In this document: in pieces, positions 1 through 64,000 of the stretch
Layout: each line of letters opens with the position of its first letter
Position numbering within the stretch: the first letter of the stretch is position 1
Origin: Dawidia cretensis
GTDB taxonomy: Bacteria > Bacteroidota > Bacteroidia > Cytophagales > Cyclobacteriaceae
Direction of reading: 5' to 3'
NCBI RefSeq assembly: GCF_018598175.1
Contig: NZ_JAHESE010000025.1
Location: forward strand, 1 to 64,000
Length of the DNA: 64,000 nt
Made by a program: the position numbers and the translations under genes
Notes under the pieces: generated by a model
The model's input: only the letters and a program-made list of their open reading frames with translations
Told to the model about the DNA's origin: nothing
The model's database searches: none

Positions 1-6
1 AACAAA

Positions 7-31
7 GTAGCCGCTACTTAGTAGCGGCTAC
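7..31. terminator. Perfect hairpin: 11-bp stem gtagccgctac / gtagcggctac with a 3-nt loop. Possible rho-independent terminator for rlmF on the minus strand (CTTTGTT tail on minus) or for an off-window gene.
   Basis: Inverted repeat read directly from the sequence. It lies 170 bp downstream of the minus-strand rlmF stop. Confidence 0.4.
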
Positions 32-200
32 ACTAGATGAACGCCTGGAAAACCAGAGGTCCTCTTTAAGACGATAAAATTAGTAAAAAATCTTAACCTG
101 ACACTTGGTCCTTATGACAGTACCTTGCGCCAGATGCGACTGGTTCAAGTCTTCCGACCGAAGGGAGGGCGACTTGGACCTGTCTCTCTAATGGCAGTCT

Positions 201-1208
201 TCAGACTGGCGAGGCTCCCGCAGATGTAGTCGAAACAAGTCCCACCCATCTTGCATTGATCCAACTACGTTGCTGTTCCGGCGTGAGGAATGTCCAGGCT
301 ACGATGCGGCTTATCTTATTTCCGTGAGCCATGGGAATCGTTTTTACTTCAATAGCTTTCGCCTGTTTAAGGGCGGTATAAACGCTTTTAAGATTGGACG
401 ATTTAGAAATCAGCGTAGAAAACCAAAAAACGGACGATGAAAACTGTTTGCTTTCGCTGATCATTTTCTGTACGAACTTTTCCTCGCCGCCTTCACACCA
501 CAACTCGGTGTTCACACCGCCAAAGTTCAACGTTGGTTTAGTAATTCGTTTATTCTTCAGGTTGCTCAATTTACGAAGCGATCCTGATTGGGCTTCCTGC
601 AAGGAGGCATGAAAGGGCGGATTACAAATGGTTAAGTCAAAGTACTCATCCTTTTGAATAATGCCCCGGAAAATATCCTTTGCATGCGGTTGTAAGCGAA
701 GCTCCAGCGTCTCTTTCAGATGAAAGTTGTCCTCCACTATTTTATGAGCCGATAGAATGGCCGCCGACTCACTATCTGATCCGACAAAGGACCAGCCGTA
801 TTCCTTGTTTCCAATAATAGGATAAATACAATTTGCTCCGACGCCAACATCCAGGCATTTTACCTTGGGGCCCACTGGAACTGTTCCGCTATTGCAGCTT
901 CCTAACAGATCGGCTATATGATGCATGTAATCGGCTCTTCCCGGAACGGGGGGGCACAAATAACCCGACGGAAGATCGTAGCGATCGATGTCATAGTAAT
1001 GTTTCAACAACGCTTTATTCAGCATGATTACCGCAGCTGGATTTGAAAAGTCAATCGACTCATCCTGATACTCATTCAACCGGACGAATGGACGCAATGC
1101 AGGAAAGGTAGAAATGAGCTCGGCGAAATTATAACGCTGGCGATGCCTGTTGCGCGGATGTAAACCGGGCTTTTCGGTTGGATGTTCTTTCTTTGGTTGA
1201 TTTTTCAA
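201..1208 (-). CDS. rlmF: 23S rRNA (adenine-N6)-methyltransferase RlmF
   Basis: Translation has KPGLHPRNRH near the N-terminus, an NPPF catalytic motif and a Rossmann GVGANCIYP segment, closely resembling E. coli RlmF/YbiN. The start is a TTG that overlaps the upstream gene's stop (TTGA). Confidence 0.8.
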   Translation of the reverse strand: MKNQPKKEHPTEKPGLHPRNRHRQRYNFAELISTFPALRPFVRLNEYQDESIDFSNPAAVIMLNKALLKHYYDIDRYDLPSGYLCPPVPGRADYMHHIADLLGSCNSGTVPVGPKVKCLDVGVGANCIYPIIGNKEYGWSFVGSDSESAAILSAHKIVEDNFHLKETLELRLQPHAKDIFRGIIQKDEYFDLTICNPPFHASLQEAQSGSLRKLSNLKNKRITKPTLNFGGVNTELWCEGGEEKFVQKMISESKQFSSSVFWFSTLISKSSNLKSVYTALKQAKAIEVKTIPMAHGNKISRIVAWTFLTPEQQRSWINARWVGLVSTTSAGASPV

Positions 1209-2560
1209 AACATACCAAGATAGTCACCAATCACGTCGTATACTTCTACGGGCATCAGCTCTTTCTTTGACAGGGCCTTGTCGGTGATCAGCACAGGGCG
1301 CGCAGAGACAGGAGTATTTACGCGGCCGTGCGAGCCTTTGATGAGCGTGGCATCCAGGGGAATGACGTCCATGACGTAACGAAGCGCCGCTTTTTTACGC
1401 AGCAGCTTGTAGGCCGCGCGTAGCTTGGAGGACATAAACATCTCGACGGGGTCATAGCCGGGTTTCTTGAAGATATCGACAGACCGTGCGAAATCCGGTG
1501 CTTTGCTGTCGTCCATCCAGTAGTAATAGCAGAACCAGCTGCGAGCGTCGGCCATGAGTACCAGGTCGCCGGAGCGTTCGTGATCGATGTGGTGAGCCTT
1601 TTGTTCCTGCTTGTCCAGCACGAGCTCTACGCCGGGTATTTTTTCTACCACGCTTTTTACCTTACTGACCAATGCAGGGTCTTTGATATAAATATGCGCG
1701 ATCTGGTGATCGGCCACGGCAAAGGCTTTGGATGCCCCGGCATCGAGCAGCTCCAGGCCACGCTCGACGCGGATGCCCAGCCAGTTGTTTTCACGCAGCA
1801 CCCGGTTGATGTACACGGGGCGATCGACATTGGTAATACCATACTCGGACAGCAGCATGATGCGCGCACCGGCGTTGGTATAATGTGTTACGAGTTGTTC
1901 CACGACACGGTCTATCTCTCCCAGCTCTTTCGCGATAAGGGTGAAGTCCTGCCCGAACTTCTGCAAGCAGTAGTCGAGGTGTGGCAGGTAGATCAGCGTG
2001 AGGGTGGGGTTATATTTTTTATCGGTGATCACCGAGGCATCGGCGATCCATTGCGTGGACTTGATGTTGGCACCGGGTCCCCAGAATTGAAACAGCGGGA
2101 AGGTGCCGAGTTCTTTTTGCAATTCATCGCGCAACGCGGCCGGCTCGGAATAGCAGTCGGGCATCTTACGGCCATCGGCCAGGTAGTTGGGCCGTGGTGT
2201 TACAGCGTAATCGGCGGTGGAGTACATATTATACCACCAGAACATTTTGGAGACGGTGAAGGTAGGATCGAGGCGTTTGGCTTTGTCCCAAATCTTCTCG
2301 GCCTGCACCAGCTTGTTGGACTGTTTCCAGAACTTGATCTCCGAGTCGGTGTGATCATACCAGCCGTTGCCCACAATGCCATGCTCGCTGGGCCATTTGC
2401 CGGTCACATACGTAGACTGCACCGCTGTGGTTACCGCGGGCAGCATGGGTGCGATGGTCTGTATGAACTTGTCTTGAGTGTATTTTTTGAGGAATGGGGT
2501 GTGGTCGCCGATCAAGCCGGTAGACAACCCCACGATATCGATCACTACGGTTTTCTGCAT
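1205..2560 (-). CDS. eboF: EboF: alkaline phosphatase / nucleotide pyrophosphatase family protein of the ebo cluster
   Basis: 451-aa type I phosphodiesterase/alkaline-phosphatase-like protein. Last gene of a six-gene operon whose composition matches the ebo cluster. Confidence 0.75.
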   Translation of the reverse strand: MQKTVVIDIVGLSTGLIGDHTPFLKKYTQDKFIQTIAPMLPAVTTAVQSTYVTGKWPSEHGIVGNGWYDHTDSEIKFWKQSNKLVQAEKIWDKAKRLDPTFTVSKMFWWYNMYSTADYAVTPRPNYLADGRKMPDCYSEPAALRDELQKELGTFPLFQFWGPGANIKSTQWIADASVITDKKYNPTLTLIYLPHLDYCLQKFGQDFTLIAKELGEIDRVVEQLVTHYTNAGARIMLLSEYGITNVDRPVYINRVLRENNWLGIRVERGLELLDAGASKAFAVADHQIAHIYIKDPALVSKVKSVVEKIPGVELVLDKQEQKAHHIDHERSGDLVLMADARSWFCYYYWMDDSKAPDFARSVDIFKKPGYDPVEMFMSSKLRAAYKLLRKKAALRYVMDVIPLDATLIKGSHGRVNTPVSARPVLITDKALSKKELMPVEVYDVIGDYLGMF

Positions 2561-2575
2561 GTCTTTAGTCTTTCG

Positions 2576-3787
2576 TTATGGATGATTGATAAACCCAATC
2601 ACCCACTCCATTTCGCGTATGATGGATTCGGACAACGGGACTTTAAGTGCTTCCGGCAATACTTCCCAGGTATAGGTTTCCACTTCCAGGTGGCCTGTGA
2701 ACGGTGTCGTTCCCTGTATCTTCAGCACCTCCTGTATGTCTTCCTGCGTGGAGCGCAGCAGCCCATAGTCCTGAATGAACAGGGGTACGTGAAAGTGCGA
2801 GCGCCACGCGCGTGTATCGACGTTGTCGGCATCGGCCAGTGCTTCAGGCAGGTCGGGGTAGCGCTTGAGCGTTCCATCGTCCTGGCGGGCCACGACCTGG
2901 TGCAGGTAGGTCGATTCGTTAAACTGGCGGAATGCTTGCACTACAGCAGCGCGTTTGTCTTTGTCTGCGGGCATATCGGCTTTCAGCGCGGCGCTGATCT
3001 GGATCTTGCCGGTTTTTATTCTCTTTTCACGCAGCTGCCGTACAACGGTGGCATGGTCTTCATATCCTACAGCAAAATGGCACACGTCATAGCAGAGCTG
3101 CAGGTGGTCGCGTATGGAGGCTTCTGCCGCGGTGGCGTCCATGCCGGCGTGTTGCTGTAAATACGTCTTGCCCATCGGCAGCAGGTATTGCTCGTACCAG
3201 TCAAAAAACTCCGGACCGCTTTCCAGCAGTCCATCGGGCTCGGGCTCGATATCCAGGTGCAGCAGCTTGCCGGTGTCACGACGGATAGCCGCCAGGTGAC
3301 GAATAACCTCCAGGATCTGCCCGGTGGTCTTTTTAAAGACTTCCGAATATTGCGTAGCGGGATGCCAGTATTTATACGACAGTGGCGAAGTAGAGATGCC
3401 ACCTTCCATCCCGGTGGGTACGAGTACCTTTAGGATATCAAACAAACGTATCGTATAGGCCAGGCGTTCGGGGGTGGTCCAATCGGGCGCGTGTACCTGG
3501 TCTTTTACCTTGGTGTGGTGAAATCCTCCGTAGGGAAAACCATTCATGGTAAACACGTAACAATCTTCCTGTCGCAGCCAGTCCTGAAACGCGCGCAAGG
3601 CCTCGGGCGCTTGTAGTGTAAGGCTGGCCTGATGCGACAGGCGCAGACCGATGCCGAAGGGGGCGTCGGCGCTGATGCGTTTTTTTATGCCGGGTATATT
3701 CTGCCGGAGCGCTGCAAAGTGATCTTCCCAACTTTCGCCGGCGTGTATGTTGGTACAGTAAGTCAGATGTCCCCGGGGTGTCTGCAT
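2576..3787 (-). CDS. eboE: EboE: xylose isomerase-like TIM-barrel protein
   Basis: 403-aa sugar-phosphate isomerase/epimerase-like TIM barrel. It sits between the DHQS-like and phosphatase-like genes, as in ebo clusters. Confidence 0.75.
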   Translation of the reverse strand: MQTPRGHLTYCTNIHAGESWEDHFAALRQNIPGIKKRISADAPFGIGLRLSHQASLTLQAPEALRAFQDWLRQEDCYVFTMNGFPYGGFHHTKVKDQVHAPDWTTPERLAYTIRLFDILKVLVPTGMEGGISTSPLSYKYWHPATQYSEVFKKTTGQILEVIRHLAAIRRDTGKLLHLDIEPEPDGLLESGPEFFDWYEQYLLPMGKTYLQQHAGMDATAAEASIRDHLQLCYDVCHFAVGYEDHATVVRQLREKRIKTGKIQISAALKADMPADKDKRAAVVQAFRQFNESTYLHQVVARQDDGTLKRYPDLPEALADADNVDTRAWRSHFHVPLFIQDYGLLRSTQEDIQEVLKIQGTTPFTGHLEVETYTWEVLPEALKVPLSESIIREMEWVIGFINHP

Positions 3788-3792
3788 GGTCG

Positions 3793-4941
3793 TTACTTTT
3801 TATTCTTCAGCCATTCGCTGGCTTGTTGTATCAGAGCACCATCCATTTCGTGTACTTCTTCGCCGTGGCCGATGCCTTTGAGCAGTGTGATGGTGAGCTT
3901 GCCACCGAGGTGCTCACGAAACTCTTCGAGGCCTTTAAGCAGCGGACTGCCGGCGCCGGTCACTTCCAGTAGCGGGTGCGTAATGGGCAGGCCCAGGGTC
4001 TCAATCACCTGAAGGATCCGATCCATCGCCTCGCGGGTGAGTCGTCCGCTCAGGTGTGAGTATACCGTATCGAGGGCGATACCGATGGCGACGGCCTCGC
4101 CGTGGCGTATGTTGAACTTCGCCAGTTGCTCGAGCTTGTGCGCACTCCAGTGGCCGAAGTCGAGCGGCCGTGACGATCCCTGTTCAAACGGGTCGGCACT
4201 GCGGATGTGTTGCATGTGCAGGTCGGCGCAATGCTTCACCAGGTATTGCATAGCGGGCATATCACGCTGCGCGAGCTTCGCCGCATTGTCAACCAGCCAC
4301 TGAAAGAAAGTAGCATCCTTGATGAGCGCCACCTTGATGGCTTCGGAGATGCCCGAACGCCAGTCTACCTCCTGAAGCGTGGTCAGAAAATGATAATCGT
4401 TAAAGACGGCGACGGGTGGTGCAAACGTGCCGAGGAAATTTTTCTTGGTGTAGAAGTTGATACCGTTTTTCACCCCTACCCCCGAATCATTTTGCGACAG
4501 CACCGTCGTGGGTATGCGGATGTGGCGGATGCCCCGGTGCGATACCGCGGCTGCGTAGCCGGCAAGGTCGAGGATGGAGCCGCCGCCGATGGCAACGAGG
4601 TAGGAATGGCGGTCGATCTTATAATCGTTTACAGCGTCGACGATCTTGTAAAACAATTTCTCGTCGTTCTTGGCCGCTTCACCGCCGGGAATGATCACTA
4701 CGTCCTCCACCAGCTGCACGCCGGCTATAGTCTTGAAATAGGCCCTGATATCGTCGAGCAGGCGTGGGTGATGAGACACTACCTGGTCGTCGAGCACAAA
4801 GAGTACCTTGGGTGGTATTTCGGATCGTTTTTCAACAGTCAGAAACTCCCGGAACCCGGGATTTTCAGTGCTGAAAAGATGTGTGGTGAAAAATACTTTG
4901 TAATCAAACCGGACACTGAATGTCTGCTGCAAAAACTCCAT
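3793..4941 (-). CDS. eboD: EboD: 3-dehydroquinate synthase family protein (sugar-phosphate cyclase-like)
   Basis: GGGSILDLAGYAA glycine-rich NAD-binding motif and the overall DHQS-family pattern. Confidence 0.8.
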   Translation of the reverse strand: MEFLQQTFSVRFDYKVFFTTHLFSTENPGFREFLTVEKRSEIPPKVLFVLDDQVVSHHPRLLDDIRAYFKTIAGVQLVEDVVIIPGGEAAKNDEKLFYKIVDAVNDYKIDRHSYLVAIGGGSILDLAGYAAAVSHRGIRHIRIPTTVLSQNDSGVGVKNGINFYTKKNFLGTFAPPVAVFNDYHFLTTLQEVDWRSGISEAIKVALIKDATFFQWLVDNAAKLAQRDMPAMQYLVKHCADLHMQHIRSADPFEQGSSRPLDFGHWSAHKLEQLAKFNIRHGEAVAIGIALDTVYSHLSGRLTREAMDRILQVIETLGLPITHPLLEVTGAGSPLLKGLEEFREHLGGKLTITLLKGIGHGEEVHEMDGALIQQASEWLKNKK

Positions 4942-5035
4942 AGATAGATCCCCTCCCTAATGCGGGGGCTAAAATTAGGAAAAATCACGATCCTCGGCCC
5001 TACCGTCCATGGCAAAATCCGGCGGCTGGCAGATG

Positions 5036-5920
5036 TCAGGTGACGGCGAACAATTTGGCCATTGCAATCGATACCGGCAACAGCAAAGCAATGATGATGG
5101 CCAGTAAAATGGCCCCCGTGGCGGCAGCCCAGGCGGCATTCATAATAATCAGTGCCAGTACTCCGGCTTTGACCGCCTTGCCGATATTGGGGCCGATGGG
5201 CGCGCGATAGGCACGAACCAGCGGCGGAAAGATCAATATGATCAACAGCACCAGGAATACGAGCGCATAATAGGCATGGTTGGCGATCGACCACGTGACG
5301 ATGGCCAGAATAACAACTCCATATAACCCGCCTGCGGCGAGCATCGTATTACTTTTGCCGCCGTGTACTTCTCCCCGGCTGATCATGGTGATGGCAGCTA
5401 TATAAAGTATTGGCGCGACAGCGAGGAAGCCAAACTGTGCTATCACTTCGGGTACCAGACTCATGCCCAGCAAGAGGTCGAGTCCACGACAGAGGCCCAT
5501 GTTTACAGGGCCAAGAAAGCTGTGGTGTTTACCCCACTTGTCATACACCAACGCGGCGACGGCAATGGCCATGGCGATTGCCCCTGAAAGGGGTGAAAAC
5601 ATAAAAGCCGCTGCGATGCCTGCGAGAAGTAAGATGCTGCCCAGCAGTGCAGCTTCTGTCCCGGAGATCAACCCGCTGGGTATGGGGCGTTCCGGACGTT
5701 CCACCCGGTCGAGCGCGGCATCGAACACGTCGTTGAATACCACACCGCCACCGTATAACCCAACGGTGGAAAGTACCAACCAGTACAAGTATTGCGAAGA
5801 AGAAGGCTGTTCACCCACGACTGCAAATCCCGCGATCGCCGCACCGGCCAGAATATCCGACACAGCGGTAACAATATTGGCCGGGCGCATGAGGCGCAGA
5901 TAGCCTATGAGTTTTTTCAT
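5036..5920 (-). CDS. eboC: EboC: UbiA-family polyprenyltransferase
   Basis: Polytopic membrane protein with an NDVFD..D aspartate-rich UbiA motif. N-terminus LRLMRPANIVTA is typical of UbiA prenyltransferases. Confidence 0.85.
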   Translation of the reverse strand: MKKLIGYLRLMRPANIVTAVSDILAGAAIAGFAVVGEQPSSSQYLYWLVLSTVGLYGGGVVFNDVFDAALDRVERPERPIPSGLISGTEAALLGSILLLAGIAAAFMFSPLSGAIAMAIAVAALVYDKWGKHHSFLGPVNMGLCRGLDLLLGMSLVPEVIAQFGFLAVAPILYIAAITMISRGEVHGGKSNTMLAAGGLYGVVILAIVTWSIANHAYYALVFLVLLIILIFPPLVRAYRAPIGPNIGKAVKAGVLALIIMNAAWAAATGAILLAIIIALLLPVSIAMAKLFAVT

Positions 5921-5921
5921 G

Positions 5922-6908
5922 TTACCGGATAATGAGCGAATCTTTGTCTACACGGGGCTGCTGGCCTCCGCGCAATACCGTGTTACCCTCGAACTTCTGG
6001 CTCTGGTCGATCTGCTGCGCGCTGGTAAAATCAGCCTCGTTCAGCTGGCCGCTTTGGCCAAAGGCTGTGATGGCATTTTTGTATGTCACCAGGTGAATGG
6101 CTTCGTCGTTGATACCGTGTTGTTTCATGAGTGCCGCGGTCTTGGGCACGGCCAGCGGATCGCTGATGCCCCAGTCGGCGGCGGAGTTGATCATGATGCG
6201 GTCGGGGCCATATTTTTTCACGACCTCTACCATACGCTCGTTGCCCATCTTGGTAAAAGGGTAGATCGTAAATGCTGCCCAGAAGCCACGCTCCAGTACT
6301 TCCTGAACGGTCTCTTCATTGTTGTGATCGATGATCACCATACCGGCAGGAAGGCCACAGTCGAGCGCGATGTCCATGCTGCGTTGGGTGCCGCGCTTTT
6401 TATCGCGGTGTGGTGTATGTACCTGCACGGGCAACGATGCTTCTTTGGCAAGCAACAGTTGTGCGCGGTAGAATTTCTCCTCGGCTGCTGTCTGGTCGTC
6501 AAAGCCGATCTCCCCTACGCCCACCACACCTTCCTTGTAAATAAAAAGCGGTAGGATTTCCATGACCTGCTCGGCGAGTGGTTCATTGTTGGCTTCGCGT
6601 GAATTGAGGCCGATGGTGCAATAGTGTTTGATGCCGAACTGCGACGAGCGGAAACGCTCCCAGCCGATGAGACTGCTATAATAATCTTTAAAAGTAGCCA
6701 CTCCGGTACGCGGCTGCCCCAGCCAGAATGCGGGCTCGATCAATCCTACCACGCCGGCGTCGGCCATGGCCTGGTAGTCGTCGGTTGTGCGCGAGGTCAT
6801 GTGCACGTGCGGGTCGAAGAATTTCATGCCTTTGATGCTTTCGAGGTACAGGGGCATCTCGACGCGAGGCTCAAGATTTCTTTCGGTCAGTTCGTGGCTG
6901 CTGCACAT
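5922..6908 (-). CDS. eboB: EboB: TatD-family metal-dependent hydrolase
   Basis: FDPHVHM metal-binding start and amidohydrolase/TatD fold signatures. A 1-nt gap separates it from eboC. Confidence 0.75.
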   Translation of the reverse strand: MCSSHELTERNLEPRVEMPLYLESIKGMKFFDPHVHMTSRTTDDYQAMADAGVVGLIEPAFWLGQPRTGVATFKDYYSSLIGWERFRSSQFGIKHYCTIGLNSREANNEPLAEQVMEILPLFIYKEGVVGVGEIGFDDQTAAEEKFYRAQLLLAKEASLPVQVHTPHRDKKRGTQRSMDIALDCGLPAGMVIIDHNNEETVQEVLERGFWAAFTIYPFTKMGNERMVEVVKKYGPDRIMINSAADWGISDPLAVPKTAALMKQHGINDEAIHLVTYKNAITAFGQSGQLNEADFTSAQQIDQSQKFEGNTVLRGGQQPRVDKDSLIIR

Positions 6909-6955
6909 AGTCGTATGTTTTAAAGATTCAAAGTTCAGGATTCAGGATCGAATAT

Positions 6956-7867
6956 TCAAGGTCTCCCGGCGAGCTTATCCCACGTCATACCGCTGTCGAG
7001 GATGGCTTTGAGATCGACGGCTTTGTCCACGAGCTCACGGGCGGGTGTATAGTGGCTTTGCGCACAGGCCAGGGCCGCGGCTTCGCGCTCCGCGTTGATC
7101 TCGGAGTACGCGATGCGTTGTATGTCGGGAAAGATGCGATCGTCGATGAAGCTGCCGACGCAGCGCCACTGCATGGGAGGTACAGGCCGGTGGGCAGCCC
7201 AGCGTTCATGCGCAAAATCGGAAAGTGTATAGGCCAGTGTTTGATTGGCGCGCGCGTCGAGACCGATGATGCGGTGAATAGGTTTTTCGGTAAAGATGGC
7301 TTTCAGTACCAATTGATTCCAGGCGGGCTCGTCGAGGTTTTCGGCGGCATAGGGATTGTCGCACATGATCGACTCCAGCACATCGCCGATATTGTTGCGA
7401 ATACCTTCGGCACAACGCGCACGCCACGCGGCAGGATAGGCCAACAACGGTAACGCCGAGTATAGCGCCACCAGCTCATTCATTTCGGCGGTCGGAAAAA
7501 GATGCTCGATAGCGGCTATATACTGATCACGGTTTGTGGCGTCCAGGAAGAGCATCAGCCACACGCGACTGAGGCGGTCGATCGTCCAGTGACGGATGAT
7601 TAATCCGGGCCTGATCGTTTGCAGCGTTGTCTGTTCATCCTCGGAAAGCATCAGCGATTGTTTACCCGTCTTACGCGGCATGGCAGAAAAGCCAACGACA
7701 AATTGTTGGGTATTCGCGGGGGCTGAAACCAGCGAAGCACGTTCCTCCAACCAGGCCCATGCATCTGCGGACAACTGGCGGCGTAAATAGGTGGCCAGTG
7801 CGGCCTGCAGCTTTTTTACATCGTAGGTAAAAACACCGTGTTCTATCTTCTCTTCCTTCGCGGGCAT
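6956..7867 (-). CDS. eboA: EboA: ebo cluster first-gene hypothetical protein
   Basis: 303-aa protein with no recognisable catalytic motif. Called by position as the first gene of the eboA-F operon. Confidence 0.55.
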   Translation of the reverse strand: MPAKEEKIEHGVFTYDVKKLQAALATYLRRQLSADAWAWLEERASLVSAPANTQQFVVGFSAMPRKTGKQSLMLSEDEQTTLQTIRPGLIIRHWTIDRLSRVWLMLFLDATNRDQYIAAIEHLFPTAEMNELVALYSALPLLAYPAAWRARCAEGIRNNIGDVLESIMCDNPYAAENLDEPAWNQLVLKAIFTEKPIHRIIGLDARANQTLAYTLSDFAHERWAAHRPVPPMQWRCVGSFIDDRIFPDIQRIAYSEINAEREAAALACAQSHYTPARELVDKAVDLKAILDSGMTWDKLAGRP

Positions 7868-7956
7868 GGCGCAAAGCTAAGAAAAGACGTTCATAACAAA
7901 TACTGATAAATATCAACGTCCGGCGCTGTTTACGTAACTCGCTGGCTATCATCCAT

Positions 7957-9306
7957 TCATCGTTCTGCGTGAACAAACCATGCAATATACTCCTCCAGTT
8001 TGAACGATAGATAATACGGGAGGTTAAGGAGCAAATACTCTTTGTTATTTTGTGTTTGTATTTTATCGACGCGCAATTGCCCTGGATAGCACCTGACGGC
8101 GAAATGATGATCGACACGGTCCATAAAAAGATGAAGGGAGCGTAATGCGCCTGTCGGAGTCGATTTCACTTCCACCGGAATCAACATATCTTCAAACTTA
8201 ACGACATAATCGACTTCTGCCGCGCTCGCTGCTTTATCACGTACCCAAAAACTCAGTCCATGAAGTACTTCAAACCGCGAGGCCAGAATTTCCTGCCCAA
8301 CGATATGCTCCGCTATCATACCCTTATAAACCACTTCAAGGTCAGTAGCCCCAAGCACAGATTTCTGGAGACCTGCAAAATGGTTTAGCATGCCGGTGTC
8401 CAGAACATGAAGGCGAGGAGACTTTTTTAAATCAGGGCGGATCGGCAATTCCGTGTGGACTGTCGGATAGACCAAATTAATGAGCATCGCCTTCTCGAGT
8501 GTTCGCAAAGCCTCTCCTACTTCCCGACGGCCATACATAGAATTTCCAAAACCCTGGAATTTTATTCGCGAACCCGCCTCGATATAGACGGCTGTAATAG
8601 CGTGGCGAATGATCTGAGTTAAGTTCACATTACGCGCATACTTCTCAACGTCGTTACTATAGGATACGATGAGAGATTCGTAAATTCTCGTCAAAGCTCC
8701 AAGATCTCTATTTTCCGCATAATGACTCACAACCTGAGGCATGCCACCAATCAACGCGTAGGTATGAAAAAGCTGCAACAACTTATCATGGGCGAAGTCA
8801 TTTCGTGGCACGATGTCAAACTGGCTCGCGGCAGATGACTCGCCCATTGCACCCAGAAACTCATTGAATGACACCGGACGAATAACCAGATACTCAACAC
8901 GCCCTACCGGCATATTGACCGATTCATCCAAAACGGTTTCGAGCAGCGATCCGGCAGCAATAACATATAAATCGGGGAACTCCTCGTAGAAATACCGGAG
9001 CAGTCCGATGGCCCTGGGCTCTTCCTGAATCTCATCTATAAAAATTAGCGTATCCTTAATGCTCCGATCCTTATCCTTCAAAAAGAAGAGTGCTTCCGTG
9101 AGTCTTTCGATGTTATCAAAATCACGGAACGGCTTGGCATCTTCCGACTTCTCGAGATTCAGGTAAATAAATTGTTTGAATGATTTGGCAAAAAGCCTAA
9201 CCGCCGTAGTCTTTCCAACTTGACGAGCACCCCGTAAGATTAAAGGTTTCCGATAGGGACTCCCTTTCCAACTTCTGAGCTGATTTTGAATATTTCTAGA
9301 AAACAT
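7957..9306 (-). CDS. AAA+ ATPase, DUF4143-type (ATP-binding protein)
   Basis: Walker A GARQVGKTT, Walker B IFIDEIQ, and the C-terminal DUF4143-like region common in Bacteroidota. Confidence 0.75.
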   Translation of the reverse strand: MFSRNIQNQLRSWKGSPYRKPLILRGARQVGKTTAVRLFAKSFKQFIYLNLEKSEDAKPFRDFDNIERLTEALFFLKDKDRSIKDTLIFIDEIQEEPRAIGLLRYFYEEFPDLYVIAAGSLLETVLDESVNMPVGRVEYLVIRPVSFNEFLGAMGESSAASQFDIVPRNDFAHDKLLQLFHTYALIGGMPQVVSHYAENRDLGALTRIYESLIVSYSNDVEKYARNVNLTQIIRHAITAVYIEAGSRIKFQGFGNSMYGRREVGEALRTLEKAMLINLVYPTVHTELPIRPDLKKSPRLHVLDTGMLNHFAGLQKSVLGATDLEVVYKGMIAEHIVGQEILASRFEVLHGLSFWVRDKAASAAEVDYVVKFEDMLIPVEVKSTPTGALRSLHLFMDRVDHHFAVRCYPGQLRVDKIQTQNNKEYLLLNLPYYLSFKLEEYIAWFVHAER

Positions 9307-9317
9307 TGTTCGGAAAC

Positions 9318-9480
9318 AGGCCCAATTTTTAGAGGGATTTGTTTGGTTTTAGGCCCAAGTTATGTCATTTTTTGTTCGATTTTAGGCCCAAGTTGGTAAT
9401 TTTTTGTTCGATTTTAGGCCCAAGTTATGCCATTTTTTGTTCGGTTTTAGGCCCAAGTTGAGTCATTTTTTGTTTGGAAA
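9318..9480. repeat. Five tandem copies of a 32-33 bp direct repeat: TTTTAGGCCCAAGTT-N5/6-ATTTTTTGTTCGA
   Basis: AGGCCCAAGT recurs at 9318, 9351, 9384, 9416 and 9449. Only the 5-6 nt central core differs between copies (ATGTC / GGTAA / ATGCC / GAGTC). Confidence 0.85.
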
Positions 9481-9559
9481 TAAGGGCAATTAGCGCAATT
9501 TTTTCAAAAAAGCCCCGTATTGATTCAATTTGGCCTGCCTATTAACAAAAAGCACGACA

Positions 9560-10834
9560 TCATTTTCCTTCCGTTACCTGCCGAATCACGCGGAGCCAGT
9601 TTAAGCCAAGAATCTTTTTGATCCGCTGATCGCTATACCCCAGCTTTTGCATCGCGATGGTTATCTGCGGATAATCACTGATGTCTTTCATTTCGTGTGG
9701 CAGCTCAGGACCGCCATCTAAATCCGAGCCGAGCGCGATGTGATCTTCGCCCACTAATTTTACGCCATAGTCGATCACTTTCGCCAACTGATCGACATGC
9801 ATCCAATATTCGTCAGGGATGGTCCCTCTGAAATTTAGCGGCACTTCCTTCGTCAGTTCCTTGTCTACGTCTTCAATGGTTTGGTCGGTAACCTGTGCCG
9901 TAAAGATTCTCGGGATGGCTGGTTGAGGAACAGGTTGTGCCTTGATGGGATTGTTCGGTTTCTGCCACTCCCAGTATTTGGGATTGTTAAACAGGCTGCC
10001 GAAGTGAACACCGATCACGCCGCCTTTCGCTGCGATAGCCTTTGCCGCTTCGTCTGTAATGCAGCGAGGATGATTGACTATTTTGTTGAAGCCGCCGTGG
10101 CTGTAGATCACGGGGTGGCGACTGGCCGCTACTGACTGAAGAATGGCGTCGTTGGATGCGTGCGCTACGTTGATCACCATGCCGAGGTCGTTCATTTCGT
10201 TGATCACCGCTTTTCCGTGATCGTTAATGCCACCCCAGGTATATACGTCGTTGCAGGCATCGATAAACGCGTTGGTGGTGTTGTGGGCGGTCAGCTGCAT
10301 AGAGCGCAGGCCGAGTCTGTACAGGGCGCGCAGCAGGTTCAAGTCGCCATGAAGATCATAGCCGCCTTCCAAATCCAGGAACGCAGCGATTTTTCCTTTC
10401 TTGTTGATTCGTTGTATGTCGGATGCGGTTAGCGCCAACTCGATAGCATTGTTATTCTTCCTGATCTGATCCAGGGCCAGCTCCACCACACGAAAAGTAT
10501 TCTTGATCTCAAACCTTCCGGGGTAATAGTGTTCGGGAGTATACACCGAAAAAAACATCGCGTCCACACCGCCTTCTTTCGCCCGTGGGAGATCGACATT
10601 CCCATCCGGGTATCGCTGGCCGATATCGGTTTTCAGCAGCAGCTCACGGGTCATGACGTGGATATGCCCGTCCATGACAAACGCTTCGCGATGCAGCGCG
10701 GGCATGGGCTTATCCTGCGGGATCAACGGAAGGCTATTTTCAGCGACAGGAGTAGATAACAATGATCGTATGGGAAAAACACCACCGGCTACCGGCAAAA
10801 GTGTTAAGCTCTTAATAACGTCTCTGCGTTTCAT
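9560..10834 (-). CDS. Membrane dipeptidase (peptidase family M19), Tat/Sec-exported
   Basis: Renal-dipeptidase family pattern (HxD start, conserved His/Asp metal ligands) and a twin-arginine-like leader MKRRDVIKSLTLLPVAGG. Confidence 0.75.
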   Translation of the reverse strand: MKRRDVIKSLTLLPVAGGVFPIRSLLSTPVAENSLPLIPQDKPMPALHREAFVMDGHIHVMTRELLLKTDIGQRYPDGNVDLPRAKEGGVDAMFFSVYTPEHYYPGRFEIKNTFRVVELALDQIRKNNNAIELALTASDIQRINKKGKIAAFLDLEGGYDLHGDLNLLRALYRLGLRSMQLTAHNTTNAFIDACNDVYTWGGINDHGKAVINEMNDLGMVINVAHASNDAILQSVAASRHPVIYSHGGFNKIVNHPRCITDEAAKAIAAKGGVIGVHFGSLFNNPKYWEWQKPNNPIKAQPVPQPAIPRIFTAQVTDQTIEDVDKELTKEVPLNFRGTIPDEYWMHVDQLAKVIDYGVKLVGEDHIALGSDLDGGPELPHEMKDISDYPQITIAMQKLGYSDQRIKKILGLNWLRVIRQVTEGK

Positions 10835-10871
10835 TCTTTATAGTGAAAGTTCTGTAATCATGCGAGGAAGC

Positions 10872-12173
10872 CTACTCCGCAAAGCCCCGGATATAGGGAG
10901 TATTCGGCGGCCGCTCGCCTTTGCTAAACTGAGCGCCGCGTGTGGAGTGGTAGCGCATATTCATAAACGGCGTCTCTATGCGGCGACCGATTGCGGAGTA
11001 ACGACCGTTCTCCCAGTTTGATTCCATGTTGTAGGCCACAATCCCTGTGGACAGAAGCAACCGCTCCGCATTAAATGGTTCCTGTTTGGTCACCATCATC
11101 TCGGTAATCCAGTGTGGTTGGGAATTGGAGGCGTGATACTGCGAGAAGGGACCAGGCCAGCCAGGCATCGAGACGATCGTCGGGTCTTTACGCCCTTCGA
11201 TTTCAGCAGCGTAGGTCCACGTCACATCCCTGCCTGAATAAACTGCCGCTTTCGTGCCATCATTATATTCAACGATGCAGACGTTCGGTGAGGCGATTTC
11301 CTGAAAGTGCCCGGGCTTGAGGTCAAAACTCGTCCGTACGGATTCTAGCAGCCTCGCCGCCCAGGGATTGCGTTCGGTCCATTTCCATGTTTCGGGGCCC
11401 CGAATACACTGCACCGACCTGACGCCCGTCTCACCCCCCTTACGGCGTTCTACAAACGCCTGTAACACGTCGACACAGTGGAATAGGGCTCCCTCGTCAG
11501 CAGCATCTCCCACCACGATCGATGCTTTTATGGGCGTATCTATAGCAAGCTCTATCTCGGGTTTCCGGAAGTAAGTGGGTATGGAGGAACCACCGGTCAG
11601 TGGAAAATTCAGCGCACGGGATTTGTCAAACATCCACTTCGCTTCGTCCCAACTGATGGAGAGGTGCTTGTCGTTAAACACCGGCACCGAGCGCTTGCTT
11701 TGCTCGAACACCCGGACAACCTGCTGGTAGATCCACCAGCGTGGCAACATCCACTGTCCTTTGAGATTGGTGGGGTATTCTCCGTGTTCTGCGACGATGA
11801 CAACACCATCCACGGCAAGCTCCTTCTGCCCTAGCGTGACGGCTTCCCCGACGGTCTGGAAGATCGGAATGTTTTTCGATTTGCATATTTTCTGACCCAG
11901 GCCGCTTTCTTCAAGCTGATGGATATAAACGGACACAACGTCCACGCGCGAAGGCGTGTGAGCGCCCTCCCACCAATAACCGTCCAGCAGCTTGGTGATG
12001 ATCCAGTCGGCATGAGATCGGGGAGCACCCCAGTAGGTAACGAGACAGGCGATACGCGGCCTTTTTTGCGCGGGCTGCGGAGACGCATCGGCTGCGATAC
12101 CCGTTAACGATGCCAACCCGGCCATACCCGTCAGTCCGAGCATTTGACGGCGTGTCAATTTCTGAAATTCCAT
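10872..12173 (-). CDS. Tat-signal secreted hypothetical protein
   Basis: N-terminal TRRQMLGLTGMAGLASL twin-arginine leader. The rest has no recognisable family. Confidence 0.55.
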   Translation of the reverse strand: MEFQKLTRRQMLGLTGMAGLASLTGIAADASPQPAQKRPRIACLVTYWGAPRSHADWIITKLLDGYWWEGAHTPSRVDVVSVYIHQLEESGLGQKICKSKNIPIFQTVGEAVTLGQKELAVDGVVIVAEHGEYPTNLKGQWMLPRWWIYQQVVRVFEQSKRSVPVFNDKHLSISWDEAKWMFDKSRALNFPLTGGSSIPTYFRKPEIELAIDTPIKASIVVGDAADEGALFHCVDVLQAFVERRKGGETGVRSVQCIRGPETWKWTERNPWAARLLESVRTSFDLKPGHFQEIASPNVCIVEYNDGTKAAVYSGRDVTWTYAAEIEGRKDPTIVSMPGWPGPFSQYHASNSQPHWITEMMVTKQEPFNAERLLLSTGIVAYNMESNWENGRYSAIGRRIETPFMNMRYHSTRGAQFSKGERPPNTPYIRGFAE

Positions 12174-12264
12174 GAAGTAAATTAACGAAATCCTGGATTA
12201 AACCATTTCCTCCGAATTGCCATTCGTGAGATCCATTAATAGATGATTTTAACAGACAATTGAT

Positions 12265-13026
12265 TTAGACAATCTTGCTATTAACAGCATACGAAAGCGC
12301 CTCTGCTATCGTACTTACATTCAAACGATCGAAAATCTGTCTGCGGTAGTACTTCACGGTATCGGGACTGACAGATACTTTTTCGGCGATCTCCTGGATT
12401 GACAAACCCTGCGCGTACAGATGCAGGACCTCTATTTCCCGCTTTGTAAGTTTGGGTTTTTCTGATGTACCCCAGACTTTATCTTTCAAATCCAACTCCC
12501 AGATTGTATCAGAGCCCTGTTTGTGGATGCAGACATTACCCGGACTTTTATGATGCGAAAGAGAAACCACACACATTGCCTTCCACATCTTCTTTTCCCG
12601 GGTAAGAAGCAACGGTGTAAGTTTATGATTGATCAGGATCTTTCTACCATCGCGATTGACCAGATAAAAATCGTACGTAATGCTGTATTGTATTTTTTCT
12701 TCGCCTGGCAGATTTTCAAAGAAATCAAATCCTGCTTCATTTATACTATGCAGCAACTTCAAATCGCTTTCAGGAACGTTCTTAAAATAAAAGTCATACC
12801 CCAGCGCCATAACTTCCGCAGATGAATATCCGCATAAAAACAACGGATTTTCTGAAACGTACTCAAACGTCATCGTTTCATAGTTAATGACATAGATGCT
12901 CTCGTAGGTTAATCGGGCAAAAGCTTTTACTACCTCCAAATAATCATTTTGTGCCAGGCGCTCATCATCCGTTACTTTTCCGAGGTGATTCCTGGTCAGC
13001 AGGGTTGAGTTATTACTATTTTTCAT
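12265..13026 (-). CDS. LuxR-family transcriptional regulator with N-terminal PAS-like sensor
   Basis: C-terminal LTKREIEVLHLYAQGLSIQEIAEKVSVSPDTVKYYRRQIFDRL is a classic LuxR/FixJ HTH. Confidence 0.8.
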   Translation of the reverse strand: MKNSNNSTLLTRNHLGKVTDDERLAQNDYLEVVKAFARLTYESIYVINYETMTFEYVSENPLFLCGYSSAEVMALGYDFYFKNVPESDLKLLHSINEAGFDFFENLPGEEKIQYSITYDFYLVNRDGRKILINHKLTPLLLTREKKMWKAMCVVSLSHHKSPGNVCIHKQGSDTIWELDLKDKVWGTSEKPKLTKREIEVLHLYAQGLSIQEIAEKVSVSPDTVKYYRRQIFDRLNVSTIAEALSYAVNSKIV

Positions 13027-13163
13027 TAAAAACGGCAGGGTTCAAAACAAATCTACACTAAAGTGTAGGCTTTAAAAACCGTTTTGTGCGGACTTTTGGA
13101 ATGAGAAGCGTCTCTACGCGGACAATCACGGTGGATCGCTAACCCCTATAACCTAATAACACG

Positions 13164-13877
13164 ATGAATTGCAGGAATTGCAATGCTTCCATGACCGGCG
13201 ATTTTTGCCATCAATGTGGTCGCCCGGTACAAATTGTCAGAGTTGACTGGCATTACATTGTGCATGAAATTCAGCACGTTTTACATTTCGAGAAAGGCAT
13301 CTTGCATACCGTGCGGGAATTGCTGCATAACCCCGGGCCCAGTATTCATACATTTATCACGGTTGACAGAAGCAGGCTTGTGAAGCCGGTGCTGTTCATT
13401 ATAGTAACCTCCTTGATCTATTCCATGATCGATCATTTCTTCCATATTGAACAGGGATATATTGACTATCACGACGCCAGGGATTCTGCCACCGGCCAAA
13501 TTCTTAACTGGGCTCAGAATCATTACGGTTATGCCAATATCGTCATGTGCGTATTCATTGCCTTTTGGCTAAAACTCATTTATAAAGCGCATGACTACAA
13601 TTTCTTTGAAATCTTAATTCTGTTATGTTTCATCATGGGAATGGGCATGCTGATATTTTCTATTTTCGCCATTTTCGAAGGGTTAACGGGACTACCCGTC
13701 ATGAAAATATCGGGCGTAGTGGGAGTATCCTATTGCACCTGGGCTATCGGACATTTTTTTGATAGAAAGCGTGTAGTGGGCTATTTAAAGGCGCTCGCTT
13801 CCTACCTTTTAGGAATGGCTACTTTTTCTATTTCCTTGATGCTTTTAGGCTTTTTGGTTGATTTAATAATACGTTGA
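13164..13877 (+). CDS. DUF3667-like membrane protein with N-terminal zinc ribbon
   Basis: CRNC...CHQCG zinc ribbon followed by several TM helices. Confidence 0.55.
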   Translation: MNCRNCNASMTGDFCHQCGRPVQIVRVDWHYIVHEIQHVLHFEKGILHTVRELLHNPGPSIHTFITVDRSRLVKPVLFIIVTSLIYSMIDHFFHIEQGYIDYHDARDSATGQILNWAQNHYGYANIVMCVFIAFWLKLIYKAHDYNFFEILILLCFIMGMGMLIFSIFAIFEGLTGLPVMKISGVVGVSYCTWAIGHFFDRKRVVGYLKALASYLLGMATFSISLMLLGFLVDLIIR

Positions 13878-13921
13878 ATGGATGGCAGCACGTCCGTAAC
13901 GTAAACTATATTTTATCAATT

Positions 13922-13935
13922 TTGACTTATGTCAA
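13922..13935. promoter_or_regulatory. FNR/Crp-type palindromic box TTGAC-N4-GTCAA, ~100 bp upstream of the ClC channel gene
   Basis: Read directly from the sequence: TTGACttatGTCAA. A Crp/Fnr-family regulator gene sits immediately downstream of the channel gene. Confidence 0.3.
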
Positions 13936-14033
13936 ATTAAAGACAACTGAAGAGAAATAGTTTTGTCAGCATGGTGGCCTGTATTTAACGGGTTATTCAT
14001 TCAACCATTTTACAAGCCTAATCAATCTTTTCA

Positions 14034-15881
14034 TTGACTACAGAAACCAGCAAAACCCATATCGACGCATTTGAATATCGAAAAAAGGTAAGACGAACAC
14101 TCTATATTTCAGGATTAACGCTGGTTAATGCCATCATCGTCGGGTTTATTGCAAAAGGATTGGTGTTGCTGATCTCACTTTTCACACAACTCTTCTTCTT
14201 CGGTAACTTCTCCTTTCACGAGGTTTCGCCATCGGAAAACTCGTTGGGGTATTGGATCATCCTTATTCCGTCACTCGGCGGATTAATTGTCGGCCTAATG
14301 GCACGATTCGGTTCTCCCGCTATTCGCGGACACGGTATTCCGGAAGCGATGGAAAAAATAGCCAAAGGAGAAAGTAAAATCCATCCGCTGATCACCTTAC
14401 TGAAGCCGCTTTCGGCCGCAGTCTCTATCGGCACAGGCGGACCCTTCGGTGCAGAGGGGCCTATTATTTCAACGGGGGGTGCCCTCGGTTCATTCTGTGG
14501 ACAAACGCTTCATATCACCGCGCAAGAGAGAAAGGTTCTACTTGCTGCCGGGGCTACAGCAGGCATGACCGCCATTTTTGGAACTCCGTTTGCGGCAATC
14601 CTCCTGGCCATCGAATTACTTCTGTTTGAATTCTCATCGCGAAGTTTTATTCCGGTAATGATTGCCTGTGTCACGGGAGCATGCATGCACTTCCTGCTGT
14701 TTGATTTCACACCGACATTCCCGATGCCCGAGATAGGTCAGGTTTCAACAGGGTCAATCGTTGCCTACTCTATCATTGGTTTGATTATCGGTTTTGCTTC
14801 TGTAATCGTTACAAAAGCCATTTATTTCGTTGAAGATTTATTCGAACGCCTGCCCATACACTGGATGTGGTGGCCGGCCCTGGGCGGAATTGCTGTTGGA
14901 GCAATCGGAATATTTGCCCCCGATACACTCGGCGTAGGGTATCAAAATATAACACACTCACTCTCCGGTCAACTTCCCATTACCATCCTTATTTCCCTTT
15001 GCTTTTGGAAATTTGTTTCATGGGCGATTGCCCTGGGTAGCGGTACGTCGGGCGGTACGCTGGCGCCGTTGCTAACCATTGGAAGTTCCTTGGGATGCTT
15101 GTTGGGTATGCTCGGCCAACATTATTTCCCTGAGGCAAACATCACTCTTCCGCTTGCTGCACTGGTTGGTATGGCTGCGCTCTTTGCAGGTGCCGCCAGG
15201 GCGTTATTAACATCGATCGTATTTGCCATGGAAACGACCATGCAGGAGAGTACCTTGCTTCCGCTTATCGCAGGCTGTGTTGCATCGTACCTGGTTTCTT
15301 TCATATTGATGAAAACGACCATTATGACCGAGAAAATTCACCGAAGGGGCATTAAACTACCTGATAGCTATTACCCCGATCTCCTGGAAACGCAATGCAT
15401 TCGCGATATCATGCCCATTGAAAATACGACACCCATAATAGCAGGGTCATTAACCGTTGGAAATGTTAAAGCGTGGTTACAGGAAAATAGAGCTGCGCAT
15501 GCCCACAACGTATTTATAGTGGCCGACGATATAACAAAAGAAAAGATAGGTATCATTTCAAAAGAAGAACTATTTAAGCATACAGCCGATACAAATGCAG
15601 TGCAATCGTTGATCACACACAAGCTTCCTTCTTTATATAGCGATAATTCTTTGCAACTGGCGGTCGAGTTTATCCTAAAAACAGGTCAGGATACGCTATC
15701 GATCGAAGATCGCGCGTCTCGCAAGTTCCTTGGCGTTGTATCGAGCAGAGATATACTGCATGTTTTTGAGCAACGACTTAAAGAAGAGAATGACAAAGAG
15801 AAACACATCCATATGAGCGCAAAAGCCCGGGCGGTATTTCGCGATGGTATAAACCTGATCCGAAAGAAAAGCAGAAGATGA
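14034..15881 (+). CDS. ClC-family voltage-gated chloride channel / H+-Cl- antiporter with C-terminal CBS domains
   Basis: GHGIPE, GPFG and GSGTSGGTLAPLL selectivity-filter motifs; about 10 TM helices; C-terminal CBS pair. Confidence 0.85.
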   Translation: MTTETSKTHIDAFEYRKKVRRTLYISGLTLVNAIIVGFIAKGLVLLISLFTQLFFFGNFSFHEVSPSENSLGYWIILIPSLGGLIVGLMARFGSPAIRGHGIPEAMEKIAKGESKIHPLITLLKPLSAAVSIGTGGPFGAEGPIISTGGALGSFCGQTLHITAQERKVLLAAGATAGMTAIFGTPFAAILLAIELLLFEFSSRSFIPVMIACVTGACMHFLLFDFTPTFPMPEIGQVSTGSIVAYSIIGLIIGFASVIVTKAIYFVEDLFERLPIHWMWWPALGGIAVGAIGIFAPDTLGVGYQNITHSLSGQLPITILISLCFWKFVSWAIALGSGTSGGTLAPLLTIGSSLGCLLGMLGQHYFPEANITLPLAALVGMAALFAGAARALLTSIVFAMETTMQESTLLPLIAGCVASYLVSFILMKTTIMTEKIHRRGIKLPDSYYPDLLETQCIRDIMPIENTTPIIAGSLTVGNVKAWLQENRAAHAHNVFIVADDITKEKIGIISKEELFKHTADTNAVQSLITHKLPSLYSDNSLQLAVEFILKTGQDTLSIEDRASRKFLGVVSSRDILHVFEQRLKEENDKEKHIHMSAKARAVFRDGINLIRKKSRR

Positions 15882-15886
15882 TATGA

Positions 15887-16582
15887 TTAAAACAGCCCAT
15901 TCAACGACTTCTGAATCCTTTCTTCCTGAGCGGGGCCTTGTATAATAATGGTTCGTCCTCTTACCGAGATATACTTCTCATCTCTAAGAATTTTCAATAG
16001 CCTGGCAAGGGTCTCGTTTGAAGTTCCAATCAACGCAGCCAAATCAGCGCGTGACAACGTAATTTCCACGGGCCACTTTTTCTTTGCCCGATATTTTTCA
16101 GTCAATATCAATAGATTCAAAAACAACCTTTCCTTAACAGTTCGATGCTTCAAATTCGAAATGGTATTTACCCAAACGGTAAATTCATTGCTTAGAAATT
16201 TGAGAAGCATATTGGAAAGCCGGGAGGACTTATCGAGTGCCAGTAAAAATTGCTTTTTGGGAATAAAGGATATTCTACACTCCTCCATGGCAGTAGCGGT
16301 TACCGGATATCTGTCGCCGCATAAAAGCGGACGATACCCAATGATCTCACCTTGAACATGAATATTCATGATTTGCTGCGTTCCCTCAAAGGTTTCCTGA
16401 TAAATCTTAATTTTCCCTTTGTCCAGGATAAAAACACCCTTAGGGTACACCCCTTCGCTATAGATATTGTCTCCTTTTGAATAGTGTTTTTGAACTATAG
16501 ACTGTTTCAGAAAATCAATGTCATCTCCGCTGAGCAATTCCCCTATGGAATTGTTAATAAAATAGAATCTGGATAAGTCCAT
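15887..16582 (-). CDS. Crp/Fnr-family transcriptional regulator
   Basis: cNMP-binding beta-roll followed by the HTH RADLAALIGTSNETLARLLKIL. Start set at the internal MDLSR, giving a typical 232-aa length; the ORF track extends to 16708. Confidence 0.75.
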   Translation of the reverse strand: MDLSRFYFINNSIGELLSGDDIDFLKQSIVQKHYSKGDNIYSEGVYPKGVFILDKGKIKIYQETFEGTQQIMNIHVQGEIIGYRPLLCGDRYPVTATAMEECRISFIPKKQFLLALDKSSRLSNMLLKFLSNEFTVWVNTISNLKHRTVKERLFLNLLILTEKYRAKKKWPVEITLSRADLAALIGTSNETLARLLKILRDEKYISVRGRTIIIQGPAQEERIQKSLNGLF

Positions 16583-16786
16583 TGCAGCACAAAATATCCT
16601 CCAAGCTATTTTTGCCGGCTTAGAAAAGCAAACATTATCAATTAAACGCCAGGGTTTTTCCCTGTCGTTTGAAATCCCTACTGGATGAAATCCACGTAGC
16701 CTTGCCATGGAAAATGCCCCAGCGGGATTCCCAACTAAAACCGGGCGATTGATGATAATGAAAAATGTCTTATTTTCGCGCCCGCA

Positions 16787-17230
16787 ATGAAGAGGATCAT
16801 CGAATACAGGCGGCTTTTGGGTGTTGATAAATCCGCCGATTTAAAAGAATTGAAGGCCATTTACCGGAATTTCATGAAAGATTGGCATCCGGACAAATTT
16901 CAATCTGACGAAGAGAAAGCCGCCGCGGAGGAAAAAAGTAAAGCTTTTATTGAAGCTTATCATTTTTTAGTGAGCATAGCCCCCGAAACACAGGCACAGA
17001 AGCTGGAGGAATATACAGCATCTATCACGTCTTCCAGAATAACAGATCTTCAATACAAGGGCACGACACTTCAGATCTATTTCGCCGATGGCAGCGCGTA
17101 CGAATACTTCGGCGTGCCCCGCAATATCTACCTGAAATTCGTGAACACCGATTCTCCCGATCGTTTTGCCCGAAGACACATCTACCACGCTTTCATCTAC
17201 AGAAAAGCAACCAAGGCCGTGGAGGCTTAA
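16787..17230 (+). CDS. J-domain (DnaJ-like, HPD motif) protein fused to a KTSC-like domain
   Basis: DWHPDKF HPD motif in an N-terminal J domain. C-terminal LQIYFADGSAYEYFGVPRNIYLKFVNTDSPDRF matches the KTSC-domain pattern. Confidence 0.65.
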   Translation: MKRIIEYRRLLGVDKSADLKELKAIYRNFMKDWHPDKFQSDEEKAAAEEKSKAFIEAYHFLVSIAPETQAQKLEEYTASITSSRITDLQYKGTTLQIYFADGSAYEYFGVPRNIYLKFVNTDSPDRFARRHIYHAFIYRKATKAVEA

Positions 17231-17372
17231 GGTGTGATAGCGCAAGGCATAGCTTGCCCGCCAGCGGATGGTCTACGCCCGTTTCCGAACAAGCCGGTCG
17301 TGCGAAACATCGCTTACAGCTAAAAAACCGCCTATACCTGCGGTACGATTCTTGAATGTTCTTAGCAAAAAC

Positions 17373-18116
17373 ATGATCATGAAATCGTTTGTATCCCCCA
17401 TGCTTGTCGCAGCGGCGTTGATCTTCGCCTGCACAAACCTATTGGCTCAGAACAAGAAAATCCTGGTGGACGTGGGACACGGCCAGCGGTTCTACAGCGA
17501 CCCCGCCGACAATATCTCGACCGAGCTTGTCCCCACCGATAGACTGAAGTATATGACCGGAGAGCTCGCGAAGAATGGCGCAGCACACCATGCTTCGCTA
17601 GGCTACGTGAAGAAGACCATTTCTACGGATGCGCTCGCCAAAGGTGATCTGCTTTTTATCCATGCCCCTTCCGTGAAGTATTCCCCCGACGAATGCAAGG
17701 CTATCGAACAATTCATCAAGAAAGGCGGATCGTTGTTTATCGTAATGGAAGAGGACTATTGGGGCACGCTGGCACAGGTCAACCTCAACGACATTGTTAC
17801 GCCCTTCGGTATCACGTTTAAATCCGACAACCCTAACAGAGCCTCCGGAGGACATTCCAACCCGGGAATAGTTACGAAAACGAAATATTCCATTCCCATG
17901 CACGGGGCACGTCTCGTGGAAGGTGGCAAACCTTTCGCCTATAGCGACGTGTCGGATGAGAACCCGTTTGGCGTCTGCGCAGAAATAACCGGCGGAGGCA
18001 AGATCGTCGCGATGGGCGAAGGAATGGTATCGTTATATATGACCAGCTGGCAGGGAGTCGATAATTACCAGTGCGCTGAATTTATGGGGGATACTATTGG
18101 GTGGTTGTTGAAGTAA
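17373..18116 (+). CDS. Secreted hypothetical protein (DUF4350-like)
   Basis: Signal peptide MIMKSFVSPMLVAAALIFACTNLLAQ. Start moved to the internal ATG; the ORF track starts at 17268. Confidence 0.45.
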   Translation: MIMKSFVSPMLVAAALIFACTNLLAQNKKILVDVGHGQRFYSDPADNISTELVPTDRLKYMTGELAKNGAAHHASLGYVKKTISTDALAKGDLLFIHAPSVKYSPDECKAIEQFIKKGGSLFIVMEEDYWGTLAQVNLNDIVTPFGITFKSDNPNRASGGHSNPGIVTKTKYSIPMHGARLVEGGKPFAYSDVSDENPFGVCAEITGGGKIVAMGEGMVSLYMTSWQGVDNYQCAEFMGDTIGWLLK

Positions 18117-18121
18117 CGGAA

Positions 18122-18910
18122 TCACCTGTCAAAACTTCCACCACGTCCATCACTGATTAATAATTCAACACGCCTGTTTTTCTTTCGTCCTTCATCCGAG
18201 GTGTTTACTGCCAGGGGTTTTGCACTACCCATCCCGAACGTCTCTACGCGATTGCTCTCAACGCCATTCCTGATCAGGTATTCTGCCACCACTTCCGCAC
18301 GTCTTTTGGACAACGTAAGATTATGCCCTTCATTTCCGGTATTGTCGGTATGACCCGAGATTTTTACAGCTCGTGCAGGGTGCAAAACCAGGTAATCCAC
18401 GATGGGCTTGAGTGTTGCAAAGTGCTCACTTCGCAGGGTTGACTTGTTTGTCTCAAACAGGAGCTCTGCCCCCAGCACGATGAGACTGTCCGCTTTGATT
18501 GCCGGAGCAGGCTCGGCGGAGACCGTATCCATAACGACGGGCCTTGCTTCACGCAATGCAGGTTTGCCTTTGTACGATGAATCGCTTTGGATCTTTTTGT
18601 AAAGACCTTTCTTCGCGTTCCGCGCCACCTTTTTCTTAAACTTCTTAAAACTAATAGGTCGCAGTGACGCAGAGTGTCCTGATTGTATCCGGCATAGCTT
18701 ACGGAAACACAGTACCTTGCCGAAGATAGAGTGACGTGCGTTCTTGTTTGCCCGTTTCAGTCGCTCCTTATTCGCACCGGCAAGGTGAGATACCATCAGT
18801 GGCATCTTTGGATTGCCGTACTCTCGCCCAACATTTTTAGGCGGGCCAATATCCTGAGAATTCACATAAAAGAACCCGAATAACAAAAATGACAGGAGAA
18901 GTGCTTTCAT
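18122..18910 (-). CDS. OmpA-family protein (peptidoglycan-binding OmpA/MotB C-terminal domain)
   Basis: GHTDNTGNEGHNLTLSKRRAEVVAEYL...NRRVEL OmpA-like motif, plus a signal peptide. Confidence 0.8.
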   Translation of the reverse strand: MKALLLSFLLFGFFYVNSQDIGPPKNVGREYGNPKMPLMVSHLAGANKERLKRANKNARHSIFGKVLCFRKLCRIQSGHSASLRPISFKKFKKKVARNAKKGLYKKIQSDSSYKGKPALREARPVVMDTVSAEPAPAIKADSLIVLGAELLFETNKSTLRSEHFATLKPIVDYLVLHPARAVKISGHTDNTGNEGHNLTLSKRRAEVVAEYLIRNGVESNRVETFGMGSAKPLAVNTSDEGRKKNRRVELLISDGRGGSFDR

Positions 18911-19119
18911 GCAGGCAGTACGTGACAGTAAAAGAAGGCGCTAATACTTACCATGCCAATCACTCACTTATTCCAACGGGGCACCGGTATACTTTCGTGA
19001 AATTTAAACGTAAAAATCAGAGCTGTATTGTTACAGAGGTAAAAGGAGGCCCGCGCGTTTTGATTTCCCCATAATGTTAGTTTTCTTTAGAACCGATCCC
19101 TTCACCAGGAACCGTACGC

Positions 19120-19911
19120 ATGGATTTTTCATCAGTAAGACTTGTCGCCTCCGATATGGATGGCACCCTTCTCAACACCAAACACGAACTAAGCCCCGAT
19201 TTCTTCACAATATTCAATCGAATGCGGTCGAAGGAGATCTTATTCTCCGCTGCCAGCGGAAGGCAGTACCAAAACCTCTATAACTGCTTTCCGGGCATCC
19301 AGGACGAAATCATATTCATTGCCGAGAACGGCAGTTATGTGATGCACCAGGGCAAAGAGCTCCACATCCAGCCAATGGATCGGGATCTTACCCGGGATCT
19401 CCTGAAACGCATAAAAAAACTTCCGAATGTACTGGCGATCCTTTGCGGTAAGAAAAGCGCCTATATCGACAACGACGACCCTGCCTTTGTTGGACGTCTG
19501 TCGATGTATTATGACGAATACGCCATCGTAGACAACCTCGTAAACGTCGATGATGACGAGTTTCTCAAGATCGCTATCTGCGACCTATCCGGCGCCGAGC
19601 AGAACAGTTATCCTCACTTTTTGGAATACCAGCATGACCTGCAGATAAAAGTGTCTGGTAACGTATGGCTCGACCTTTCACATAAGCTGGCGCACAAAGG
19701 AAAGGCGCTCGACGTCGTACAGAAAAAATTCGGAATCGGCTGCGAGCACACCATGGTCTTCGGCGATTACCTCAACGATGTTGAAATGATGGGCGAGGCA
19801 CACTTTAGCTTTGCCATGGAAAATGCGCACCCTGAAGTGAAGAATGTAGCCAGGTTTACCACACACAGCAACGACAATCGCGGCGTATTGAGCATTCTGG
19901 AACAGCTGTGA
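19120..19911 (+). CDS. Cof-type HAD-IIB family hydrolase
   Basis: DMDGTLL motif I and the GD..ND motif IV. Confidence 0.85.
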   Translation: MDFSSVRLVASDMDGTLLNTKHELSPDFFTIFNRMRSKEILFSAASGRQYQNLYNCFPGIQDEIIFIAENGSYVMHQGKELHIQPMDRDLTRDLLKRIKKLPNVLAILCGKKSAYIDNDDPAFVGRLSMYYDEYAIVDNLVNVDDDEFLKIAICDLSGAEQNSYPHFLEYQHDLQIKVSGNVWLDLSHKLAHKGKALDVVQKKFGIGCEHTMVFGDYLNDVEMMGEAHFSFAMENAHPEVKNVARFTTHSNDNRGVLSILEQL

Positions 19912-19930
19912 TTTCTTTTGCCTTTCACCG

Positions 19931-20821
19931 CTATCGCAACAATGGCTTCAGATTGGTTTTGAAGTACCCGGCACTGTCCCGGATGCTCTGCATCGAGCTC
20001 ACCGCGAAATTGCCACCCTGCTCCAGGAAATAGTACTGAAGCCCCGACAGGGAAGCATACGGAAGGATGGTTGTATAATCGATCGATCCGTTGCCAAGTT
20101 CCGTGTAGTCGCGTGTTTTTCGATCCATATCTTTGATGTGCCACATCACAAAGCGGCCGGGCTGTTTTTTAAACAACTCCGCAGGCGTAAGTCTGGACGA
20201 GTGCATAACCCAATACAAATCGAGCTGAAGTTTTACCAACGATGCATCCGTATCAGCCAGCAACACATCGTATCCATTCACGCCATGCTGGTCTGTAAAC
20301 TCATAATCGTGGTTGTGGTATGCAAAGCCCAGGCCCGCCTTGTTTACCTGTTCGCCGACCTGATTCAGCTTTTGTGCCAGTAGCTTGAACTTGTCGATCG
20401 CCCGTGATTCCGGATCGAGCCATGGCCAGGTGATGTATTTTTGCCCCAGGGTCTTCGCCCCCTGGATGCACTGGTCAACGTAACGACGCAATGCGTCCTC
20501 TGACTGGTTGAAGTAACGATAGAAGTCATAATGCCCGCTACTGGTGGTCAGCTGCAAGCGATCCAGCATGCTTTTAAATGCCGACGCATCTATACCATAG
20601 TATTTAGCGGCCTCCGGCTCAAATCCGTAGGTTTCCAGGTCCTGGTATCCAAGGGACGCCACCGCTTTCAGCGTGCCATTCAGATCTTTGGCGAGTGCAT
20701 CCCGGATGGTAAATAATTGCAAGCCCATTTTCAAGGGTTTGTTGGCTCCGACAAAGGCATGCGACAGCAAAGGCACACCTAAAGCCATGGATGAGTTAAT
20801 GATAAAATTCCTGCGGTTCAT
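19931..20821 (-). CDS. Sugar phosphate isomerase/epimerase (xylose isomerase-like TIM barrel), Tat-exported
   Basis: MNRRNFI twin-arginine leader and TIM-barrel AP-endonuclease/xylose-isomerase family features. Confidence 0.7.
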   Translation of the reverse strand: MNRRNFIINSSMALGVPLLSHAFVGANKPLKMGLQLFTIRDALAKDLNGTLKAVASLGYQDLETYGFEPEAAKYYGIDASAFKSMLDRLQLTTSSGHYDFYRYFNQSEDALRRYVDQCIQGAKTLGQKYITWPWLDPESRAIDKFKLLAQKLNQVGEQVNKAGLGFAYHNHDYEFTDQHGVNGYDVLLADTDASLVKLQLDLYWVMHSSRLTPAELFKKQPGRFVMWHIKDMDRKTRDYTELGNGSIDYTTILPYASLSGLQYYFLEQGGNFAVSSMQSIRDSAGYFKTNLKPLLR

Positions 20822-21094
20822 AATAACAAGGGTTGTTCCTTAAAAATACAACGAGTTCATGACATAGCATTGTCAGACCTGCCGTTTAATAAATTGTTTC
20901 AGCCGCTCAATAATTCCACCCGCTCATCATGATAGTCCCGGACGGTTTCGACGCCGGTGCTGCTTTCCTTTACAATTACATCAACATTTATTGATCATGG
21001 ACTCTACGTAGCATCATTCGGCGGCGACCTGTCTGTAGGCCTCCAGGTATACCTCATCTCTGCATCCAGTATAAAACGTTAAATCCGAACAACT

Positions 21095-24037
21095 ATGATC
21101 AAACTCAATTTATATGTCAGGGGCATTGCCATGCTATTCTTCTGTTTTGCTCATGACAACACCGCCATAGCACAGATAACATGGCCGCAGGGGCAACTCC
21201 TCCCCTCCTTTCCGGCGACAGCCCCAACGCAGGATTTAATCAATTGGGGGCCAACCAGTGTTCTCGGCAACATGACCCGCTGGGAAGCCGAAGGTACTTC
21301 ACTTGGTCACAAAACCGGACGCCTGGAAACCGACGGCTGGCTTTGCCAGACAGGAATTGATGCTCCGAATGAGCACATGATCTACGGGCCTTATGTCAAC
21401 AATGTACCAGCAGGACCTAACATTGCCGAGTTTCGGATGAAGATCGATAACAATACTGCCAATAACGATCCGGTGGTTGATATCGATGTTAGAAATGCCA
21501 CGACCGGGGCAAGCCTGGCGTTTCAAACGGTCACCCGCCAGCAATTTTCCATCGCGGCAAACTACACAAGTTTTAGATTGCCCTTTACAATGCCGGCCAA
21601 TAATCAATCCATTGAATTACGTGTCTATTGGCGTGGGGGTGCCTATATAAAGGTAGATTGGGTTGGCGTACAGGCTGACAATACGGTGGGTGAGCAACTC
21701 CTGTTCACTTCATTGAAAGGAATTGTGAACCGTACCCAACCGCGTATTTTCTCGTACGAAGGTGATGCTTTTGCGGAAGGACCCTATACCTGGTTGCAAT
21801 CACTGGGATTGACGTGGACTGAAGTCGCTAACAGATGGTCCTTGATTACGAAGTACCGTAGCGAATTAAATGGGTTGATTGTATACGATCCATCCCAGAT
21901 ACACACCGTCAACCTGGCAACGATGTTAGCGAAAGACAGAAAAGCACTCATTGTTTCTCCTGCATTCATATCGACGTTAACAGCCGCACCGTATAACCTA
22001 CCCGTGCTCATGGACTTGCGCGGACAGTTTACCAGCAAGCTGCACGTGTACCAGACACTCTTCAATACCTACTGGCCAGGCATTGATCACCGGCTATTGG
22101 TTGGATTGAGTCCGGAAGCACATGTACTGGGCATGCGTGAATATGCCGTCGCATTAGGCGCCGCAACGATCTGGCTCGACCCAAATGTGGCCGGCGAAAG
22201 TGAATTACTGAACAGCTTTTTATCGTCCATGCCCGCGGGTGCCAATTTTATGGGCTGGTGGCCGGAAGAGGGTGCCGGTGTAACGCGGGCATCCCAGTAT
22301 GGTATCGCTACGGTTGCAAGCGATTATGCTACTAATCTATCGGTTCACAGTGGCATGCCCAGGACCATTACTAGTAAACCCATTCCTCCGAAACCGGCCC
22401 TGCAAAACAAGATCTACGTAGCCTTCATCTTAAGTGACGGCGACAACCTGCAGTATGTCGAGCACCTGATGCGCAAGCTATGGGCCAATCCAGATCGCGG
22501 CTCCGTGCCGATTGGATGGACTGTTTCTCCAGCCATGGTAGATGCCATGCCCGGCGCACTAAACTTCTATCATCAAACGGCTACTAACAACGACAACCTC
22601 ATTTCGGGGCCTTCCGGTTATGGCTACGCTTATCCAAACAATTTCCCAAACCAAAGCTCGCTCGATCAGTTTGTTGCCAAGACTGAAGAGTACAACCGCC
22701 GGGCCGGGCTGCGGGTGCTTACTGTTTGGAATACCATCACAGGGGGTATTAACCAAAACGTTGGACAAAGCTACGCTACGTATGCGCCATCACTCCTTGG
22801 CTTAACAGCGCAAAATACTGGCGGTCCACTTAGTATATACAATCAAAGTCTTCCCAGTTTTCCACTTTCGTGCAACTACTGTTGGAATGAACAAAACATA
22901 CAGGAGCACATTGCCAATGCTGCTGCGGGATGGAATGGCTCCGAACCCCGGTTCATCATTATTCAGTCTCAGCCATGGCAGGACATGAAACCCAGCAATT
23001 TTAAGAACGTTGCCAATTCTCTTAGTGCTGATTATGTGGTGGTACGTCCGGACCATATCTTCCAGCTCATCCGGGAAAAGAATGGGCTCCCCACGGATCC
23101 AGGTCCCGCCAGGTTAGTTACCGTGTACAAAGATTGTAACTATGGCGGCACTTCTACGGGACTCGACGTAGGCGACTATAATTTGACGCGCCTGAGATCA
23201 TTGGGCGTTCAGGATGATGATATTTCATCCATACGACTCACGCAAGGGTTTAACGTTATTTTATATCAAGATGATAATTTTACAGGCGGTTCCCTTGCCG
23301 TTAATTCCGACTTAAGTTGTTTTGATGGTACCTGGAATGACAAAGTTACTTCCATTCGAATACTTGCCAACACGCCCGCCTCCACGCTGATACAAGCCGA
23401 AAGCTACTCCAACATGAGCGGTGTCCAAACCGAAGCAACAACCGACACCGGTGGAGGACTGAATGTGGGCTATGCCGATACGGGCGATTGGATGGCCTAT
23501 AGCAACATCAATTTCCCGACCACAGGTGCTTACTTACTAGAATACCGGGTGGCCAGTGCGGTAAACGGAGCACGAATCTCGGCTGACCTGAATGCGGGCA
23601 CCACGCCGTTGGGCGCACTCGATGTGCCCAACACGGGGGGATGGCAAACCTGGCAGACGATATCGCACACGGTGAATGTGAATGCAGGAACGTACAATTT
23701 CGGCGTCTTCATCCAAAACACCGGCGTTAACCTCAACTGGATCAGGGTTACCAACGTAGGGACAGGAGCAACCGCGAGAGCAGCTTCACCCAACATAGAA
23801 AAAGAGGCGACGGCAACTTTCGGATTATATCCAAACCCTGTTGAAAACACGCTTTATTTCAGCACTGCTATGAAAGGAGCAAACGTGAGCGTTGCCAACC
23901 TTCAAACAACGGAGGTGCTGTCAGAAACACGGGTGGATGAAAATGGACTGGACGTCTCGGCATTGAAACCAGGACTTTACTTTGTTATTCTCAACAAGGA
24001 TGGAAACAGAACAGTAAAGCGATTTGTCAAGAAATAA
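21095..24037 (+). CDS. T9SS-secreted multidomain carbohydrate-active protein: putative glycoside hydrolase core + beta/gamma-crystallin-like domain + CBM6-like domain + T9SS C-terminal sorting domain
   Basis: Signal peptide. The CBM6-like block has the conserved G..Y..V pattern (residues ~785-900). The crystallin-like block is YKDCNYGG...IRLTQGFNVILYQDDNFTGG. The last ~75 aa (YPNPVENTLYF...GLYFVIL) match the T9SS type-A sorting domain. Confidence 0.7.
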   Translation: MIKLNLYVRGIAMLFFCFAHDNTAIAQITWPQGQLLPSFPATAPTQDLINWGPTSVLGNMTRWEAEGTSLGHKTGRLETDGWLCQTGIDAPNEHMIYGPYVNNVPAGPNIAEFRMKIDNNTANNDPVVDIDVRNATTGASLAFQTVTRQQFSIAANYTSFRLPFTMPANNQSIELRVYWRGGAYIKVDWVGVQADNTVGEQLLFTSLKGIVNRTQPRIFSYEGDAFAEGPYTWLQSLGLTWTEVANRWSLITKYRSELNGLIVYDPSQIHTVNLATMLAKDRKALIVSPAFISTLTAAPYNLPVLMDLRGQFTSKLHVYQTLFNTYWPGIDHRLLVGLSPEAHVLGMREYAVALGAATIWLDPNVAGESELLNSFLSSMPAGANFMGWWPEEGAGVTRASQYGIATVASDYATNLSVHSGMPRTITSKPIPPKPALQNKIYVAFILSDGDNLQYVEHLMRKLWANPDRGSVPIGWTVSPAMVDAMPGALNFYHQTATNNDNLISGPSGYGYAYPNNFPNQSSLDQFVAKTEEYNRRAGLRVLTVWNTITGGINQNVGQSYATYAPSLLGLTAQNTGGPLSIYNQSLPSFPLSCNYCWNEQNIQEHIANAAAGWNGSEPRFIIIQSQPWQDMKPSNFKNVANSLSADYVVVRPDHIFQLIREKNGLPTDPGPARLVTVYKDCNYGGTSTGLDVGDYNLTRLRSLGVQDDDISSIRLTQGFNVILYQDDNFTGGSLAVNSDLSCFDGTWNDKVTSIRILANTPASTLIQAESYSNMSGVQTEATTDTGGGLNVGYADTGDWMAYSNINFPTTGAYLLEYRVASAVNGARISADLNAGTTPLGALDVPNTGGWQTWQTISHTVNVNAGTYNFGVFIQNTGVNLNWIRVTNVGTGATARAASPNIEKEATATFGLYPNPVENTLYFSTAMKGANVSVANLQTTEVLSETRVDENGLDVSALKPGLYFVILNKDGNRTVKRFVKK

Positions 24038-24045
24038 TTAAAAGA

Positions 24046-24072
24046 AAGAGGCTGTCAAACGGACAGCCTCTT
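24046..24072. terminator. Bidirectional rho-independent terminator between convergent genes
   Basis: AAGAGGCTGTC-aaacg-GACAGCCTCTT: 11-bp perfect stem, 5-nt loop, A/T-rich flanks on both sides. Confidence 0.6.
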
Positions 24073-24118
24073 CAAAATACGAACGCCAAAATGGTTACAC
24101 GTTCCTAAAAATGAGAGC

Positions 24119-24910
24119 TTAAAGGCTTCTTCCCAACCCAGCCCAGTCAAACCCGCTATCGGCACGATTATGCTTCAACGCAGGAATTTGCGTCGTAATA
24201 ATCACGGTCGTGCCAGCGATATCGGTCCTGTGATGTTGAGGAATCTCTTGCTTCACCCCTTTTACCATGGTGAATTCAGCACGCTCAAAAAATTCCTGAA
24301 AGGATCGCTTCAACTGGTTAATATTGTTCATGCCGTAGAATAGAACTACCCGGGGGGTATGCTCCTGAATTCTACTCAGTATAGTTTGCACCCGTTGCTG
24401 ATATACCTGTTCCTCGTATAGCTTTCGTGTTTTAAGCATGCTCTTCTGCGGAAGATCGAGCCAGCTATAGTACCAGGCATGGTTGTGTGGACTGGGTAAT
24501 GGATACAATGCGATTAACGCCTCGGAAGCACGTGCGAAATCATTCTTTTGGTAGTGAAGAAGATCCGGAAGCTCTCTGCCCTGATAACCATGCGCAAACG
24601 CGATCAGGTTTTTCCAGATGCCATGCAATACTGCATGGTCACCGAACCTGTAATCGTGGAGGGTGGCGAACAAGTTCGCCCGTGGCCCGTCCGTCCGGAA
24701 GGCTACATGCCGGTATAGGTCACGAAGATCGCACAGCACGGGAGATTCAGCAGGTTTCAGGTTATAGAAATAGTCAAACTTCTCGGCAACCTCTTCCGGC
24801 AGATCACCGCCACCTTCCTCATAGCCTACAAACCACACCGGTGCGTCCCAGGATCCGAATCCATAAAAGCTCTCAAGCCAGTATTGGAGGGTGTGCTCTT
24901 TTATCAGCAT
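24119..24910 (-). CDS. Hypothetical protein, last gene of the PspA-flotillin-giant ATPase operon
   Basis: 263-aa ORF 26 bp downstream of the giant ATPase gene on the same strand. No recognisable family. Confidence 0.5.
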   Translation of the reverse strand: MLIKEHTLQYWLESFYGFGSWDAPVWFVGYEEGGGDLPEEVAEKFDYFYNLKPAESPVLCDLRDLYRHVAFRTDGPRANLFATLHDYRFGDHAVLHGIWKNLIAFAHGYQGRELPDLLHYQKNDFARASEALIALYPLPSPHNHAWYYSWLDLPQKSMLKTRKLYEEQVYQQRVQTILSRIQEHTPRVVLFYGMNNINQLKRSFQEFFERAEFTMVKGVKQEIPQHHRTDIAGTTVIITTQIPALKHNRADSGFDWAGLGRSL

Positions 24911-24936
24911 ACGGGTAAATCTTTAGTTCCTGCCGG

Positions 24937-27900
24937 TCATGGCTTTCCCTTGATTGCCCTTGCAATCGCCTCGAGATGCTCGTTAAACGAGCTCAACTGT
25001 ATCAGCATCTGACCCGACGTGTCGCCTTCGCTCAGCATTCCAAATTTGTTATTCTTCACAAAGATCTCCTTAATTTGCCTCCAGCGCGCTCCTTCCTGAT
25101 CGTTGAGGAAACCTGCAATTTCTTTTAGTCGAAGCAGGTTAGCTTCTGCATCCGATGTCAGCGTTTGAGATTCACCGTCGTAATGGGAAAGAATCAATGT
25201 ATTCACTTCGTCAGGATTCATAAGCGGCACAATTTTACCCGCCATCTTATTCATATTCCGATATGACCCTTGTAACTTGAAAGCAGGCTCGGTACGGTAT
25301 GCATCTTTCATGGCAGCGCTCGCAATATACTGTTGATTCACGAGCATCACCACATCCCGAATCCGGATGATGTTCCTGAGCACCGCGATGGCGTCGTCTA
25401 TCTCCTGCCGGTTATAATTTCCTTCCAGTTCCGGCAACAGCTCACCGTTCGTTTCGACATAACTGATAAGCTTGTACAAATCATCAAAACTGCGACTACT
25501 GATATGCTGCAAATACCGATTCTCCGCCACGCAGTTTTCAATCAAACTCAATCTGAACAGTTGATCGGTATTGCCGATCACATCTCCCAGGTTATAGACA
25601 TCGGCACGGTTCGCCAACATGTCCGGGATCTTAAACTGCTCGCCACTCTCTGTATATGGGTTGCCCGCCATCACCACGCAGAAACGTTTTCCGCGCAGAT
25701 CATAGGTTTTGCTTTCGCCTTCAAAAATGCCATCCATTTTCCGCTGACCGTCGGCGAGGGATATGAACTTCTGTAGAAACTCCGGACTACAATGCTGGAT
25801 GTCGTCGACATACAACATCACGTTATCGGCCATTTCAAAGGAAAGGTTTATTTTCTTGAGCTCTGCCCGCGCGCCTGAAGTCGTCGCTTCCTGCGGATCA
25901 ATGGATGTGATACTGTGCCCGATGGTTGGACCATTGATTTTCACAAAGTGAAGCCCCATCGTTTTTGCCAGGTACTCCATCAACGTCGTTTTACCATAGC
26001 CCGGTGGCGATACCAGCAGCAACATTCCCATCCGCGCAGTGCGTTTATCGTCGCCTGCCGCACCGATCTGCTTGGCCAGGTTGGCGCCGATCAACGGAAA
26101 GTATACCTCGTTAATGAGACGATTACGCACAAACGAGCTCAATACTTTCGGCTCCAGCTCACTGATCTTCAATTGCTGGCGATATTCCCGTACCAATTGC
26201 TCTTTGAGCTGATTAAAAGAAGTAAATGCAGGAACAACCGCGTCAAAATAACTGCGCATCTTCCTCAGAAAGTGATGAAAGTTTAAGGTGTATTGACCAT
26301 CACTTTGTATCACTGCGTGTGTGCCTTTTAAGGCAACAAGATCAATTGAGTCCGCCGCCGCTCTTTCGCGGTAGGCATGATCCTTAAAAAGAAGCAGGCA
26401 AGCTGCTTCATCGACATATTGCACGTCGCCGGCATCCGGTTGCGTTTGAAGAAATGCGTGCAGCCAGCTTTGGATTATATAAAATCGCTCTGCAGTATCG
26501 AAACCCGAGCTATTTACCTCTTGTAAGAACAATCCTGCCCTTTTCTGTGCGTGCAAATATCCTTCGAACGCTTTTTTGAGATGCAGCGCCTGTTGACTGC
26601 CCGTAAAAAACTTACCGGTTGAAAGCTCTAGATACAAATACTGCGCTACATCCTTTGCGCCTACTGATTCATACACAATTTTCGACTGCAAGAATCGCGA
26701 TGATAATTCTTCTTCTACGAAACTTGCACGCTTGCTTTGAGGAAAACTCTCTTGTATGGAATAAGCAGCGGTAATCAATTGTTGAAGCTTATTCTGTGAA
26801 GCCTCGTCCAGGCCAAACCAGAACAGTTGAGCGGCCACACGAACGGCAGGAGAAAACTGCAGGATGCCTAATTCTGCCTGAAGTTTTTTAAGTCCCTGGT
26901 AGATAACCGCAGCATCGGTATTATGAACGCCTTTGAGATATGCGGCTGCATAATCACGTTCTGTCCGGTCATTCAGAAAAGTTTCATAGCTCCAGGGCTC
27001 ATGATGCTGGAGACTTTCGAGATAAGTTTGATACGCAAGATATTCAGAACGATAGATCTCCCTGTTTTCAGATATCAATTCCTGCTCCCAGATGGCTCGA
27101 TGCTGATAGAGCGATTCGGCGGCCACCTGCTTATAGAAGCTGGTCCCCAGGAGATGAAAATATAAGCTCTCATTTCTGCGAATGATTGTCAGATCCAGCA
27201 CTTGCTTATTGACAACAAACTTGTAATTACCGAGTGCAATTATATTTTGGCCATCAACAAAAAGGTCCGTCTTGTCTTTGAGATTTCGCAAAGCAGTTTC
27301 CTGTGCGACTTTCACAAGATTCTCCAGGTTTTCTGCTTTCGCTACGTCGCCCAAATCTTTTAAATCGCCCATCAGGTTACGTACCTTGTCTACCATCAGG
27401 TCCGTAGAAAAGAATGCGTAGATACTTTCCTTATCGTTAAACGACTGGGCTTTATTCTCGATGTTTTTTAGCACCCGCAAGCCAACCTGTTCCAGTGCTG
27501 TTGTGCGCTTGTTCAGCTGCGCGATCAGCATCTCCTTCTTGCCATTGAAGGCTTTGATTACTTCGTCGCGCTTATCTGAAATTTTAAGAATAAATTCATC
27601 AAAGTCGGCAAACTTGCTCTCGAGGTCTTCCACCTGAATACTCACCTTCGTAAAATATTCTTCACACTTTTCAGGCGATGTCGAAAGATCAAGGAAATTT
27701 ACAATGCTTTGATCCAGTAATGTAAGCTGCGCATAAAACTGACCTGTTGACTCCTGCGTTCTCAATGCGGTGGTGATACGTACCACTTCTGCTTTCACTT
27801 CGTTCAGTGATGCAAAAATCAGTGAGATCTTTTCAACGATGCGCGTGGTTTGCGTCGTGTCTTCAATTTTCAGGCTGTTCAGAATATCGATAAGCATTTC

Positions 27901-29778
27901 CAGTCCATTGGAAATCTCTTTTATCGCCAATTCTACGGGCTGAGCGTCTATCACTTTCGCAACACCGCTCGCGGCTTTCCTGAGCGCAGCAACTTTTGCC
28001 TCATACGGCGCCAGCGCCTCCTCTTTCAATAAAAAAGCAACGGTATCCTGTGAAAGTGAGCTATTATATTGCGCGAGCGTCTCTTTCAGTTCCTGAACCG
28101 CATTCGTGTCAATATACCGAACGTTCTGCAGATCGATAACAGCACCCTGCGTACTCCTCGTTGCCGCAAGCAGGTTTACAAGTTGATCCAGTGACGTGAT
28201 GGTCGCCCCTTTTATGTCGACCACCAGCTGGTCCACTCGCTTTTGCGTCGCCACGAGATTGTCCTTCGCGTGCTGGCGCTGCGTTTGCACCTTGGCAAAC
28301 TCATCTATCGCGGTGTTTGCAATATTCCGGATGTTGGTCAGTGGAGTCGCGAGATCGAATGTGCCTTCATCCTTTAACCAGAAATAGGAATCGACAATAT
28401 CGTTCGCACGTTTATGTACGTCCTCGTAAAGATCTTCGTAGCTATCTTCCTTTTGTAAGAGCTGTATGATCTCCTGGCTTTCGCTCATCGCACTTACGAT
28501 ATCCTTATTGCCGATCTTATACAGCACATTATTGCTCATCGCTGTATTTTCCTGAAGCGTAGCGGTATACGGGGTTTGCCAGATTTGCACCTGGTGATGC
28601 CTTACCGCTTCATTCTCGGATCTAAAATATACAAGCATCCCATCATTAAATACCGTAAAGCCATTACAGATGATCGGCGTCTCCACCTTTTGCGCAATCA
28701 TATTGTATGACATTAACACATAGGTATTTGTCTGCTTCTGATAGAATACATAGAGAAAGTCCTCACCATTAGGAGAAGCAACGCTACTATTAAATTCCAG
28801 CTCCGATACCTGTAGCTCGAATATTTTGTGTTCTCCATTTTGCAGGTAATAACCATTCGGAAAGATTATCCCCTGGTTGTCCGGCAGCAGAACGCCGGCG
28901 TCGAGCAGACTATTGATGGGAAGAACCTGTTTCGTCCGCACATTAAAAACGTAGGCGCGAAAGCCCTCCCCATAGGGCTTTATTTTGACAGGGATGAGAT
29001 TCCCGAGGTCTGCATAGTGATATTCCGCATCATCCAGTTGCTGGTCTTTATTCGAGACGGGATCAGAATAAACTCCTTTCCCGGAATCTGTATTGTTTTC
29101 AACCTTAAACGTAATATCACCATGAAGCGCCTCTATGAAAACTTTGTCTAAAATCGAGATATGCGGATATAAACCCAGTCGGCGATTGTTGAGGTCGGTT
29201 TTAATCCAATCGAATTCATGTTGTGGCGCTTTTTTTACTTCATGAATACTTCTGTCGTCGACATAGACCAGCTTCTCGTCTTTGATCAACCATTTAAAAG
29301 CTTTTCGGTCGTCAGGGCTTTTGCTGGTTTGAAAAACCATGAACAGATGGTTCTCTGTCTTGACAAATTTGGCAAAGATTGAATCCCGGTAGTACTTGTA
29401 AAGATTGCTGAAGTCCGTGATAAAATTCTCGTCTTCAATTAATGTAAGCGGCTCCGGGCCGAAATGATCACCCGTGAATTTATAGATACTGAAAACATCG
29501 CTGAGCTTGATGTTTTCACGCAAACCAAAATGGACGTTGTAACCGAAGAGAGTAAGATCACCAAATGCCATAATACCACGCGGTACGCCGCTGTTGACAG
29601 TGGTAATACGTTGGTTGGCGATCAGCTGAAATCCCGTGGAATTGAATATAACCTTGCGGGCATCATTCAGCCTGGCCAGTCTTTCGATTAAATTCAACCG
29701 TTGCTCTTCCAGGCGCTTCCGGATGATCTCATATGTCCCGGAATCCAATCCAATATTTGTATTTTCAGTACCTGCCAT
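24937..29778 (-). CDS. Giant (1613 aa) MoxR/dynein-related (AAA_5-type) AAA+ ATPase with a ~1250-aa N-terminal extension of unknown function
   Basis: Walker A LLLVSPPGYGKTT encoded near nt 26014. Walker B MLYVDDIQH. MoxR-like sensor region VVMAGNPYTESGEQFKIPDMLANRADVY. Long predicted coiled-coil segments upstream of the AAA module. Confidence 0.75.
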   Translation of the reverse strand: MAGTENTNIGLDSGTYEIIRKRLEEQRLNLIERLARLNDARKVIFNSTGFQLIANQRITTVNSGVPRGIMAFGDLTLFGYNVHFGLRENIKLSDVFSIYKFTGDHFGPEPLTLIEDENFITDFSNLYKYYRDSIFAKFVKTENHLFMVFQTSKSPDDRKAFKWLIKDEKLVYVDDRSIHEVKKAPQHEFDWIKTDLNNRRLGLYPHISILDKVFIEALHGDITFKVENNTDSGKGVYSDPVSNKDQQLDDAEYHYADLGNLIPVKIKPYGEGFRAYVFNVRTKQVLPINSLLDAGVLLPDNQGIIFPNGYYLQNGEHKIFELQVSELEFNSSVASPNGEDFLYVFYQKQTNTYVLMSYNMIAQKVETPIICNGFTVFNDGMLVYFRSENEAVRHHQVQIWQTPYTATLQENTAMSNNVLYKIGNKDIVSAMSESQEIIQLLQKEDSYEDLYEDVHKRANDIVDSYFWLKDEGTFDLATPLTNIRNIANTAIDEFAKVQTQRQHAKDNLVATQKRVDQLVVDIKGATITSLDQLVNLLAATRSTQGAVIDLQNVRYIDTNAVQELKETLAQYNSSLSQDTVAFLLKEEALAPYEAKVAALRKAASGVAKVIDAQPVELAIKEISNGLEMLIDILNSLKIEDTTQTTRIVEKISLIFASLNEVKAEVVRITTALRTQESTGQFYAQLTLLDQSIVNFLDLSTSPEKCEEYFTKVSIQVEDLESKFADFDEFILKISDKRDEVIKAFNGKKEMLIAQLNKRTTALEQVGLRVLKNIENKAQSFNDKESIYAFFSTDLMVDKVRNLMGDLKDLGDVAKAENLENLVKVAQETALRNLKDKTDLFVDGQNIIALGNYKFVVNKQVLDLTIIRRNESLYFHLLGTSFYKQVAAESLYQHRAIWEQELISENREIYRSEYLAYQTYLESLQHHEPWSYETFLNDRTERDYAAAYLKGVHNTDAAVIYQGLKKLQAELGILQFSPAVRVAAQLFWFGLDEASQNKLQQLITAAYSIQESFPQSKRASFVEEELSSRFLQSKIVYESVGAKDVAQYLYLELSTGKFFTGSQQALHLKKAFEGYLHAQKRAGLFLQEVNSSGFDTAERFYIIQSWLHAFLQTQPDAGDVQYVDEAACLLLFKDHAYRERAAADSIDLVALKGTHAVIQSDGQYTLNFHHFLRKMRSYFDAVVPAFTSFNQLKEQLVREYRQQLKISELEPKVLSSFVRNRLINEVYFPLIGANLAKQIGAAGDDKRTARMGMLLLVSPPGYGKTTLMEYLAKTMGLHFVKINGPTIGHSITSIDPQEATTSGARAELKKINLSFEMADNVMLYVDDIQHCSPEFLQKFISLADGQRKMDGIFEGESKTYDLRGKRFCVVMAGNPYTESGEQFKIPDMLANRADVYNLGDVIGNTDQLFRLSLIENCVAENRYLQHISSRSFDDLYKLISYVETNGELLPELEGNYNRQEIDDAIAVLRNIIRIRDVVMLVNQQYIASAAMKDAYRTEPAFKLQGSYRNMNKMAGKIVPLMNPDEVNTLILSHYDGESQTLTSDAEANLLRLKEIAGFLNDQEGARWRQIKEIFVKNNKFGMLSEGDTSGQMLIQLSSFNEHLEAIARAIKGKP

Positions 29779-29908
29779 TGCGAAAAAAGATAAACGTTAC
29801 ATCCGCGTAAATTGCTGCCGTTCGAATCGGCTGAACTGCGACCTCCACCGACTCCCGATTCATGCTTATTGATCCCCGGCTCAACAGAGACCCCCGATGA
29901 TCGACGTA

Positions 29909-31936
29909 CTACAACTTCCTGTTAGACAATCCCAAACTATTTGCCAGGTTGGCGAGGTTCAGCAGCGATGGACGATCCTCTTCCGAGCTGTTCTGTTGCA
30001 TTTTCAGAATCAGACTTGAAATGGTCAGGTTTTTAATATCGTTCGTGGTGATATTGTACTTATCGGCAAAGTCGCGGATGCGACCTAACAGATCACCACC
30101 ATTTCCTCCTTCACCCAACAGCGCAGTTTTGATCTGTGTTGCATTTTCACTTTCGTTGATCAACCGATCGAACCCTTTCGCGTTCGAAATCTGGTTGACA
30201 ATATTCTGGAAAAACATCGTTTCACCACCCACAATATCAATCTTGGCAGACTTCAACGCTTCTCCCAATATCGTGGCCTGTGCATCGGCAATATGCTTCT
30301 GAATATCGATCTGCGCGAGCGCGATCTCCTTTTCTTTCGTGAGGAGCAACTTAAACTCTTCATGATCTTTTCCAACAGCATCCAGCTTCTTCATCGCTTC
30401 TGCTTTTTCCTGGATGCCGGCAGCTTCCGCCAGAGCCTTTTCTTTCGTCACTTCAGCTTCCGATAAACCTTCCTTCCGTTTCGCTTCTGCAATTTTCTCA
30501 ATCACCGTCGCGTCAACGATACCTTGTCTTTCTACCGCTTCTGCTTTGGCTATCATAACTTCTGCTTCAGAAAGCCCCCTTGTTGCTTCCTCACGTGCCT
30601 GGGCGTCGGCCAGTATTTTACGTGCTTCTGCCTGTTTCACCGCGGCTTCTTTTTTAGCGTCCGCATCAATCACCAATTGTTTTGCTTTTTCCTCCGCGGC
30701 CTTCTTTTCAGCCTCTGCAGCCTTTACGGTATAGATCAGTTTTTCCTCGGCCTGTTGGCTGGCCTGTGTGATCCCTACTGTCTTATTACGTTCTACCTGA
30801 CGGAAAGCCTCCAGGTCTTTTACCCCCTGTTGCTCTTCCACCACACCTTTTTCAAGGCGCACACGGTCGCGAATGACATCCTGGATGTTCTTACGTTCCA
30901 CTTCCACTGTTTTCTCCTTTTCAATTTGAGCCAGTGTTACGATCTTTTCGCGCTCGGTAGCTTCCAATGCGCGATCCTTTTCTACACGCTCAGTTTCCAC
31001 CGCCTCTGTGCGTTGCTTGTTCTTTTCCGCAATGATGATCTGACGTAACTTATTCTCCTCCTGTACGGCAAGAGATTCCTCCGTTTTGATCCGAACCGTC
31101 TCAGATTTTAGTCTTTCCTCTTCTCTTACCTTAATGATCTCGGCTTGTTCGCGTGAGCGCACATTATCAATTTCTCTACGCTGTTTCTCTTCTTTTTCGG
31201 CCATCTGGCGTTCCAATTCCAGGATGGATTCACGGGCCTCGACGTCTTGCTTCTTGATCACTCTTTCTTCCTCTCGTTTGATCAGATTGGCCTTTATGTT
31301 CTGCTCTGCTGTAAGCTCGGTGATCTTCTTAATACCCTGTGAATCGAGGATGTTTTGTGGGCTGAGAAATTTCATCTCTGTCTGCTCGAGGAAATCAATA
31401 GCGCAGTCGTCGAGGATATAACCGTTCAGGTCGGTTCCTATAATATTCAGGATTTCAGTTCTGAACTCGCGACGCGCTTCATACAACTCGATAAAATCGA
31501 ACTTCTTACCTACCGTTTTTAACGCTTCCGAGAATTTCGCTTCGAAAAGATTGCGAAGTGTTTCCGTATCGCTGGCTCTTTCCGTACCGATAATCTGGGC
31601 TACGTTCAACACATCATCAGCGTTCTTATTTACGCGAACGAAAAATGCCACTTTGATATCAGCACGGATATTGTCTTTACAAATAAGACCATCTTGCTCC
31701 AGGCGGTCGATCTGCAGTTTCTTTACGGAGATATCCATGATCTCCATTTGGTGGAGAATAGGAATGACATACATTCCTTTATTAAAAGCAACGTGACCAC
31801 CCCCCACGCCCGTGCGCACAATTGCTTTTCCTTGCGGAATCTTTTTATAGAAAGTCGCAAAGGCAAAGAGAACAATGAAAATAAAGAATACTATTCCACC
31901 AATAAATATTAAACTAATGCCGCCAAGTAGGTCCAT
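29909..31936 (-). CDS. Flotillin-family SPFH/band-7 protein (YqiK-like)
   Basis: N-terminal TM helix, PHB/SPFH domain and a very long EA-rich coiled coil. Confidence 0.85.
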   Translation of the reverse strand: MDLLGGISLIFIGGIVFFIFIVLFAFATFYKKIPQGKAIVRTGVGGGHVAFNKGMYVIPILHQMEIMDISVKKLQIDRLEQDGLICKDNIRADIKVAFFVRVNKNADDVLNVAQIIGTERASDTETLRNLFEAKFSEALKTVGKKFDFIELYEARREFRTEILNIIGTDLNGYILDDCAIDFLEQTEMKFLSPQNILDSQGIKKITELTAEQNIKANLIKREEERVIKKQDVEARESILELERQMAEKEEKQRREIDNVRSREQAEIIKVREEERLKSETVRIKTEESLAVQEENKLRQIIIAEKNKQRTEAVETERVEKDRALEATEREKIVTLAQIEKEKTVEVERKNIQDVIRDRVRLEKGVVEEQQGVKDLEAFRQVERNKTVGITQASQQAEEKLIYTVKAAEAEKKAAEEKAKQLVIDADAKKEAAVKQAEARKILADAQAREEATRGLSEAEVMIAKAEAVERQGIVDATVIEKIAEAKRKEGLSEAEVTKEKALAEAAGIQEKAEAMKKLDAVGKDHEEFKLLLTKEKEIALAQIDIQKHIADAQATILGEALKSAKIDIVGGETMFFQNIVNQISNAKGFDRLINESENATQIKTALLGEGGNGGDLLGRIRDFADKYNITTNDIKNLTISSLILKMQQNSSEEDRPSLLNLANLANSLGLSNRKL

Positions 31937-31993
31937 AGATAGATTTTAAAGTTAGATTTTTGAGAAAGGTGTTTCTATATAGAGTAATGTCAA

Positions 31994-32665
31994 TCAAACG
32001 ATATTGGAGAGGTTGATCTCTGGGACCACCAGGTAAAATTTTTTATCGGCCGATTCGCCGGCAATCATCACTTCCGAATCATATTCGATCGAGTCGCCTG
32101 TTTTGCTTTGTACGTTGATGCGGATAATATCGTGCTCTATCTTTACTTCCGCTGCTCCGATCTTATCGCCGGAAATGGTACTTCGCATCCGGGCAATCCT
32201 TCCCAGAAGCTCCTGAGGTTCTTCACCATTATACCCCATAGCATGATAAACTTTGACCAACGGCCTGGTGGCATACCGCGTAATGACATACGCGACAAAA
32301 AAAGCAGGTATAAGAACGAATACAGATTTCCAGCCCCAGCTTCCCAAACCCAACGCCACCGATGACGTTAACGTAATGATCCAGGCAAGGAATTTAAAAA
32401 CGGAATATACTACCATGAAGGGCACTTTCCCGATGTTCACAAATTCGAGTGCCTTCTGCAAAAAAGGCTTGTCTGCCACGGCATCATCCGTGTCAGTATC
32501 AACATCCGTATCTACATCTGCCCCGTGCACGGGAAAATCGCTATCAACTCCGGAATCTCCAAACAGATCTCCCGCGACGAATGTAGTTATCCAATAAATA
32601 GCGGTTATTCCCGTGAGAATGGTCATGATGGCATTACTCAACGGATGAAACAGCAGGTCTGTCAT
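31994..32665 (-). CDS. NfeD/YqiJ-like membrane protein (flotillin partner)
   Basis: Two to three TM helices, an acidic D/T-rich linker and a C-terminal OB-fold-like beta region. Sits directly upstream of the flotillin gene, as in yqiJK / nfeD-floT pairs. Confidence 0.5.
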   Translation of the reverse strand: MTDLLFHPLSNAIMTILTGITAIYWITTFVAGDLFGDSGVDSDFPVHGADVDTDVDTDTDDAVADKPFLQKALEFVNIGKVPFMVVYSVFKFLAWIITLTSSVALGLGSWGWKSVFVLIPAFFVAYVITRYATRPLVKVYHAMGYNGEEPQELLGRIARMRSTISGDKIGAAEVKIEHDIIRINVQSKTGDSIEYDSEVMIAGESADKKFYLVVPEINLSNIV

Positions 32666-32696
32666 ACTTGATATCGGTAGGTTGAATGTTAAGATT

Positions 32697-33398
32697 TTAT
32701 GATATCCCTAATTTGTCTTTGATCGCCTGAAGGTCTTTCTCAATAGAGAATGAATCGTTTTTTAACAGGCTGTCCAATTCATCTTTCTTACTATTCTTAT
32801 CACGGGATATTTCACCGTAGGCTTTCGAGAGTGCTTCCTGATCTTCTACCTTTGATTTCATACGCTCGAGCATGCCAATTATTCCGTTGCTATCGACATG
32901 GGCCAGTTGTTTGTTTACTTGTACCGTTGCATTGCTAACGTTCAACCTGGTCTTCAACGTCCGCAACTCTTTTTCCCACTTCTCCATATTCTCCTTCAGA
33001 ATTTCGGCATTGCGCTGCATCTCCCTGGAAGATTGCTGCAACGCAACCGCTTGCAGCCCGAGCTCTTCTGACTCTACAGAATATCTTTTATAGAGCGACA
33101 ACGCTTCACGGGCAAGCTCTTCCGCCTTGCCCAGGTCTACCTGCCCGGACTGTGCTTTTTGCATGATCAATATAGCTTTTTCGGCATAACTTTTCGACTC
33201 CTGCTGGCGGTGAAGCTGATCATTTTCTGTGCGAATAGCCAGGGCCTTTACTTTGGCATAGGCCTCCGTTGCTTCTGCAAGATCTGTGCGCAGCTCACGA
33301 AGGCCCTGCTCCGTCATTTTAATGGGATCCTCCATTTTATCGACAGCGGCGTGAATTTCCGCCTGTCCTATTCTGAAAAGCCTTTTGAAAATATTCAT
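32697..33398 (-). CDS. pspA: PspA/IM30 (Vipp1) family protein
   Basis: N-terminal MNIFKRLFRIGQAEIHAAVDKMEDPIKM aligns with the E. coli PspA start [28 protein letters not shown]. All-helical coiled-coil composition. Confidence 0.8.
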   Translation of the reverse strand: MNIFKRLFRIGQAEIHAAVDKMEDPIKMTEQGLRELRTDLAEATEAYAKVKALAIRTENDQLHRQQESKSYAEKAILIMQKAQSGQVDLGKAEELAREALSLYKRYSVESEELGLQAVALQQSSREMQRNAEILKENMEKWEKELRTLKTRLNVSNATVQVNKQLAHVDSNGIIGMLERMKSKVEDQEALSKAYGEISRDKNSKKDELDSLLKNDSFSIEKDLQAIKDKLGIS

Positions 33399-33439
33399 GA
33401 CTGATAATTTTTAAGTTAAAAACAATCGTTGCGTCAAAA

Positions 33440-33838
33440 TTATAGCTTCGAAAAATCGATGATCTGCTGAGAGAACTCGCTCAATAATAAACCAAGAGAG
33501 TTTAAAGCACTCTCAAATTCATTAAAGTCGATATTCTGAAGCTGCATGGTATAACGGAACAGCACCCGATCGCCTTCTTCGTTAATGACAAAGGCGCCGT
33601 GAATAGTGTCCCTGTTTTTTTGCAGCAGCCTTTTGAACATGTCCATGCTGTCTTCCCGAAAGGAGAAGAGAAACTGCTCCATAATAAGGATAGGAGGCGC
33701 GACGCCAAGGATCAAATTATGGATACCGTCGGATGGATTATCGATCTTGAGAATGCCATGCTGTTCATTCTTATACAGTATTCTGCAATTAAGCCTCCGT
33801 GCGAAATCTTCGATGGTCTCAAAATGGTTCATGAGCAT
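33440..33838 (-). CDS. Hypothetical protein, possibly YbjN-like; first gene of the operon
   Basis: 132-aa soluble protein 41 bp upstream of pspA on the same strand. The YbjN-like call is a weak impression only. Confidence 0.4.
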   Translation of the reverse strand: MLMNHFETIEDFARRLNCRILYKNEQHGILKIDNPSDGIHNLILGVAPPILIMEQFLFSFREDSMDMFKRLLQKNRDTIHGAFVINEEGDRVLFRYTMQLQNIDFNEFESALNSLGLLLSEFSQQIIDFSKL

Positions 33839-33925
33839 AGTTTCTGCTGACTGAACAAATCTATCGACTAGTTTTCAGAATTGCAAAAAATATTAGCATT
33901 GTGATAATGAAAATTACAATTATCT

Positions 33926-34612
33926 TTGACAGGAATGACAAAGATTGGCGCCAATATCAAAAAGATCAGAACGACCAAAGGGCTTAGCCAGCAGGCGTTT
34001 GCGGACTTATTTGAATTAACCAGGGGTAACATCTCCTCCTATGAGGAAAACCGGGCGGAGCCGAAAATCGAAACCGTTATACAAATTGCCAATTATTTTA
34101 GCATCCCCCTGCATCAATTTATTACGGAGAATCTCTCCATACACGAAATATTGAAATATAACGGCGATAAGCTGATCGAGGATGAAAATCATATCATAAA
34201 TCTTCAGCTCCGGCAGGTTCCATTCATGAATGATGCCATTTATATGAAATGCTGCTATCAGGAATTGCCATTTAATGATTGGAATAGTTTTCCGAAGCTG
34301 ATCTTGCCGGAGGTAAACAATCACAATATGTTCGCCTTGAGCTTTAATCCCAACATCGCTCGCCACGAATCGCTCCCATCCTATCAAATGAACGACGTAT
34401 TGATTTTCGAAGAGTTAACCCAACAGAATATCCACCTCTGTCAGCACAAAACCGGCCTTTTTACTGCCGAGCGCGAGATCATGATCGGCCAGTATGAAAT
34501 GAAGGACGAAAAAGTTGACCTGGTCTTAAATGATTTCAAGCGGGAGCGATTCGATTTCAAGTCCGCACGGCGATTCTGGAAATTGTTTGCAACCTATCAG
34601 CATGAGAAATAA
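33926..34612 (+). CDS. XRE-family HTH transcriptional regulator, divergent from the pspA operon
   Basis: KIRTTKGLSQQAFADLFELTRGNISSYE Cro/C1-type HTH at the N-terminus. Confidence 0.7.
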   Translation: MTGMTKIGANIKKIRTTKGLSQQAFADLFELTRGNISSYEENRAEPKIETVIQIANYFSIPLHQFITENLSIHEILKYNGDKLIEDENHIINLQLRQVPFMNDAIYMKCCYQELPFNDWNSFPKLILPEVNNHNMFALSFNPNIARHESLPSYQMNDVLIFEELTQQNIHLCQHKTGLFTAEREIMIGQYEMKDEKVDLVLNDFKRERFDFKSARRFWKLFATYQHEK

Positions 34613-34700
34613 GACATTCGCAACGAGTTTGAGGCGCTGAGCCCTTTCGTTTTCACATATAACTTCCTGCGGTTATATTTGTCTGTATACGAAGTCAACA

Positions 34701-35840
34701 ATGACACAGGCAACAAAAATTTCAGTAGCATCTCTTCTTCTGACACTGGTCCTTCATACCACGGGCTTGTTTGCACAGTCCGGTGGCACCTATCAAAACC
34801 CTTTGCGGGTGACATTTGGAGATCCCTATGTACTGCAAACAAAAGGTAGATATTACATGTATGGTACCGGCGGTGGTGCTAAAAATGGATTTGCCGCCTA
34901 TTCCTCAGCCGACCTGGTAAACTGGAAAGACGAGGGTCAGGTGTTTTATGCAAGCAATCACCATGGCTGGAGCGACTCCACCGCTGCCTGGGACGGGGCA
35001 TACTGGGCGCCTGAAGTATACGAATACAATGGAAAGTTCTACATGTTTTACAGCGCGCAATGGAAGCAGAACCCCAACAACGAGCTGGAGAATTTTCGCA
35101 TCGGAGTGGCCGTGGCCGATAGCCCGACGGGACCGTTCATCGACCTGACCAATAAGCCTGTTTTTGATCCGGGCTATCCTGTCATCGACGCCAATGTACT
35201 GTTCGACAAAAGCGGCAAAATTTACCTGTACTATTCCCGTTGTTGCTATAAGCACTCCGTGGAAAGCGAAGTCGCTGCCTGGGCCAAACAAAAGGGATGG
35301 TTCGATACCATAGAGGAAAGCTGGGTCTATGGCGTTGAGCTGAAACCCGACTTCAGCGGCGTGATCGGCGAGCCCGTGCTGCAATTACGTCCGCCCGTAA
35401 AGATGGACGATAAGCAGGCTGACTGGGAAAGTCGCTCCGTGACTTCAAAAGAAGTGAACCGCCGCTGGACAGAGGGCTCGGTCATTTTCAAAAAAGGAGA
35501 TACCTATTACATGATGTATTCCGCCAATTATTTCGGGGGAAAGAACTACGCCGTGGGATATGCCACGTCGAAAAGCCCGCTGGGCCCGTTCACCAAAGCA
35601 ACCAACAATCCGGTATTGCAGAAAGACACAGAAAACGGCGGCGTGGTGACCGGGACGGGGCATAACAGTGTGACGTACTCACCCGACGGAAAAGAGATGT
35701 TTTGTGTATATCATGCCCGCACGTTGGCGACAGGCGAGGAAAGGGTCGTTTTTATCGATCGTATGAAGATCTTAAACAACGGAACGCTTGTTGTGGACGG
35801 GCCTACCACCATACCGCAGACGGCGCCGGGAAGCAGATAG
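34701..35840 (+). CDS. Glycoside hydrolase family 43 protein (five-bladed beta-propeller), secreted
   Basis: Signal peptide, then GDPYVL...YYMYGT and later GH43 blade motifs (WAPE, DANV). Confidence 0.75.
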   Translation: MTQATKISVASLLLTLVLHTTGLFAQSGGTYQNPLRVTFGDPYVLQTKGRYYMYGTGGGAKNGFAAYSSADLVNWKDEGQVFYASNHHGWSDSTAAWDGAYWAPEVYEYNGKFYMFYSAQWKQNPNNELENFRIGVAVADSPTGPFIDLTNKPVFDPGYPVIDANVLFDKSGKIYLYYSRCCYKHSVESEVAAWAKQKGWFDTIEESWVYGVELKPDFSGVIGEPVLQLRPPVKMDDKQADWESRSVTSKEVNRRWTEGSVIFKKGDTYYMMYSANYFGGKNYAVGYATSKSPLGPFTKATNNPVLQKDTENGGVVTGTGHNSVTYSPDGKEMFCVYHARTLATGEERVVFIDRMKILNNGTLVVDGPTTIPQTAPGSR

Positions 35841-35855
35841 CTGATTCGCTCTTTT

Positions 35856-36125
35856 TCACTGCGAGCTATCTTCAAGAAGGGACATTGCTTTTTCTTCCGT
35901 TACTTCAAAGTTCCATTCGTTTTTCGGCATCACAGCCACCACCGGCCCCCGTTTGCAGTGATCTGTACAACCGGTCTTGATGACCTGTACTTTTCTTCTC
36001 AAACGTTGCTCTTTCACTGTACTCTTCAACCGCTTATAGAGGTGCTTGCTGCCACGTTTTTTGCATTTGCTTCCGCAGCATACATAGAAGACGCAATTCG
36101 GGGTACGAGAAAATTCCTTCGACAC
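35856..36125 (-). CDS. Small thioredoxin-like [2Fe-2S] ferredoxin-family protein
   Basis: Four-Cys pattern CCGSKC ... GCTDHC in an ~89-aa protein. Last gene of the radical SAM cassette. Confidence 0.5.
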   Translation of the reverse strand: MSKEFSRTPNCVFYVCCGSKCKKRGSKHLYKRLKSTVKEQRLRRKVQVIKTGCTDHCKRGPVVAVMPKNEWNFEVTEEKAMSLLEDSSQ

Positions 36126-36184
36126 GTGCCGAAGTTAAGAACTGGGCAATGTCTTCTCCAAATTTTGCATCCGGAAATACGGCT

Positions 36185-37045
36185 TCAACGCCGAGGGTAG
36201 GACCGCGGAATCCGCTCCAACTCGCCTCCTCCAAATACCTCGTCCAGCTTAAGCTCAGGCATGTGCACATAACCGATATGACACCCGCATGTCTGATTCG
36301 AACAATCCCTTGGAAATAGATTGCCCGTGAAATCGCCTTCGTAAATATTACCGATCTTCTCTTTGATAAAGTGACAACGATACATATTTCCATCGCCATC
36401 AAGGCTAAATACACTTTCACCGGTACGGCATGGCCTCCCCAGACTTGCGTGGCGTTTCACATTATAACCAAACAACGGGTCGATCTGTTGAAGAAGATCG
36501 ATGTCTACAGCGTTATAGTAGTAGTCCCTTTGCTTGTACGCATTCACCCAAAGATATATGTCTTGCACCAATTCATTACGGAGGTGGCGAATTTCATCCA
36601 ACGACTCTTTGAATCCGACCACGCCCACACTATACTGCACCCCCAGGGCATCGAGCTCCCGGCATTTGGCGACAAAGTCGGCCCGCGAGATCTGCGTTGG
36701 ATGATAGGTGGTCCACAATGCCACAGTCGACTTGTTTGCCTTCTCCAGCCAACGCGTGCTGCACGTGAGATTCGTTTGGATCGCTACTTTTCGAATATTC
36801 TCCAGATGGCTCAGCTCCAGGATAGCCCGCTGATAGTAATCACGGATTAACGCTTCCCCCCACGGCGTGAACAGAACATGGAACGTATGCTCGGGATGCT
36901 GACGGACCCATGCAATAAACCGGCCGAGCTTGCGCGCGTCATCGGCTAGTTCGGCCCGAGTATTTTTAGTTTTGGCAAACGGACAATAGTCACACCCATA
37001 GTTGCAGCTGGATAACGGACCACGATATAATATCGAGAAATTCAT
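36185..37045 (-). CDS. Radical SAM protein, STM4011-like
   Basis: CNYGCDYC CX3CX2C radical SAM motif right after the start MNFSILYRGP. Start set at the internal Met so it overlaps the upstream gene's stop by 4 nt (ATGA). Confidence 0.65.
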   Translation of the reverse strand: MNFSILYRGPLSSCNYGCDYCPFAKTKNTRAELADDARKLGRFIAWVRQHPEHTFHVLFTPWGEALIRDYYQRAILELSHLENIRKVAIQTNLTCSTRWLEKANKSTVALWTTYHPTQISRADFVAKCRELDALGVQYSVGVVGFKESLDEIRHLRNELVQDIYLWVNAYKQRDYYYNAVDIDLLQQIDPLFGYNVKRHASLGRPCRTGESVFSLDGDGNMYRCHFIKEKIGNIYEGDFTGNLFPRDCSNQTCGCHIGYVHMPELKLDEVFGGGELERIPRSYPRR

Positions 37046-38364
37046 CGCAGCTCGTATTGGTTCATCAAGGCCTGTATGCCGGGTGAATACAGCCACGGAC
37101 CAATGCTGTCTGACAGCTCCATGCCTACCTTCGTAAGCCGCAGCCTGCCCTCGGCATTGACGGCCATCCCAGCATCGAGAAGTTGACAAAGCTCCGGGAA
37201 CTCCGCAAGGGCATTCGCACCAAACCGGCGATTATACCGCGCCAGGTCCAGACCGTCACCATGCAGAATCGATTTAATAACATCGCGTCGCTTCTGCTCG
37301 TCTTCCGGCAGCGATATACCATACCGTACTTGCCCAAACTCATCACTTGTTTCCTGGAGATAGCTGCCGATGATATTCTTCACACCTTTACGACCGACGG
37401 CATACTCCGTGGAATAGTGAACAGATTGTGTATACGACCGTGCGCCGGAACCGAGGCCCACCATGCCGTCTTCCTGGCAACAATAGGTAACAGCATTGAC
37501 AAGGCTCGATGCTGTCTTCTTTCGAAACATGCGCATAGAAACTTGATCATAGCCGTGTTCCAGCAGATAGTCACGCCCCTGGCGATAGCGTTCCAGCCGA
37601 AAATTGTCCCAGCTTAATCCCATCTTATCCAGGCCGGTAAGGGGGCGCACGTAGAGTGGGTAAAGATAAATCTCTTCGGGTTCATATTCCAGTGCGGTCT
37701 GTAAGTTGATCTGCCACGACTCCGGCGTCTGCCCCGCCCCGCCGTAGATCATGTCTATATTCATCGTCTCGAACCCTTCCTTCTTAATAGATGTGAGCGC
37801 CCGGTGTACCTCGTCACGGTGCTGTGGGCGACCAAGAAGTTTAGTCTCGTTGTCGAAAAAACTTTGCACGCCCATACTAATGCGGTCAACGCCTTTGGCG
37901 TGCAGGTAACGCAGCTTATCCGGTGTAATCGTTTTGGGCGAGACTTCAAACGATACAGGTATACGTTGCGTATCCGCGCGCATGGTATTCTCAATAATTG
38001 CAAAAAGCTTTTCCAACTCGTGCTCGTGTAAAAAGCTCGGTGTACCTCCTCCTATGGCCAGTTGAGCATACGTAGCTTCGCCGAGGGCTGCGCTGACGAC
38101 CGTTGCCTGCCGTTCGAGCGACTGAAGGTAGGCAGCAACCTGATCCTGCTCCGGATTAGCCATCGTGAAAAGGTTGCAGAAACCGCAGCGCATTTCGCAA
38201 AACGGTATGTGTACATAGAGAAACAGCGATGATTTATCTTCGCGAGCCCATACATCGCTGAGGGAACGGGCCGGCGAAAACTCGCGATAGGCCGTCTTGT
38301 GCGGATAGGAATACGCATATCCCGCATAAGGATTGGTTGTTATAGTATCTGCTTGAGCGATCAT
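37042..38364 (-). CDS. HemN/HemW-like radical SAM protein (coproporphyrinogen III oxidase family), STM4012-like
   Basis: IPFCEMRCGFCNL CX3CX2C motif, a GGGTPS SAM-binding motif and a HemN C-terminal domain. Confidence 0.8.
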   Translation of the reverse strand: MIAQADTITTNPYAGYAYSYPHKTAYREFSPARSLSDVWAREDKSSLFLYVHIPFCEMRCGFCNLFTMANPEQDQVAAYLQSLERQATVVSAALGEATYAQLAIGGGTPSFLHEHELEKLFAIIENTMRADTQRIPVSFEVSPKTITPDKLRYLHAKGVDRISMGVQSFFDNETKLLGRPQHRDEVHRALTSIKKEGFETMNIDMIYGGAGQTPESWQINLQTALEYEPEEIYLYPLYVRPLTGLDKMGLSWDNFRLERYRQGRDYLLEHGYDQVSMRMFRKKTASSLVNAVTYCCQEDGMVGLGSGARSYTQSVHYSTEYAVGRKGVKNIIGSYLQETSDEFGQVRYGISLPEDEQKRRDVIKSILHGDGLDLARYNRRFGANALAEFPELCQLLDAGMAVNAEGRLRLTKVGMELSDSIGPWLYSPGIQALMNQYELR

Positions 38365-39164
38365 GCACGTTTCTTTAACACTATATGGGCGTATGGCACC
38401 GTCAATACCGACGGGTGTGATAACCGGTGGCCGGTATAGCCATCTTCACCATACGCCGTGCCATGGTCTGCGCACAAGATGGTAAAGGTGTCACCCCGCG
38501 CACGCAAGGCATCGACGAGCACCGGAAGTTGACTGTCTACATAACGGAGCGCGGCGGCATGCGTCGTCAACGAATCCGTTGCCGGGCCGGGCTCGTAAAA
38601 GTAGTTGGGCTGATGGATCGCCGAAATATTGATGAACAGGAAAAATTTTTCATTGGCCGCCAACTGCTTTAGCCACCGCGCCGCAAAGGTAAATTGATTT
38701 CTGGTAGAATTGGGGTCTGTTACACCAAACTGCGGTTCCCAGTAGCTTTCTTCAAACAGCGACGGCAGCACCTGCCCCAGCGGTGTCTTTTTATTAAAAA
38801 AACCAACGCCGCCAATACACGCTGTGCGATAGCCGCCGGCCCGAAAACCCGATACGATGTCGGGTGTGTCAAATACAAAGGTATTGGCTGTTGTGGTCTC
38901 GCTTCCTTCGAAACGCGCGGCAAACAAGCGCTCGTGCCTGCCCGGGCGCGCGGGTGTGGGCAGGAAACCGGCGAAGAAGGCCTGGTGCGCAGCAAAGGTG
39001 AAGGTGCCGGGCGTATGTCGCTCCTCCCACCCGTGTGGTATCCACGCCGCCAGGTGCGGTGTAAGCCCCGCGTGGAACGACTTCACGGCGATATCATAGC
39101 GCAGGCTATCAAAGGTCAAAAACAGCACAGAAGGGTTTCCCGTGAGATCTTTCATGCCTGGCAT
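38361..39164 (-). CDS. Sulfatase-like / alkaline-phosphatase-superfamily hydrolase, STM4013-like
   Basis: LFLTFDSLRYD N-terminal metal-binding start and a C-terminal CADHG motif typical of the alkaline phosphatase/sulfatase fold. ATGA overlap with the downstream gene. Confidence 0.55.
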   Translation of the reverse strand: MPGMKDLTGNPSVLFLTFDSLRYDIAVKSFHAGLTPHLAAWIPHGWEERHTPGTFTFAAHQAFFAGFLPTPARPGRHERLFAARFEGSETTTANTFVFDTPDIVSGFRAGGYRTACIGGVGFFNKKTPLGQVLPSLFEESYWEPQFGVTDPNSTRNQFTFAARWLKQLAANEKFFLFINISAIHQPNYFYEPGPATDSLTTHAAALRYVDSQLPVLVDALRARGDTFTILCADHGTAYGEDGYTGHRLSHPSVLTVPYAHIVLKKRA

Positions 39165-39847
39165 ACGGGTGACAGAGTAAATAATTTATCAATAGATACC
39201 AGGGTCATATCGGGCGGTGTGGACAGCACCGAAGCCGGTAAGGAATGGCTCACCCAGCAGGTCTTCATGCCTACCGCCTGCGCACCGGCCACGTCATTTA
39301 GTGGATGATCTCCAATGAAAAGAATATCATGGGCCGCCAGACCAAGATTGTGCACCACCAGGTCAAAGATCCGGCGTTCGGGTTTTTCATACCCGCATTC
39401 TCCACCGATGTATATAGTATCGGGTAAGAAACTGCCGCTGAGTCCAGCCGCCACCAGTTTGGCCCGCTGTGTTCCGCCCTGACCGTTGGAGATCAGTCCG
39501 GTGCGGTAGGAACGCCGCAGCGATGCCAGGAAGTATACCACAGCCTCGTTGCGCGTGATACACGCCGCGATAGCCGCGGCCAAATCGTTCGCAATATCCC
39601 CCGTTGTACCGGCCAGGCCATACGTACTTTGTAACCCCGAGCAAAACGTCACGCGGTCCAAATGTCCGCTATTGTCCCGCGTCAGGATCTGCGGAATATG
39701 TGTGGCATATTGACTCTCCGGAAGATCGGGCACACGGGCACGCAGCCAACCTGGCAACGCCTGGCCTAACGCTGTATCGCGATCGATCAACGTATTGTCC
39801 AGATCAAAATAGATCGCCTTCACGGTATGAAATAACTCAGGCAGCAT
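39152..39847 (-). CDS. HAD-family hydrolase
   Basis: YFDLDNTL motif I and a GDHPLNDV motif IV. 13-nt overlap with the neighbour. Confidence 0.75.
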   Translation of the reverse strand: MLPELFHTVKAIYFDLDNTLIDRDTALGQALPGWLRARVPDLPESQYATHIPQILTRDNSGHLDRVTFCSGLQSTYGLAGTTGDIANDLAAAIAACITRNEAVVYFLASLRRSYRTGLISNGQGGTQRAKLVAAGLSGSFLPDTIYIGGECGYEKPERRIFDLVVHNLGLAAHDILFIGDHPLNDVAGAQAVGMKTCWVSHSLPASVLSTPPDMTLVSIDKLFTLSPVCQA

Positions 39848-40976
39848 ACATCCATTCTTTTAGCGTGGCCGTATAGGTGTCGTGGCCATGGACATTGGTC
39901 AGTCCGGGCAGCAGGTCGCCAAAGGCGTTGATCTCCAGGACGCGGGGCTGCCCAAAGCCTGCCGGGATCAGCACATCCACCCCCGCATAGAACGCCCCGT
40001 TCAGGCTGCGTACGGCTGCCTCCGCGCAATGCATCGCCTGATCATAGCATTGGCTCCCCAGGCGCTCGCGCAAATTAGATACCGGGCCACGTTGATTCCC
40101 CAGGTGCAGGTTAGTGATCGGACCGGCGCTAAGCCTCGGCAAGGTAAACTGCGCCCGGCCATTGATGACCACCACGCGCAAGTCAAAAATCTTGCCCTGC
40201 AAGGAAGCTTTAGGAATCCATTCCTCCACCACCGCGCCCTCGCGCAGGATAAAATCGACCAGTATTCGAATATCGGTACGATCGGTATAGCGACGTACTT
40301 TCAAAGAATTGTACAATTTCACTTCTCCCGCTACCCGCTCCAGGGCGATTGGCGCAAAGATTTCCTCCCGATGCCCTTGTGCGCGGTAGGCGAGTACACC
40401 CGAAGCAGAAGAGGCATGCGATGGCTTGATAAACAGACGCCGTCCCCGCTCCTCCTGTATCTGCTCCCGCAGGGCATGATAACTGACCAGTTCCGGCAAC
40501 AAACGTGGAATTGGAATCTGCCGATCCTGCAGGTGGCGTTGACAACATCGCTTATCAAACATCAGGCGTATAGCGTCAGGGGTATTCAGCATGCTACAAC
40601 CACTGGTCACGGCAGACTGCTGTATTTGCCTTAACACATGGCCAAAACCCAGGAACCATTGTCTTAAAAAACGTATCCGGCCATGATCGGGACGGAGGTT
40701 GCGCGCATCCACTTCGGAAATGCGTCCGGCATTCCCTGTATGTACAATATCGGCACCGCGTGCGATAATCCGACGCTCTACTTCAAAATTCTCTCCCGGA
40801 GACTCGATGCGCAGCAAAGTATTCGGCCCCAGGGCGTCATCTAGTACATGTTCATTTTCCAGAATGGATGTATATGCAATACGTTGTGGCGCGGCAAGAC
40901 CAAGGCCACGAGCAGCATTGCAAAACAGGTCTGCTCGCCGGTTTTCAGGATTGCACACGACCACGATATTCATCAC
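39837..40976 (-). CDS. ATP-grasp-like protein, STM4014-like
   Basis: Central region (LFIKPSHASSASGVLAYR ... EEWI ... DLRVVVING) resembles ATP-grasp RimK/GshB-type folds. The family name is recalled from NCBI family naming. Confidence 0.5.
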   Translation of the reverse strand: MMNIVVVCNPENRRADLFCNAARGLGLAAPQRIAYTSILENEHVLDDALGPNTLLRIESPGENFEVERRIIARGADIVHTGNAGRISEVDARNLRPDHGRIRFLRQWFLGFGHVLRQIQQSAVTSGCSMLNTPDAIRLMFDKRCCQRHLQDRQIPIPRLLPELVSYHALREQIQEERGRRLFIKPSHASSASGVLAYRAQGHREEIFAPIALERVAGEVKLYNSLKVRRYTDRTDIRILVDFILREGAVVEEWIPKASLQGKIFDLRVVVINGRAQFTLPRLSAGPITNLHLGNQRGPVSNLRERLGSQCYDQAMHCAEAAVRSLNGAFYAGVDVLIPAGFGQPRVLEINAFGDLLPGLTNVHGHDTYTATLKEWMYAA

Positions 40977-40984
40977 AGCAGGTA

Positions 40985-41911
40985 TTACTCGGCTACTTGT
41001 ATATAACGATGGCCTTCATCATCCTGCTGGCGATCCTTCAGATTGACCGCAATCCCAAGTTTCTCCAGCTGGTTGCAAACTTCTTCTGAAATAAAATGAT
41101 AATGAAGATCGAGCAATTTCAGTTTGCCGATGGCAGGGCTTTGCAGCAGCGCTTTGGCACCATCGTCCCCCAGCGTACCCATCGATAAATCGAGCACGTC
41201 CAATTGATTGACGATCGGCGCCGTACTGAGCGCCCTGGCAAGGTCATCTGCGATCACGCTGTCGCGCAGCCCGAGGTAGCGCAGCCTGGTGAAATTAGCG
41301 CCCTGGAATACGGAATCAAAATCGGCTGCCGTGGAACCAAAACCATATTCATCAGAACCGAGCCATAGCTCCAGGTGCTCCAGATTAGGCAGATGGGCGC
41401 TCACCACTTCCGTGACAACGCCGGGCGGTAGGCCACCCGTTTCAATAATCAGATGTCGTAAGCCTGTATGTTGTAGCGATTTTCCCAGACTCAGCTCATT
41501 GCCGCCGCGTACGCGGAAATACTCCAGGGCAGGATAAGCCTTCAACACTGCGCTAAGGTCGCACTGGTTGATCCAGGAGATCTCATATTCTTCATACGTA
41601 ATATCGCCAATAAACAAGGACTTCAATTTGGGAAGCTTCGGCGCCGCGTCGACAAGCGCCTGGGCGATCGCCGACGTATCCCCACCTTCAAAATCGAATG
41701 CACCAATGATGAGCTCTTCCACCTGGCCAGCGTTGGCATCCTGGATGAAGTCACCAATCATGTCGGGGATGTTTTTTCCGTCTTCGAAGCCGTCATAATC
41801 TAACCGCAGGCGGTATACGGTAGATTCCAGGTTGCTAATGCCGGTCTGGGCATCGAAATCCTTCACGGACTTGCCGTTCAGGGTGGTAAGGTTATCAGAA
41901 ATCATAGACAA
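40985..41911 (-). CDS. Leucine-rich-repeat protein, STM4015-like; first gene of the cassette
   Basis: Repeated LxxLxLxxN/D segments: LKSLFIGD, LEHLELWLG, LRYLGLRDS, LDVLDLSMG, LKLLDLHYH. Confidence 0.55.
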   Translation of the reverse strand: MSMISDNLTTLNGKSVKDFDAQTGISNLESTVYRLRLDYDGFEDGKNIPDMIGDFIQDANAGQVEELIIGAFDFEGGDTSAIAQALVDAAPKLPKLKSLFIGDITYEEYEISWINQCDLSAVLKAYPALEYFRVRGGNELSLGKSLQHTGLRHLIIETGGLPPGVVTEVVSAHLPNLEHLELWLGSDEYGFGSTAADFDSVFQGANFTRLRYLGLRDSVIADDLARALSTAPIVNQLDVLDLSMGTLGDDGAKALLQSPAIGKLKLLDLHYHFISEEVCNQLEKLGIAVNLKDRQQDDEGHRYIQVAE

Positions 41912-42037
41912 AATTAAGTAGCTCGTAATATACTAAAATCCAAACTTCTTTTGCTTCAACCGATTTTTTCAAAACGTTCCGGCACACCGTTGTGAACCCT
42001 GCCGGTCACCAGGCATTTGAAGGCTCTGTCGTACTTT

Positions 42038-42413
42038 CTAGGCGGGCTCAAACAATTCAATCTTGTTCCCCTCTATATCCAGAATGTGAACAAACTTCCC
42101 ATAGTCATACGTTTCTACCGTATCCAGGATCATCACACCTTCTTTTTTTAATTCTTCTACGAGTGCTTCCAGGTTCTCAACCCGGTAATTAATCATAAAA
42201 TCTCCGGACGAGGGCTCAAAGTATTTGGTCTTGTCTGAAAAAGGGCTCCATAGCGTATATCCTTCCTTTGTAGAATCCGCCTCCTCCCGCCAATCAAACT
42301 TCGTTCCGTATTGTTCAGCACCAAAACCGAGATGAGTTTGATACCATTGTTTCATTTTCTCCGGATCTTTACATTTGAAGAAAAATGCCCCCGATGCCTG
42401 TTACTCGTTTCAT
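42038..42413 (-). pseudogene. VOC (glyoxalase/bleomycin-resistance) family gene disrupted by a frameshift in an A5 homopolymer at 42381-42385
   Basis: Upstream frame encodes MKRVTGIGGIFF, a typical VOC N-terminus. It is followed by a stop, and the annotated 105-aa ORF continues in another frame with KDPEKMKQWY. Removing one A restores a single ~125-aa VOC protein. Confidence 0.6.
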
Positions 42414-42598
42414 TTTTTAATTGTTCTTTAGTGTTGTTAGCCAAAATTGAATTGAATGCGAAACCAAAACCGAAATGATGTCGCCAAACAAATTCACTGC
42501 ATTTCGATCCGGTCTTACCATTGATTCCTTAAATTTAAACGTTCTAAAACAATATCCAACGGAACCTAAACATCCCCAAACGAACAAATCCAAACAGA

Positions 42599-43525
42599 TT
42601 GAAACCTCCCATGAACACCAGGCTTCAACGATTCGCCCAGCTGGTTTTTTACGGTAATTATTTTTACGGAGTTTGTGCCGTCTCCTTAATTCTGGAAACT
42701 TCAGCACTCCTAAAAATTCCGTTTCAAGGATCCCTGTTCTATGCGATCGCGTTTGTCGCCACCGTGCTTTTTTATAATTATCCATACGCCCGGAATTACT
42801 CCTCCCCCAGCACAAATCCTCGAACAGCATGGTATATCGCCAATCATAGTCTGATCGTTAAAACACAAATAGCACTGACTCTGCTTTTGATTATCCTTAT
42901 TGCCTCGGTGCTGATCAATTACTTCCACGAATTTGAGAACATGAGTAATCTGCAATGGCTTCTATTTCTCATTTTTCCCATGATCGGAGCAATGTATTAT
43001 GGTGCCAACTTCTTTTCCGCCCGGTATAATCTTCGAAGCATCGGTTGGCTCAAACCTTTTCTGATCGGGTTTGTGTGGGCGGGGGTAACAACAATCTACC
43101 CGTTCGAATACCACGATGTACTAAATTCCACGCACCATCCGGTAACAATTTTAGAAATATTGTTATTCCTGAAGAATCTCATGTTTATATCGATGGTTGC
43201 CATCTTGTTCGACATTAAAGACTACGCATCCGATAGCAGCAGCCATTTGAACACAATGGTGGTAAAAATCGGGTTACGAAAAACAATCCTCTTCGTTGTG
43301 TTTCCATTAACGATCCTGGGCGTGCTTACCTTTCTATCCTATGCCCTTGTTCATCAGTTCAGCCTCCTCAAAATGATCCTGATTATGATCCCGTTTTTCC
43401 TGTTGATCATCGTGGCACGATCGTTAAAACGAAGAAGGTCGCTGATGTATTACCTCGTGGCGATTGATGGCCTTTTGGTTGTAAAAGCCGCTTTTGGAAT
43501 TCTTGCCGCGATGGTTACTTCATAA
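42599..43525 (+). CDS. Polytopic membrane protein, possibly a UbiA-like prenyltransferase
   Basis: About 8 TM helices and an aspartate-rich FDIKDYASD loop that loosely resembles UbiA NDxxDxxxD. Confidence 0.4.
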   Translation: MKPPMNTRLQRFAQLVFYGNYFYGVCAVSLILETSALLKIPFQGSLFYAIAFVATVLFYNYPYARNYSSPSTNPRTAWYIANHSLIVKTQIALTLLLIILIASVLINYFHEFENMSNLQWLLFLIFPMIGAMYYGANFFSARYNLRSIGWLKPFLIGFVWAGVTTIYPFEYHDVLNSTHHPVTILEILLFLKNLMFISMVAILFDIKDYASDSSSHLNTMVVKIGLRKTILFVVFPLTILGVLTFLSYALVHQFSLLKMILIMIPFFLLIIVARSLKRRRSLMYYLVAIDGLLVVKAAFGILAAMVTS

Positions 43526-43575
43526 TAATATTAAATATCGGCCAGGGTGGCTTTTATAAATCCCCGATCTCCCGA

Positions 43576-43705
43576 TCAGCTCGCCTGTATGAACCCAAAC
43601 TGCGTATAGAATGACGCGAGGTAATCACCCGCAAGAAGACCGACAATGGCCTTCGGATGAGCATTTGCTTTCAGCCAGTCAATAAGTCCTTGCACCACGG
43701 CCGTA
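43576..43705 (-). pseudogene. C-terminal remnant (~40 codons) of a GNAT acetyltransferase gene
   Basis: Minus-strand frame reads ...VVQGLIDWLKANAHPKAIVGLLAGDYLASFYTQFGFIQAS*, a typical GNAT C-terminus. There is no in-frame ATG, an in-frame stop lies just upstream, and a 35-bp AT-rich stretch follows. Confidence 0.35.
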
Positions 43706-43820
43706 TTATTATACACTATAAATATACTATAATAACAACACCGTCAGTCGCTTCCGGTGATCCCGGGCCAGGAGTCAGCGTGAGCATGAGAGCAAGAGCG
43801 AGAAAAATGGCGCGTTCGCT

Positions 43821-43844
43821 CTCACACTCACACTCACACTCGCG
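43821..43844. repeat. Hexanucleotide microsatellite (CTCACA)x3 + CTCGCG, beside an AGAGCGA...TCGCTCT hairpin
   Basis: Read directly from the sequence. Confidence 0.5.
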
Positions 43845-44278
43845 CTGATTCAACGTCCCGCCTAAACACATCTCGCGAGCTCAGAAAAACGACCGAATCG
43901 TCCCCAAGCCCCCCGGGAATCTCTCCTGGAAGTGAAATCTTTCCTGGTTCTTTCACATGTAAAGGGATAATCGCGTCTCGAAGCCAAAAATAGACGTAAC
44001 ACATTGTCAATCAGCATATATAAGACATTAAACGGAAAAATCGTCATCCTTGCGTTACTTCTACTCTAAATCGCCGCAAAATCCAAAACAACAAATTGAC
44101 AATCAATTCATTAACAGGAAAAATAAGCACGCTATTAGGGACTTCGCATGACTTGTTGCACTATAGTGTGTACCGTGTCAAACGACCTCAACGACCCTCC
44201 GAACAAAGCCAGAACAAGAACGGAAATGATCCTTTTTTTTTATTTTGTCTCCAAAACCATCGAGTAAGGACCCAAAGA

Positions 44279-46843
44279 ATGACAGAGCAAAGAGGCGAAG
44301 GAAGTTTCTTTCGGAATTTTAAAGCTATGCTTTCACTGATAAAATCATACTGCTATATATTTCTGGTATTTGGTTTTATGCCACTGCAAGCCACCTCGCT
44401 GGGCGGCTTAAAGTTTCATGGCAGTGAACAATCGATCGATCAGCGCACGTCCTACAATGTATTTGGCGATAAGGCGGTCGAATTTTCAGACAACATGATC
44501 ATTGAATTTGATCTGTCACTGTACACCACCACCCGCATCGGATACATCATCCGGATCAAAAACAATGAAAGCAACCGAATCTATAACCTGTTCTACGACG
44601 CGCAGGGCGACAACCTCGTCTTCAAATTCAATGAAGAAGGCAAATATAGCCTGATCGTTGCCACCCTCAACGAAGAAGAATTGCTAAACCTCCCCTGGTT
44701 TAAAATGAAAATCGCATTCGACCTCAAAAGCGATTCCATCTACCTGACGATCCATAACCAAACGTTCAGCGCCGCCAACGAGCTGCCCGATACCTATCAT
44801 CCTACGATTCTCTTCGGCAAAAGCGATCACATTATTGATGTGCCGTCCTTTGCCATTAAAGACCTTTCCGTCGGCGATAAAGAACGGTACTTCTTTCCAC
44901 TAAAAGAAAGCAAAGGCGACGTGGTGCACGACGCCAATGGCAAAGTCTTTGGCCAGGTCTCTAACCCGGAATGGTTGATGAACGATGCCTACCACTGGCG
45001 CTATAAAACCGGCTTTAAATCAAAATCAGTCGCGGGCGCCAACTATAATCCGGAAGAGAAAGAAATATACTACTTCAACCGCGACTCCCTGTGGCTCTAC
45101 AACGTGCGCTCCGGAGAAACGAACATACAGGTCTTTGGAGAAAAATGCCCGGTGGAGCTGGTCCTGGGAACCAACTTTATCGACACGAAGAAAAACAGGC
45201 TATATTCCTACGAAACCTACTATGCGCCTCCCCGCGACAATTACACCGGCCCCACGGTAGCCAGCCTCGACCTGACTACCTACCAATGGACTGCCGAAGA
45301 TTCCGGCCAGCTCATTAGCCCACTCCACCATCACGGCGCGTACTTCGACTCTACTACCGCGCAATACACCATCTTCGGAGGCTTTGGCAAGATGCATTAC
45401 AGCAATACATTCTTTGCCTACGATCTGAACAAACAGGCGTGGGACACCCTGGACGCCTTTTCGGGAGACTTTTTATCGCCGCGTTATTTTTCCTCTGTCG
45501 GATACCTCAAAAAGAACAACTCCATTTACGTCTTTGGCGGCATGGGCAACGACTCCGGCGAACAGACTGTCGGAAGAAAATATTATTACGACCTCTATAA
45601 AATAGACCTGACCACCCGCCGCGTCTCCAGGCTTTGGGAGATTCCCTGGGAACAGGATAATGTCGTGCCGGTACGAGGCATGGTTGTACTCGACGACTCC
45701 TCCTTTTATACCCTCTGCTATCCTGAACATTTTTCTGAATCGTTCCTCAGGCTCTATCAATTCTCATTAAAAGACGGAAGCTATAAAATACTGGGCGACT
45801 CTATCCCGATATATTCTGACAAGATCACAACAAACGCCAACCTTTATTACGATGGCAGCCTGAACAACCTGTATGCGGTCGTCCAGGAATTTGACGACGA
45901 TATCTCTTCCGACCTGAAGATATATTCCCTGGCGTTCCCTCCTATTACGGCCGACGAGCTGGCCAGCTATTCACGCGAAAAAAATAATTACGCAGTCATT
46001 CTTGCGCTTGTGTCATTATTAGCCGTTGGCGGCGCCTATGTTCTCTTCAAAAAGCAGCAATCCAGGCTCAGCAATACGGAGGATGAAACCCAAAATCTAT
46101 ACATTGATACGGACAAGCCCGAACCGGTAACGACGCAGCCGAACGCTATTTATCTCTTTGGAGAATTCACCGTACGCGACCGAAACAATCGTGACATCAC
46201 CTATATGTTCAGCGCGCAACTGAAGCAGATCTTCTGTCTTATACTACAGTACACTATAACTGAAGACGGCATCGCGTCACAGCGACTCAGCAACATACTC
46301 TGGCCTGACAAGCCGGCGGATAAAGTAAAGAACTCCCGCGGCGTTTCCATCAATCACTTACGCAAAGCGCTAAGCGAATTGGATGGAATAGAGCTCCTCT
46401 ATGACAAAGGCTTTTTCAAAATAGAGCAAACCGGAAGCTTCTACTGCGACTACACGCGATGCATCGAAATCATCTCCGCCAACGAAGTGGACACACGCCG
46501 TGACGAGCTGATTGAAATCATTTCCCGTGGCAAGTTCCTGCAACTTTCCGATCACGCCTTATATGATTCCTTTAAAGAAGAAGTAGAAAAGAAACTGGAA
46601 CCGGTACTATCACTGGAAATGGAAAAGAGCTTCGACGCCGAGCTTTATCTCACAACGATCGCTTTTGCCGAGGCCATCACCAATATCGATCCGTTAAATG
46701 ACGCCGCGCTGACTTTCCAGATCAAAGCGATGCAACGATTAAAAATGAACGATGAAGCGCGAATCCGGTACCAGGCTTTTGTGATCGACTATAAAAAGGC
46801 GATGGGGAATGATTATCCCCACCCCTTTAAAAGCCTAACGTAA
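44279..46843 (+). CDS. One-component transmembrane transcriptional regulator: extracytoplasmic LamG-like + Kelch/beta-propeller sensor, single TM helix, cytoplasmic OmpR/SARP-type winged-helix DNA-binding domain
   Basis: Signal-like MLSLIKSYCYIFLVFGFMPLQA; LamG-like block; repeated Kelch-like Y..GG...W blades; TM helix AVILALVSLLAVGGAYVLF. C-terminal IYLFGEFTVRDRNNRDI...LKQIFCLILQY...LWPD matches trans_reg_C-type winged helices. A Bacteroidota -7 box TATTTTG at 44241 supports the 44279 start; the ORF track begins at 44096. Confidence 0.6.
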   Translation: MTEQRGEGSFFRNFKAMLSLIKSYCYIFLVFGFMPLQATSLGGLKFHGSEQSIDQRTSYNVFGDKAVEFSDNMIIEFDLSLYTTTRIGYIIRIKNNESNRIYNLFYDAQGDNLVFKFNEEGKYSLIVATLNEEELLNLPWFKMKIAFDLKSDSIYLTIHNQTFSAANELPDTYHPTILFGKSDHIIDVPSFAIKDLSVGDKERYFFPLKESKGDVVHDANGKVFGQVSNPEWLMNDAYHWRYKTGFKSKSVAGANYNPEEKEIYYFNRDSLWLYNVRSGETNIQVFGEKCPVELVLGTNFIDTKKNRLYSYETYYAPPRDNYTGPTVASLDLTTYQWTAEDSGQLISPLHHHGAYFDSTTAQYTIFGGFGKMHYSNTFFAYDLNKQAWDTLDAFSGDFLSPRYFSSVGYLKKNNSIYVFGGMGNDSGEQTVGRKYYYDLYKIDLTTRRVSRLWEIPWEQDNVVPVRGMVVLDDSSFYTLCYPEHFSESFLRLYQFSLKDGSYKILGDSIPIYSDKITTNANLYYDGSLNNLYAVVQEFDDDISSDLKIYSLAFPPITADELASYSREKNNYAVILALVSLLAVGGAYVLFKKQQSRLSNTEDETQNLYIDTDKPEPVTTQPNAIYLFGEFTVRDRNNRDITYMFSAQLKQIFCLILQYTITEDGIASQRLSNILWPDKPADKVKNSRGVSINHLRKALSELDGIELLYDKGFFKIEQTGSFYCDYTRCIEIISANEVDTRRDELIEIISRGKFLQLSDHALYDSFKEEVEKKLEPVLSLEMEKSFDAELYLTTIAFAEAITNIDPLNDAALTFQIKAMQRLKMNDEARIRYQAFVIDYKKAMGNDYPHPFKSLT

Positions 46844-46903
46844 ACTTACCCAAGCAAAACGCTAAACTTAACAACTTACCTAACCTAAACTTCTTATCTA
46901 AAA

Positions 46904-49108
46904 TCACCAACTCAGCTTCACGTGAACGCCGTCGGGATTGTTTTCAAAACTCAGGAAACAGGTCTTACTCGCAGCATCCCAGGATGTCTTTGATTCAACC
47001 AATTTTCCAGCGGCATCCGTTACCTTTATTTCCTTTGCCTTCGCCGGTAAAAGCACCCGCATCACATTGGTTGTGTTCAACGGGCTCATGGCAACAAAAG
47101 TATAGGAGCTCCTGGTAATCTTTTCGTCGTAAACACGTGCGGCTGCGGCCAGTACCTGCGGTGTCTTCGGATTCTTGATACTGCCTATATTAAACAAAAG
47201 TGCCTGCTCACCCGGGTTCACCTGCTTTTGATCTAAAACAGGGATTTCCGGATCGAACAGATCGATCAGCTTGCCTTTCAGGGTATACGGAGATTGATCG
47301 GCATTTTCATCTACCACGGAAATAATTTCGTAAGGCCCGCGCGTCAGGGCGAAGTGGTTTTTATACTTCAGCACGCCACCACCCGCTTGTGTTTCGTATA
47401 GCTTCTTAACCGTATTGACAAACGCGTCATCGCTGTTTGCCTTCAAAACAAACTCTTTCGGGTCGTTGCGCAGAATAACAACCTTTCCCTTTCCGTAGGT
47501 ATATTCTCCCGCCGGGAAAGGCTCTTTCAAACCGAGTGTTTTAAATAAATGCTCGGACGGCGCTTTGAAGGTATTCCCATCCGTATTCCACCACTCTTGT
47601 ACACGTTGAAAAGGATCCTCATCTCTGCCACTGTATAGCAAGACCCCACCATTCTTCACCCACTCGGCAATATGACCATGCGCATTCTTGTCCATGGGCT
47701 TCATATTGGAGTAAGACATGATCAGGATCTTGACGTCCTTCCAGGTTTGAGGGAACGACACATTCTCGATGTGTACCGTTTTAACCGGAACACCCCGCTT
47801 CAATAACGGAAGCGCCTGTCCATAAAAATTGGCCAGCTGTGGATCTTCATAGCCACTGTGTGTGGGAAACCGCTGAAACATCAGCGAGTTGCTCATCAGA
47901 ATACCGATACCTTGCGAACCGTTCACCTTGTTCTGCGACAACGGCATGTTGTTCAGGGTATTGATCATAACCTGCATTTGCGTAGAATAGAAACGAGGGA
48001 TCTGCTCCTTTTTATCGCTGTTTGCGCTGGTGCGATAAAGGCCCTGGTATATCCGGTCCGGCCAGGGCATTACTTCATAATCGGCAATCATCGGGTACAG
48101 CAGCTGTGCCGTAAATGTGGCCTGGTAATTTTTCTTGTAGTCCGCCCAGTCGCGTGGCCAGTCTTCAATCGGATCCGTCAGGAAAAACATCTTTCTGCCG
48201 GTAGGCGCCGTCATAGATTCCATGGAGCCATACTCCAGGAATGCCGTTTCAAATACACGCTCTTTTTCACGACCATTAAAATAATTGGGCTCGCGCGACG
48301 TGCCCGTCCATACCTGTGCAATGTAGCCGTCCACGCAGGGCAACGATGCCAGGCTCGCTTCGGGACTCACGATCATCCACTGCGAATAATTTACCAGCGA
48401 ATGGGTCGGCACGTAACAGCGCACATTCATGCCTTTGGTTTTACCATACTCCTTGGCGTAGGTGAAACATTCGTTCAACGCCCGGTAGTACAGGTGATAT
48501 TTTAACTTGTTAGACAAGTAGGTGTTTTCCGGCGACTCGTGCTGTGGTCTCCAGTCAAACCCGTAATATTCTTTCCATTCTTTTTTGAACGCAGTGCTGT
48601 AGCCCGATCGGGCCCAGAACTCCGGCTCCTCCAGGAAGATCGCGTCGATCCCCGCATCGATCACGCGCTTGATTACCGCCTCCTTCATATACTTGATGAA
48701 GTTCAGCGACGGCACGATGTACGGCACCAGCCGACCGTGCCACAGGGTATCGCCCTTTTGAGTAACCTGGCCTTCATCGAGATGCCATTTGCCATCCCAC
48801 TTGCCGGTAAAATAATCCTGGTATTCACCCCAGGCTATGCCGGTCATAAAATGTGTCTTGTAACCTTTGTCGCGCCAGCTTTGTACGCGCTCCTCAAAGG
48901 TCATGCTGCCTTTACCATGATGCTCCTTCACGCTGTAAACAATCGCAACATCGGCCCGCACGTCGGTCACGGGCTTCCAGGGATTGGAAGTTTGAAATAC
49001 GGTCTTTTCGCCGGGCAGACTGGCAGGCCGCTGCTCCGGTTGCTGAGACTGAGAAAACGCTTGAACAGAAAACGTTACGAAAAGATAAAATAGAATCGAC
49101 TTACGCAT
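46904..49108 (-). CDS. Secreted putative glycoside hydrolase, last gene of the PUL
   Basis: Signal peptide MRKSILFYLFVTFSVQAFSQ. 734 aa, aromatic-rich. No firm GH family could be assigned from sequence. Confidence 0.45.
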   Translation of the reverse strand: MRKSILFYLFVTFSVQAFSQSQQPEQRPASLPGEKTVFQTSNPWKPVTDVRADVAIVYSVKEHHGKGSMTFEERVQSWRDKGYKTHFMTGIAWGEYQDYFTGKWDGKWHLDEGQVTQKGDTLWHGRLVPYIVPSLNFIKYMKEAVIKRVIDAGIDAIFLEEPEFWARSGYSTAFKKEWKEYYGFDWRPQHESPENTYLSNKLKYHLYYRALNECFTYAKEYGKTKGMNVRCYVPTHSLVNYSQWMIVSPEASLASLPCVDGYIAQVWTGTSREPNYFNGREKERVFETAFLEYGSMESMTAPTGRKMFFLTDPIEDWPRDWADYKKNYQATFTAQLLYPMIADYEVMPWPDRIYQGLYRTSANSDKKEQIPRFYSTQMQVMINTLNNMPLSQNKVNGSQGIGILMSNSLMFQRFPTHSGYEDPQLANFYGQALPLLKRGVPVKTVHIENVSFPQTWKDVKILIMSYSNMKPMDKNAHGHIAEWVKNGGVLLYSGRDEDPFQRVQEWWNTDGNTFKAPSEHLFKTLGLKEPFPAGEYTYGKGKVVILRNDPKEFVLKANSDDAFVNTVKKLYETQAGGGVLKYKNHFALTRGPYEIISVVDENADQSPYTLKGKLIDLFDPEIPVLDQKQVNPGEQALLFNIGSIKNPKTPQVLAAAARVYDEKITRSSYTFVAMSPLNTTNVMRVLLPAKAKEIKVTDAAGKLVESKTSWDAASKTCFLSFENNPDGVHVKLSW

Positions 49109-49218
49109 GGGACTATATACTCTTTGTTAAAGGAAAGAAGGTCATGACTGTCGGCAAGCCGTCTAAACAGCTTACTATACCATGACCTTCTTATTATCAT
49201 TCCAGAGAGGGTCGAATC

Positions 49219-50034
49219 TTACGGAACCAGCACTTGCTTGGCTTCATTATAGTTCCATCTTCTCGTGCCGCTACCTTTGGGCGTATCATAGTTGATCCGC
49301 GCCGCAGCCCGAACAAAGACAGCCCTTCCCGAAGGAATCGCACCGACCGATTCAATGGTTACGATCTCGCCTAACAACCCGCTAAAAGCCGACCCTGCGT
49401 ATTCGATCTTGCTGGACCAACGCTCATCACGTGCACGATATCCTACGCTGGAAGAATAGCTGACGAATAGCTGAATATCCGTTACATCTTGAAAGTTCGA
49501 ATTATAACCGCCCATCGGCTCGATCTTCGCACGAAAATCATCTTCCGATACGCCACGCGTAACGCGCACTTGCGCTCTAACCTTACCGTTGATTATTTGA
49601 GGCTCTCCCACCCACTCTATGTTCAGGAAAGGCTGCACCTCAAAGGTTACCTTCGTCAGGTCGCTGATCTCCTTCGTTTGGGTTTCGTCGGCCAGTGGCG
49701 TGCCGCGGTCGTCCTCGCGAAGCAAGGGAATAAACGGACCATCGACACGGATGTTATACGTACCACCAAAGATCTTGGTATTTTGGAAGGTACCGTCGGG
49801 CTTGCAGAAGAAGTCAGGGTTTGGCTGTACGTTTTCGCCGTAGCTGAGCTCCAACAGGCGCACGCGAATACCTTCGCTTCCCTGGTCGGTCAGCACCGGC
49901 GCGCCGCTTTCGGCGTCAATCACTTCGCCTTGAATCGTGGCCGAAGGCTCGTCTTTGTTATCCAGCTCAAACAGCCCGCAGGAGCTGAGCGAGAGCAGTG
50001 CGAACGACACGATGTATAATGATATCTTTTTCAT
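49219..50034 (-). CDS. PUL-associated lipoprotein (DUF3823-like)
   Basis: Lipoprotein signal MKKISLYIVSFALLSLSSC. Directly downstream of SusD, as is typical for DUF3823 proteins. Confidence 0.45.
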   Translation of the reverse strand: MKKISLYIVSFALLSLSSCGLFELDNKDEPSATIQGEVIDAESGAPVLTDQGSEGIRVRLLELSYGENVQPNPDFFCKPDGTFQNTKIFGGTYNIRVDGPFIPLLREDDRGTPLADETQTKEISDLTKVTFEVQPFLNIEWVGEPQIINGKVRAQVRVTRGVSEDDFRAKIEPMGGYNSNFQDVTDIQLFVSYSSSVGYRARDERWSSKIEYAGSAFSGLLGEIVTIESVGAIPSGRAVFVRAAARINYDTPKGSGTRRWNYNEAKQVLVP

Positions 50035-50070
50035 GTTCGTAATTCTTAAGTATTGGCAATTCATGATTCC

Positions 50071-52131
50071 CTATCGGTTTGGTTGCTGGTCAATGACCGC
50101 ACTCTTCGATACCTCACCGCTCGGGATCGCAAAGTAATAATCCACGACGTTATACTCGAACGTCTTCTGGGCCACCCATTGGAAGTGAGCATCGAAGAAA
50201 TATTTGCCGGTTTGAGAAGAGAGGAACGGATACAAACCACGGAATTTATAGCGCGAGTTGTTGCTGAACAATTCTTTCTCCCGCTCTTCGCCCCAGAAAA
50301 GATCGCGCGCTTCGTAGTGATTCACTCTCCAACGACGCAGATCCCATTTGGCTTTGTGCTCCATCGCCAGTTCTTTGCGCCGTTCTTTCCGAACAATGTT
50401 ACGACCTTCGTCACTACCCGCGACACTTCCAACTAACGGATTCGCTCCCGCGCGCTCACGAATGGCAGCAATCGCCTCCGTAGCAGTTTGCAGCATGTCC
50501 GATCCGTCCGGCGAAGGCTCGCCCGCCAGGGTCAGCTCCACGCCGGCTTCTGCCGCGTTCAACAATACCTCTGCATAACGCATCAGGACGTAGGGTTGTG
50601 CTGACTTGCCTTCCGCCGGTACAAACGCAGGATCCGGATTCAGCCATTTGCGGCCCAGAAGACCAGTGAGACATCCTTCGCCGTTGTTGTAGAATGGGCC
50701 ATTCTCGCCGGCAGCCGTCGTGGGCACACCGCTGACGGGCACGATCTCCTGGTCGGTTAATTCCCGCGGGCTGAGGTACAGCGACTTGGGAGTTCCCGTG
50801 TATTGAGTCAGCTGTTGATAATGTCTTTCAGCATTGCCATAGGAATAATCCGTAAACAGGGGGTTGATCGGTGCAGCACCGGTATAGATTCCCGCGCGGA
50901 TTTCAATATCCCGGCTCTTAAACTGATCACCCGGAAAGATTACATAAGCACGCAGACGTGGCTCGGCATTTTTGAAGAAATCCATCGGCGTATCGTACAG
51001 CACATACGTTCCTTCGTTGTTCCTATCACCCGTAGTAACCTTGATCGTACCGTTGGGATAACGGGGAAAACCGTCAAACAGCTCGACAAAATCCAGTGTC
51101 GGACAGGTGCCCGATGCCAGCGGCGATTTGAAGATATACGGTGAGTTGTACGCGTCATAGGCGTGTGTAGAGATCGGATACGTATACTCCCGTGCATAGA
51201 TCGTCTCTGTGCTGCTCAGGTCCGAGAACATATCCACCATGTTCTGATATTGTGCTGCTTTGTCGTTGGCAGCCCACTTTTTCTTGTACAAAGAGTATTT
51301 GTTGCTTTTAATCACTTCCTGGGCGGCCAGATACGCTTCGCGGAAATACTTGCGCGAGGCCGATTGCCAGGTATTCGGATCAAAGCCCATAACCCGCACG
51401 TTGGTTTTCAAACCCATACCGGTAAGGCGGCCGGGAACAGTCTCATTGTACTTCGCCACGCTCCCCGCATACAACATCGCTTCCGACTTGAAAGCCAATG
51501 CCACATATTTATTAGAGTACCCTCTTTCAATGTCAGGGTTTGTCGTGCGCAGCAAAGAGATTGCCTGATCGTAGTCGGCAAGCACCTGGTCCCAGGTCTC
51601 TTCCTCCGTCGAACGCGCTATCTCCGGATTCTCATCATTCGGATATTTGATCACGCGTGTCACAAGGGGGACACCGCCGAAGCGGCGGGCCATCGCATAG
51701 AACGCGGTAGCGCGTGCGTAGTAGGCCTCTCCCAGATAATGATTGTACGTGATCTCCGGGAATGATCCCTTGTACTCCGGCAATGTCTCGATCAGGTAGT
51801 TCGCATCGCGGATCAACACAAAAGCATCTTTCCAGTACGCAGTCCGCTCACTGGTAAACGCGCGGCAGATACCATCGCGGTTCACAGCTTCACCGGTACC
51901 TTCGATACCCGAGGCGTTCAACCAGCCGTTGTACTCCATGCCCCACTCACCCATATACTTGAAGTCCTCGAACGGCATCCGGCTATACATCCGCGCCAGA
52001 TACACTTTCATACCCGACTCATTCGTCAGCAGGGTCTCGTCGCCTATCACATTTTTCGGCGGAATGTCCAGTTCCGTACATGCGGACACACAGAACGCTC
52101 CGATCAATAGTAATATATATATCCTATTCAT
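50071..52131 (-). CDS. susD: RagB/SusD-family nutrient-binding outer membrane lipoprotein
   Basis: Lipoprotein signal with Cys, TPR-like SusD architecture, and the SusC gene immediately upstream. Confidence 0.9.
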   Translation of the reverse strand: MNRIYILLLIGAFCVSACTELDIPPKNVIGDETLLTNESGMKVYLARMYSRMPFEDFKYMGEWGMEYNGWLNASGIEGTGEAVNRDGICRAFTSERTAYWKDAFVLIRDANYLIETLPEYKGSFPEITYNHYLGEAYYARATAFYAMARRFGGVPLVTRVIKYPNDENPEIARSTEEETWDQVLADYDQAISLLRTTNPDIERGYSNKYVALAFKSEAMLYAGSVAKYNETVPGRLTGMGLKTNVRVMGFDPNTWQSASRKYFREAYLAAQEVIKSNKYSLYKKKWAANDKAAQYQNMVDMFSDLSSTETIYAREYTYPISTHAYDAYNSPYIFKSPLASGTCPTLDFVELFDGFPRYPNGTIKVTTGDRNNEGTYVLYDTPMDFFKNAEPRLRAYVIFPGDQFKSRDIEIRAGIYTGAAPINPLFTDYSYGNAERHYQQLTQYTGTPKSLYLSPRELTDQEIVPVSGVPTTAAGENGPFYNNGEGCLTGLLGRKWLNPDPAFVPAEGKSAQPYVLMRYAEVLLNAAEAGVELTLAGEPSPDGSDMLQTATEAIAAIRERAGANPLVGSVAGSDEGRNIVRKERRKELAMEHKAKWDLRRWRVNHYEARDLFWGEEREKELFSNNSRYKFRGLYPFLSSQTGKYFFDAHFQWVAQKTFEYNVVDYYFAIPSGEVSKSAVIDQQPNR

Positions 52132-52166
52132 ATATAATTCAGATTATAACTCGTAAGTCTTTAACA

Positions 52167-55100
52167 TTAAAATTTGGCCGATAAACCTACCGTATACGTT
52201 TTGTTTAGCGGGTACAACCGTCCCAGGTCGCTATCCGGGTGCTCCGGATCGACAAACTTGACATCCGTGATCGTAAACACGTTGTAAGCGTTGGCAAACA
52301 CACGCACGTCCAGTGATGACAATATCCGCTTCGGCAATGTATAGCCGAGCTCAATGCTCTTCAGACGCAGGTAGGCGGTGCTCACACGGTTGAATTCCGA
52401 GTTATCACGCGGATAGTGCCCGGTGTAACCATAGTAGCCACTAGCCCATTCCGTGCTGGGATTATACGGATCAGCCTTCGGGTCAACCGGGTGCCAGCGA
52501 TCGAGGTATTGCTCCAGCGCACCACCACCATTGCTACCCCAGATGCGGTAAAGCGGTTCTTGATACGCCATCGATCCCATCGCTGTACCCTGGAAAAGGA
52601 AGTTCAAATCGAAGCTCTTGTAGTTAAAGTCAGCCCCTAAGCTGAAGTTCAACCAGGGTGTCTGGTCAAATGCAAACGGGTGTTGGTCCTGATCGTTGAT
52701 CTCGCCATCGCCATTCCAATCTTCGTATTTGTAGTCCCCGGGCAAAATGTCGCGGTCTTTGTAAATCGGGTAGTTCCAGATATCCTCCCAGTTCTGATAA
52801 CGTCCGGCAGACTCGAAGCCGAACTGTACACCTTGATAGCGGTTGTTCAGGTTGTCGTTACGCCATTTATCATACGAGTTTGCATAGGGCCCATTGGCGG
52901 CTCCAAACAGCCACTCTCTACGCGTAATGGTAGCAATAGCCCGTACCTTGTAGGAGAGGTCACCAATCTTGTTACGGTGATTGAGCTCCAGATCCAAACC
53001 GTATTGACGCTCTCTGTCCAGGTTTTCAACCGGCGCGTCGGTACCTACGATAGTAGGAATTTCGCTGGAAAGTTTCGTATGGAGTCCGGTCCGTTTACGT
53101 TGGAAATAATCTAACGAAAAACCGAACAAACCGTTCCAGCCTTCATAATCCACACCTACGTTGAAAGTTTGTGCTTCCCACCAGGTTAACTCACTATTAT
53201 TCACGATTACGTCTGCACCGTTAATAAACTGGCCACCGAACACATTGCCAGGAGCCCATTGATTATAATAGCCGTTCGCCGCGTTCGAGTTGGTGGACGG
53301 ATATTTATACCCCGGATACCAATCATATCCCAATGTACCGTCATTCGATGTTACACCGTAGCTTGTACGAAATTTCAACTGGTCAACAAACGACAGTGCC
53401 GAAATATTTTGGAAGAAGGGTTCTTCCGATATACGCCAGGCAACCGATCCTGAAGGGAAGAAACCCCACTGATTATCTTCGACAAATTTCGAAGAACCGT
53501 CATACCGGAACTGGAACTCGGCAATGTAGCGATCCTTGTGCGTAACGTTCACCCGTCCAAGCGCAGCGGCATTGGCAATCTCATAAAGGTCGCCGGTAGT
53601 AGAGCCCATCCCGCTGACCATGCCCGCGTCATTTACACCCGCGAGCAAATACGGCAGCCCAAAGGCAAGGTTCCGACGTGCGAAGAAATTGTCACCGGTT
53701 TTATTCTGGCTCTCCCAGCCTAAAAGGCCTACGAACTTCGTTTCACCGAATGTGCGGCTATAATTCACCAGGAATTGACCTAACCACTGCCGTCTCTCCG
53801 ACATATCACGCTGCAGCTGATTGGGCGAGCTCAGGTTATACAACTTGGAAACATACTCACCCGATAAAGGGTCCATCGCATACTGAAAGTACTCACGCCG
53901 ATAGGCCGTATTGTTGTTTTGACGGTAGTCATAGCTAAACATACCTTTCACAGACAAACCTTCCAGCGCGGGTGATACCGTGCCAAGATCAAAATTGAGC
54001 GATGCAGACGACTGAAAGTCCTTCTGTTGAAACTTCCGGTATCCCGAGATATCGGACGACATCATCGCCACCGTGTTTTGTTCCAGCGCAAGGCCTTCGT
54101 AGTTCAGCATGGTGCCTTCCGGATCTGCATACGCCGGAAATAAGACACCTTGCGCCCAATAGTTCCGGATTATATCCACCGAGCTCGCGTACGGTGTATT
54201 ACGTTCGTCGGATACTCCCGCCAGGTTGATATTCAGCGACAGGCCCTTGTAAAGCTCCGTGGTAATATTGGTGCGCAGGTTATACTTCTTGTAGTTCAGG
54301 TCACCCGATTTGAATATACCCTCCTGATAGAGATATCCTCCGCCAATATAATATTGCGTATTGTCGTTTCCACCGGTGATACTGAGATCGTGTTGCGTTT
54401 GAGGCGCCGTATTCGCGATGATCAGCTTGTTCCAGTCCGTCGTCGGACGCTGTCCCGTACGGAATGCTTCGAAATCAGCCTCATCGTAGATGATGTTGCC
54501 ACCGTTGACCTGATTCATGGCCTGCTCGTTGTAGAGCGTCATGGTTCCATAGGCATCTGCAAGCTTAGGCATATTCGACGGCTTCTGTATCGTAACAGAA
54601 CCGTTGTACGTAATAATCGGCTTTCCTTTTGTACCCTTTTTAGTGGTCACCAGCATCACGCCACTCGCCGCACGCACACCGTAGATAGCCGCCGACGCAT
54701 CTTTCAGCACCGAAATATCATCGATATCGCTTGGATTCAAGCGCTGAAAGTCTTCCATCGTGCGGGGCACACCGTCGATTACGACCAGTGGATCACCCTC
54801 CATACCACGGATGTCAAAGGTCGTGTTATAGGTACCTGGTTCAGCGCTTTTCTGCCAGATCCGCACACCCGCCACACGACCGGTAAGCATGTTCTGCGGG
54901 TTTTCATTTTTGGTCCGGCGCAGCTCGTCACCTTTAATCGCGGCCACAGAGCCGGTCAGGTTAACTTTTTGCTGTGTACCATACGCCACGACCACAACCT
55001 CGCCCAGTTGCGTAATATCAGAAACCAGGGCCACGCTGATGTTGGTTTGTGCACCCACCGTAACCTCCTGCTGGACATAGCCGATAAACGACAGGACCAG

Positions 55101-55406
55101 CACGTCTTCGCCGCTCGCAACATTGATCACAAACTTGCCATCGGCATCCGTGGTGGTACCACGGTTTGTGCCTTTGACAACCACGCTCACACCCGGTAAG
55201 CCTGTTCCGTCATCCGACGACGTGATGGTACCCGTTACGGTAATGCCCTGAAACGGCAAAGTCGTTGTCACGGCGGTTGCATGTATATTTTTTACGTCGT
55301 TTGCTTCCGATGCAAAAACAGAAGCAACAAGAACGCACTGAGCGGCTATTCCGAAGGCGGAATACTTCAGTAGTTTCTTTGATAATGATTTGTAGTTATT
55401 CTGCAT
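52167..55406 (-). CDS. susC: SusC/RagA-family TonB-dependent outer membrane transporter
   Basis: Carboxypeptidase-regulatory-like N-terminal domain, TonB plug and 22-strand barrel signatures, and the terminal ...GLSAKF. Confidence 0.9.
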   Translation of the reverse strand: MQNNYKSLSKKLLKYSAFGIAAQCVLVASVFASEANDVKNIHATAVTTTLPFQGITVTGTITSSDDGTGLPGVSVVVKGTNRGTTTDADGKFVINVASGEDVLVLSFIGYVQQEVTVGAQTNISVALVSDITQLGEVVVVAYGTQQKVNLTGSVAAIKGDELRRTKNENPQNMLTGRVAGVRIWQKSAEPGTYNTTFDIRGMEGDPLVVIDGVPRTMEDFQRLNPSDIDDISVLKDASAAIYGVRAASGVMLVTTKKGTKGKPIITYNGSVTIQKPSNMPKLADAYGTMTLYNEQAMNQVNGGNIIYDEADFEAFRTGQRPTTDWNKLIIANTAPQTQHDLSITGGNDNTQYYIGGGYLYQEGIFKSGDLNYKKYNLRTNITTELYKGLSLNINLAGVSDERNTPYASSVDIIRNYWAQGVLFPAYADPEGTMLNYEGLALEQNTVAMMSSDISGYRKFQQKDFQSSASLNFDLGTVSPALEGLSVKGMFSYDYRQNNNTAYRREYFQYAMDPLSGEYVSKLYNLSSPNQLQRDMSERRQWLGQFLVNYSRTFGETKFVGLLGWESQNKTGDNFFARRNLAFGLPYLLAGVNDAGMVSGMGSTTGDLYEIANAAALGRVNVTHKDRYIAEFQFRYDGSSKFVEDNQWGFFPSGSVAWRISEEPFFQNISALSFVDQLKFRTSYGVTSNDGTLGYDWYPGYKYPSTNSNAANGYYNQWAPGNVFGGQFINGADVIVNNSELTWWEAQTFNVGVDYEGWNGLFGFSLDYFQRKRTGLHTKLSSEIPTIVGTDAPVENLDRERQYGLDLELNHRNKIGDLSYKVRAIATITRREWLFGAANGPYANSYDKWRNDNLNNRYQGVQFGFESAGRYQNWEDIWNYPIYKDRDILPGDYKYEDWNGDGEINDQDQHPFAFDQTPWLNFSLGADFNYKSFDLNFLFQGTAMGSMAYQEPLYRIWGSNGGGALEQYLDRWHPVDPKADPYNPSTEWASGYYGYTGHYPRDNSEFNRVSTAYLRLKSIELGYTLPKRILSSLDVRVFANAYNVFTITDVKFVDPEHPDSDLGRLYPLNKTYTVGLSAKF

Positions 55407-55424
55407 ATGCTAAAGATCTTAAAT

Positions 55425-56876
55425 TCATTTTTCCAGTTGATAGCGTGCTAATACAGCGTATTCAGCGGCGTAGGTAAAATTGAACATACCCTCCGCCTGG
55501 TTTTTGCTGTTTTCACGATTCCATCCAACCAGCAAATTGGTGGGCAGATACCCCTTGTAAAAGAAGTTGTCGTAACCGTGGTCCAGGTTCTTTTGGAAAG
55601 ACTCGGCATACGTACCGGACGTGGCATAGTGCGCTGCAGTCTCTACGAAAGCGCGCATCAGCACACCGTTAAACCACGTGCTAAAACCACCGATATCATA
55701 GGTATAATAGCCGGTCTTCGTCTGGTCCAGTTTGGCAAAGTACTTGAAGCTGTCGTCCGACAATTTCTTGGCATCTTCCAGGTATGCATTATCGGTAGTT
55801 ACCCGGTACAAATCGGCTGCGCCGGAAAGCATCGAGCCGCTGTTGTACGAGTACGCAGGGCCTACGCGATCCCTGCACGTAATGCCTTTGCGATAGGTTC
55901 CGCCACCGACAGACTCTGTCTCCGGTCCGCCCGGTGTGCATCCACCCAGAAAATCATCGTATACACCTTCGCCGCGTACCAACGCTTTCTTCTGCCAGGC
56001 ATATATCTTCTTGGCAAAATCCAGGTAATAGTCGCTCTTCGTTACCTCTTCGGTCAGGCGTGTTTGTTTGTCGGTAGCGTCGATGTACCGGTGGGTGATC
56101 ACGTCGGCTTTGCCTTTGTATACCTCGTGCAGCCATACCAGCGGGCTGATCATGGGGCCGTTGCTGCAAGCGTGCTTGGTGACGTAACCCGGTCCCCAGG
56201 TAATACCACCAATCTCCGCGCCATTGGCATCCAGGGTACAATCCCAGCCATCCAGTACATACTCTGTCAAATACTCCGCTTTGTCCAGGTATTTCTGCTC
56301 GCCTGTTAGTTTATAGGCTTCGATCATTTCGCGTACGAACCACATCTGGTCATCATACACGTTGTGAATACCATCTACCTGGGCAGAGCCCTTGTCGCCG
56401 CCGCGGTCCACGCCGTACACAGACCAACTTTTGGTTTGCGTGTAAGACGTCAACTGAAACGTTCCCTTGTAGAAATCCGCATTCTCGTATAAATTAGAAA
56501 GCAGGTCCTTGTACTTGCTAAAGTTGGCATCGTACAGCGCGGAATTTCCATCGTCTTTCTGCGCTTTAAGGCCATGAAGAATAGCGTTCACCGCTTCGAT
56601 GCCGGCGGTATACATCCACACACTGCCCTTTTCATCTGAACGAGCGCTGGTATACGGATTGTAGAAACGGGCCATTGCCATGCCGTCGCCCGTAAAGTGG
56701 GCGGCGACCGTAGCGTCGGTAAGTTCCATCGCACGCTTCAGGTTTTGCTCCGGCACGTTTACATCGCCGTCCGGGTCTGTATCCGGTCCGTCATCAGATG
56801 ATGTATCACTACACGCGGCGATAATCAACAGCAATACCAGGCAGCAGGTAGTAAAAAAATTACGAAATAGTATCAT
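55425..56876 (-). CDS. Six-hairpin glycosidase lipoprotein, probably GH76 (alpha-1,6-mannanase family)
   Basis: Lipoprotein signal ...IIAACSD. A consecutive-aspartate motif NVYDDQMWF resembles the GH76 catalytic DD pair, on an (alpha/alpha)6-type composition. Confidence 0.5.
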   Translation of the reverse strand: MILFRNFFTTCCLVLLLIIAACSDTSSDDGPDTDPDGDVNVPEQNLKRAMELTDATVAAHFTGDGMAMARFYNPYTSARSDEKGSVWMYTAGIEAVNAILHGLKAQKDDGNSALYDANFSKYKDLLSNLYENADFYKGTFQLTSYTQTKSWSVYGVDRGGDKGSAQVDGIHNVYDDQMWFVREMIEAYKLTGEQKYLDKAEYLTEYVLDGWDCTLDANGAEIGGITWGPGYVTKHACSNGPMISPLVWLHEVYKGKADVITHRYIDATDKQTRLTEEVTKSDYYLDFAKKIYAWQKKALVRGEGVYDDFLGGCTPGGPETESVGGGTYRKGITCRDRVGPAYSYNSGSMLSGAADLYRVTTDNAYLEDAKKLSDDSFKYFAKLDQTKTGYYTYDIGGFSTWFNGVLMRAFVETAAHYATSGTYAESFQKNLDHGYDNFFYKGYLPTNLLVGWNRENSKNQAEGMFNFTYAAEYAVLARYQLEK

Positions 56877-56896
56877 GATATAATCCCCTCTTTCTT

Positions 56897-58717
56897 TTAT
56901 TTTATTTCGATCTGGCGGATAGACAATTTATTCTCGCCAGAGTTTTCAACAACATTGTATACCCCCAAAACAAGGGTTACATCTTCGCCATTGAATTGTG
57001 ACAAGTCGTATTCGAATTTGGCATAATCAACCAGTGCGTTATCACCGGCTTCATGTTTGAATTTCCAAAGTCCATCGGCCTCAGCGCTGGCGTCATCGCC
57101 ATTCACAGCAAACGAGGAAGGTTCAAGATGTGTAACCGTACCGTTGTTTTGTACTGCGCTGACCTTAAAGTATGTATAGCTGCCGTCGTAGGTGCGTGCA
57201 TGCAACGTCAGTAAATTACTACCGGAGGCGATGGAAAACTTTGCATAGAGGTGAGCGTCCGGAACCACCGTGCTCGTGGTATTGTCGCTAACGGTCTTGA
57301 TGACATAAACTTGTCCTCTAAACGGTTCGGCATCCTTCCTGACCGGGACCAGAGACCAGTTTGCTCCCAGGTGATTTGTCTCGCGCCATTCGCGGTATCC
57401 AGCAATATAATGATCACGGTTCTGATCAGCAGTAGCGGTGCGTCCTGTAAAAACCTTTTTCGTTTGGGGCATCGTAGAGCGAACAGCCTCTAGAGGTAAC
57501 TTCCATCCAGGAACAACATCAGCACCCGGCAGCCATTCCCAGCTAACGAGCTTGCGGGTAGAAAAACGAATCGCCCGAAGAACAAATTGTTTCCAATAAT
57601 CGCCCGTAGCCGCACGATAAGTTCCAATGGCAATAACGACCTCTTTCCCTACATAAGCACTCAGGTCGAAGTCGAAGTCCTGATAGGCTTCCGAATTCAA
57701 TCCTTTGGTTTCACCGATTTTGACAGCGACAGGTTCTGCGGCTGAAAGGTCGATCACTTGTACACCCCACACAGTTGGAGCCGCATCCGAGGCACTGTGC
57801 GTACGTACGCGCAACGACATGATTTTATTATCGTCGGTAATCATTTTGCTACCGAATACAAACGAGTCGAATACATCCAAATCAGCCGGATTCGCGCGCT
57901 CCGCGTCACTGTTGCGGATTTGTAGTGTCGTACCCTCGTTCTGCTCTTCCCAGGCACCGCGGAAGTCAAGCGTTCCCATGTAGTTGGTCGACCAGTCCCA
58001 GTGTGGGTAAGAGTCGCCGTTACGGCCGCCACGATATTCGTTGTAGTACCATTTGTCAGCCGATCTCAAATCGTCAGCCGTCAACCCGCGCAACACATCT
58101 CTCCCGCCCATCCGGATGTCAGCTGTAGCGATGCCGGTAGCAACATCAAAGTCCGCTTTCGCAACGGCCTTTGTCACGGATACATAATTTGCTTTGCTGT
58201 AGGTTACCGTGTAATTGTCGGCAATCAGGTTCTCGATGGTGAATTTGCCATCACTACCGCTGGTAGCTGTACCGGCAACACCTACCGTAACCGTTACTCC
58301 TTCCAGCGGAGCATCGTTATTACGGGCATCGGTAATCGTACCGGTAATCACCTTCGACGCGTCCAGCATCATCACGTCCACGGTCGCCCGTTTGTTTTCG
58401 TCAAAGTCGCCGGCATCAACGCTCACGCTGGTGCGCAACAGTTTCGTCTTGGAGAACGTCACAGCATGCAGTTTCATCGACACGCCGTCTACGCTGAATT
58501 TTCCGTTGGCATCGGTCGTCAGGACGATATCCTCCTCCTTAATGCCGGAAATGGTCACCGTAACGTCGGGAATGGTTTGCCCATTCTCACCCGTAACGGT
58601 GCCGGAAATGGTCCCTAAAGAGGTTGTTGGGGCATCGTCATCCTTACAGGAGCCGAACGACACAGCGAATGCCCCCAGCAAAACAACGTACCGTAAGAAT
58701 TGTAAAGCTTTACTCAT
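56897..58717 (-). CDS. Surface glycan-binding lipoprotein (SGBP-like), first gene of the PUL
   Basis: Lipoprotein signal ...SFGSCKDD. Two carboxypeptidase-regulatory-like Ig domains (TGTITD...GVTVTVG...GKFTIENL). PUL leader position. Confidence 0.5.
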   Translation of the reverse strand: MSKALQFLRYVVLLGAFAVSFGSCKDDDAPTTSLGTISGTVTGENGQTIPDVTVTISGIKEEDIVLTTDANGKFSVDGVSMKLHAVTFSKTKLLRTSVSVDAGDFDENKRATVDVMMLDASKVITGTITDARNNDAPLEGVTVTVGVAGTATSGSDGKFTIENLIADNYTVTYSKANYVSVTKAVAKADFDVATGIATADIRMGGRDVLRGLTADDLRSADKWYYNEYRGGRNGDSYPHWDWSTNYMGTLDFRGAWEEQNEGTTLQIRNSDAERANPADLDVFDSFVFGSKMITDDNKIMSLRVRTHSASDAAPTVWGVQVIDLSAAEPVAVKIGETKGLNSEAYQDFDFDLSAYVGKEVVIAIGTYRAATGDYWKQFVLRAIRFSTRKLVSWEWLPGADVVPGWKLPLEAVRSTMPQTKKVFTGRTATADQNRDHYIAGYREWRETNHLGANWSLVPVRKDAEPFRGQVYVIKTVSDNTTSTVVPDAHLYAKFSIASGSNLLTLHARTYDGSYTYFKVSAVQNNGTVTHLEPSSFAVNGDDASAEADGLWKFKHEAGDNALVDYAKFEYDLSQFNGEDVTLVLGVYNVVENSGENKLSIRQIEIK

Positions 58718-58781
58718 TGGTTTTTAGGTTTAGATGAAAAACTGGTCCAGTAGCTTTTTAAAAGTGTTAGACTTTGCCAAT

Positions 58782-59144
58782 TATCGATTGCGGGATGGTT
58801 GCTATCGATTGCAAATTGTACCGAGTTTACCAGTCAGGTGGTTAAAGAATGGGTTAAAACCGGGTTAATGGAGGGAAAAAAATCGTTAATCTGCGATTTT
58901 GGCCACTTTTGCTGTTTGCGGTTGAAGAAATATTTTTGAGCCTAACAAGGGAAATTAAGCGCCGTACACAGCGGCGCACACAGAGACAGATATCTTCAGC
59001 TAAACCGATTTATGAAGCGTTCAGCAAACGTTTGGGAAGGCGCTCCCGACAAGCGTGTTGGAGCAAGGTTATTAACCCGGTTTTCAACGCCAGCTAATAC
59101 GCTGAAAATCAAAAAGTAAAACCACATTAACCCGTAGTTAATGG
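58782..59144. promoter_or_regulatory. PUL upstream region dense in repeats: TATCGATTGC x2 (21-bp spacing), GGTTAA x3 at 11-13 bp spacing, an inverted 12-mer pair AACCGGGTTAAT / ATTAACCCGGTT, and the palindrome ATTAAC-N6-GTTAAT
   Basis: Read directly from the sequence. TATCGATTGC at 58782 and 58803. GGTTAA at 58839, 58852 and 58863. 12-mers at 58858-58869 and 59071-59082. Palindrome at 59127-59144. Confidence 0.4.
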
Positions 59145-59176
59145 CCATTTTAAGGCCTTCCAAAGAATATGGATGT

Positions 59177-60250
59177 TTACGTGACATCCGTTGCGGAAAT
59201 GTATGCGGGGCGCGTACGGATGACGGCGGGCACCGTCTCGGGCACATTGACGAACTTGCAGATCACATCGCCACCGGCATTCTTCATGATCTTTTGTACA
59301 ACCCCCAAATCCAGGGTCTTCAACGTCCGAGTTAGTGCGGAATCTTCGTCAGCCACCGTAATAGCGGAATGCACCTGATATCTTGCCAGCAAGGCCTCGA
59401 TTAACCGCTGCAGATCGGCTTCGCATCCAGCAGCATGATAGATTCCTTCCAACGCCAGAAACGCGTACCGATGTCCCATGACGCGATTGAGCGATGGCAA
59501 ATGTGACACAAGGGATAACAGGAATTTGCCATAACGCCCCGGCAACGAGCGAACCTGCCAGCAGTCCGGTGTTGCCTGAACACCCGCTACGACCTCCCCT
59601 TTCGAGTTGCGTAGCACAAAGTACTGCCCGTCACGAAACAAGTTTTCGGTACTGAACATCGTATAATCGGCGTAGAAGCACGCCAGCCGTTGCTTCATAT
59701 CAGCCAACGCATCGTGCCCCTGAAGCGATTCGGGCCGTGCATCGCTTCGGAGGGTAAATCGTGTGAAAATAAAAGTGGAATAACGCCGGACCTGCTCGAA
59801 ACCAAACGCACGACATAACCGGACCGACCGCACGTTCCGGGGGTCCACGTACGCATAATGAAAATAGCCGCCGCTCGACCGCGCCCAGGTGTCTGTCTCC
59901 AGCAGCATGGCAATCTCCTGCCGCAAAGCACTCGTACGCTGTCCAACCCTATGCGCACGCGGCATGCGCTTAAACTGATCCAGGAAAGCAAAATACCGGA
60001 TGTAAAATGCCGGGGTCCAATCACCCGCCGCCGAAACTCTCCGGAAACAAAAACAGCACGTGCCCACCGTCTGGTCGCCGCGCTTCAGGCTGATGAAATA
60101 AGGATCGGCAATCCCCTCGATCTTTCGCGCTACCTGCGTATGCTGATAACACATACTCAATCCCGGGGTACCGATAACGTTGTAGGCCAGGATCTGCCGC
60201 ACCTGGGCGGATGGCGAGGGATGTATAGTTAAATACCTAAAATGTGTCAT
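59177..60250 (-). CDS. Hypothetical protein, possibly acyl-CoA N-acyltransferase-like
   Basis: 357-aa ORF with a good start context and no firm motif. Confidence 0.4.
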   Translation of the reverse strand: MTHFRYLTIHPSPSAQVRQILAYNVIGTPGLSMCYQHTQVARKIEGIADPYFISLKRGDQTVGTCCFCFRRVSAAGDWTPAFYIRYFAFLDQFKRMPRAHRVGQRTSALRQEIAMLLETDTWARSSGGYFHYAYVDPRNVRSVRLCRAFGFEQVRRYSTFIFTRFTLRSDARPESLQGHDALADMKQRLACFYADYTMFSTENLFRDGQYFVLRNSKGEVVAGVQATPDCWQVRSLPGRYGKFLLSLVSHLPSLNRVMGHRYAFLALEGIYHAAGCEADLQRLIEALLARYQVHSAITVADEDSALTRTLKTLDLGVVQKIMKNAGGDVICKFVNVPETVPAVIRTRPAYISATDVT

Positions 60251-60839
60251 AACGAACCCGGTACATCCTTTTCCAGAGAGCTGTTGAGGTGACCAAGATA
60301 GAGCCCTCCTCCCGGAAAATCAATCCGCTGATTCCCTCCCCTACTTTCTATTTCTGCCTCGCCGAAGAATATTCGTGTAGTCCACACCCCGTCTTACCAG
60401 TCTCCCTTTTTGCTTTCAGCAAGCATTTGAAATGGCCGGATAGATTTGTCGATACCCAAGAAGGTCACTCGATAAACAGTCTTTTTAAACGATTGAAATG
60501 TCGATTTTGAATTTAATATATTATTGACATTGATTCCTGCAGACCTTTTGTCATCTTTGAAATGCGATTTGTCTTTATTTAATCTACCATGAAGTTGTCT
60601 ACCTGCGGTGCCATGTGCCTTATCATGGCTGTGCTTTTACTAATCTATTCATCTCCACGTTCTCGGAAGATGTCAAGCGATTTAACTAGTCTTTTCTACT
60701 ACCGCTTACAGACGTAGCGTTGCGTGCTCACATGATTGTGTCTTGAACTTGCTGTGCGCATTCGGCTGTCCCAAGCTCAGTTTGGGAATGGTAAATAGAG
60801 TTAAATTTTGAATAGTGTATCGGAAAAATAAAAAGTAAT

Positions 60840-63737
60840 ATGAGAGTTCTCTATCTGTTGGTCGTTCTATTAATAGTCTGCACCGGCCTGTACGGCCAGC
60901 CACCTAGTGAAGTGAGTCTTTTGTCACCTAAAGCTGCTTCAATCCTTAAATACGGCGATTACCCGCCCACAATGTATAACGGCATGATCGATATAACGGT
61001 ACCGATATATACGATCGAGGCGCACGGTTTTAAGGTGCCCATCGAATTTAAATACCACGCTTCGGGAATCAAATACGATGATACCAGTAACGAAGTGGGG
61101 CTGGGATGGTCATTGATCTCCGGTGGCGTCATTAGCCGCTCGGTCAATGGCGCGCTAGATGGCTCGGTTGCCGGAACCTTTTCGAGGGATGTGTCAACAT
61201 TCGTGACATGCCCTGATATTAACTCCGAGTTGGATAACGATTATGTACGAATCCAACAAGTTGCGGCCGGAAGCAGCGGACAAAATACCGGGAACGGTTT
61301 GCAATTGGATGGTGAAATGGATACATACTCTTTTTCCTTTCTGGGCCACAGTGGTAGTTTTAGCTTCCCATTTTTGAATTCGGAGGTTGAAGCCGCAACG
61401 CATCCAACAGGTGGCAATGCGCTTTTTACACCCGCCAACGGAATGAGGGTAATTAGTTGCACGGGGCAAAAAATTGAAATACTCGATACGGAAGGCGTCT
61501 ATTACAAATTCGAAGTGAAAGATGAGGATCAAAACCTGCGGTTTAAAGAGTTTTACCTGACGCAAATCATATCTGTGGACAAGGCGGATACGGTGGACTT
61601 TACTTACGAGGTTGTATCGCAGTTCGTTAACTATATGCGGCGCCCCTATATAACATATACTGGCTCAGTTTTAACAAAAAGCGCGCAGGGAGGCCCCTCG
61701 GGCACCGAGGTCTCGCTCGAGTTTATTGAGGACGGAGGCGTATATATCCAGTATATGCGGCCACCCCGGCTTAAGCGTATCGACTTTCCGGGGGGATATG
61801 CAACGTTCGACTACGCCGTAAAGAACGAAGTAAAAACATGGGATTTGCAGCAGGTCAAGATTTATAACCAAACAGGAAGCACCCCTTTTCGAACCGTTAA
61901 CCTGACAAAGACGGCGTTCACCAACGGTGAGCAGCGACTAGATAAAGTTACGTTTAATCTGGGCACGTCGAACTCCTTTGATTATCAGTTTGGATATAAC
62001 GGTAGTCCATGGGGCATGTTTGCCCTTGGGCCCAAAGGAATAGATTATTGGGGCTACTTCAATGGAGCCATCGTTCCGTATGAAAAACAATACACACCCT
62101 ATTTCCCGGAATTGCCCTACCTAATACGCGGCAGCACCACCGATCGTCTGCCAAACGTATCGGTTATCCAACAAGGTGTGCTGAATAAAATAACATATCC
62201 TACCAAGGGATATTCAGAATTTACCTACGAACAGCATAGAGGCCGGTATTCTCTAAGTCAGCCGGTGGTAGCCTGCGGCGGTCTTCGTCTTGCAGAGATC
62301 CGCAATTATCTACCCGACGGTACGCTGGCAGAAAAGAAATGGTATAAATACGGAGCAGATGAATCTGGAATAGGGGTAACCAATACTATGCCGCCCAGTC
62401 CCACCGATTTTCGACGGACGACAACATCACTTCATACGGTTCGTAACGGTCACGGTACGCAGTACTTAGCCAAAGTGAGCTATAAGGATACATATTTGCC
62501 ATTTCCACGAGTTAGCTATTTTCTGATGGGAAGTGCTGCCGTCTATCCGCAGGTGACGGAGTACGCGGGCAATGCTACGGGGGCGTACGGTAAAACTGTG
62601 TATGAGTACGAAGTATTTGCAGATCAACAGATGTATTCAGAAGGATATACATACCGCTTGACAGCAGCGAGGCAATATGCCCGGACAAATCAGTGGAAGT
62701 CCGGTAACTTATCTGCGAAAACGGTATATAAGAAGAAAGACGACGAAACTTACGAGAAGGTATACTCCATTCGAAATGCATACATCGATATTAATAAAGC
62801 CGAATTCCGAAACGTGGCTGTGCTGCCTAATATAGAATTTACGTATGAGTGGGTAGGTTCAGGTTCAGCCATTCCGGATTATTTGACAAATTTTTGTGGT
62901 GTCCCTGAAGCATACCGTGGATACTTTCGCGAAAGACCGACCTTATGCCCGTATGATTATTATAATTATTACACCACTACGGGACTGCGGGTGCTGGCGT
63001 CCACCACAGAGGAGTCTGATGGCGTGTCGACGGTTACCTATTATAATGCTCACAACGTAAATGGCTTGCCGGCTAACGTCACGCGAACTTCCAGCGAAGG
63101 TGATAACGTCGTTACCGCATTCAAGTATTCGACAGATTTTGCCTATTCACCGTATGCGGACATGAAATCCGCCAATATTCTAACGCCTGTTATTGAAAAG
63201 ACCATCTCGAAAAATGGATTCATTATGCGAAGGGAAGCTACCAGCTATGGATACTGGCATTCCCGATTTTTTGCTCCCTCGTTCTATTCGGAGGGTAATC
63301 TGAACGAAAGCCCGGTGACCCGCATGGAGTATAAGTACGATCTGACGGGAAGCTTGCGGCAAATCTCCAAAGACGGCGCGGTAAAGAATGTTTACCTATG
63401 GGGCTATAACGCTCGGTATCCGATTGCCCAGATTCAGAATGCTACGTACGACCAAATCCAGGCGATCCTGGGACAACCATTGATCGAGCGGGTGGCAAGT
63501 GCTGCAGTGCCCGCTTCCGCCGATCTCACCGCGATCAACAACCTGCGTACCAACGCAGCATTGCCGGGTGCCCTGGTGACGACCTATTCCTACCAGCCTT
63601 TAATTGGAATGATCTCTCAGACGGACCCGAATGGAAATACATCGTCCTATGGCCTCGATTCGTTCGGAAGACTGGTGTCGATCAAAAATAGTGACGGCGT
63701 TTTCGTTCAAACGTACGAGTACATATACAAGAAATAA
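60840..63737 (+). CDS. Large secreted protein ending in YD/RHS-like repeats; N-terminal region resembles those preceding RHS proteins in Bacteroidota
   Basis: Signal peptide MRVLYLLVVLLIVCTGLYGQ. C-terminus ...DPNGNTSSYGLDSFGRLVSIKNSDGVFVQTYEYIY carries Yx(Y)Dxx-GR-L YD-repeat motifs. Confidence 0.5.
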   Translation: MRVLYLLVVLLIVCTGLYGQPPSEVSLLSPKAASILKYGDYPPTMYNGMIDITVPIYTIEAHGFKVPIEFKYHASGIKYDDTSNEVGLGWSLISGGVISRSVNGALDGSVAGTFSRDVSTFVTCPDINSELDNDYVRIQQVAAGSSGQNTGNGLQLDGEMDTYSFSFLGHSGSFSFPFLNSEVEAATHPTGGNALFTPANGMRVISCTGQKIEILDTEGVYYKFEVKDEDQNLRFKEFYLTQIISVDKADTVDFTYEVVSQFVNYMRRPYITYTGSVLTKSAQGGPSGTEVSLEFIEDGGVYIQYMRPPRLKRIDFPGGYATFDYAVKNEVKTWDLQQVKIYNQTGSTPFRTVNLTKTAFTNGEQRLDKVTFNLGTSNSFDYQFGYNGSPWGMFALGPKGIDYWGYFNGAIVPYEKQYTPYFPELPYLIRGSTTDRLPNVSVIQQGVLNKITYPTKGYSEFTYEQHRGRYSLSQPVVACGGLRLAEIRNYLPDGTLAEKKWYKYGADESGIGVTNTMPPSPTDFRRTTTSLHTVRNGHGTQYLAKVSYKDTYLPFPRVSYFLMGSAAVYPQVTEYAGNATGAYGKTVYEYEVFADQQMYSEGYTYRLTAARQYARTNQWKSGNLSAKTVYKKKDDETYEKVYSIRNAYIDINKAEFRNVAVLPNIEFTYEWVGSGSAIPDYLTNFCGVPEAYRGYFRERPTLCPYDYYNYYTTTGLRVLASTTEESDGVSTVTYYNAHNVNGLPANVTRTSSEGDNVVTAFKYSTDFAYSPYADMKSANILTPVIEKTISKNGFIMRREATSYGYWHSRFFAPSFYSEGNLNESPVTRMEYKYDLTGSLRQISKDGAVKNVYLWGYNARYPIAQIQNATYDQIQAILGQPLIERVASAAVPASADLTAINNLRTNAALPGALVTTYSYQPLIGMISQTDPNGNTSSYGLDSFGRLVSIKNSDGVFVQTYEYIYKK

Positions 63738-63759
63738 CGGGGTGTTTGCCAAACTTATC

Positions 63760-64000
63760 ATGAAACTATATAACAGCGCTCGTTTTGTTTTATTCAGTAT
63801 CTTTTTAGTTGGAAGCCTGCAAAATGCGATTGCACGGTCATATACCGTACCCCTGATAGGAAGCTCCGCAGCAGCACTGGGCGCAACAGACTGCCCGCCA
63901 GCACCTGCTTCCGCGACCGACGTCCATATGATCACCAACGCTTCGCAGCAGGTCACCCTGTCCGTTGCGATGGTGGCCGGTGCGAGCGGATATGCCTGGT
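63760..64000 (+). CDS. 5' part of a secreted protein ORF that runs off the window
   Basis: ATG at 63760, signal-like MKLYNSARFVLFSIFLVGSLQNAIA, and no stop before the window end. Confidence 0.35.
   Translation, partial: MKLYNSARFVLFSIFLVGSLQNAIARSYTVPLIGSSAAALGATDCPPAPASATDVHMITNASQQVTLSVAMVAGASGYAW

Follow-up and report, generated by a model that had tools for sequence, protein, structure and literature searches.

The closest described system to the locus reported here is an operon that Ravi et al. 2024 (mSystems 9:e00847-23; PMC11237479; preprint 2020) found by comparative genomics. In the parts of that paper covered here, the operon joins a CesT/Tir-PspA pair to a YqiJ/YuaF protein, a Band-7/flotillin protein and a beta-propeller/coiled-coil AAA+ protein, and an example from Dokdonia donghaensis (ANH61663.1, written as '<-cHTH+Protease CesT_Tir-> ...') has a divergent HTH gene. 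Pieces of this arrangement are known from elsewhere: SPFH and NfeD genes pair in operons (PMC2636767), there is a PspA-SPFH link in B. subtilis (PMC8581546), and SPFH cages house the AAA+ protease FtsH, as described in the part of the source covered here (PMC13220708). Our literature search found no experimental study of any member of the cluster.

We compared with these a locus in a window of 64,000 nucleotides from Dawidia cretensis (Cytophagales; GCF_018598175.1, NZ_JAHESE010000025.1:1-64000). ORF calling found seven ORFs, six on the minus strand and the XRE ORF on the plus strand, and the gaps in the minus-strand series are, from 5' to 3', 41, 31, 57, 130 and 26 bp. This agrees with a preliminary description of the sequence, which had listed six co-directional genes with gaps of 26-130 bp and a divergent XRE gene. 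The features are as follows.

34087..34103, unstranded: putative operator O2, a palindrome with 1 mismatch, within the XRE coding sequence (codons 51-57)
33935..34612, plus strand: XRE-family regulator, 225 aa (HTH_19 3.8e-11, HTH_3 7e-11; orthologue in 61/80 loci)
33882..33898, unstranded: putative operator O1, 17-bp palindrome TGCWAA-N5-TTWGCA, exact match, in the XRE/operon intergenic region
33856..33863, minus strand: promoter element TAGATTTG, TAnnTTTG (-7-type), read from the sequence; putative operon promoter
33440..33838, minus strand: CesT/Tir-like small chaperone, 132 aa, first operon gene (PF22550 CesT_Tir_1 6.4e-47)
32697..33398, minus strand: PspA/IM30-family protein, 233 aa (PF04012 PspA_IM30 2.4e-36; in 61/80 loci)
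31994..32665, minus strand: membrane protein, 223 aa, tentatively YqiJ/YuaF (NfeD-like; YqiJ_N 0.0021, below the Pfam cut-off)
29909..31936, minus strand: SPFH protein of the flotillin family, 675 aa (profile alignment with E. coli YqiK, hhalign probability 99.9%, E 1.4e-33)
24937..29778, minus strand: giant cytoplasmic AAA+ protein, 1613 aa (DUF3686 1.7e-160, plus DUF7902 and AAA)
24119..24910, minus strand: UDG-fold-like protein (by predicted structure), 263 aa, of a family without a Pfam model; not a conserved component
24045..24073, minus strand: terminator-like hairpin, 12-bp stem and T-tract, 46 nt past the stop of the 263-aa gene

Conservation of gene order. We looked at 80 species-level Bacteroidota genomes. 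The flotillin gene lies directly upstream of the ATPase gene in every locus with enough upstream flank (74/74), and the loci where it was not seen (74/80 have it) are truncated contigs. The YqiJ-like gene is at its position in 72/80 loci. The XRE, CesT and PspA genes are jointly present in 61/80, with identical order and with the XRE gene divergent in all 61. No other flanking gene family occurs in more than 10 of the 80 loci. The cluster order spans five orders of Bacteroidota, and it is stable throughout the phylum while sequence identity follows taxonomy. With the same order in 61-74 of the 80 genomes, the clustering greatly exceeds what chance would give. The linkage of PspA, NfeD/YqiJ-like protein, flotillin and giant ATPase that the preliminary description had pointed to is thus real, and the divergent XRE gene, always found together with CesT-PspA, belongs with it. 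The conserved unit is a divergent XRE gene followed on the other strand by the CesT/Tir-like chaperone, PspA, the YqiJ/NfeD-like 3-TM protein, the YqiK-type flotillin and the 1613-aa AAA+ protein. We consider it reasonably likely that Dawidia carries at this locus its version of a conserved operon for envelope stress, of a type already catalogued.

Within the cluster, the tightest link is that of small membrane protein, flotillin and ATPase. This triad occurs with no PspA gene nearby in 11 Bacteroidota loci (nine in Myroides/Flavobacterium and two in Dysgonomonas), and it is also present in three other phyla: on plasmids of Streptomyces and Deinococcus, again with no PspA, and on pQBR103 of Pseudomonas, where YjfI-PspA adjoins it. 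Because the flotillin-ATPase pair persists without PspA in Bacteroidota, Streptomyces and Deinococcus, we regard flotillin as the obligate neighbour of the ATPase. In some genomes unrelated enzyme genes intervene between the two, so they are not translationally close everywhere.

The 263-aa gene is a different matter. It is probably co-transcribed with the operon in this genome, where the hairpin at 24045..24073 is likely, as judged from its sequence, to mark the end of the transcription unit. The preliminary description had counted it as a sixth component, and a six-gene machine with the 263-aa protein as an integral subunit could draw on the 26-bp gap to the ATPase gene with no terminator in between and a strong one after, on the same arrangement in Dawidia soli (L009), and on two relatives (L004, L038) where the gene adjoins the XRE gene instead. 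We find this hardly credible. The gene adjoins the cluster in 2/80 loci only, on either side, and is absent from the neighbourhood in the other 78, including those of Ohtaekwangia and Chryseolinea, where the ATPase is 88-90% identical. Its homologues at 60-66% identity adjoin unrelated genes, and the protein is probably soluble, with no membrane features in its hydrophobicity profile and a predicted structure that resembles the uracil-DNA-glycosylase fold. We conclude that it is an unrelated neighbour, a passenger and not a cluster component. Of the co-occurrence that the preliminary description had proposed to check, then, the part that concerned the giant ATPase with flotillin and PspA held, and the part that concerned the 263-aa protein did not.

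The same neighbour raises the idea that the 1613-aa protein is a DNA repair ATPase working with a UDG-like partner. Pfam (for DUF3686) and NCBI do use the name 'DNA repair ATPase', the adjacent protein is predicted to be UDG-like in fold, and hhalign to RuvB reaches 95.7% over the P-loop region. However, a domain search found no DNA-binding or nuclease domain in the ATPase, its constant neighbours are membrane proteins while the UDG-like gene is a rare one, and none of the papers found by our literature search mentions DUF3686. The name appears to be a legacy label, possibly derived from coiled-coil similarity to SMC/SbcC-type proteins, and we give a repair role almost no credence.

Giant ATPase. 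The 1613-aa protein has DUF3686 at residues 30-466 and DUF7902 at 587-665, followed by one AAA+ module (~1240-1420) and a helical C-terminal region. Hydrophobicity gave no TM segment, and the first 1180 residues have no sequence relatives in the PDB. The AAA+ module is 59-65% identical between phyla, and Walker A (SPPGYGKT), Walker B (LYVDDIQH) and the motifs MAGNPYTE and IPDMLANRAD do not vary between four phyla. ATP hydrolysis may be slow or regulatory, because the Walker B motif has DD rather than DE. The label 'MoxR-type', used in the preliminary description, did not survive comparison with AAA+ references: hhalign gave 11% for the E. coli MoxR protein RavA vs 91% for FtsH and 95.7% for RuvB over the P-loop region. 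AAA and AAA_5 match about equally weakly in Pfam, there is no AAA_3 match, no MoxR chain is among the PDB matches listed, and no VWA-domain gene is present at the locus as a partner. The MoxR assignment is not supported.

We also considered whether the ATPase is a bacterial analogue of Vps4 that is dedicated to disassembling PspA polymers, with flotillin and the YqiJ-like protein merely recruiting these polymers. The PspA/IM30 family is part of the ESCRT-III superfamily. PspA and the ATPase share one operon in 61/80 loci and on pQBR103, and the weak PDB matches of the AAA+ module are, among the matches listed, mostly classic-clade unfoldases (Afg2, Rix7, VAT, p97). The parts of Ravi et al. covered here liken PspA-AAA+ pairs to ESCRT-III/Vps4 (PMC11237479). 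We nevertheless judge this unlikely, as the flotillin-ATPase pair occurs with no PspA nearby in the 11 Bacteroidota loci and on the plasmids from Streptomyces and Deinococcus. In addition, neither MIT nor any other domain known to bind ESCRT-III turned up in the domain search of the ATPase, and the PDB matches cover the Walker A-B stretch only, with the classic-clade resemblance confined to a stretch of ~35 residues that surrounds Walker A. For the C-terminal part, the AF2 model is poor (pLDDT 57.8, with fold matches to generic AAA+ at TM ~0.2), too poor to place the module in a clade, and we did not retain a Vps4-type disassemblase as an assignment.

Flotillin and its partner. The flotillin identity of the 675-aa protein, also proposed in the preliminary description, is right because its profile aligns to E. 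coli YqiK, over 383 columns that include the TM and SPFH parts. Direct searches of Pfam, NCBIfam and PDB sequences gave no match. The protein has an N-terminal TM segment (residues 9-27), the SPFH domain and a long charged coiled-coil-like region, with an E/K/R/Q/A fraction of 0.60 in residues 201-560. The YqiJ assignment of the 223-aa protein is weak. Its profile aligns to E. coli YqiJ over 68 columns (hhalign 64.6%, E 6e-5), and a search of PDB sequences gave no match. Three stretches of the protein are hydrophobic, and it has a loop that is acidic and rich in D/T.

CesT-like chaperone and PspA. The CesT/Tir-like gene is immediately upstream of the PspA gene, across the 41-bp gap. Its earlier label, 'YbjN-like?', was a fair one, given the CesT_Tir_1 match and a weak match to YbjN (1e-5). 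The 233-aa protein is about equally far from E. coli PspA (6e-7) and YjfJ (4e-5). It scores 52.8 bits against the canonical phage-shock PspA equivalog TIGR02977, whose cut-off is 242.95, so we rejected that assignment. There are no PspB, PspC or PspF genes at the locus. By sequence, then, we place the protein in the PspA/IM30 family and not as an orthologue of the proteobacterial PspA. It also matches SMC through coiled-coil similarity.

Regulation. The mechanical XRE ORF (33926..34612) opens at TTG 33926, and the true start is likely the ATG at 33935. The protein has an N-terminal HTH and a C-terminal domain of ~150 aa. For 17 orthologues, the C-terminal part had no match to Peptidase_S24 or any other Pfam family (S24 even at E <= 1), and hhalign of the profile to LexA gave 0.4%. 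In the C-terminal half of the ortholog alignment the invariant residues are P96, P125, A134, H167, G174, G185, L196, L198 and N199, and no Ser or Lys is among them. A LexA/CI-type repressor with HTH and S24 domains is therefore not supported at the sequence level. The part of Ravi et al. covered here labels the divergent regulator 'cHTH+Protease' in Table S3 (PMC11237479).

With <=1 mismatch allowed, every one of the orthologous intergenic regions (61/61) has the O1 palindrome, and 53 have it exactly. The motif has a density of 8 per kb in these regions vs 0.013 per kb across 1.74 Mb of locus DNA, and shuffled controls gave a mean of 0.1 of 61. O1 overlaps the predicted Bacteroidota-type operon promoter, in which TAGATTTG sits 20 nt downstream of a TTTG located within O1. 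TAnnTTTG, the -7-type consensus of Bacteroidota as known from Bacteroides promoters, occurs in 44/61 intergenic regions on the strand of the operon, and in most of these it follows the operator by 17-18 nt. O2 is 205 bp from O1 and is at the same position in 52/60 loci. XRE codon 56 is NGC in 58/61 loci, though the residue varies between S, G, C and N. Ser at this position is always encoded by AGC (31/31), which makes up 16% of the Ser codons in the rest of these genes, and Gly always by GGC (18/18), which makes up 18% of Gly codons elsewhere. We read this codon usage as preservation of O2 at the codon level.

An XRE-type regulator that governs a large ATPase and membrane proteins could also suggest an anti-phage or abortive-infection system acting through the membrane, and a defence role had been put forward in the preliminary description. 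The XRE HTH resembles generic regulators that occur in defence loci (RmrA, CapH, control proteins), and there are copies of the cluster on megaplasmids. The structural genes, however, had only trivial P-loop (mad8, 9e-5) and coiled-coil (JetC, 6e-4) matches in PADLOC-DB 2.0, and no phage-borne homologue was found. Around the cluster lie genes for carbohydrate and housekeeping functions rather than defence or mobile genes, and identity that follows taxonomy with a stable order is unlike the patchiness typical of defence islands. The proposal of a defence role is left without support, and we consider it very improbable.

Proposed mechanism. An ATP-driven role in membrane remodelling is plausible from gene linkage alone. 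We infer a machine that uses ATP to remodel assemblies of flotillin and PspA, and believe that it could work as follows. XRE would repress the operon, and probably itself too, by binding both palindromes, possibly with a DNA loop, and an envelope signal would relieve the repression. On the cytoplasmic side of the inner membrane, flotillin and its NfeD-like partner would next form a scaffold. The CesT-like chaperone would hold PspA until needed, when PspA would polymerise on damaged membrane. The giant ATPase would dock via its N-terminal DUF3686/coiled-coil part and spend ATP assembling, remodelling or recycling the flotillin assembly first and PspA polymers second. For this architecture, the parts of Ravi et al. 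covered here offer the same functional guess (PMC11237479).

In comparison with known systems, the locus shares with E. coli yqiJK and B. subtilis yuaFG(floT) a YqiK homologue and a small multi-TM partner gene directly upstream. The partner here is weakly YqiJ-like by sequence, and those operons have no giant ATPase, PspA or XRE. PspA is encoded with an SPFH protein in B. subtilis pspA-ydjGHI (samGHI), and with a CesT/Tir-superfamily partner (YjfI-YjfJ) in E. coli yjfIJ(KLMC); on pQBR103, yjf-type polyamine genes are contiguous with the SPFH-ATPase pair. Both differ in their accessory proteins (YdjG/H; DUF2170) and in having no AAA+, and we could detect no similarity between DUF2170 and CesT_Tir_1 proteins. 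HflK/C-FtsH and prohibitin-m-AAA, in which an SPFH scaffold works with an AAA+ protein at the inner membrane, may be analogous in mechanism. FtsH, however, is membrane-anchored and has a protease domain, whereas this ATPase has neither a TM segment nor a protease domain and carries 1200 residues of unrelated N-terminal domains. ESCRT-III/Vps4 is similar in the linkage of a gene of the ESCRT-III superfamily (PspA) to an AAA+ gene, and differs in that there is no MIT domain here, the AAA+ is not demonstrably classic-clade and the flotillin link is tighter than the PspA link.

The preliminary description had also recognised no known module and proposed a candidate undescribed system. The cluster is not undescribed, because the passages of Ravi et al. 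2024 covered here already give the layout, including a Bacteroidetes example (PMC11237479). The O1/O2 palindromes and the quantified synteny were not found in those passages. Set against the operon as they present it, the locus has the same order, divergent cHTH and phylum and apparently the same genes, with no evident architectural difference, and in this Dawidia genome the UDG-like gene is added after the ATPase.

The ORF list of the window matched the coordinates of the preliminary description exactly. Its six co-directional genes with a divergent XRE regulator were reproduced, and synteny over 80 loci shows that genes of this group are truly linked. The features we refer to are:

33838 to 24119, minus strand: six genes in a row, separated by 41, 31, 57, 130 and 26 bp
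33935 to 34612, plus strand: divergent XRE regulator gene, with the ATG at 33935 as its probable real start
33882..33898: O1, palindrome match and candidate operator between the XRE and CesT-like genes
34087..34103: O2, second palindrome copy and putative operator, inside the XRE gene (codons 51-57)
24073..24045: strong terminator-like hairpin, after the 263-aa gene

With the XRE start at 33935, the XRE/CesT intergenic region is 96 bp long. In Pfam, the 132-aa protein matched CesT_Tir_1 (6e-47) and, weakly, YbjN, and we found no similarity between it and E. coli YjfI. The 233-aa protein matched PspA_IM30 (2e-36). Three hydrophobic segments are seen in the 223-aa protein, which matched YqiJ_N in Pfam below threshold (0.002) and aligned weakly with E. 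coli YqiJ (64.6%); its profile had no match in the PDB. The 675-aa protein had no match in Pfam, NCBIfam, PADLOC or PDB sequences, nor did its 19-sequence profile match the PDB. We take it to be a YqiK-type flotillin because the profile of 19 orthologues aligned to E. coli YqiK with an hhalign probability of 99.9% (E 1.4e-33), over 383 columns beginning at the TM helix. In the 1613-aa ATPase, Pfam placed DUF3686 at residues 30-466 (1.7e-160), a single AAA module at about 1253-1373, and DUF7902; it placed HTH_3/HTH_19 in the divergent gene and had no match for the 263-aa protein. NCBIfam and PADLOC gave nothing of substance on the window proteins beyond these calls. TM segments are absent from the ATPase and PspA, and the 130-nt gap between the flotillin and ATPase genes has no unusual RNA structure (z = +1.0). 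A sequence identical to the window ATPase is recorded for Fulvivirgaceae bacterium PWU5 (Dawidia). On one side of the operon lies a gene for a GxGYxYP-family putative glycoside hydrolase of 980 aa that carries CBM6 plus a T9SS sorting tail (21095-24037, plus strand); on the other, 89 bp beyond XRE, is a gene for a GH43 enzyme (34701-35840, plus strand). Neither is conserved beside the operon in other genomes.

A scan with an ATPase alignment, in which each GTDB species was represented by one genome, found at least 481 stretches that encode a relative. The best 80 of these loci are all from Bacteroidota (Cytophagales, Chitinophagales, Sphingobacteriales, Flavobacteriales and Bacteroidales), and we searched their six-frame ORFs with the window proteins to count synteny. 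Among these 80, the flotillin gene is immediately 5' of the ATPase gene in 74, which is 74/74 of those with enough flank; the other six are contigs that end within ~1.3 kb upstream of the ATPase. The YqiJ-like gene is present in 72/80. XRE, CesT-like and PspA genes occur in 61/80, never apart, and XRE is divergent in all of them. The proposed tie of the giant ATPase to flotillin and PspA is thus borne out. No further neighbour family recurs in over 10/80 loci.

There are 11 loci with ample flank where YqiJ, flotillin and ATPase are kept and XRE, CesT and PspA are absent within 10 kb:

Myroides/Flavobacterium (nine): L035, L036, L040, L043, L045, L046, L052, L056, L081
Dysgonomonas (two): L028, L058

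Nine of these 11 loci have another conserved upstream gene in common, of ~560 aa. There are also genomes where one or two unrelated genes split flotillin from ATPase (beta-lactamase-family, DUF4369 plus AhpC/TSA thioredoxin-like, alpha/beta hydrolase, peptidase M54 and DUF2628 genes), which may be lineage-specific cargo or clients:

L065, 8502-9956
L075, 8445-9944
L023, 8258-9919
L044, 8796-9878
L031, 9075-9788
L028, 8583-9866
L058, 9242-9883

Outside Bacteroidota, large replicons carry full-length ATPase homologues with 33-42% identity in Pseudomonas, Streptomyces, Deinococcus, Vibrio, Photobacterium, Halomonas, Proteus and Nonomuraea, and we inspected the neighbourhoods for the first three. 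On pQBR103 of P. fluorescens SBW25 (L093, 84437-97641 in the record), a small protein gene is followed by an SPFH/flotillin gene and then the ATPase gene. Directly 5' of these, and contiguous with them, is an E. coli-type yjfI-pspA-DUF2491-DUF350-DUF1190-glutathionylspermidine synthase (polyamine) cluster. On this plasmid a rhomboid protease gene is also inserted behind pspA, and about 8 kb downstream there is a PLD gene. On the Streptomyces plasmid, a small protein gene and a flotillin-family gene again precede the ATPase gene. The two genes that precede it on the Deinococcus plasmid are unannotated and match in size (198 and 652 aa). Together with the 80-locus synteny, this pattern indicates that flotillin and ATPase form an obligate pairing, with PspA and its chaperone as a frequent add-on.

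The ATPase could act purely as a "Vps4 for PspA", but PspA is dispensable, as it is absent from the 11 Bacteroidota loci and from the Streptomyces and Deinococcus neighbourhoods. Flotillin is invariant, in all flanked loci and as an SPFH/flotillin-annotated gene in Pseudomonas and Streptomyces. For both reasons we favour a model in which the ATPase would act on flotillin first. The defence role offered in the preliminary description is unsupported: PADLOC had no match for defence systems, we did not find an ATPase homologue in the phage collection, and the neighbours are housekeeping genes (among them those for the GxGYxYP glycoside hydrolase and GH43, for HAD hydrolases and radical SAM enzymes, and for OmpA).

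The 263-aa gene, which had been counted as the sixth component, is adjacent in only 2/80 of the best loci, once on each side. In Dawidia soli it comes after the ATPase gene, as in the window, while in a Flammeovirgaceae MAG it is on the opposite side, after XRE. A Cytophaga MAG, in addition to these two loci, likewise has it after XRE. Ohtaekwangia and Chryseolinea have ATPases that are 88-90% identical, yet no 263-aa gene nearby, and homologues with 59-66% identity adjoin unrelated genes (UvrD-like helicase, SNF2 helicase, DUF1801). In the window it is likely co-transcribed with the operon, if incidentally, because there is no terminator between it and the ATPase gene and the strong hairpin at 24073..24045 comes after it. 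That hairpin is the sole strong one in the window, where terminator counts are at chance level. The 263-aa protein belongs to a large family, with 701 clusters (50% identity, E <= 1e-3), for which Pfam has no model; 0/31 diverse members match a relevant family. An AF2 model from 31 sequences was confident (pLDDT 90.2, pTM 0.90), and the top 21 Foldseek hits were all TDG or MUG, the best of them at E 2.4e-3 with probability 0.99. By this model the protein is predicted to be soluble and UDG-fold-like, closest among solved structures to uracil/thymine DNA glycosylases. We conclude that the gene is a passenger and not a subunit of a membrane machine.

The ATPase motifs SPPGYGKT (Walker A), LYVDDIQH (Walker B), MAGNPYTE and IPDMLANRAD are invariant in Bacteroidota, Pseudomonas, Streptomyces and Deinococcus. 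Across phyla the AAA+ module (residues 1201-1420) is 59-65% identical, compared with 24-42% for the remainder and 24-36% for the N-terminal 1200 residues. The invariant motifs and this difference imply purifying selection on nucleotide handling. The Walker B motif has Asp-Asp, not Asp-Glu, in every phylum examined. Assigning the ATPase to a clade did not work by PDB profile search, hhalign or AF2/Foldseek. Its profile matched PDB entries over just ~35 residues around Walker A (Afg2, Rix7, VAT and p97 ranked best at E about 2e-5, followed by midasin and RuvB), and residues 1-1180 have no sequence relative in the PDB. The AF2 model of the 433-residue C-terminal part, from a shallow alignment, was poor (pLDDT 57.8, pTM 0.43), and Foldseek returned generic AAA+ proteins for it (MCM, NSF, RuvB, Cdc48, dynein and Lon, TM ~0.2). 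With hhalign, the ATPase gave 95.7% for RuvB and 91% for FtsH, against 11% for RavA, the E. coli MoxR protein. Thus "MoxR-type" is a database label, the JGI name, and not a finding. The name "DNA repair ATPase" is also unsupported, as no DNA-related domain turned up and the constant neighbours are membrane proteins. We found no paper on DUF3686, nor one on "DNA repair ATPase" with flotillin.

The palindrome TGCWAA-N5-TTWGCA is found with at most one mismatch in 61/61 XRE/CesT intergenic regions, exactly in 53 and in two copies in 31, and it typically precedes the CesT start by 60-70 nt. These regions carry it at about 8 per kb, whereas the remaining 1.74 Mb of locus DNA has 0.013 per kb; after shuffling, the intergenic regions gave 0.1 hits per 61. 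Bacteroidota promoters are of the TTTG / TAnnTTTG type. In the window, the right half of O1 includes a TTTG, and TAGATTTG (33863..33856, minus strand) comes 20 nt after it; the two together fit a candidate promoter of this type for the operon. In most loci, 17-18 nt separate the operator from the TAnnTTTG after it. Given the overlap, an XRE dimer on O1 would occlude the promoter. A sigma-70 promoter scan of the window gave chance level, and the sigma-70 model is unsuited to Bacteroidota.

O2 is at the same position in 52/60 loci. It is kept as DNA and not only as protein, because residue 56 of XRE varies (Ser, Gly, Cys or Asn) while its codon is NGC in 58/61 loci. Ser56 is encoded by AGC in 31/31 cases (16% of Ser codons elsewhere in XRE genes) and Gly56 by GGC in 18/18 (18% elsewhere); GCG is never used for Ala52. 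The O1-O2 spacing, 205 bp in the window, clusters near 175, 193, 204, 215 and 223 bp. This range of about 175-224 bp reasonably suggests DNA looping between the two sites, or autoregulation. Elsewhere in the window the palindrome occurs exactly at 8374-8390, within a 449-aa ORF (7957..9306, minus strand) and probably by chance, and with one mismatch each at 37999-38015 and 63818-63834. In the table of Ravi et al. 2024 (PMC11237479), the C-terminal part of this type of XRE protein is labelled "Protease". The sequence did not confirm this label: the C-terminal ~150 residues have no S24 or other Pfam family signal (E <= 1) and no LexA similarity, and the C-terminal half has no invariant Ser or Lys.

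From the gene content, conservation, operator motifs and invariant ATPase motifs that we observed, we infer the following steps. XRE would act from O1 and O2 to keep the operon off, and an envelope signal would end the repression. Flotillin and the YqiJ-like protein would build a membrane scaffold, and the CesT-like protein may chaperone PspA. The ATPase would dock via its N-terminal domains and remodel or recycle the flotillin assembly, and PspA secondarily. A bolder version is that the DUF3686 ATPase is a missing motor, a functional counterpart of Vps4/NSF, which at sites of membrane damage assembles or recycles PspA (ESCRT-III) polymers and flotillin cages and is switched on via an XRE repressor looping DNA between the promoter operator and the operator in its own gene. 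We consider this version rather doubtful.

According to a 2025 review, no ATPase resembling Vps4 appears to serve PspA in bacteria, and it is still undetermined what the newly found partners of PspA do (PMC7619361). The operon is an obvious test case for ATPase-driven dynamics of flotillin and PspA in bacteria, being widespread among the genomes of GTDB species and extremely conserved. Carriers include culturable Sphingobacterium, Chryseobacterium and Myroides, and pQBR103 is well studied. We found no experimental work on a PspA-flotillin-ATPase operon in the literature. The remaining interest is in such a very widespread system and in the O1/O2 pair documented here, which is a concrete handle on its regulation.

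The main value of our analysis is negative: one supposed part is a passenger, the two names of the ATPase are unsupported and the module was already catalogued, so it is not the new system that the preliminary description had proposed. The NfeD-SPFH operon rule dates from 2009 (PMC2636767), and Popp et al. 2022 described PspA with Band-7/FloT, NfeD and HTH regulators. Ravi et al. (mSystems 2024; bioRxiv 2020; PMC11237479) reported an operon type in which CesT/Tir-PspA is joined with a 3-TM YqiJ/YuaF protein; its abbreviated, PspA-less versions occur widely among bacteria and archaea, and in some Proteobacteria a PLD gene accompanies it. The Dokdonia donghaensis entry in their Table S3 is like the operon in the window in both its gene order and its divergent cHTH gene.

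Follow-up and report, generated by a model that had tools for sequence, protein, structure and literature searches.

The window, a stretch of 64,000 nucleotides from Dawidia cretensis, contains the gene for a 1613-residue AAA+ ATPase that closes a conserved flotillin operon, and this ATPase most likely regulates or remodels flotillin/PspA membrane scaffolds at the expense of ATP. The reading frame proposed in the initial annotation (24937–29778) was confirmed on the reverse strand with an ATG start, and an NCBI record from Fulvivirgaceae/Dawidia shows 100% identity to its product. The protein has more than 3300 homologues, which are variously named "DNA repair ATPase" (NCBI) and "MoxR-like ATPase" (JGI). 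End-to-end alignments give 58–96% identity within Bacteroidota and 25–41% outside. Since homologues align over their whole length both within and beyond Bacteroidota, this is a conserved gene and not a chance reading frame. Within the DUF3686-DUF7902-AAA+ family, which is widespread in bacteria, already present in Pfam and computationally described, the protein is an ordinary orthologue. Its architecture had been regarded as an unrecognised oddity; in fact hundreds of 50%-identity clusters share the whole arrangement of ~1600 residues, and the operon is already in print (PMC11237479). The possibility had also been raised that the N-terminal region would prove to be a known domain array of a characterised family. 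This holds for the array, which is indeed on record, but in a family described from computation.

The ATPase is the last conserved gene of an operon that runs in the order CesT-like chaperone, PspA, YqiJ-like protein, flotillin and AAA+ ATPase, with a divergent XRE-type regulator at its head. The features of the locus are:

33926–34612, forward strand: divergent XRE-type regulator, 228 aa (Pfam HTH_19, E 3.8e-11; HTH_3, E 7.3e-11)
33440–33838, reverse strand: CesT/Tir-like chaperone, 132 aa, encoded first in the operon (Pfam CesT_Tir_1, E 6.4e-47; YbjN, E 1.1e-5)
32697–33398, reverse strand: PspA/IM30, ESCRT-III superfamily, 233 aa (Pfam PspA_IM30, E 2.4e-36, residues 2–228)
31994–32665, reverse strand: putative YqiJ/YuaF-like membrane protein (NfeD-like flotillin partner), 223 aa (weak profile match, position and size)
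29909–31936, reverse strand: flotillin (SPFH/Band-7, YqiK type), 675 aa, membrane segment at the N-terminus (BLASTP)
24937–29778, reverse strand: AAA+ ATPase, 1613 aa, the subject of this analysis (open reading frame list, Pfam and homologue alignments)
24045–24073, reverse strand: strong terminator-like hairpin with a 12-bp stem and T-run, beyond a non-conserved gene of 263 aa

The adjoining flotillin gene, already recognised in the initial annotation, lies directly upstream of the ATPase gene. Its product matches E. coli YqiK at 30% identity across 459 residues (BLASTP, E 1e-47) and aligns end to end at 37% identity with the ATPase's neighbour in the distant locus L084, a protein that is itself Band_7-positive in Pfam; the Pfam Band_7 model gave no match to the window flotillin. 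The 223-residue protein is provisionally assigned as YqiJ/YuaF-like following PMC11237479. It scores 18.7 bits against YqiJ_N (E 0.0021), below the cutoff of 23, and shares 29% identity with the equivalent gene product in L084 (E 7e-13). BLASTP found zero pairwise similarity to E. coli YqiJ, and a PDB search returned no match. The regulator joins an N-terminal HTH_3/HTH_19 domain to a C-terminal domain of ~130 residues, and its gene is labelled 'cHTH+Protease' in the supplementary table of PMC11237479. The hairpin probably ends the transcription unit. The 263-residue gene beyond the ATPase does not count as a sixth member of the operon: it is missing at that position in 70 of 72 related loci. 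The genes flanking the operon are ordinary metabolic genes, and Pfam detected no VWA partner gene in the operon or its flanks.

The same operon was described in PMC11237479 (mSystems 2024), which proposed roles in sub-membrane dynamics. The 'beta-propeller + coiled-coil + AAA+ ATPase' operons of that study agree with the window operon in domain architecture, the order of genes, the divergent HTH regulator and the phylum, and their example from Dokdonia donghaensis (around ANH61663.1) shows no essential difference from it. The present analysis adds the core unit, conservation statistics, invariant motifs, and split and AAA-only variants. Related loci were sought with Bacteroidota-specific patterns, so that 80 of 80 came from Bacteroidota, and linkage was counted in the 72 with sufficient upstream flank. 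Distant contexts were found separately, by a representative-protein search and from the contigs encoding those proteins. Five of them are full-length: L083, L084, Proteus mirabilis, Stenotrophomonas maltophilia and a Fibrobacterota genome.

The complete arrangement, from the XRE gene through CesT, PspA, YqiJ and flotillin to the ATPase, occurs in 59 of the 72 Bacteroidota loci; 12 hold YqiJ, flotillin and ATPase alone, and 1 is disrupted. The regulator is present and divergent wherever the five-gene operon occurs (59/59). The CesT-like and PspA genes each keep their position in 59/72 loci, the YqiJ-like gene is found in 71/72, and the best conserved of all the module's genes is that for flotillin, at a median identity of 70%. 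Distant relatives (25–36% identity) preserve the same order of a gene of ~200–225 residues, a flotillin of ~660–730 residues and the ATPase in all five full-length contexts. Membrane-stress genes lie near some of these loci, namely PspA in L084, LemA and TPM in Proteus, and TelA in Stenotrophomonas. The cross-phylum core is therefore the YqiJ-like protein, flotillin and the ATPase, with PspA and CesT as a Bacteroidota add-on. Because 12 Bacteroidota loci and all distant loci are without PspA/CesT in the operon, PspA is not a universal substrate. Gene linkage is evidence of a shared process and is silent on which protein is the substrate. We give an even chance to the proposal that the ATPase belongs as a subunit to a conserved module for scaffolding and stress at the cytoplasmic membrane.

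Identity to the ATPase follows taxonomy, at 82–96% in Cytophagales, ~69–82% in Chitinophagales and 58–62% in Sphingobacteriales, Flavobacteriales and Bacteroidales, a pattern that would fit a vertically inherited housekeeping or stress function. Such inheritance is unlike that of patchy, fast-evolving defence islands. A membrane-acting anti-phage or abortive-infection system, which a large multi-domain ATPase with membrane partners might call to mind, is accordingly very improbable: 58–96% identity, with gene order and regulator fixed, is maintained across five Bacteroidota orders, and the neighbours beyond the operon are those metabolic genes. A PADLOC match to mad8 (E 8.9e-5, 20 bits) is weak and confined to the P-loop. 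PADLOC-DB 2.0 and PHROGs contain no real match to the operon proteins, the former yielding P-loop and coiled-coil noise only (mad8 at 20 bits, JetC at 16 bits).

The NCBI name and the Pfam description of DUF3686 instead imply a DNA repair ATPase, a reading that is almost certainly wrong. Only these database names speak for it, together with weak matches of the P-loop to models of RuvB and clamp loaders, of which the RuvB models score 20–23 bits against cutoffs of 282–299, over the P-loop only. Pfam and fold searches found no nuclease, helicase or DNA-binding domain, and every conserved neighbour is a membrane protein. Literature searches gave no support for the name, and found no paper on DUF3686/PF12458 and none that pairs "DNA repair ATPase" with flotillin. 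Searches of PADLOC, PHROGs and NCBIfam returned P-loop noise only. There is nothing in support of either a DNA-repair or a phage-defence role.

The order of domains in the AF2 model is propeller, helical rod, helical domain and, at the C-terminus, the AAA+ module. The parts ahead of the AAA+ module, all on the reverse strand, are:

28381–29691, reverse strand: DUF3686 (PF12458) region, residues 30–466 (Pfam E 1.7e-160, full model covered)
27280–28527, reverse strand: helical rod, residues 418–833 (AF2 helices, pLDDT 80–90)
27784–28020, reverse strand: DUF7902 (PF25472), residues 587–665, inside the rod (Pfam E 5.2e-25)
26389–27240, reverse strand: residues 847–1130, predicted beta unit followed by a helical domain (AF2 and conservation profile)
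26182–26370, reverse strand: residues 1137–1199, predicted short beta unit and long connecting helix into the AAA+ module (AF2)

The first 1250 residues had been thought to match nothing, a view superseded by the two Pfam families listed here; their coiled-coil or helical character, by comparison, is supported by AF2, which places helices over residues 418–833. The DUF3686 region comprises an N-terminal helix (residues 13–44) and then an all-beta segment (residues 66–385, pLDDT 55–83) whose predicted secondary structure resolves into about six four-stranded blades, as in a beta-propeller. Foldseek matched this region to the propellers of S9 peptidases (probability 0.87–0.97, E ~5e-3). The rod is predicted to consist of antiparallel helical bundles over ~400 residues and is weakly spectrin- or plakin-like; fold searches of it gave nothing beyond generic helical-bundle and spectrin matches. 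Residues 847–884 form a small beta unit and residues 910–1130 a compact all-helical domain in the AF2 model, with a pLDDT of ~90 across residues 950–1130. In the family conservation profile, invariant residues are concentrated at 904–980, and residues 1000–1150 are the least conserved stretch. Further positions invariant in the family lie closer to the N-terminus, at G220, Q246, E271, R274, E339, D340 and H395. Binding specificity cannot be read from the N-terminal region, since its fold-search matches are generic only.

The N-terminal 1200 residues align over their whole length in relatives, with 344 representatives of 50%-identity clusters at E <= 1e-30. In gamma-proteobacteria there are split-gene versions, with the breaks in or just before the region of residues 1137–1199. 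A split point common to Proteus and Stenotrophomonas, and with it a possible programmed frameshift, was considered and rejected, as the breaks map to residue ~1100 in one case and ~1140 in the other. A stand-alone AAA-only relative also exists, and flotillin is not found near it.

The single AAA+ module does lie at the C-terminal end of this very large protein, as first proposed, with Pfam matches at residues 1253–1377 to both AAA (PF00004) and AAA_5 (PF07728). Its features are:

25579–26034, reverse strand: AAA+ alpha/beta core, residues 1249–1400 (motifs and Pfam)
25984–26010, reverse strand: Walker A, SPPGYGKTT, residues 1257–1265
25792–25818, reverse strand: Walker B, MLYVDDIQH, residues 1321–1329
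25600–25668, reverse strand: sensor-1 Asn to putative Arg finger, AGNPYTESGEQFKIPDMLANRAD, residues 1371–1393
24940–25578, reverse strand: enlarged helical lid and C-terminal tail, residues 1401–1613 (AF2 helices, pLDDT 70–95)
25252–25275, reverse strand: LQGSYRNM, residues 1502–1509, invariant, candidate sensor-2 motif (invariant columns)

The Walker B string YVDDIQ was correctly read in the initial annotation and forms part of the longer motif given here, but the Walker A string GPPGYGKTT is absent from the protein, which has serine in place of the first glycine. The module is by far the best-conserved part of the ATPase. SPPGYGKT and DDIQH are invariant across the family, with Asp at the usual position of the catalytic Glu, and sensor 1 is followed by a single invariant Arg (R1391), where the classical AAA clade (Vps4, p97, FtsH) has paired arginines in its second region of homology. 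Other lineages have variable and far longer tails, their proteins reaching 2036 residues. AF2 models the core with low confidence (mean pLDDT 62.7).

The module had been described as MoxR/dynein-type, a label that is only partly supported by profile and motif comparisons. In its favour, AAA_5 scores above cutoff in the subject protein (28.6 bits against 22) and a hairpin is predicted before strand beta-4 in the low-confidence core. By eye, the NP..E.G...P..L..R stretch and this hairpin resemble MoxR and other AAA+ proteins with a pre-sensor-1 beta-hairpin, which we take as a presumptive likeness. Against the label, PF00004 scores 35 bits over profile positions 1–109 of 131 and is about equal to AAA_5 in 24 of 24 diverse family members, and the MoxR model AAA_3 scores 15 bits where 27 would be needed, a pattern repeated in all 24. 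PDB searches, run with the full protein as well as a 24-member AAA+ profile, aligned the P-loop region only (~35–65 residues), to Rix7, NVL, p97, midasin and RuvB alike, and a clade cannot be assigned from alignments so confined.

Compared with the MoxR/AAA_5 proteins RavA, CbbQ and NorQ, the window ATPase likewise has one AAA+ module, AAA_5 above cutoff, a similar stretch from sensor 1 to the putative Arg finger, the predicted hairpin and no aromatic pore loop. It differs in being about five times larger, with a 1250-residue N-terminal array and without a VWA partner, and in having DD rather than DE in Walker B, an enlarged lid, AAA_3 below cutoff and PF00004 scoring equally. MoxR proteins are compact, at ~300–500 residues, whereas 1250 of the 1613 residues here precede the module. 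These comparisons bear on the proposal that the protein is a MoxR-like chaperone or maturation factor for which flotillin is a mere platform, its clients being other membrane complexes that require insertion, cofactor loading or extraction. We consider this quite unlikely. No VWA-domain partner was found in any related locus inspected with Pfam annotation, the profile scores do not single out MoxR, and the conserved genes of the module offer no client beyond flotillin, the YqiJ-like protein and PspA.

The invariant Asp at the catalytic-Glu position in DDIQH, together with the lack of an aromatic pore-loop motif between beta-2 and alpha-2 on inspection of the sequence, suggests an ATPase that is slow, acts as a switch or needs stimulation by a partner, and not an unfoldase that threads its substrates fast. 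With Asp-Asp in Walker B, hydrolysis may be very weak, which would be equally compatible with a nucleotide-gated scaffold and with a remodeller. ATP-binding oligomerisation switches are known, NSF-D2 and DnaA being examples. The protein might similarly be a structural tether and no motor, in which the DDIQH module switches oligomerisation upon ATP binding while rod and propeller arms connect flotillin platforms and other membrane components or set their spacing. The Glu-to-Asp exchange, invariant across the family, the missing pore-loop motif and the ~400-residue predicted rod all point this way. Nevertheless, invariance extends to the sensor-1 Asn, to the putative Arg finger and to the GSYR sensor-2-like motif, as expected where hydrolysis matters, and DD motifs of the DnaA type still hydrolyse ATP. 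We regard a pure tether as unlikely.

For the preferred reading, an ATP-dependent regulator or remodeller of flotillin/PspA scaffolds, we envisage the following mechanism. The AAA+ modules would oligomerise, probably as a ring, although the model of the core is of low confidence. Through its propeller and rod arms the ATPase may dock at the cytoplasmic flotillin assembly and, in operons with PspA, also at PspA polymers delivered by the CesT-like chaperone. Assembly, disassembly or turnover of the scaffold following envelope damage would then depend on the binding and hydrolysis of nucleotide. The logic would be analogous to that of Vps4 on ESCRT-III, or of FtsH within HflK/C cages. In B. subtilis, PspA needs an SPFH protein for its membrane link (PMC8581546), and the SPFH proteins HflK and HflC are in a complex with FtsH (PMC13220708).

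Each of these parallels has its limits. As with Vps4, an AAA+ protein is genetically coupled to a PspA of the ESCRT-III superfamily at the membrane, and helical bundles lie N-terminal to the ATPase. Pfam detected neither MIT nor Vps4_C domains, however, membership of the classical clade is not demonstrable, and many loci are without PspA while flotillin is constant in the loci compared, so that the resemblance is one of functional logic only. FtsH-HflK/C and the SPFH-NfeD pairs (QmcA-YbbJ, YqiK-YqiJ, FloT-YuaF) share the theme of SPFH, NfeD-like and AAA+ proteins at the inner membrane. Unlike FtsH, the window ATPase has no protease domain or transmembrane segment, and its flotillin is of the cytoplasm-facing YqiK type; E. 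coli yqiJK is without such an ATPase. PspF-PspA of Proteobacteria also pairs an AAA+ protein with PspA, but there the AAA+ protein, a sigma-54 activator, carries a DNA-binding domain. Sigma54_activat and HTH domains are absent from the window ATPase in Pfam, and the operon has a separate XRE-type regulator instead.

A 2025 review (PMC7619361) holds that bacteria apparently are without a Vps4-like ATPase. We tentatively raise the possibility, doubtful as it stands, that bacterial membrane scaffolds in many phyla have their missing ATP-driven remodeller in the DUF3686 AAA+ family, an independently evolved functional counterpart of Vps4 that recycles or disassembles cytoplasmic flotillin cages and, where co-encoded, PspA polymers. 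The product name "DNA repair ATPase" is unsupported and should not spread in genome annotation. For the disassembly and regulation of bacterial flotillin assemblies and PspA/ESCRT-III-like polymers, the family provides a concrete candidate, and its occurrence in the tractable Proteus mirabilis and Stenotrophomonas maltophilia makes the remodeller hypothesis directly testable.

The ATPase gene (1613 codons, start ATG) closes an operon whose genes in the window are separated by gaps of 31-130 nt and appear in the following order, with a divergent regulator beyond the first.

33440-33838, minus strand: CesT_Tir_1 protein, first in order
32697-33398, minus strand: PspA
31994-32665, minus strand: YqiJ-like membrane protein, 223 aa
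29909-31936, minus strand: flotillin, directly upstream of the ATPase
24937-29778, minus strand: ATPase, last in order
33926-34612, plus strand: divergent HTH_3 regulator

We counted gene linkage at the 72 Bacteroidota loci whose upstream flank was long enough. All five genes and the divergent regulator are present at 59 of these, only the YqiJ-like, flotillin and ATPase genes at 12 (Myroides, some Dysgonomonas and Flavobacterium), and one locus is disrupted. Within the module, conservation is highest for flotillin (median 70% identity) and next highest for the ATPase (60%). The same order of a gene for ~200-225 aa, a flotillin gene for ~660-730 aa and the ATPase gene recurs in all five readable distant full-length contexts (L083, L084, Proteus mirabilis, Stenotrophomonas maltophilia and Fibrobacterota); other membrane-stress genes lie near three of them, namely PspA (L084), LemA and TPM (Proteus), and TelA (Stenotrophomonas). 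Coupling of the ATPase gene to the flotillin and YqiJ-like genes is invariant, and coupling to PspA and CesT is frequent. The module has a dedicated regulator, is inherited vertically and encodes a strongly constrained nucleotide-binding site. A role in defence is very improbable: it is unsupported by PADLOC and PHROGs and at odds with how the module is inherited.

At seven loci from some Bacteroidales, Sphingobacterium and Apibacter (L016, L018, L020, L023, L053, L062, L064), unrelated lineage-specific genes (1-3 kb) lie between flotillin and ATPase. They encode, for example, a hydrolase, small lipoproteins and a secreted protein of 477-484 aa whose SxxK motif looks beta-lactamase/PBP-like by eye. 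Insertions at this point of the operon are evidently tolerated. A 263-aa ORF (24119-24910, minus strand) in the same orientation begins 26 nt after the ATPase gene ends and precedes the only strong terminator-like hairpin (24045-24073, minus strand). We rejected it as a module member, as Dawidia soli alone shares it at this position (85% identity). Its only further recurrence is at another position in one MAG, and so it appears to be a lineage-specific passenger within the transcription unit. Its protein has no match in Pfam, NCBIfam, PADLOC, PHROGs or the PDB.

The flotillin neighbour of the initial annotation is borne out. The protein has no Pfam match even at E<=10, Band_7 included, but aligns with E. 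coli YqiK (30% identity over 459 residues, E 1e-47) and, over its full length, shows 37% identity to a relative with a Band_7 match. By sequence it is clearly a YqiK-type flotillin. Its orthologues likewise have no Pfam match in precomputed annotations, and domain-based SPFH screens will therefore miss this subfamily.

No motif had been matched in the first 1250 residues of the ATPase, but Pfam finds DUF3686 at residues 30-466 (E 1.7e-160) and DUF7902 at 587-665 (E 5e-25). An AF2 model of residues 1-1200 has a mean pLDDT of 75.7 and a pTM of 0.37, which makes its relative domain arrangement unreliable. The modelled elements and the AAA+ motifs are listed by residue.

13-44: N-terminal helix (AF2)
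66-385: all-beta domain, about six four-stranded blades (AF2)
418-833: helical rod, ~400 residues (AF2, pLDDT 80-90)
847-884: small beta unit (AF2)
910-1130: compact helical domain (AF2, pLDDT ~90)
1137-1199: short beta unit and long helix entering the AAA+ part (AF2)
1257-1265: Walker A, SPPGYGKTT
1321-1329: Walker B, MLYVDDIQH
1371-1393: sensor-1-to-arginine stretch, AGNPYTESGEQFKIPDMLANRAD

The C-terminal AAA+ module is present as annotated, with PF00004 (AAA, 2.3e-8) and PF07728 (AAA_5, 1.6e-6) both at residues 1253-1377. The quoted Walker B and sensor-1 strings also stand, but Walker A begins with S rather than G. In the conservation profile no other segment of the family is nearly as conserved as this module. 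Of 71 diverse full-length relatives, 70 have SPPGYGKT and DDIQH unchanged, the sole exception being a frameshifted or aberrant sequence. The sensor-1 Asn (AGNP) is invariant too, as are the putative arginine finger R1391 and the putative sensor 2, LQGSYR. Walker B is unusual in carrying Asp where the catalytic Glu is expected; precedents are DnaA (DDIQF) and NSF-D2 (DDIE), whose ATPase activity is slow or switch-like. Between beta-2 and alpha-2 the module lacks an aromatic pore-loop motif. PDB profile alignments of the AAA+ region reach the P-loop region only, and an AF2 model of residues 1151-1613 has a weak core (mean pLDDT 62.7) with a predicted hairpin before beta-4. PF00004 and AAA_5 score about equally in all 24 family members tested, AAA_3 fails, and no VWA gene occurs at any locus inspected, in the window or among related loci; "MoxR-like" therefore denotes resemblance, not membership. 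A MoxR-like chaperone that serves other clients and uses flotillin as a platform is accordingly quite unlikely. The initial observation was otherwise correct, and its interpretation partly right.

An NCBI protein from Fulvivirgaceae bacterium PWU5 (Dawidia) matches the ATPase with 100% identity. More than 3300 homologues were scored in a word-index search, named "DNA repair ATPase" at NCBI and "MoxR-like ATPase" at JGI. Pfam itself describes DUF3686 as "ATPase involved in DNA repair"; such database names are the sole support for a DNA repair role, which we consider extremely improbable. With residues 1-1200 as query, exhaustive HMMER searching of 1.84 billion cluster representatives matched 1135 proteins, 344 of them reaching E<=1e-30. 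Many have lengths of 1590-2036 aa and can be aligned from end to end at 25-41% identity, so it is the whole architecture, not DUF3686 alone, that is conserved as a unit. The named members belong to Bacteroidota, Myxococcota, Fibrobacterota, Actinomycetota, Verrucomicrobiota, Acidobacteriota, Calditrichota and, within the gammaproteobacteria, Proteus, Providencia, Budvicia, Stenotrophomonas and Xanthomonadales.

Several variants were seen. Niabella spp. (Chitinophagaceae; P0121) have a full-length member with just 40% identity to the window ATPase, against 69-82% for other Chitinophagaceae, which suggests a second divergent lineage or horizontal replacement within Bacteroidota. In Proteus mirabilis (L085, 6591-11524) and Stenotrophomonas maltophilia (L086, 5529-10933), two ORFs together make up the ATPase, the first carrying DUF3686 and DUF7902 (1139 or 1193 aa) and the second the AAA part (507 or 610 aa). 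The AAA ORF is read in the -1 frame and has a 10-nt overlap with its predecessor in both species; the split points differ (window residue ~1100 versus ~1140) within the least conserved linker. Each version is found in several assemblies, and either frameshifting or independent gene fission could account for the splits. A Saprospiraceae MAG (L089, 10001-11767) encodes a stand-alone 588-aa AAA+ relative (~66% identity in that region) with neither DUF3686 nor a flotillin gene nearby, and many AAA-only matches (400-630 aa) may be similar proteins, or fragments.

Exactly this operon was described in mSystems 2024, with abbreviated operons lacking PspA being more widespread; a supplementary table includes the Dokdonia donghaensis neighbourhood, in which the gene equivalent to the regulator is a divergent "cHTH+Protease" gene (PMC11237479). 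The ~130-aa C-terminal domain of the window regulator has no Pfam match. Regulated proteolysis may induce the operon, should this regulator prove to be a self-cleaving repressor of the LexA/CI type. With the family in Pfam and the operon in print, the ATPase is already known as a genomic entity, and the window protein is an ordinary orthologue of a catalogued family; literature searches found no experimental work on it.

We propose that the ATPase would oligomerise via its AAA+ module, that its propeller and rod arms would engage the cytoplasmic flotillin assembly, plus PspA polymers where present, and that nucleotide turnover would control scaffold assembly or disassembly after envelope damage. 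Precedents are SPFH-dependent recruitment of PspA to the B. subtilis membrane (PMC8581546), FtsH within HflK/C (PMC13220708) and SPFH-NfeD complexes. A nucleotide-gated tether that performs no mechanical work is conceivable but unlikely. The family is a worthwhile candidate for an ATP-driven remodeller of flotillin/PspA scaffolds because, according to a review, bacteria apparently have no Vps4-like ATPase (PMC7619361). Such a remodelling role, if true, would be of considerably greater interest than the ATPase as a discovery.

Follow-up and report, generated by a model that had tools for sequence, protein, structure and literature searches.

The locus described here raises the question of what is made, or modified, by a set of genes that is common across bacteria, yet annotated merely as "STM401x family protein". 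It lies in a window of 64,000 nucleotides of Dawidia cretensis DNA (contig NZ_JAHESE010000025.1, positions 1 to 64,000), in which a preliminary description, made from the letters alone, had named the families STM4011 to STM4015. Among the publications that mention the STM401x names none is about function, and we found no functional study.

The locus and its relatives

The seven minus-strand ORFs that had been described between 35856 and 41911 are all present at these positions (Table 1). Taking an HMM bit score at or above the curated NCBIfam cut-off as the criterion of family membership, all five models confirm this correspondence, and a protein 100% identical to the ATP-grasp protein is named by NCBI "STM4014 family protein [Fulvivirgaceae bacterium PWU5]". 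The earlier domain calls (two CX3CX2C radical SAM enzymes, a sulfatase/alkaline phosphatase (AP) fold, ATP-grasp, HAD and LRR) are likewise correct by HMM and Pfam searches, the Pfam match of the LRR protein being weak. No characterised pathway was recognised with the HemN, HemW, ChuW, anSME, RimK and LysX models, which all score far below their cut-offs.

Table 1. Features of the cassette in the window (coordinates in nucleotides; scores in bits versus NCBIfam cut-off)
Feature	Position	Strand	Remarks
STM4015-family LRR protein	40985..41905	-	306 aa, pI 4.5; NF038076, 327.6 vs 275, model positions 3-290 of 290 covered
C-terminal tail R-Y-I-Q-V-A-E + stop codon	40985..41008	-	translation RYIQVAE*; family hallmark, proposed modification site
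STM4014-family ATP-grasp ligase	39837..40973	-	378 aa from ATG 40973, GTG 40976 possible too; NF038074, 368.5 vs 175
HAD-IA phosphatase	39152..39847	-	231 aa; optional cassette member; Pfam HAD_2 and Hydrolase
STM4013/SEN3800-family alkaline-phosphatase-superfamily enzyme	38361..39164	-	267 aa; Thr at nucleophile position; NF038075, 396.4 vs 250, full-length match
STM4012-family HemN-like radical SAM enzyme	37042..38364	-	440 aa; NF006067, 586.7 vs 380; CX3CX2C present
STM4011-family radical SAM enzyme	36185..37045	-	286 aa; Cys-rich C-terminal auxiliary-cluster region; NF038073, 399.6 vs 200; CX3CX2C present
Thioredoxin-like [2Fe-2S] ferredoxin ORF	35856..36125	-	89 aa; local accessory; Pfam 2Fe-2S_thioredx

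The idea of a single seven-gene operon, with junctions of 4-13 nt overlaps or an 8-nt gap, holds for six of the genes. From the LRR gene to STM4011 the junctions are an 8-nt gap (11 nt with the ATG start) followed by overlaps of 11, 13, 4 and 4 nt, but between the STM4011 stop (36185) and the earliest possible start of the ferredoxin ORF (GTG 36125) there is a gap of 59 nt, so that six genes are tightly coupled and the seventh is merely adjacent. The ATG at 41905 is favoured as the LRR start, since close relatives align from residue 1-2; the maximal STM4011 ORF extends to 37189, and the family model begins at ATG 37045.

The HAD and ferredoxin genes had both been regarded as additions to the cassette, which is accurate for the second only. 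The HAD protein (Pfam HAD_2 58.2 versus a gathering score of 23.8, Hydrolase 56.4 versus 26.4; DxDxT motif F-D-L-D-N-T at residues 14-19) has its best NCBIfam matches in CTE7 and YjjG-like families, both below cut-off (YjjG 75 versus 159.9). A HAD-IA gene is inserted at this same position in 15 of 61 loci and is thus a recurrent optional member rather than a local extra. In Salmonella and E. coli a Cof-type HAD-IIB gene overlaps the end of STM4011, and in a Peptococcaceae MAG such a protein is fused to STM4011; a HAD phosphatase has joined the cassette in three separate ways, this fusion among them. The ferredoxin ORF (PF01257, 27.3 versus a gathering score of 24.8; four Cys ligands, C16-X4-C21 and C53-X3-C57) is local to the organism: it is absent next to the cassette in 80 other loci, gene calling passed it over on an identical metagenome contig (L001), and no product with its sequence is on record.

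The core is widespread. Of 61 informative loci, which span more than 12 phyla, 52 have all five genes in the order found in the window (LRR, ATP-grasp, AP-fold, STM4012, STM4011), a co-occurrence far beyond chance. This order is identical in Salmonella and E. coli LF82, and the succession AP-fold, STM4012, STM4011 is kept in 64 of 70 loci. With one genome scanned for each species, at least 590 stretches matched, and STM4013 proteins form about 6,400 clusters at 90% identity. The taxa include Bacteroidota, Cyanobacteria, Chloroflexota, Actinomycetota, Myxococcota, Planctomycetota, Firmicutes, Deinococcus and Proteobacteria, among the last Salmonella enterica and 158 of 5,426 complete E. coli genomes (LF82 included). 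The window thus holds a genuine copy of a widespread, uncharacterised five-gene bacterial cassette.

The tail of STM4015 and its candidate ligase

The preliminary description had suggested looking nearby for a short precursor-peptide ORF. None exists: no short ORF carrying the tail is co-conserved, and the short tail-bearing ORFs that do occur are decayed paralogue remnants. What is conserved instead is the tail of the LRR protein itself, a new observation of the present analysis. The STM4015 protein of the window ends in ...DRQQDDEGHRYIQVAE* (the asterisk being the stop codon), that is, an acidic linker followed by a tail with a free C-terminal Glu. Among 117 STM4015-family ORFs from 80 loci, 113 have a C-terminal Glu (4% of other ORFs end in E) and 111 match the motif R[YF]xxxxE-COOH. 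The terminal Glu recurs in 143 of 150 representatives of an independent sample sharing at most 50% identity, and in 115 of 120 members of a divergent enterobacterial/Firmicute branch, where the motif is [YW]xx[PA][ML]xTE; the tail therefore exists in two clade-specific forms, each with a conserved aromatic residue 5-7 places ahead of the terminal Glu. Asp and Glu make up 29% of the linker, a flexible stretch, and the proteins are acidic (pI 4.51 in the window, family median 4.64).

The LRR bodies themselves are diverse. They carry variable N-terminal modules (WGR, HEAT-like, Lon-N-like) and form paralogue arrays of up to 6 per locus, and in multidomain and tandem-LRR versions the tail is found solely at the extreme C-terminus. 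In Nostocales, 3-7 paralogues differing at tail positions -5, -4 and -2 accompany a single enzyme set. From these sequence patterns, the conserved tail looks like a substrate or an acceptor. The earlier suggestion of a phosphorylated or peptidyl small molecule is better served, given this tail, by its peptidyl half than by a free small molecule.

In 56 of 67 cases the ATP-grasp gene is immediately preceded by an LRR gene, and the two move as a unit: in seven loci the pair is on the strand opposite to the AP-radical SAM unit. For STM4014, ArgX-LysW, LysX and RimK (RimK-RpsF among the hits) came first or nearly so in two independent structure searches. Judged by these structural models, its closest folds are ArgX/LysX and RimK, ligases for a protein C-terminal Glu, although its HMM scores are far below the cut-offs (17 bits against the LysX HMM, cut-off 275.6; 19.2 bits against the RimK family TIGR00768, cut-off 143.4). 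In AmCP systems the ligase activates a C-terminal Glu at its gamma-carboxylate (PMC9303977), and RimK extends the C-terminus of S6 (PMC10375531). Given the conserved free Glu tail and a LysX/RimK-like ligase, "function unknown" can give way to a specific, testable hypothesis.

Possible functions of the cassette

We give an even chance to the hypothesis that the cassette is a system for modifying a protein C-terminus, or one that uses a protein as carrier. We infer all its catalytic steps, starting from the acidic linker and the conserved terminal Glu, which are read directly in the sequences. STM4014 would phosphorylate a carboxylate of the terminal Glu of STM4015 and join an amine to it; STM4011 (twitch/SPASM-like, as in peptide and protein maturases) and STM4012 (HemN-like) would afterwards tailor either the tail or what has been attached to it; STM4013, with its AP fold and Thr nucleophile, and the HAD phosphatase would transfer or remove a phosphoester. 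From this last step, phosphorylation of the attached building block, or else of an intermediate, seems likely; such handling of phosphate is supported by the invariant STM4013 and by the HAD genes described above (the HAD-IA insertions, the overlapping Cof-type gene and the fusion to STM4011). Also in favour of the hypothesis, the compared loci share no short precursor ORF, protease, exporter or regulator. In Dawidia cretensis the small [2Fe-2S] ferredoxin would probably give electrons to the radical SAM clusters. The compared loci have no conserved amidase or exporter, and this, together with the variable N-terminal modules and the paralogue arrays, indicates that the product most likely remains on the LRR protein, tuning its binding function, rather than being released. 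A more explicit version, which we put forward as tentative and somewhat less than evenly supported, is that the cassette installs a novel post-translational modification on the terminal Glu: STM4014 would attach a phosphorylated block, the radical SAM enzymes would remodel it, and the AP-fold and HAD enzymes would finish it into a protein-borne prosthetic group or warhead. Its bearers would be the cytoplasmic LRR/WGR binding proteins of over a dozen phyla, those of Salmonella and adherent-invasive E. coli included.

To another hypothesis we attach a small but real chance, namely a pathway for a free small molecule (for example, a phosphorylated cofactor- or nucleoside-like metabolite) whose four enzymes act on soluble substrates. 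STM4015 would then have only a regulatory, scaffolding or sensory part, its tail serving for docking or as a pseudo-substrate. Two kinds of fact suit this hypothesis and also count against modification of the tail. The usual substrates of AP-fold and HAD enzymes are small molecules or lipids, and those of HemN relatives are mostly tetrapyrroles or small molecules; and in four loci (L022, L025, L033 and L072) the AP and radical SAM genes have no LRR or ATP-grasp gene within 10 kb. Also against tail modification, two others (L068 and L078) have an LRR gene without an ATP-grasp gene. In favour of the small-molecule pathway, moreover, the identity of STM4013 between phyla is about 60%, a level that a fixed small substrate would lead one to expect, and the ATP-grasp relatives of STM4014 include MptN and CofF, which glutamylate cofactors. 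What this hypothesis leaves unexplained is the free C-terminal Glu in about 95% of three independent samples, with its two tail motifs, as well as the tight linkage of the LRR and ATP-grasp genes and the fact that the closest folds to STM4014 are ligases for protein C-termini.

It is also conceivable, but rather unlikely, that the tail is the core of a RiPP-like or peptide-derived cofactor (as for mycofactocin, PQQ or borosins), carried on a large LRR "leader". The radical SAM enzymes would cross-link or methylate it before its cleavage and release. Large precursors with a C-terminal core are known (borosins), as are C-terminal cores in mycofactocin; the similarity of STM4011 to SPASM/twitch peptide maturases, the conserved aromatic residue of the tail and the Nostocales paralogues with their one enzyme set, which recall multi-precursor RiPP clusters, are all in line with this proposal. 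It fits poorly, however, with a tail that is near-invariant across phyla, unlike most RiPP cores, and with the Phe that replaces Tyr in 18 of 125 type-I tails, which makes a phenol-requiring chemistry (as in PQQ) unlikely, while the variable N-terminal modules suggest that the LRR proteins are functional end products. Neither a protease, an exporter nor an RRE domain is co-conserved among the compared loci. A standard RiPP cluster with a radical SAM/SPASM maturase was rejected, there being no short precursor and no protease or exporter, and the SPASM model scoring 15.1 versus 27 on STM4011.

As to biological role, we consider it improbable that the cassette is a system of the conflict or immunity type, with diversified LRR proteins as its sensors and an effector made or armed by its enzymes: the paralogue arrays with their WGR and HEAT-like modules, the patchy, HGT-like distribution (seen in the E. 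coli counts and in 15 plasmid or megaplasmid records), the many sampled loci from large-genome, developmentally complex taxa (Nostocales, Myxococcota, Streptomyces, Chloroflexota, Planctomycetota) and the place of STM4015 among the candidates of a positive-selection scan (Typhi branch, q = 0.07) would agree with it, but PADLOC-DB v2 has no matching system (marginal hits only, the best, E-value 4.5e-6, to PDC-M51A over part of the radical SAM core), none of the scanned viral contigs encodes cassette relatives, no nuclease, protease or pore-forming effector is co-conserved among the compared loci, and the enterobacterial cassette occupies a fixed chromosomal site beside typA, not a defence island.

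Comparison with known systems

We first compare the enzymes proposed to act on the tail with their known relatives. Nearly the whole of STM4012 can be aligned with HemN (nearest solved structure 1olt, E-value 2.5e-37, residues 13-385). It conserves the cluster motif (C56-X3-C60-X2-C63), as in HemN, HemW and the class C methyltransferases ChuW and NocN, and keeps GGGTP and the equivalents of HemN Y56, H58, E145 and R184. However, Leu stands in place of HemN's fourth Cys in the 1olt alignment (CxxxCxxCxC becoming CxxxCxxCxL), the scores are below the cut-offs for HemN (TIGR00538, 156.7 versus 324.95 bits), HemW (154.3 bits) and ChuW, and the conserved neighbourhood contains no tetrapyrrole-related genes; STM4012 was rejected as a HemN on its score and its missing fourth Cys.

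STM4011 has, besides C14/C18/C21, five invariant Cys in its C-terminal part (C206, C224, C248, C253 and C255), and recalls anSME, PapB, SkfB, MftC and PqqE, of which MftC has a C-terminal residue as its target and PqqE joins Glu to Tyr. Its matches to these maturases are weak but recurrent (anSME in 12 of 16 members, PapB in 10 of 16, the SkfB C-terminus and twitch region), all far below family cut-offs, and the SPASM domain model matches with its first 35 positions alone. Its 286 aa leave no room for both an RRE domain and a full SPASM domain, its auxiliary Cys number five rather than seven, and its cassette lacks the short precursor, chaperone and protease of SPASM maturase systems.

Lacking the Cys/Ser-x-Pro-x-Arg formylglycine motif, STM4013 is not a sulfatase, and a pairing of type I sulfatase with anSME was rejected on this ground and on the anSME score (18.1 versus 349.45). 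An invariant Thr occupies its nucleophile position (P-G-[ST]-F-T-[FYW]-A-[AS]-H), which invites comparison with the Thr-nucleophile clade of LtaS/LtaP, EptA/EptC/MCR-1, PhoK and phosphonate monoester hydrolase. In contrast to these, it is a minimal soluble core of 267 aa, without membrane anchor, signal peptide or cap domains.

For the tail and its ligase, the closest parallels are LysW and S6. LysW is a zinc-ribbon protein of about 54 aa, whereas the acceptor proposed here is an LRR protein of 300-450 aa with variable N-terminal modules, and its tail motif in the window differs from the EDWGE ending of the zinc-ribbon carrier. LysW with LysX/ArgX, and Vzb22 in DADH biosynthesis, involve an acidic protein presenting a C-terminal Glu, and in these amino-group carrier systems further cluster enzymes work on the tethered group (PMC9303977), as we propose here. 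Genes for LysZ/Y/J/K-type kinase, reductase, aminotransferase or releasing hydrolase are not co-conserved with the cassette; its partners are instead two radical SAM enzymes and an AP-fold enzyme. RimK is similar in being an ATP-grasp ligase for the C-terminal Glu of an acidic tail, and the structural match is high, including that to the RimK-RpsF complex (PMC10375531). RimK works alone, without radical SAM or phosphatase partners, whereas the cassette encodes a candidate substrate next to the ligase. If our hypothesis is true, it would extend the C-terminal-Glu carrier and acceptor chemistry of LysW and S6 to large binding proteins, and would bring to light new reactions of radical SAM and alkaline-phosphatase-fold enzymes on proteins.

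Composition and family membership of the cassette

The seven minus-strand open reading frames of the preliminary description (35856 to 41911) are present as described, and most of its account of their tight packing holds: from the LRR gene onwards, an 8-nt gap is followed by overlaps of 11, 13, 4 and 4 nt. The last junction, however, is a 59-nt gap before the ferredoxin ORF, so that translational coupling extends over six genes, the seventh just lying next to them. Although the gene finder left this small ORF uncalled on the identical contig L001 and no such product is recorded, it passes the Pfam threshold and has four Cys ligands. Its GTG start is overlapped by a hairpin with a T-run behind it, terminator-like sites being overall no more frequent than in shuffled sequence. 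Promoter scans also stayed within shuffled-sequence expectation, and Rfam has no match within the window. The operon ends 15 nt from a convergent GH43 gene.

The identity with the STM4011-STM4015 family set, which the preliminary description had proposed, proved correct: all five NCBIfam models score above their curated cut-offs (see table), and Pfam agrees on the folds. This naming is already encoded in public annotation (the ATP-grasp protein is 100% identical to NCBI 'STM4014 family protein [Fulvivirgaceae bacterium PWU5]'), and the locus is an ordinary member of a named family. In the literature searched, the STM401x names occur only in a sigma-54 ChIP table, an expression table and a positive-selection table, none of which addresses function; searches on ATP-grasp, radical SAM, LRR, WGR, C-terminal glutamate and carrier proteins found no description of the system, and an earlier prediction is possible (Iyer et al. 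2009, on ATP-grasp amidoligases). As to whether the cluster maps to a characterised pathway, the family could be assigned to none of those considered: the HemN, HemW, ChuW, anSME, RimK, LysX, MptN and CofF models all fall far below their cut-offs, and on this ground we rejected the heme, sulfatase-maturation, RimK, LysX and F420/methanopterin glutamylation pathways. The heme reading is also at odds with the lack of HemN's fourth Cys in STM4012, and sulfatase maturation with STM4013, which carries a Thr and has no formylglycine motif.

Positions of the cassette genes (limits from start-codon analysis), of their neighbours and of related features in sampled loci carrying STM4013 homologues (L numbers)
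Feature	Sequence	Position	Strand	NCBIfam score (cut-off), bits
LRR (STM4015)	window	41905..40985	-	327.6 (275)
ATP-grasp (STM4014)	window	40976/40973..39837	-	368.5 (175)
HAD	window	39847..39152	-	
AP-fold enzyme (STM4013)	window	39164..38361	-	396.4 (250)
HemN-like rSAM (STM4012)	window	38364..37042	-	586.7 (380)
Second rSAM (STM4011)	window	37045..36185	-	399.6 (200)
Small ferredoxin ORF	window	36125..35856	-	
Hairpin and T-run	window	36134-36117		
PspA-containing run	window	24119-33838	-	
XRE-type HTH gene	window	33926-34612	+	
Glyoxalase/VOC-family ORF	window	42038-42355	-	
ORF without match	window	42417-42830	-	
ORF, sub-threshold UbiA	window	42599-43525	+	
Bacteroidota-typical context	window	21095-24037; 44096-46843; 50071-55406	+; +; -	
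Glyoxalase-like ORFs, Streptomyces	L054; L079; L064	13032-13385; 12987-13394; 15294-15743		
Cassette, Salmonella Senftenberg	L082	5038-10629		
Cassette, E. coli LF82	L084	4001-9537		
STM4011-HAD fusion	L087	11334-13202		
Short frames ending in tail motif	L041; L075; L018; L030; L036	7753-7872; 8681-8734; 13393-13431; 4354-4401; 3597-3644		
Nostocales paralogue arrays	L018, L019, L029, L030, L034, L042, L048, L053, L056			
DUF6745 loci	L013, L014, L015, L024, L027, L032, L043, L059, L081			

An operon-like run with a divergent XRE-type HTH gene adjoins the cassette. It includes YbjN/CesT_Tir_1-like and PspA/IM30 genes, a 1613-aa DUF3686+DUF7902+AAA ATPase and an uncharacterised 263-aa protein, together with 223- and 675-aa proteins that match nothing in Pfam or NCBIfam. 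Its order is repeated on contig L001, and it looks like a separate uncharacterised PspA-associated system. Directly upstream of the LRR gene lies a glyoxalase/VOC-family ORF; weakly similar ORFs (44-48 bits) are found 3' of STM4011 in three Streptomyces loci, a recurrence that may be coincidence. There are also two overlapping ORFs on opposite strands, one without a match and one with a sub-threshold UbiA match (20 vs 34.2 bits), and the wider context is typical of Bacteroidota (a GxGYxYP-family putative glycoside hydrolase with CBM6 and a T9SS sorting domain, a 915-aa Kelch-repeat protein and a SusC/SusD-like pair). Since none of the PspA, YbjN-like, DUF3686-AAA, GH43, HTH and glyoxalase-like genes is co-conserved with the cassette in 80 loci, we rejected them as parts of it; the ferredoxin is not co-conserved either.

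Distribution and two sub-modules

STM4013 retains about 60% identity between phyla and forms 6,373 clusters at 90% identity (E <= 1e-5). When one genome per species was scanned with an STM4013 alignment, at least 600 stretches matched, at least 590 of them confirmed, and the best 80 of these loci, which we analysed, come from Burkholderiales, Gammaproteobacteria, Cyanobacteria, Bacteroidota, Chloroflexota, Planctomycetota, Verrucomicrobiota, Myxococcota, Desulfobacterales, Acidobacteriota, Streptomyces, Armatimonadota, Fibrobacteres and one Clostridia MAG; plasmid or megaplasmid records add Deinococcus, Paenibacillus and Methylobacterium. Among the 61 of these 80 with enough flanking DNA, the five core genes occur together in 52, so the set described as conserved is indeed so across phyla; counted singly, rSAM4012 is present in 59, rSAM4011 in 58, the LRR gene in 55 and the ATP-grasp gene in 54. 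Unbiased clustering of all ORFs in the sampled loci gave no further widely common family, and no protease, exporter or regulator.

The cassette is made of two sub-modules. The order STM4013, STM4012, STM4011 is kept in 64 of 70 loci, while the LRR gene is directly followed by the ATP-grasp gene in 56 of 67 cases, the pair relocating as a unit in rearranged clusters. That the sub-modules are separable in the genome is indicated by loci in which STM4013 homologues (~60% identity) stand alone (L021, L026, L063) or with both radical SAM genes, no LRR or ATP-grasp gene being present within 10 kb (L022, L025, L033, L072). In nine Chloroflexota or Planctomycetota loci, a DUF6745 protein (~330 aa) and an ORF of ~100 aa without family match adjoin the cassette.

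The enterobacterial cassette adjoins typA and glnA. Of 5,426 complete E. coli genomes, 158 carry it, LF82 among them, always on the chromosome and in single copy; these copies were detected only with the Salmonella sequence as query, the window cassette itself having no megablast match in E. coli genomes. Its presence in these strains and in S. Typhimurium makes the hypothesis developed below directly testable.

The C-terminal glutamate of STM4015

Our main new observation is a conserved tail in STM4015 proteins, the last residue of which is a free C-terminal Glu. In the best 80 of the at least 590 loci, 113 of 117 STM4015-family ORFs end in Glu and 111 in R-[YF]-x-x-x-x-E-COOH (type I), the consensus being an acidic linker followed by R-Y-[VIC]-[AS]-[VL]-[SAG]-E, while the window protein has its Arg at -7 and then YIQVAE; as a control, 4% of other ORFs of at least 200 aa end in Glu. 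HMMER, run against 1.84 billion cluster representatives, gave 2,045 relatives at E <= 1e-10; of the best 150, Glu is the last residue in 143 and the motif is present in 125, most exceptions being visibly truncated. The branch with the name-giving Salmonella gene has another tail (type II), [YW]-x-x-[PA]-[ML]-x-T-E-COOH (in Salmonella ...DGDIYMNAMYTE), with Glu at the end of 115 of 120 proteins and T-E in 95, the five exceptions being fragments. As the terminal Glu is kept across both motifs, it is the one universal feature.

Conservation within this otherwise divergent, acidic protein (median pI 4.6) is highest in the tail, and in tandem-LRR or multidomain members the motif stands at the extreme C-terminus only. 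N-terminal modules vary: WGR in Burkholderiales, Myxococcota, Planctomycetota and Peptococcaceae, HEAT-like repeats in Nostoc, a Lon-N-like segment in one representative. Nostocales have 3-7 paralogues (~410-430 aa) in or around a single enzyme set, which differ at tail positions -5, -4 and -2 (for instance RYCSVAE, RYYSVWE, RYCALYE, RYSALHE). A pair of Hsp70-like and GrpE-like genes adjoins the cassette in eight or nine Nostocales loci (L038 included, L056 not).

A short precursor-peptide ORF, which the preliminary description suggested looking for, is absent from the window, where the intergenic spaces measure 59 and about 126 nt, and a scan of all loci with the tail motif returned LRR genes only, plus a few decayed fragments and chance matches. 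Short frames ending in the motif (e.g. ...SRYYALYE) occur in five loci; most likely they are what is left of STM4015 paralogues after decay or frameshift, not true short precursors.

Possible chemistry and alternatives

STM4014 has a confident AF2 model (pLDDT 92.7), for which Foldseek, as an independent search, puts ArgX-LysW, LysX, the peptide ligase PsnB and RimK (including RimK-RpsF) at the top. The group activated by these ATP-grasp relatives is a carboxylate of Glu or Asp within a protein or peptide: ArgX and LysX act on the carboxylate of a C-terminal Glu (PMC9303977), RimK on that of a protein's C-terminal Glu (PMC10375531). The ATP/Mg-binding residues of STM4014 are invariant in the family. 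As other ATP-grasp enzymes follow by no great margin, this predicted kinship to protein-Glu ligases lends support but does not settle the matter. When solved structures were searched by sequence, the matches were marginal only, whether with STM4014, with STM4011 (single sequence and profile) or with the STM4013 profile. An apparent fusion of ATP-grasp and peptidase M3 (P0183) looks like an artefact, a read-through from an upstream gene.

The alignment of STM4012 with E. coli HemN spans residues 13-385 (E 2.5e-37), with the cluster motif, GGGTP and counterparts of HemN Y56, H58, E145 and R184 all kept; unlike HemN, STM4012 has a Leu at the position of the fourth Cys, whose absence is common to HemW and class C methyltransferases. 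STM4011 has, besides CX3CX2C, five other invariant Cys (C206, C224 in a G-x4-C context, C248, C253, C255). Its remote similarities, all weak, are mainly to SPASM/twitch modifiers of peptides and proteins: anSME (12 of 16 members), PapB (10 of 16), the start of the SPASM domain model and the SkfB C-terminus.

A HAD phosphatase has joined the cassette in at least three separate ways: as HAD-IA between STM4014 and STM4013 (in the window and in 15 of 61 loci), as a Cof-type HAD-IIB gene overlapping the STM4011 stop codon in Salmonella and E. coli LF82, and as a Cof-type HAD-IIB fused to STM4011 in the Peptococcaceae MAG GCA_009778595.1 (L087) and in L088. The fusion has 622 aa (NF038073, 273 bits, plus TIGR00099), and the gene order in its clade is ATP-grasp, WGR-LRR, AP-fold, rSAM4012, fusion. 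Such repeated recruitment makes it very likely that a phosphate ester is an intermediate or substrate.

It is possible, and we put it forward tentatively, that the cassette carries out a new kind of protein modification. STM4014 would activate the terminal Glu of STM4015 and attach an amine, possibly phosphorylated; STM4011 and STM4012 would perform a radical tailoring of the tail or adduct, STM4013 and the HAD would process the phosphoester, and the local ferredoxin may reduce the radical SAM clusters. One chemically natural option for the radical step would be a HemN-type oxidative decarboxylation of the Glu propionate side chain; methylation, or C-C cross-linking to the conserved aromatic residue, would be alternatives. 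Tyr is replaced by Phe in 18 of 125 type-I tails, which argues against chemistry requiring a phenol, and together with the differing type-II motif makes Tyr-centred reactions (phosphorylation, a PQQ-like quinone) unlikely. A graspetide-type side-chain macrocyclisation was rejected, no Ser, Thr or Lys partner being conserved across both tail types. We favour a lasting modification over a pure carrier role, because there is no conserved releasing amidase or exporter and because the LRR proteins bring variable modules of their own and form paralogue arrays.

A pathway for a free small molecule, with STM4015 as regulator or scaffold, seems to us unlikely, since it leaves the tail and the linkage of LRR and ATP-grasp genes unexplained. 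We think it rather improbable that the tail is cut off in a RiPP-like or cofactor pathway, for which neither protease, exporter nor short precursors were found. As to biological role, a conflict system with diversified LRR sensors would be compatible with the proposed chemistry, but we hold it very improbable: it finds no PADLOC, viral or effector support, and a known defence system was rejected, there being no PADLOC match and no copy on the viral contigs scanned.

For the proposed modification, the closest working analogy would be the C-terminal-Glu ligation of LysW/LysX and S6/RimK, in comparison with which the cassette adds radical SAM and AP-fold partners and a large LRR protein as the putative acceptor.
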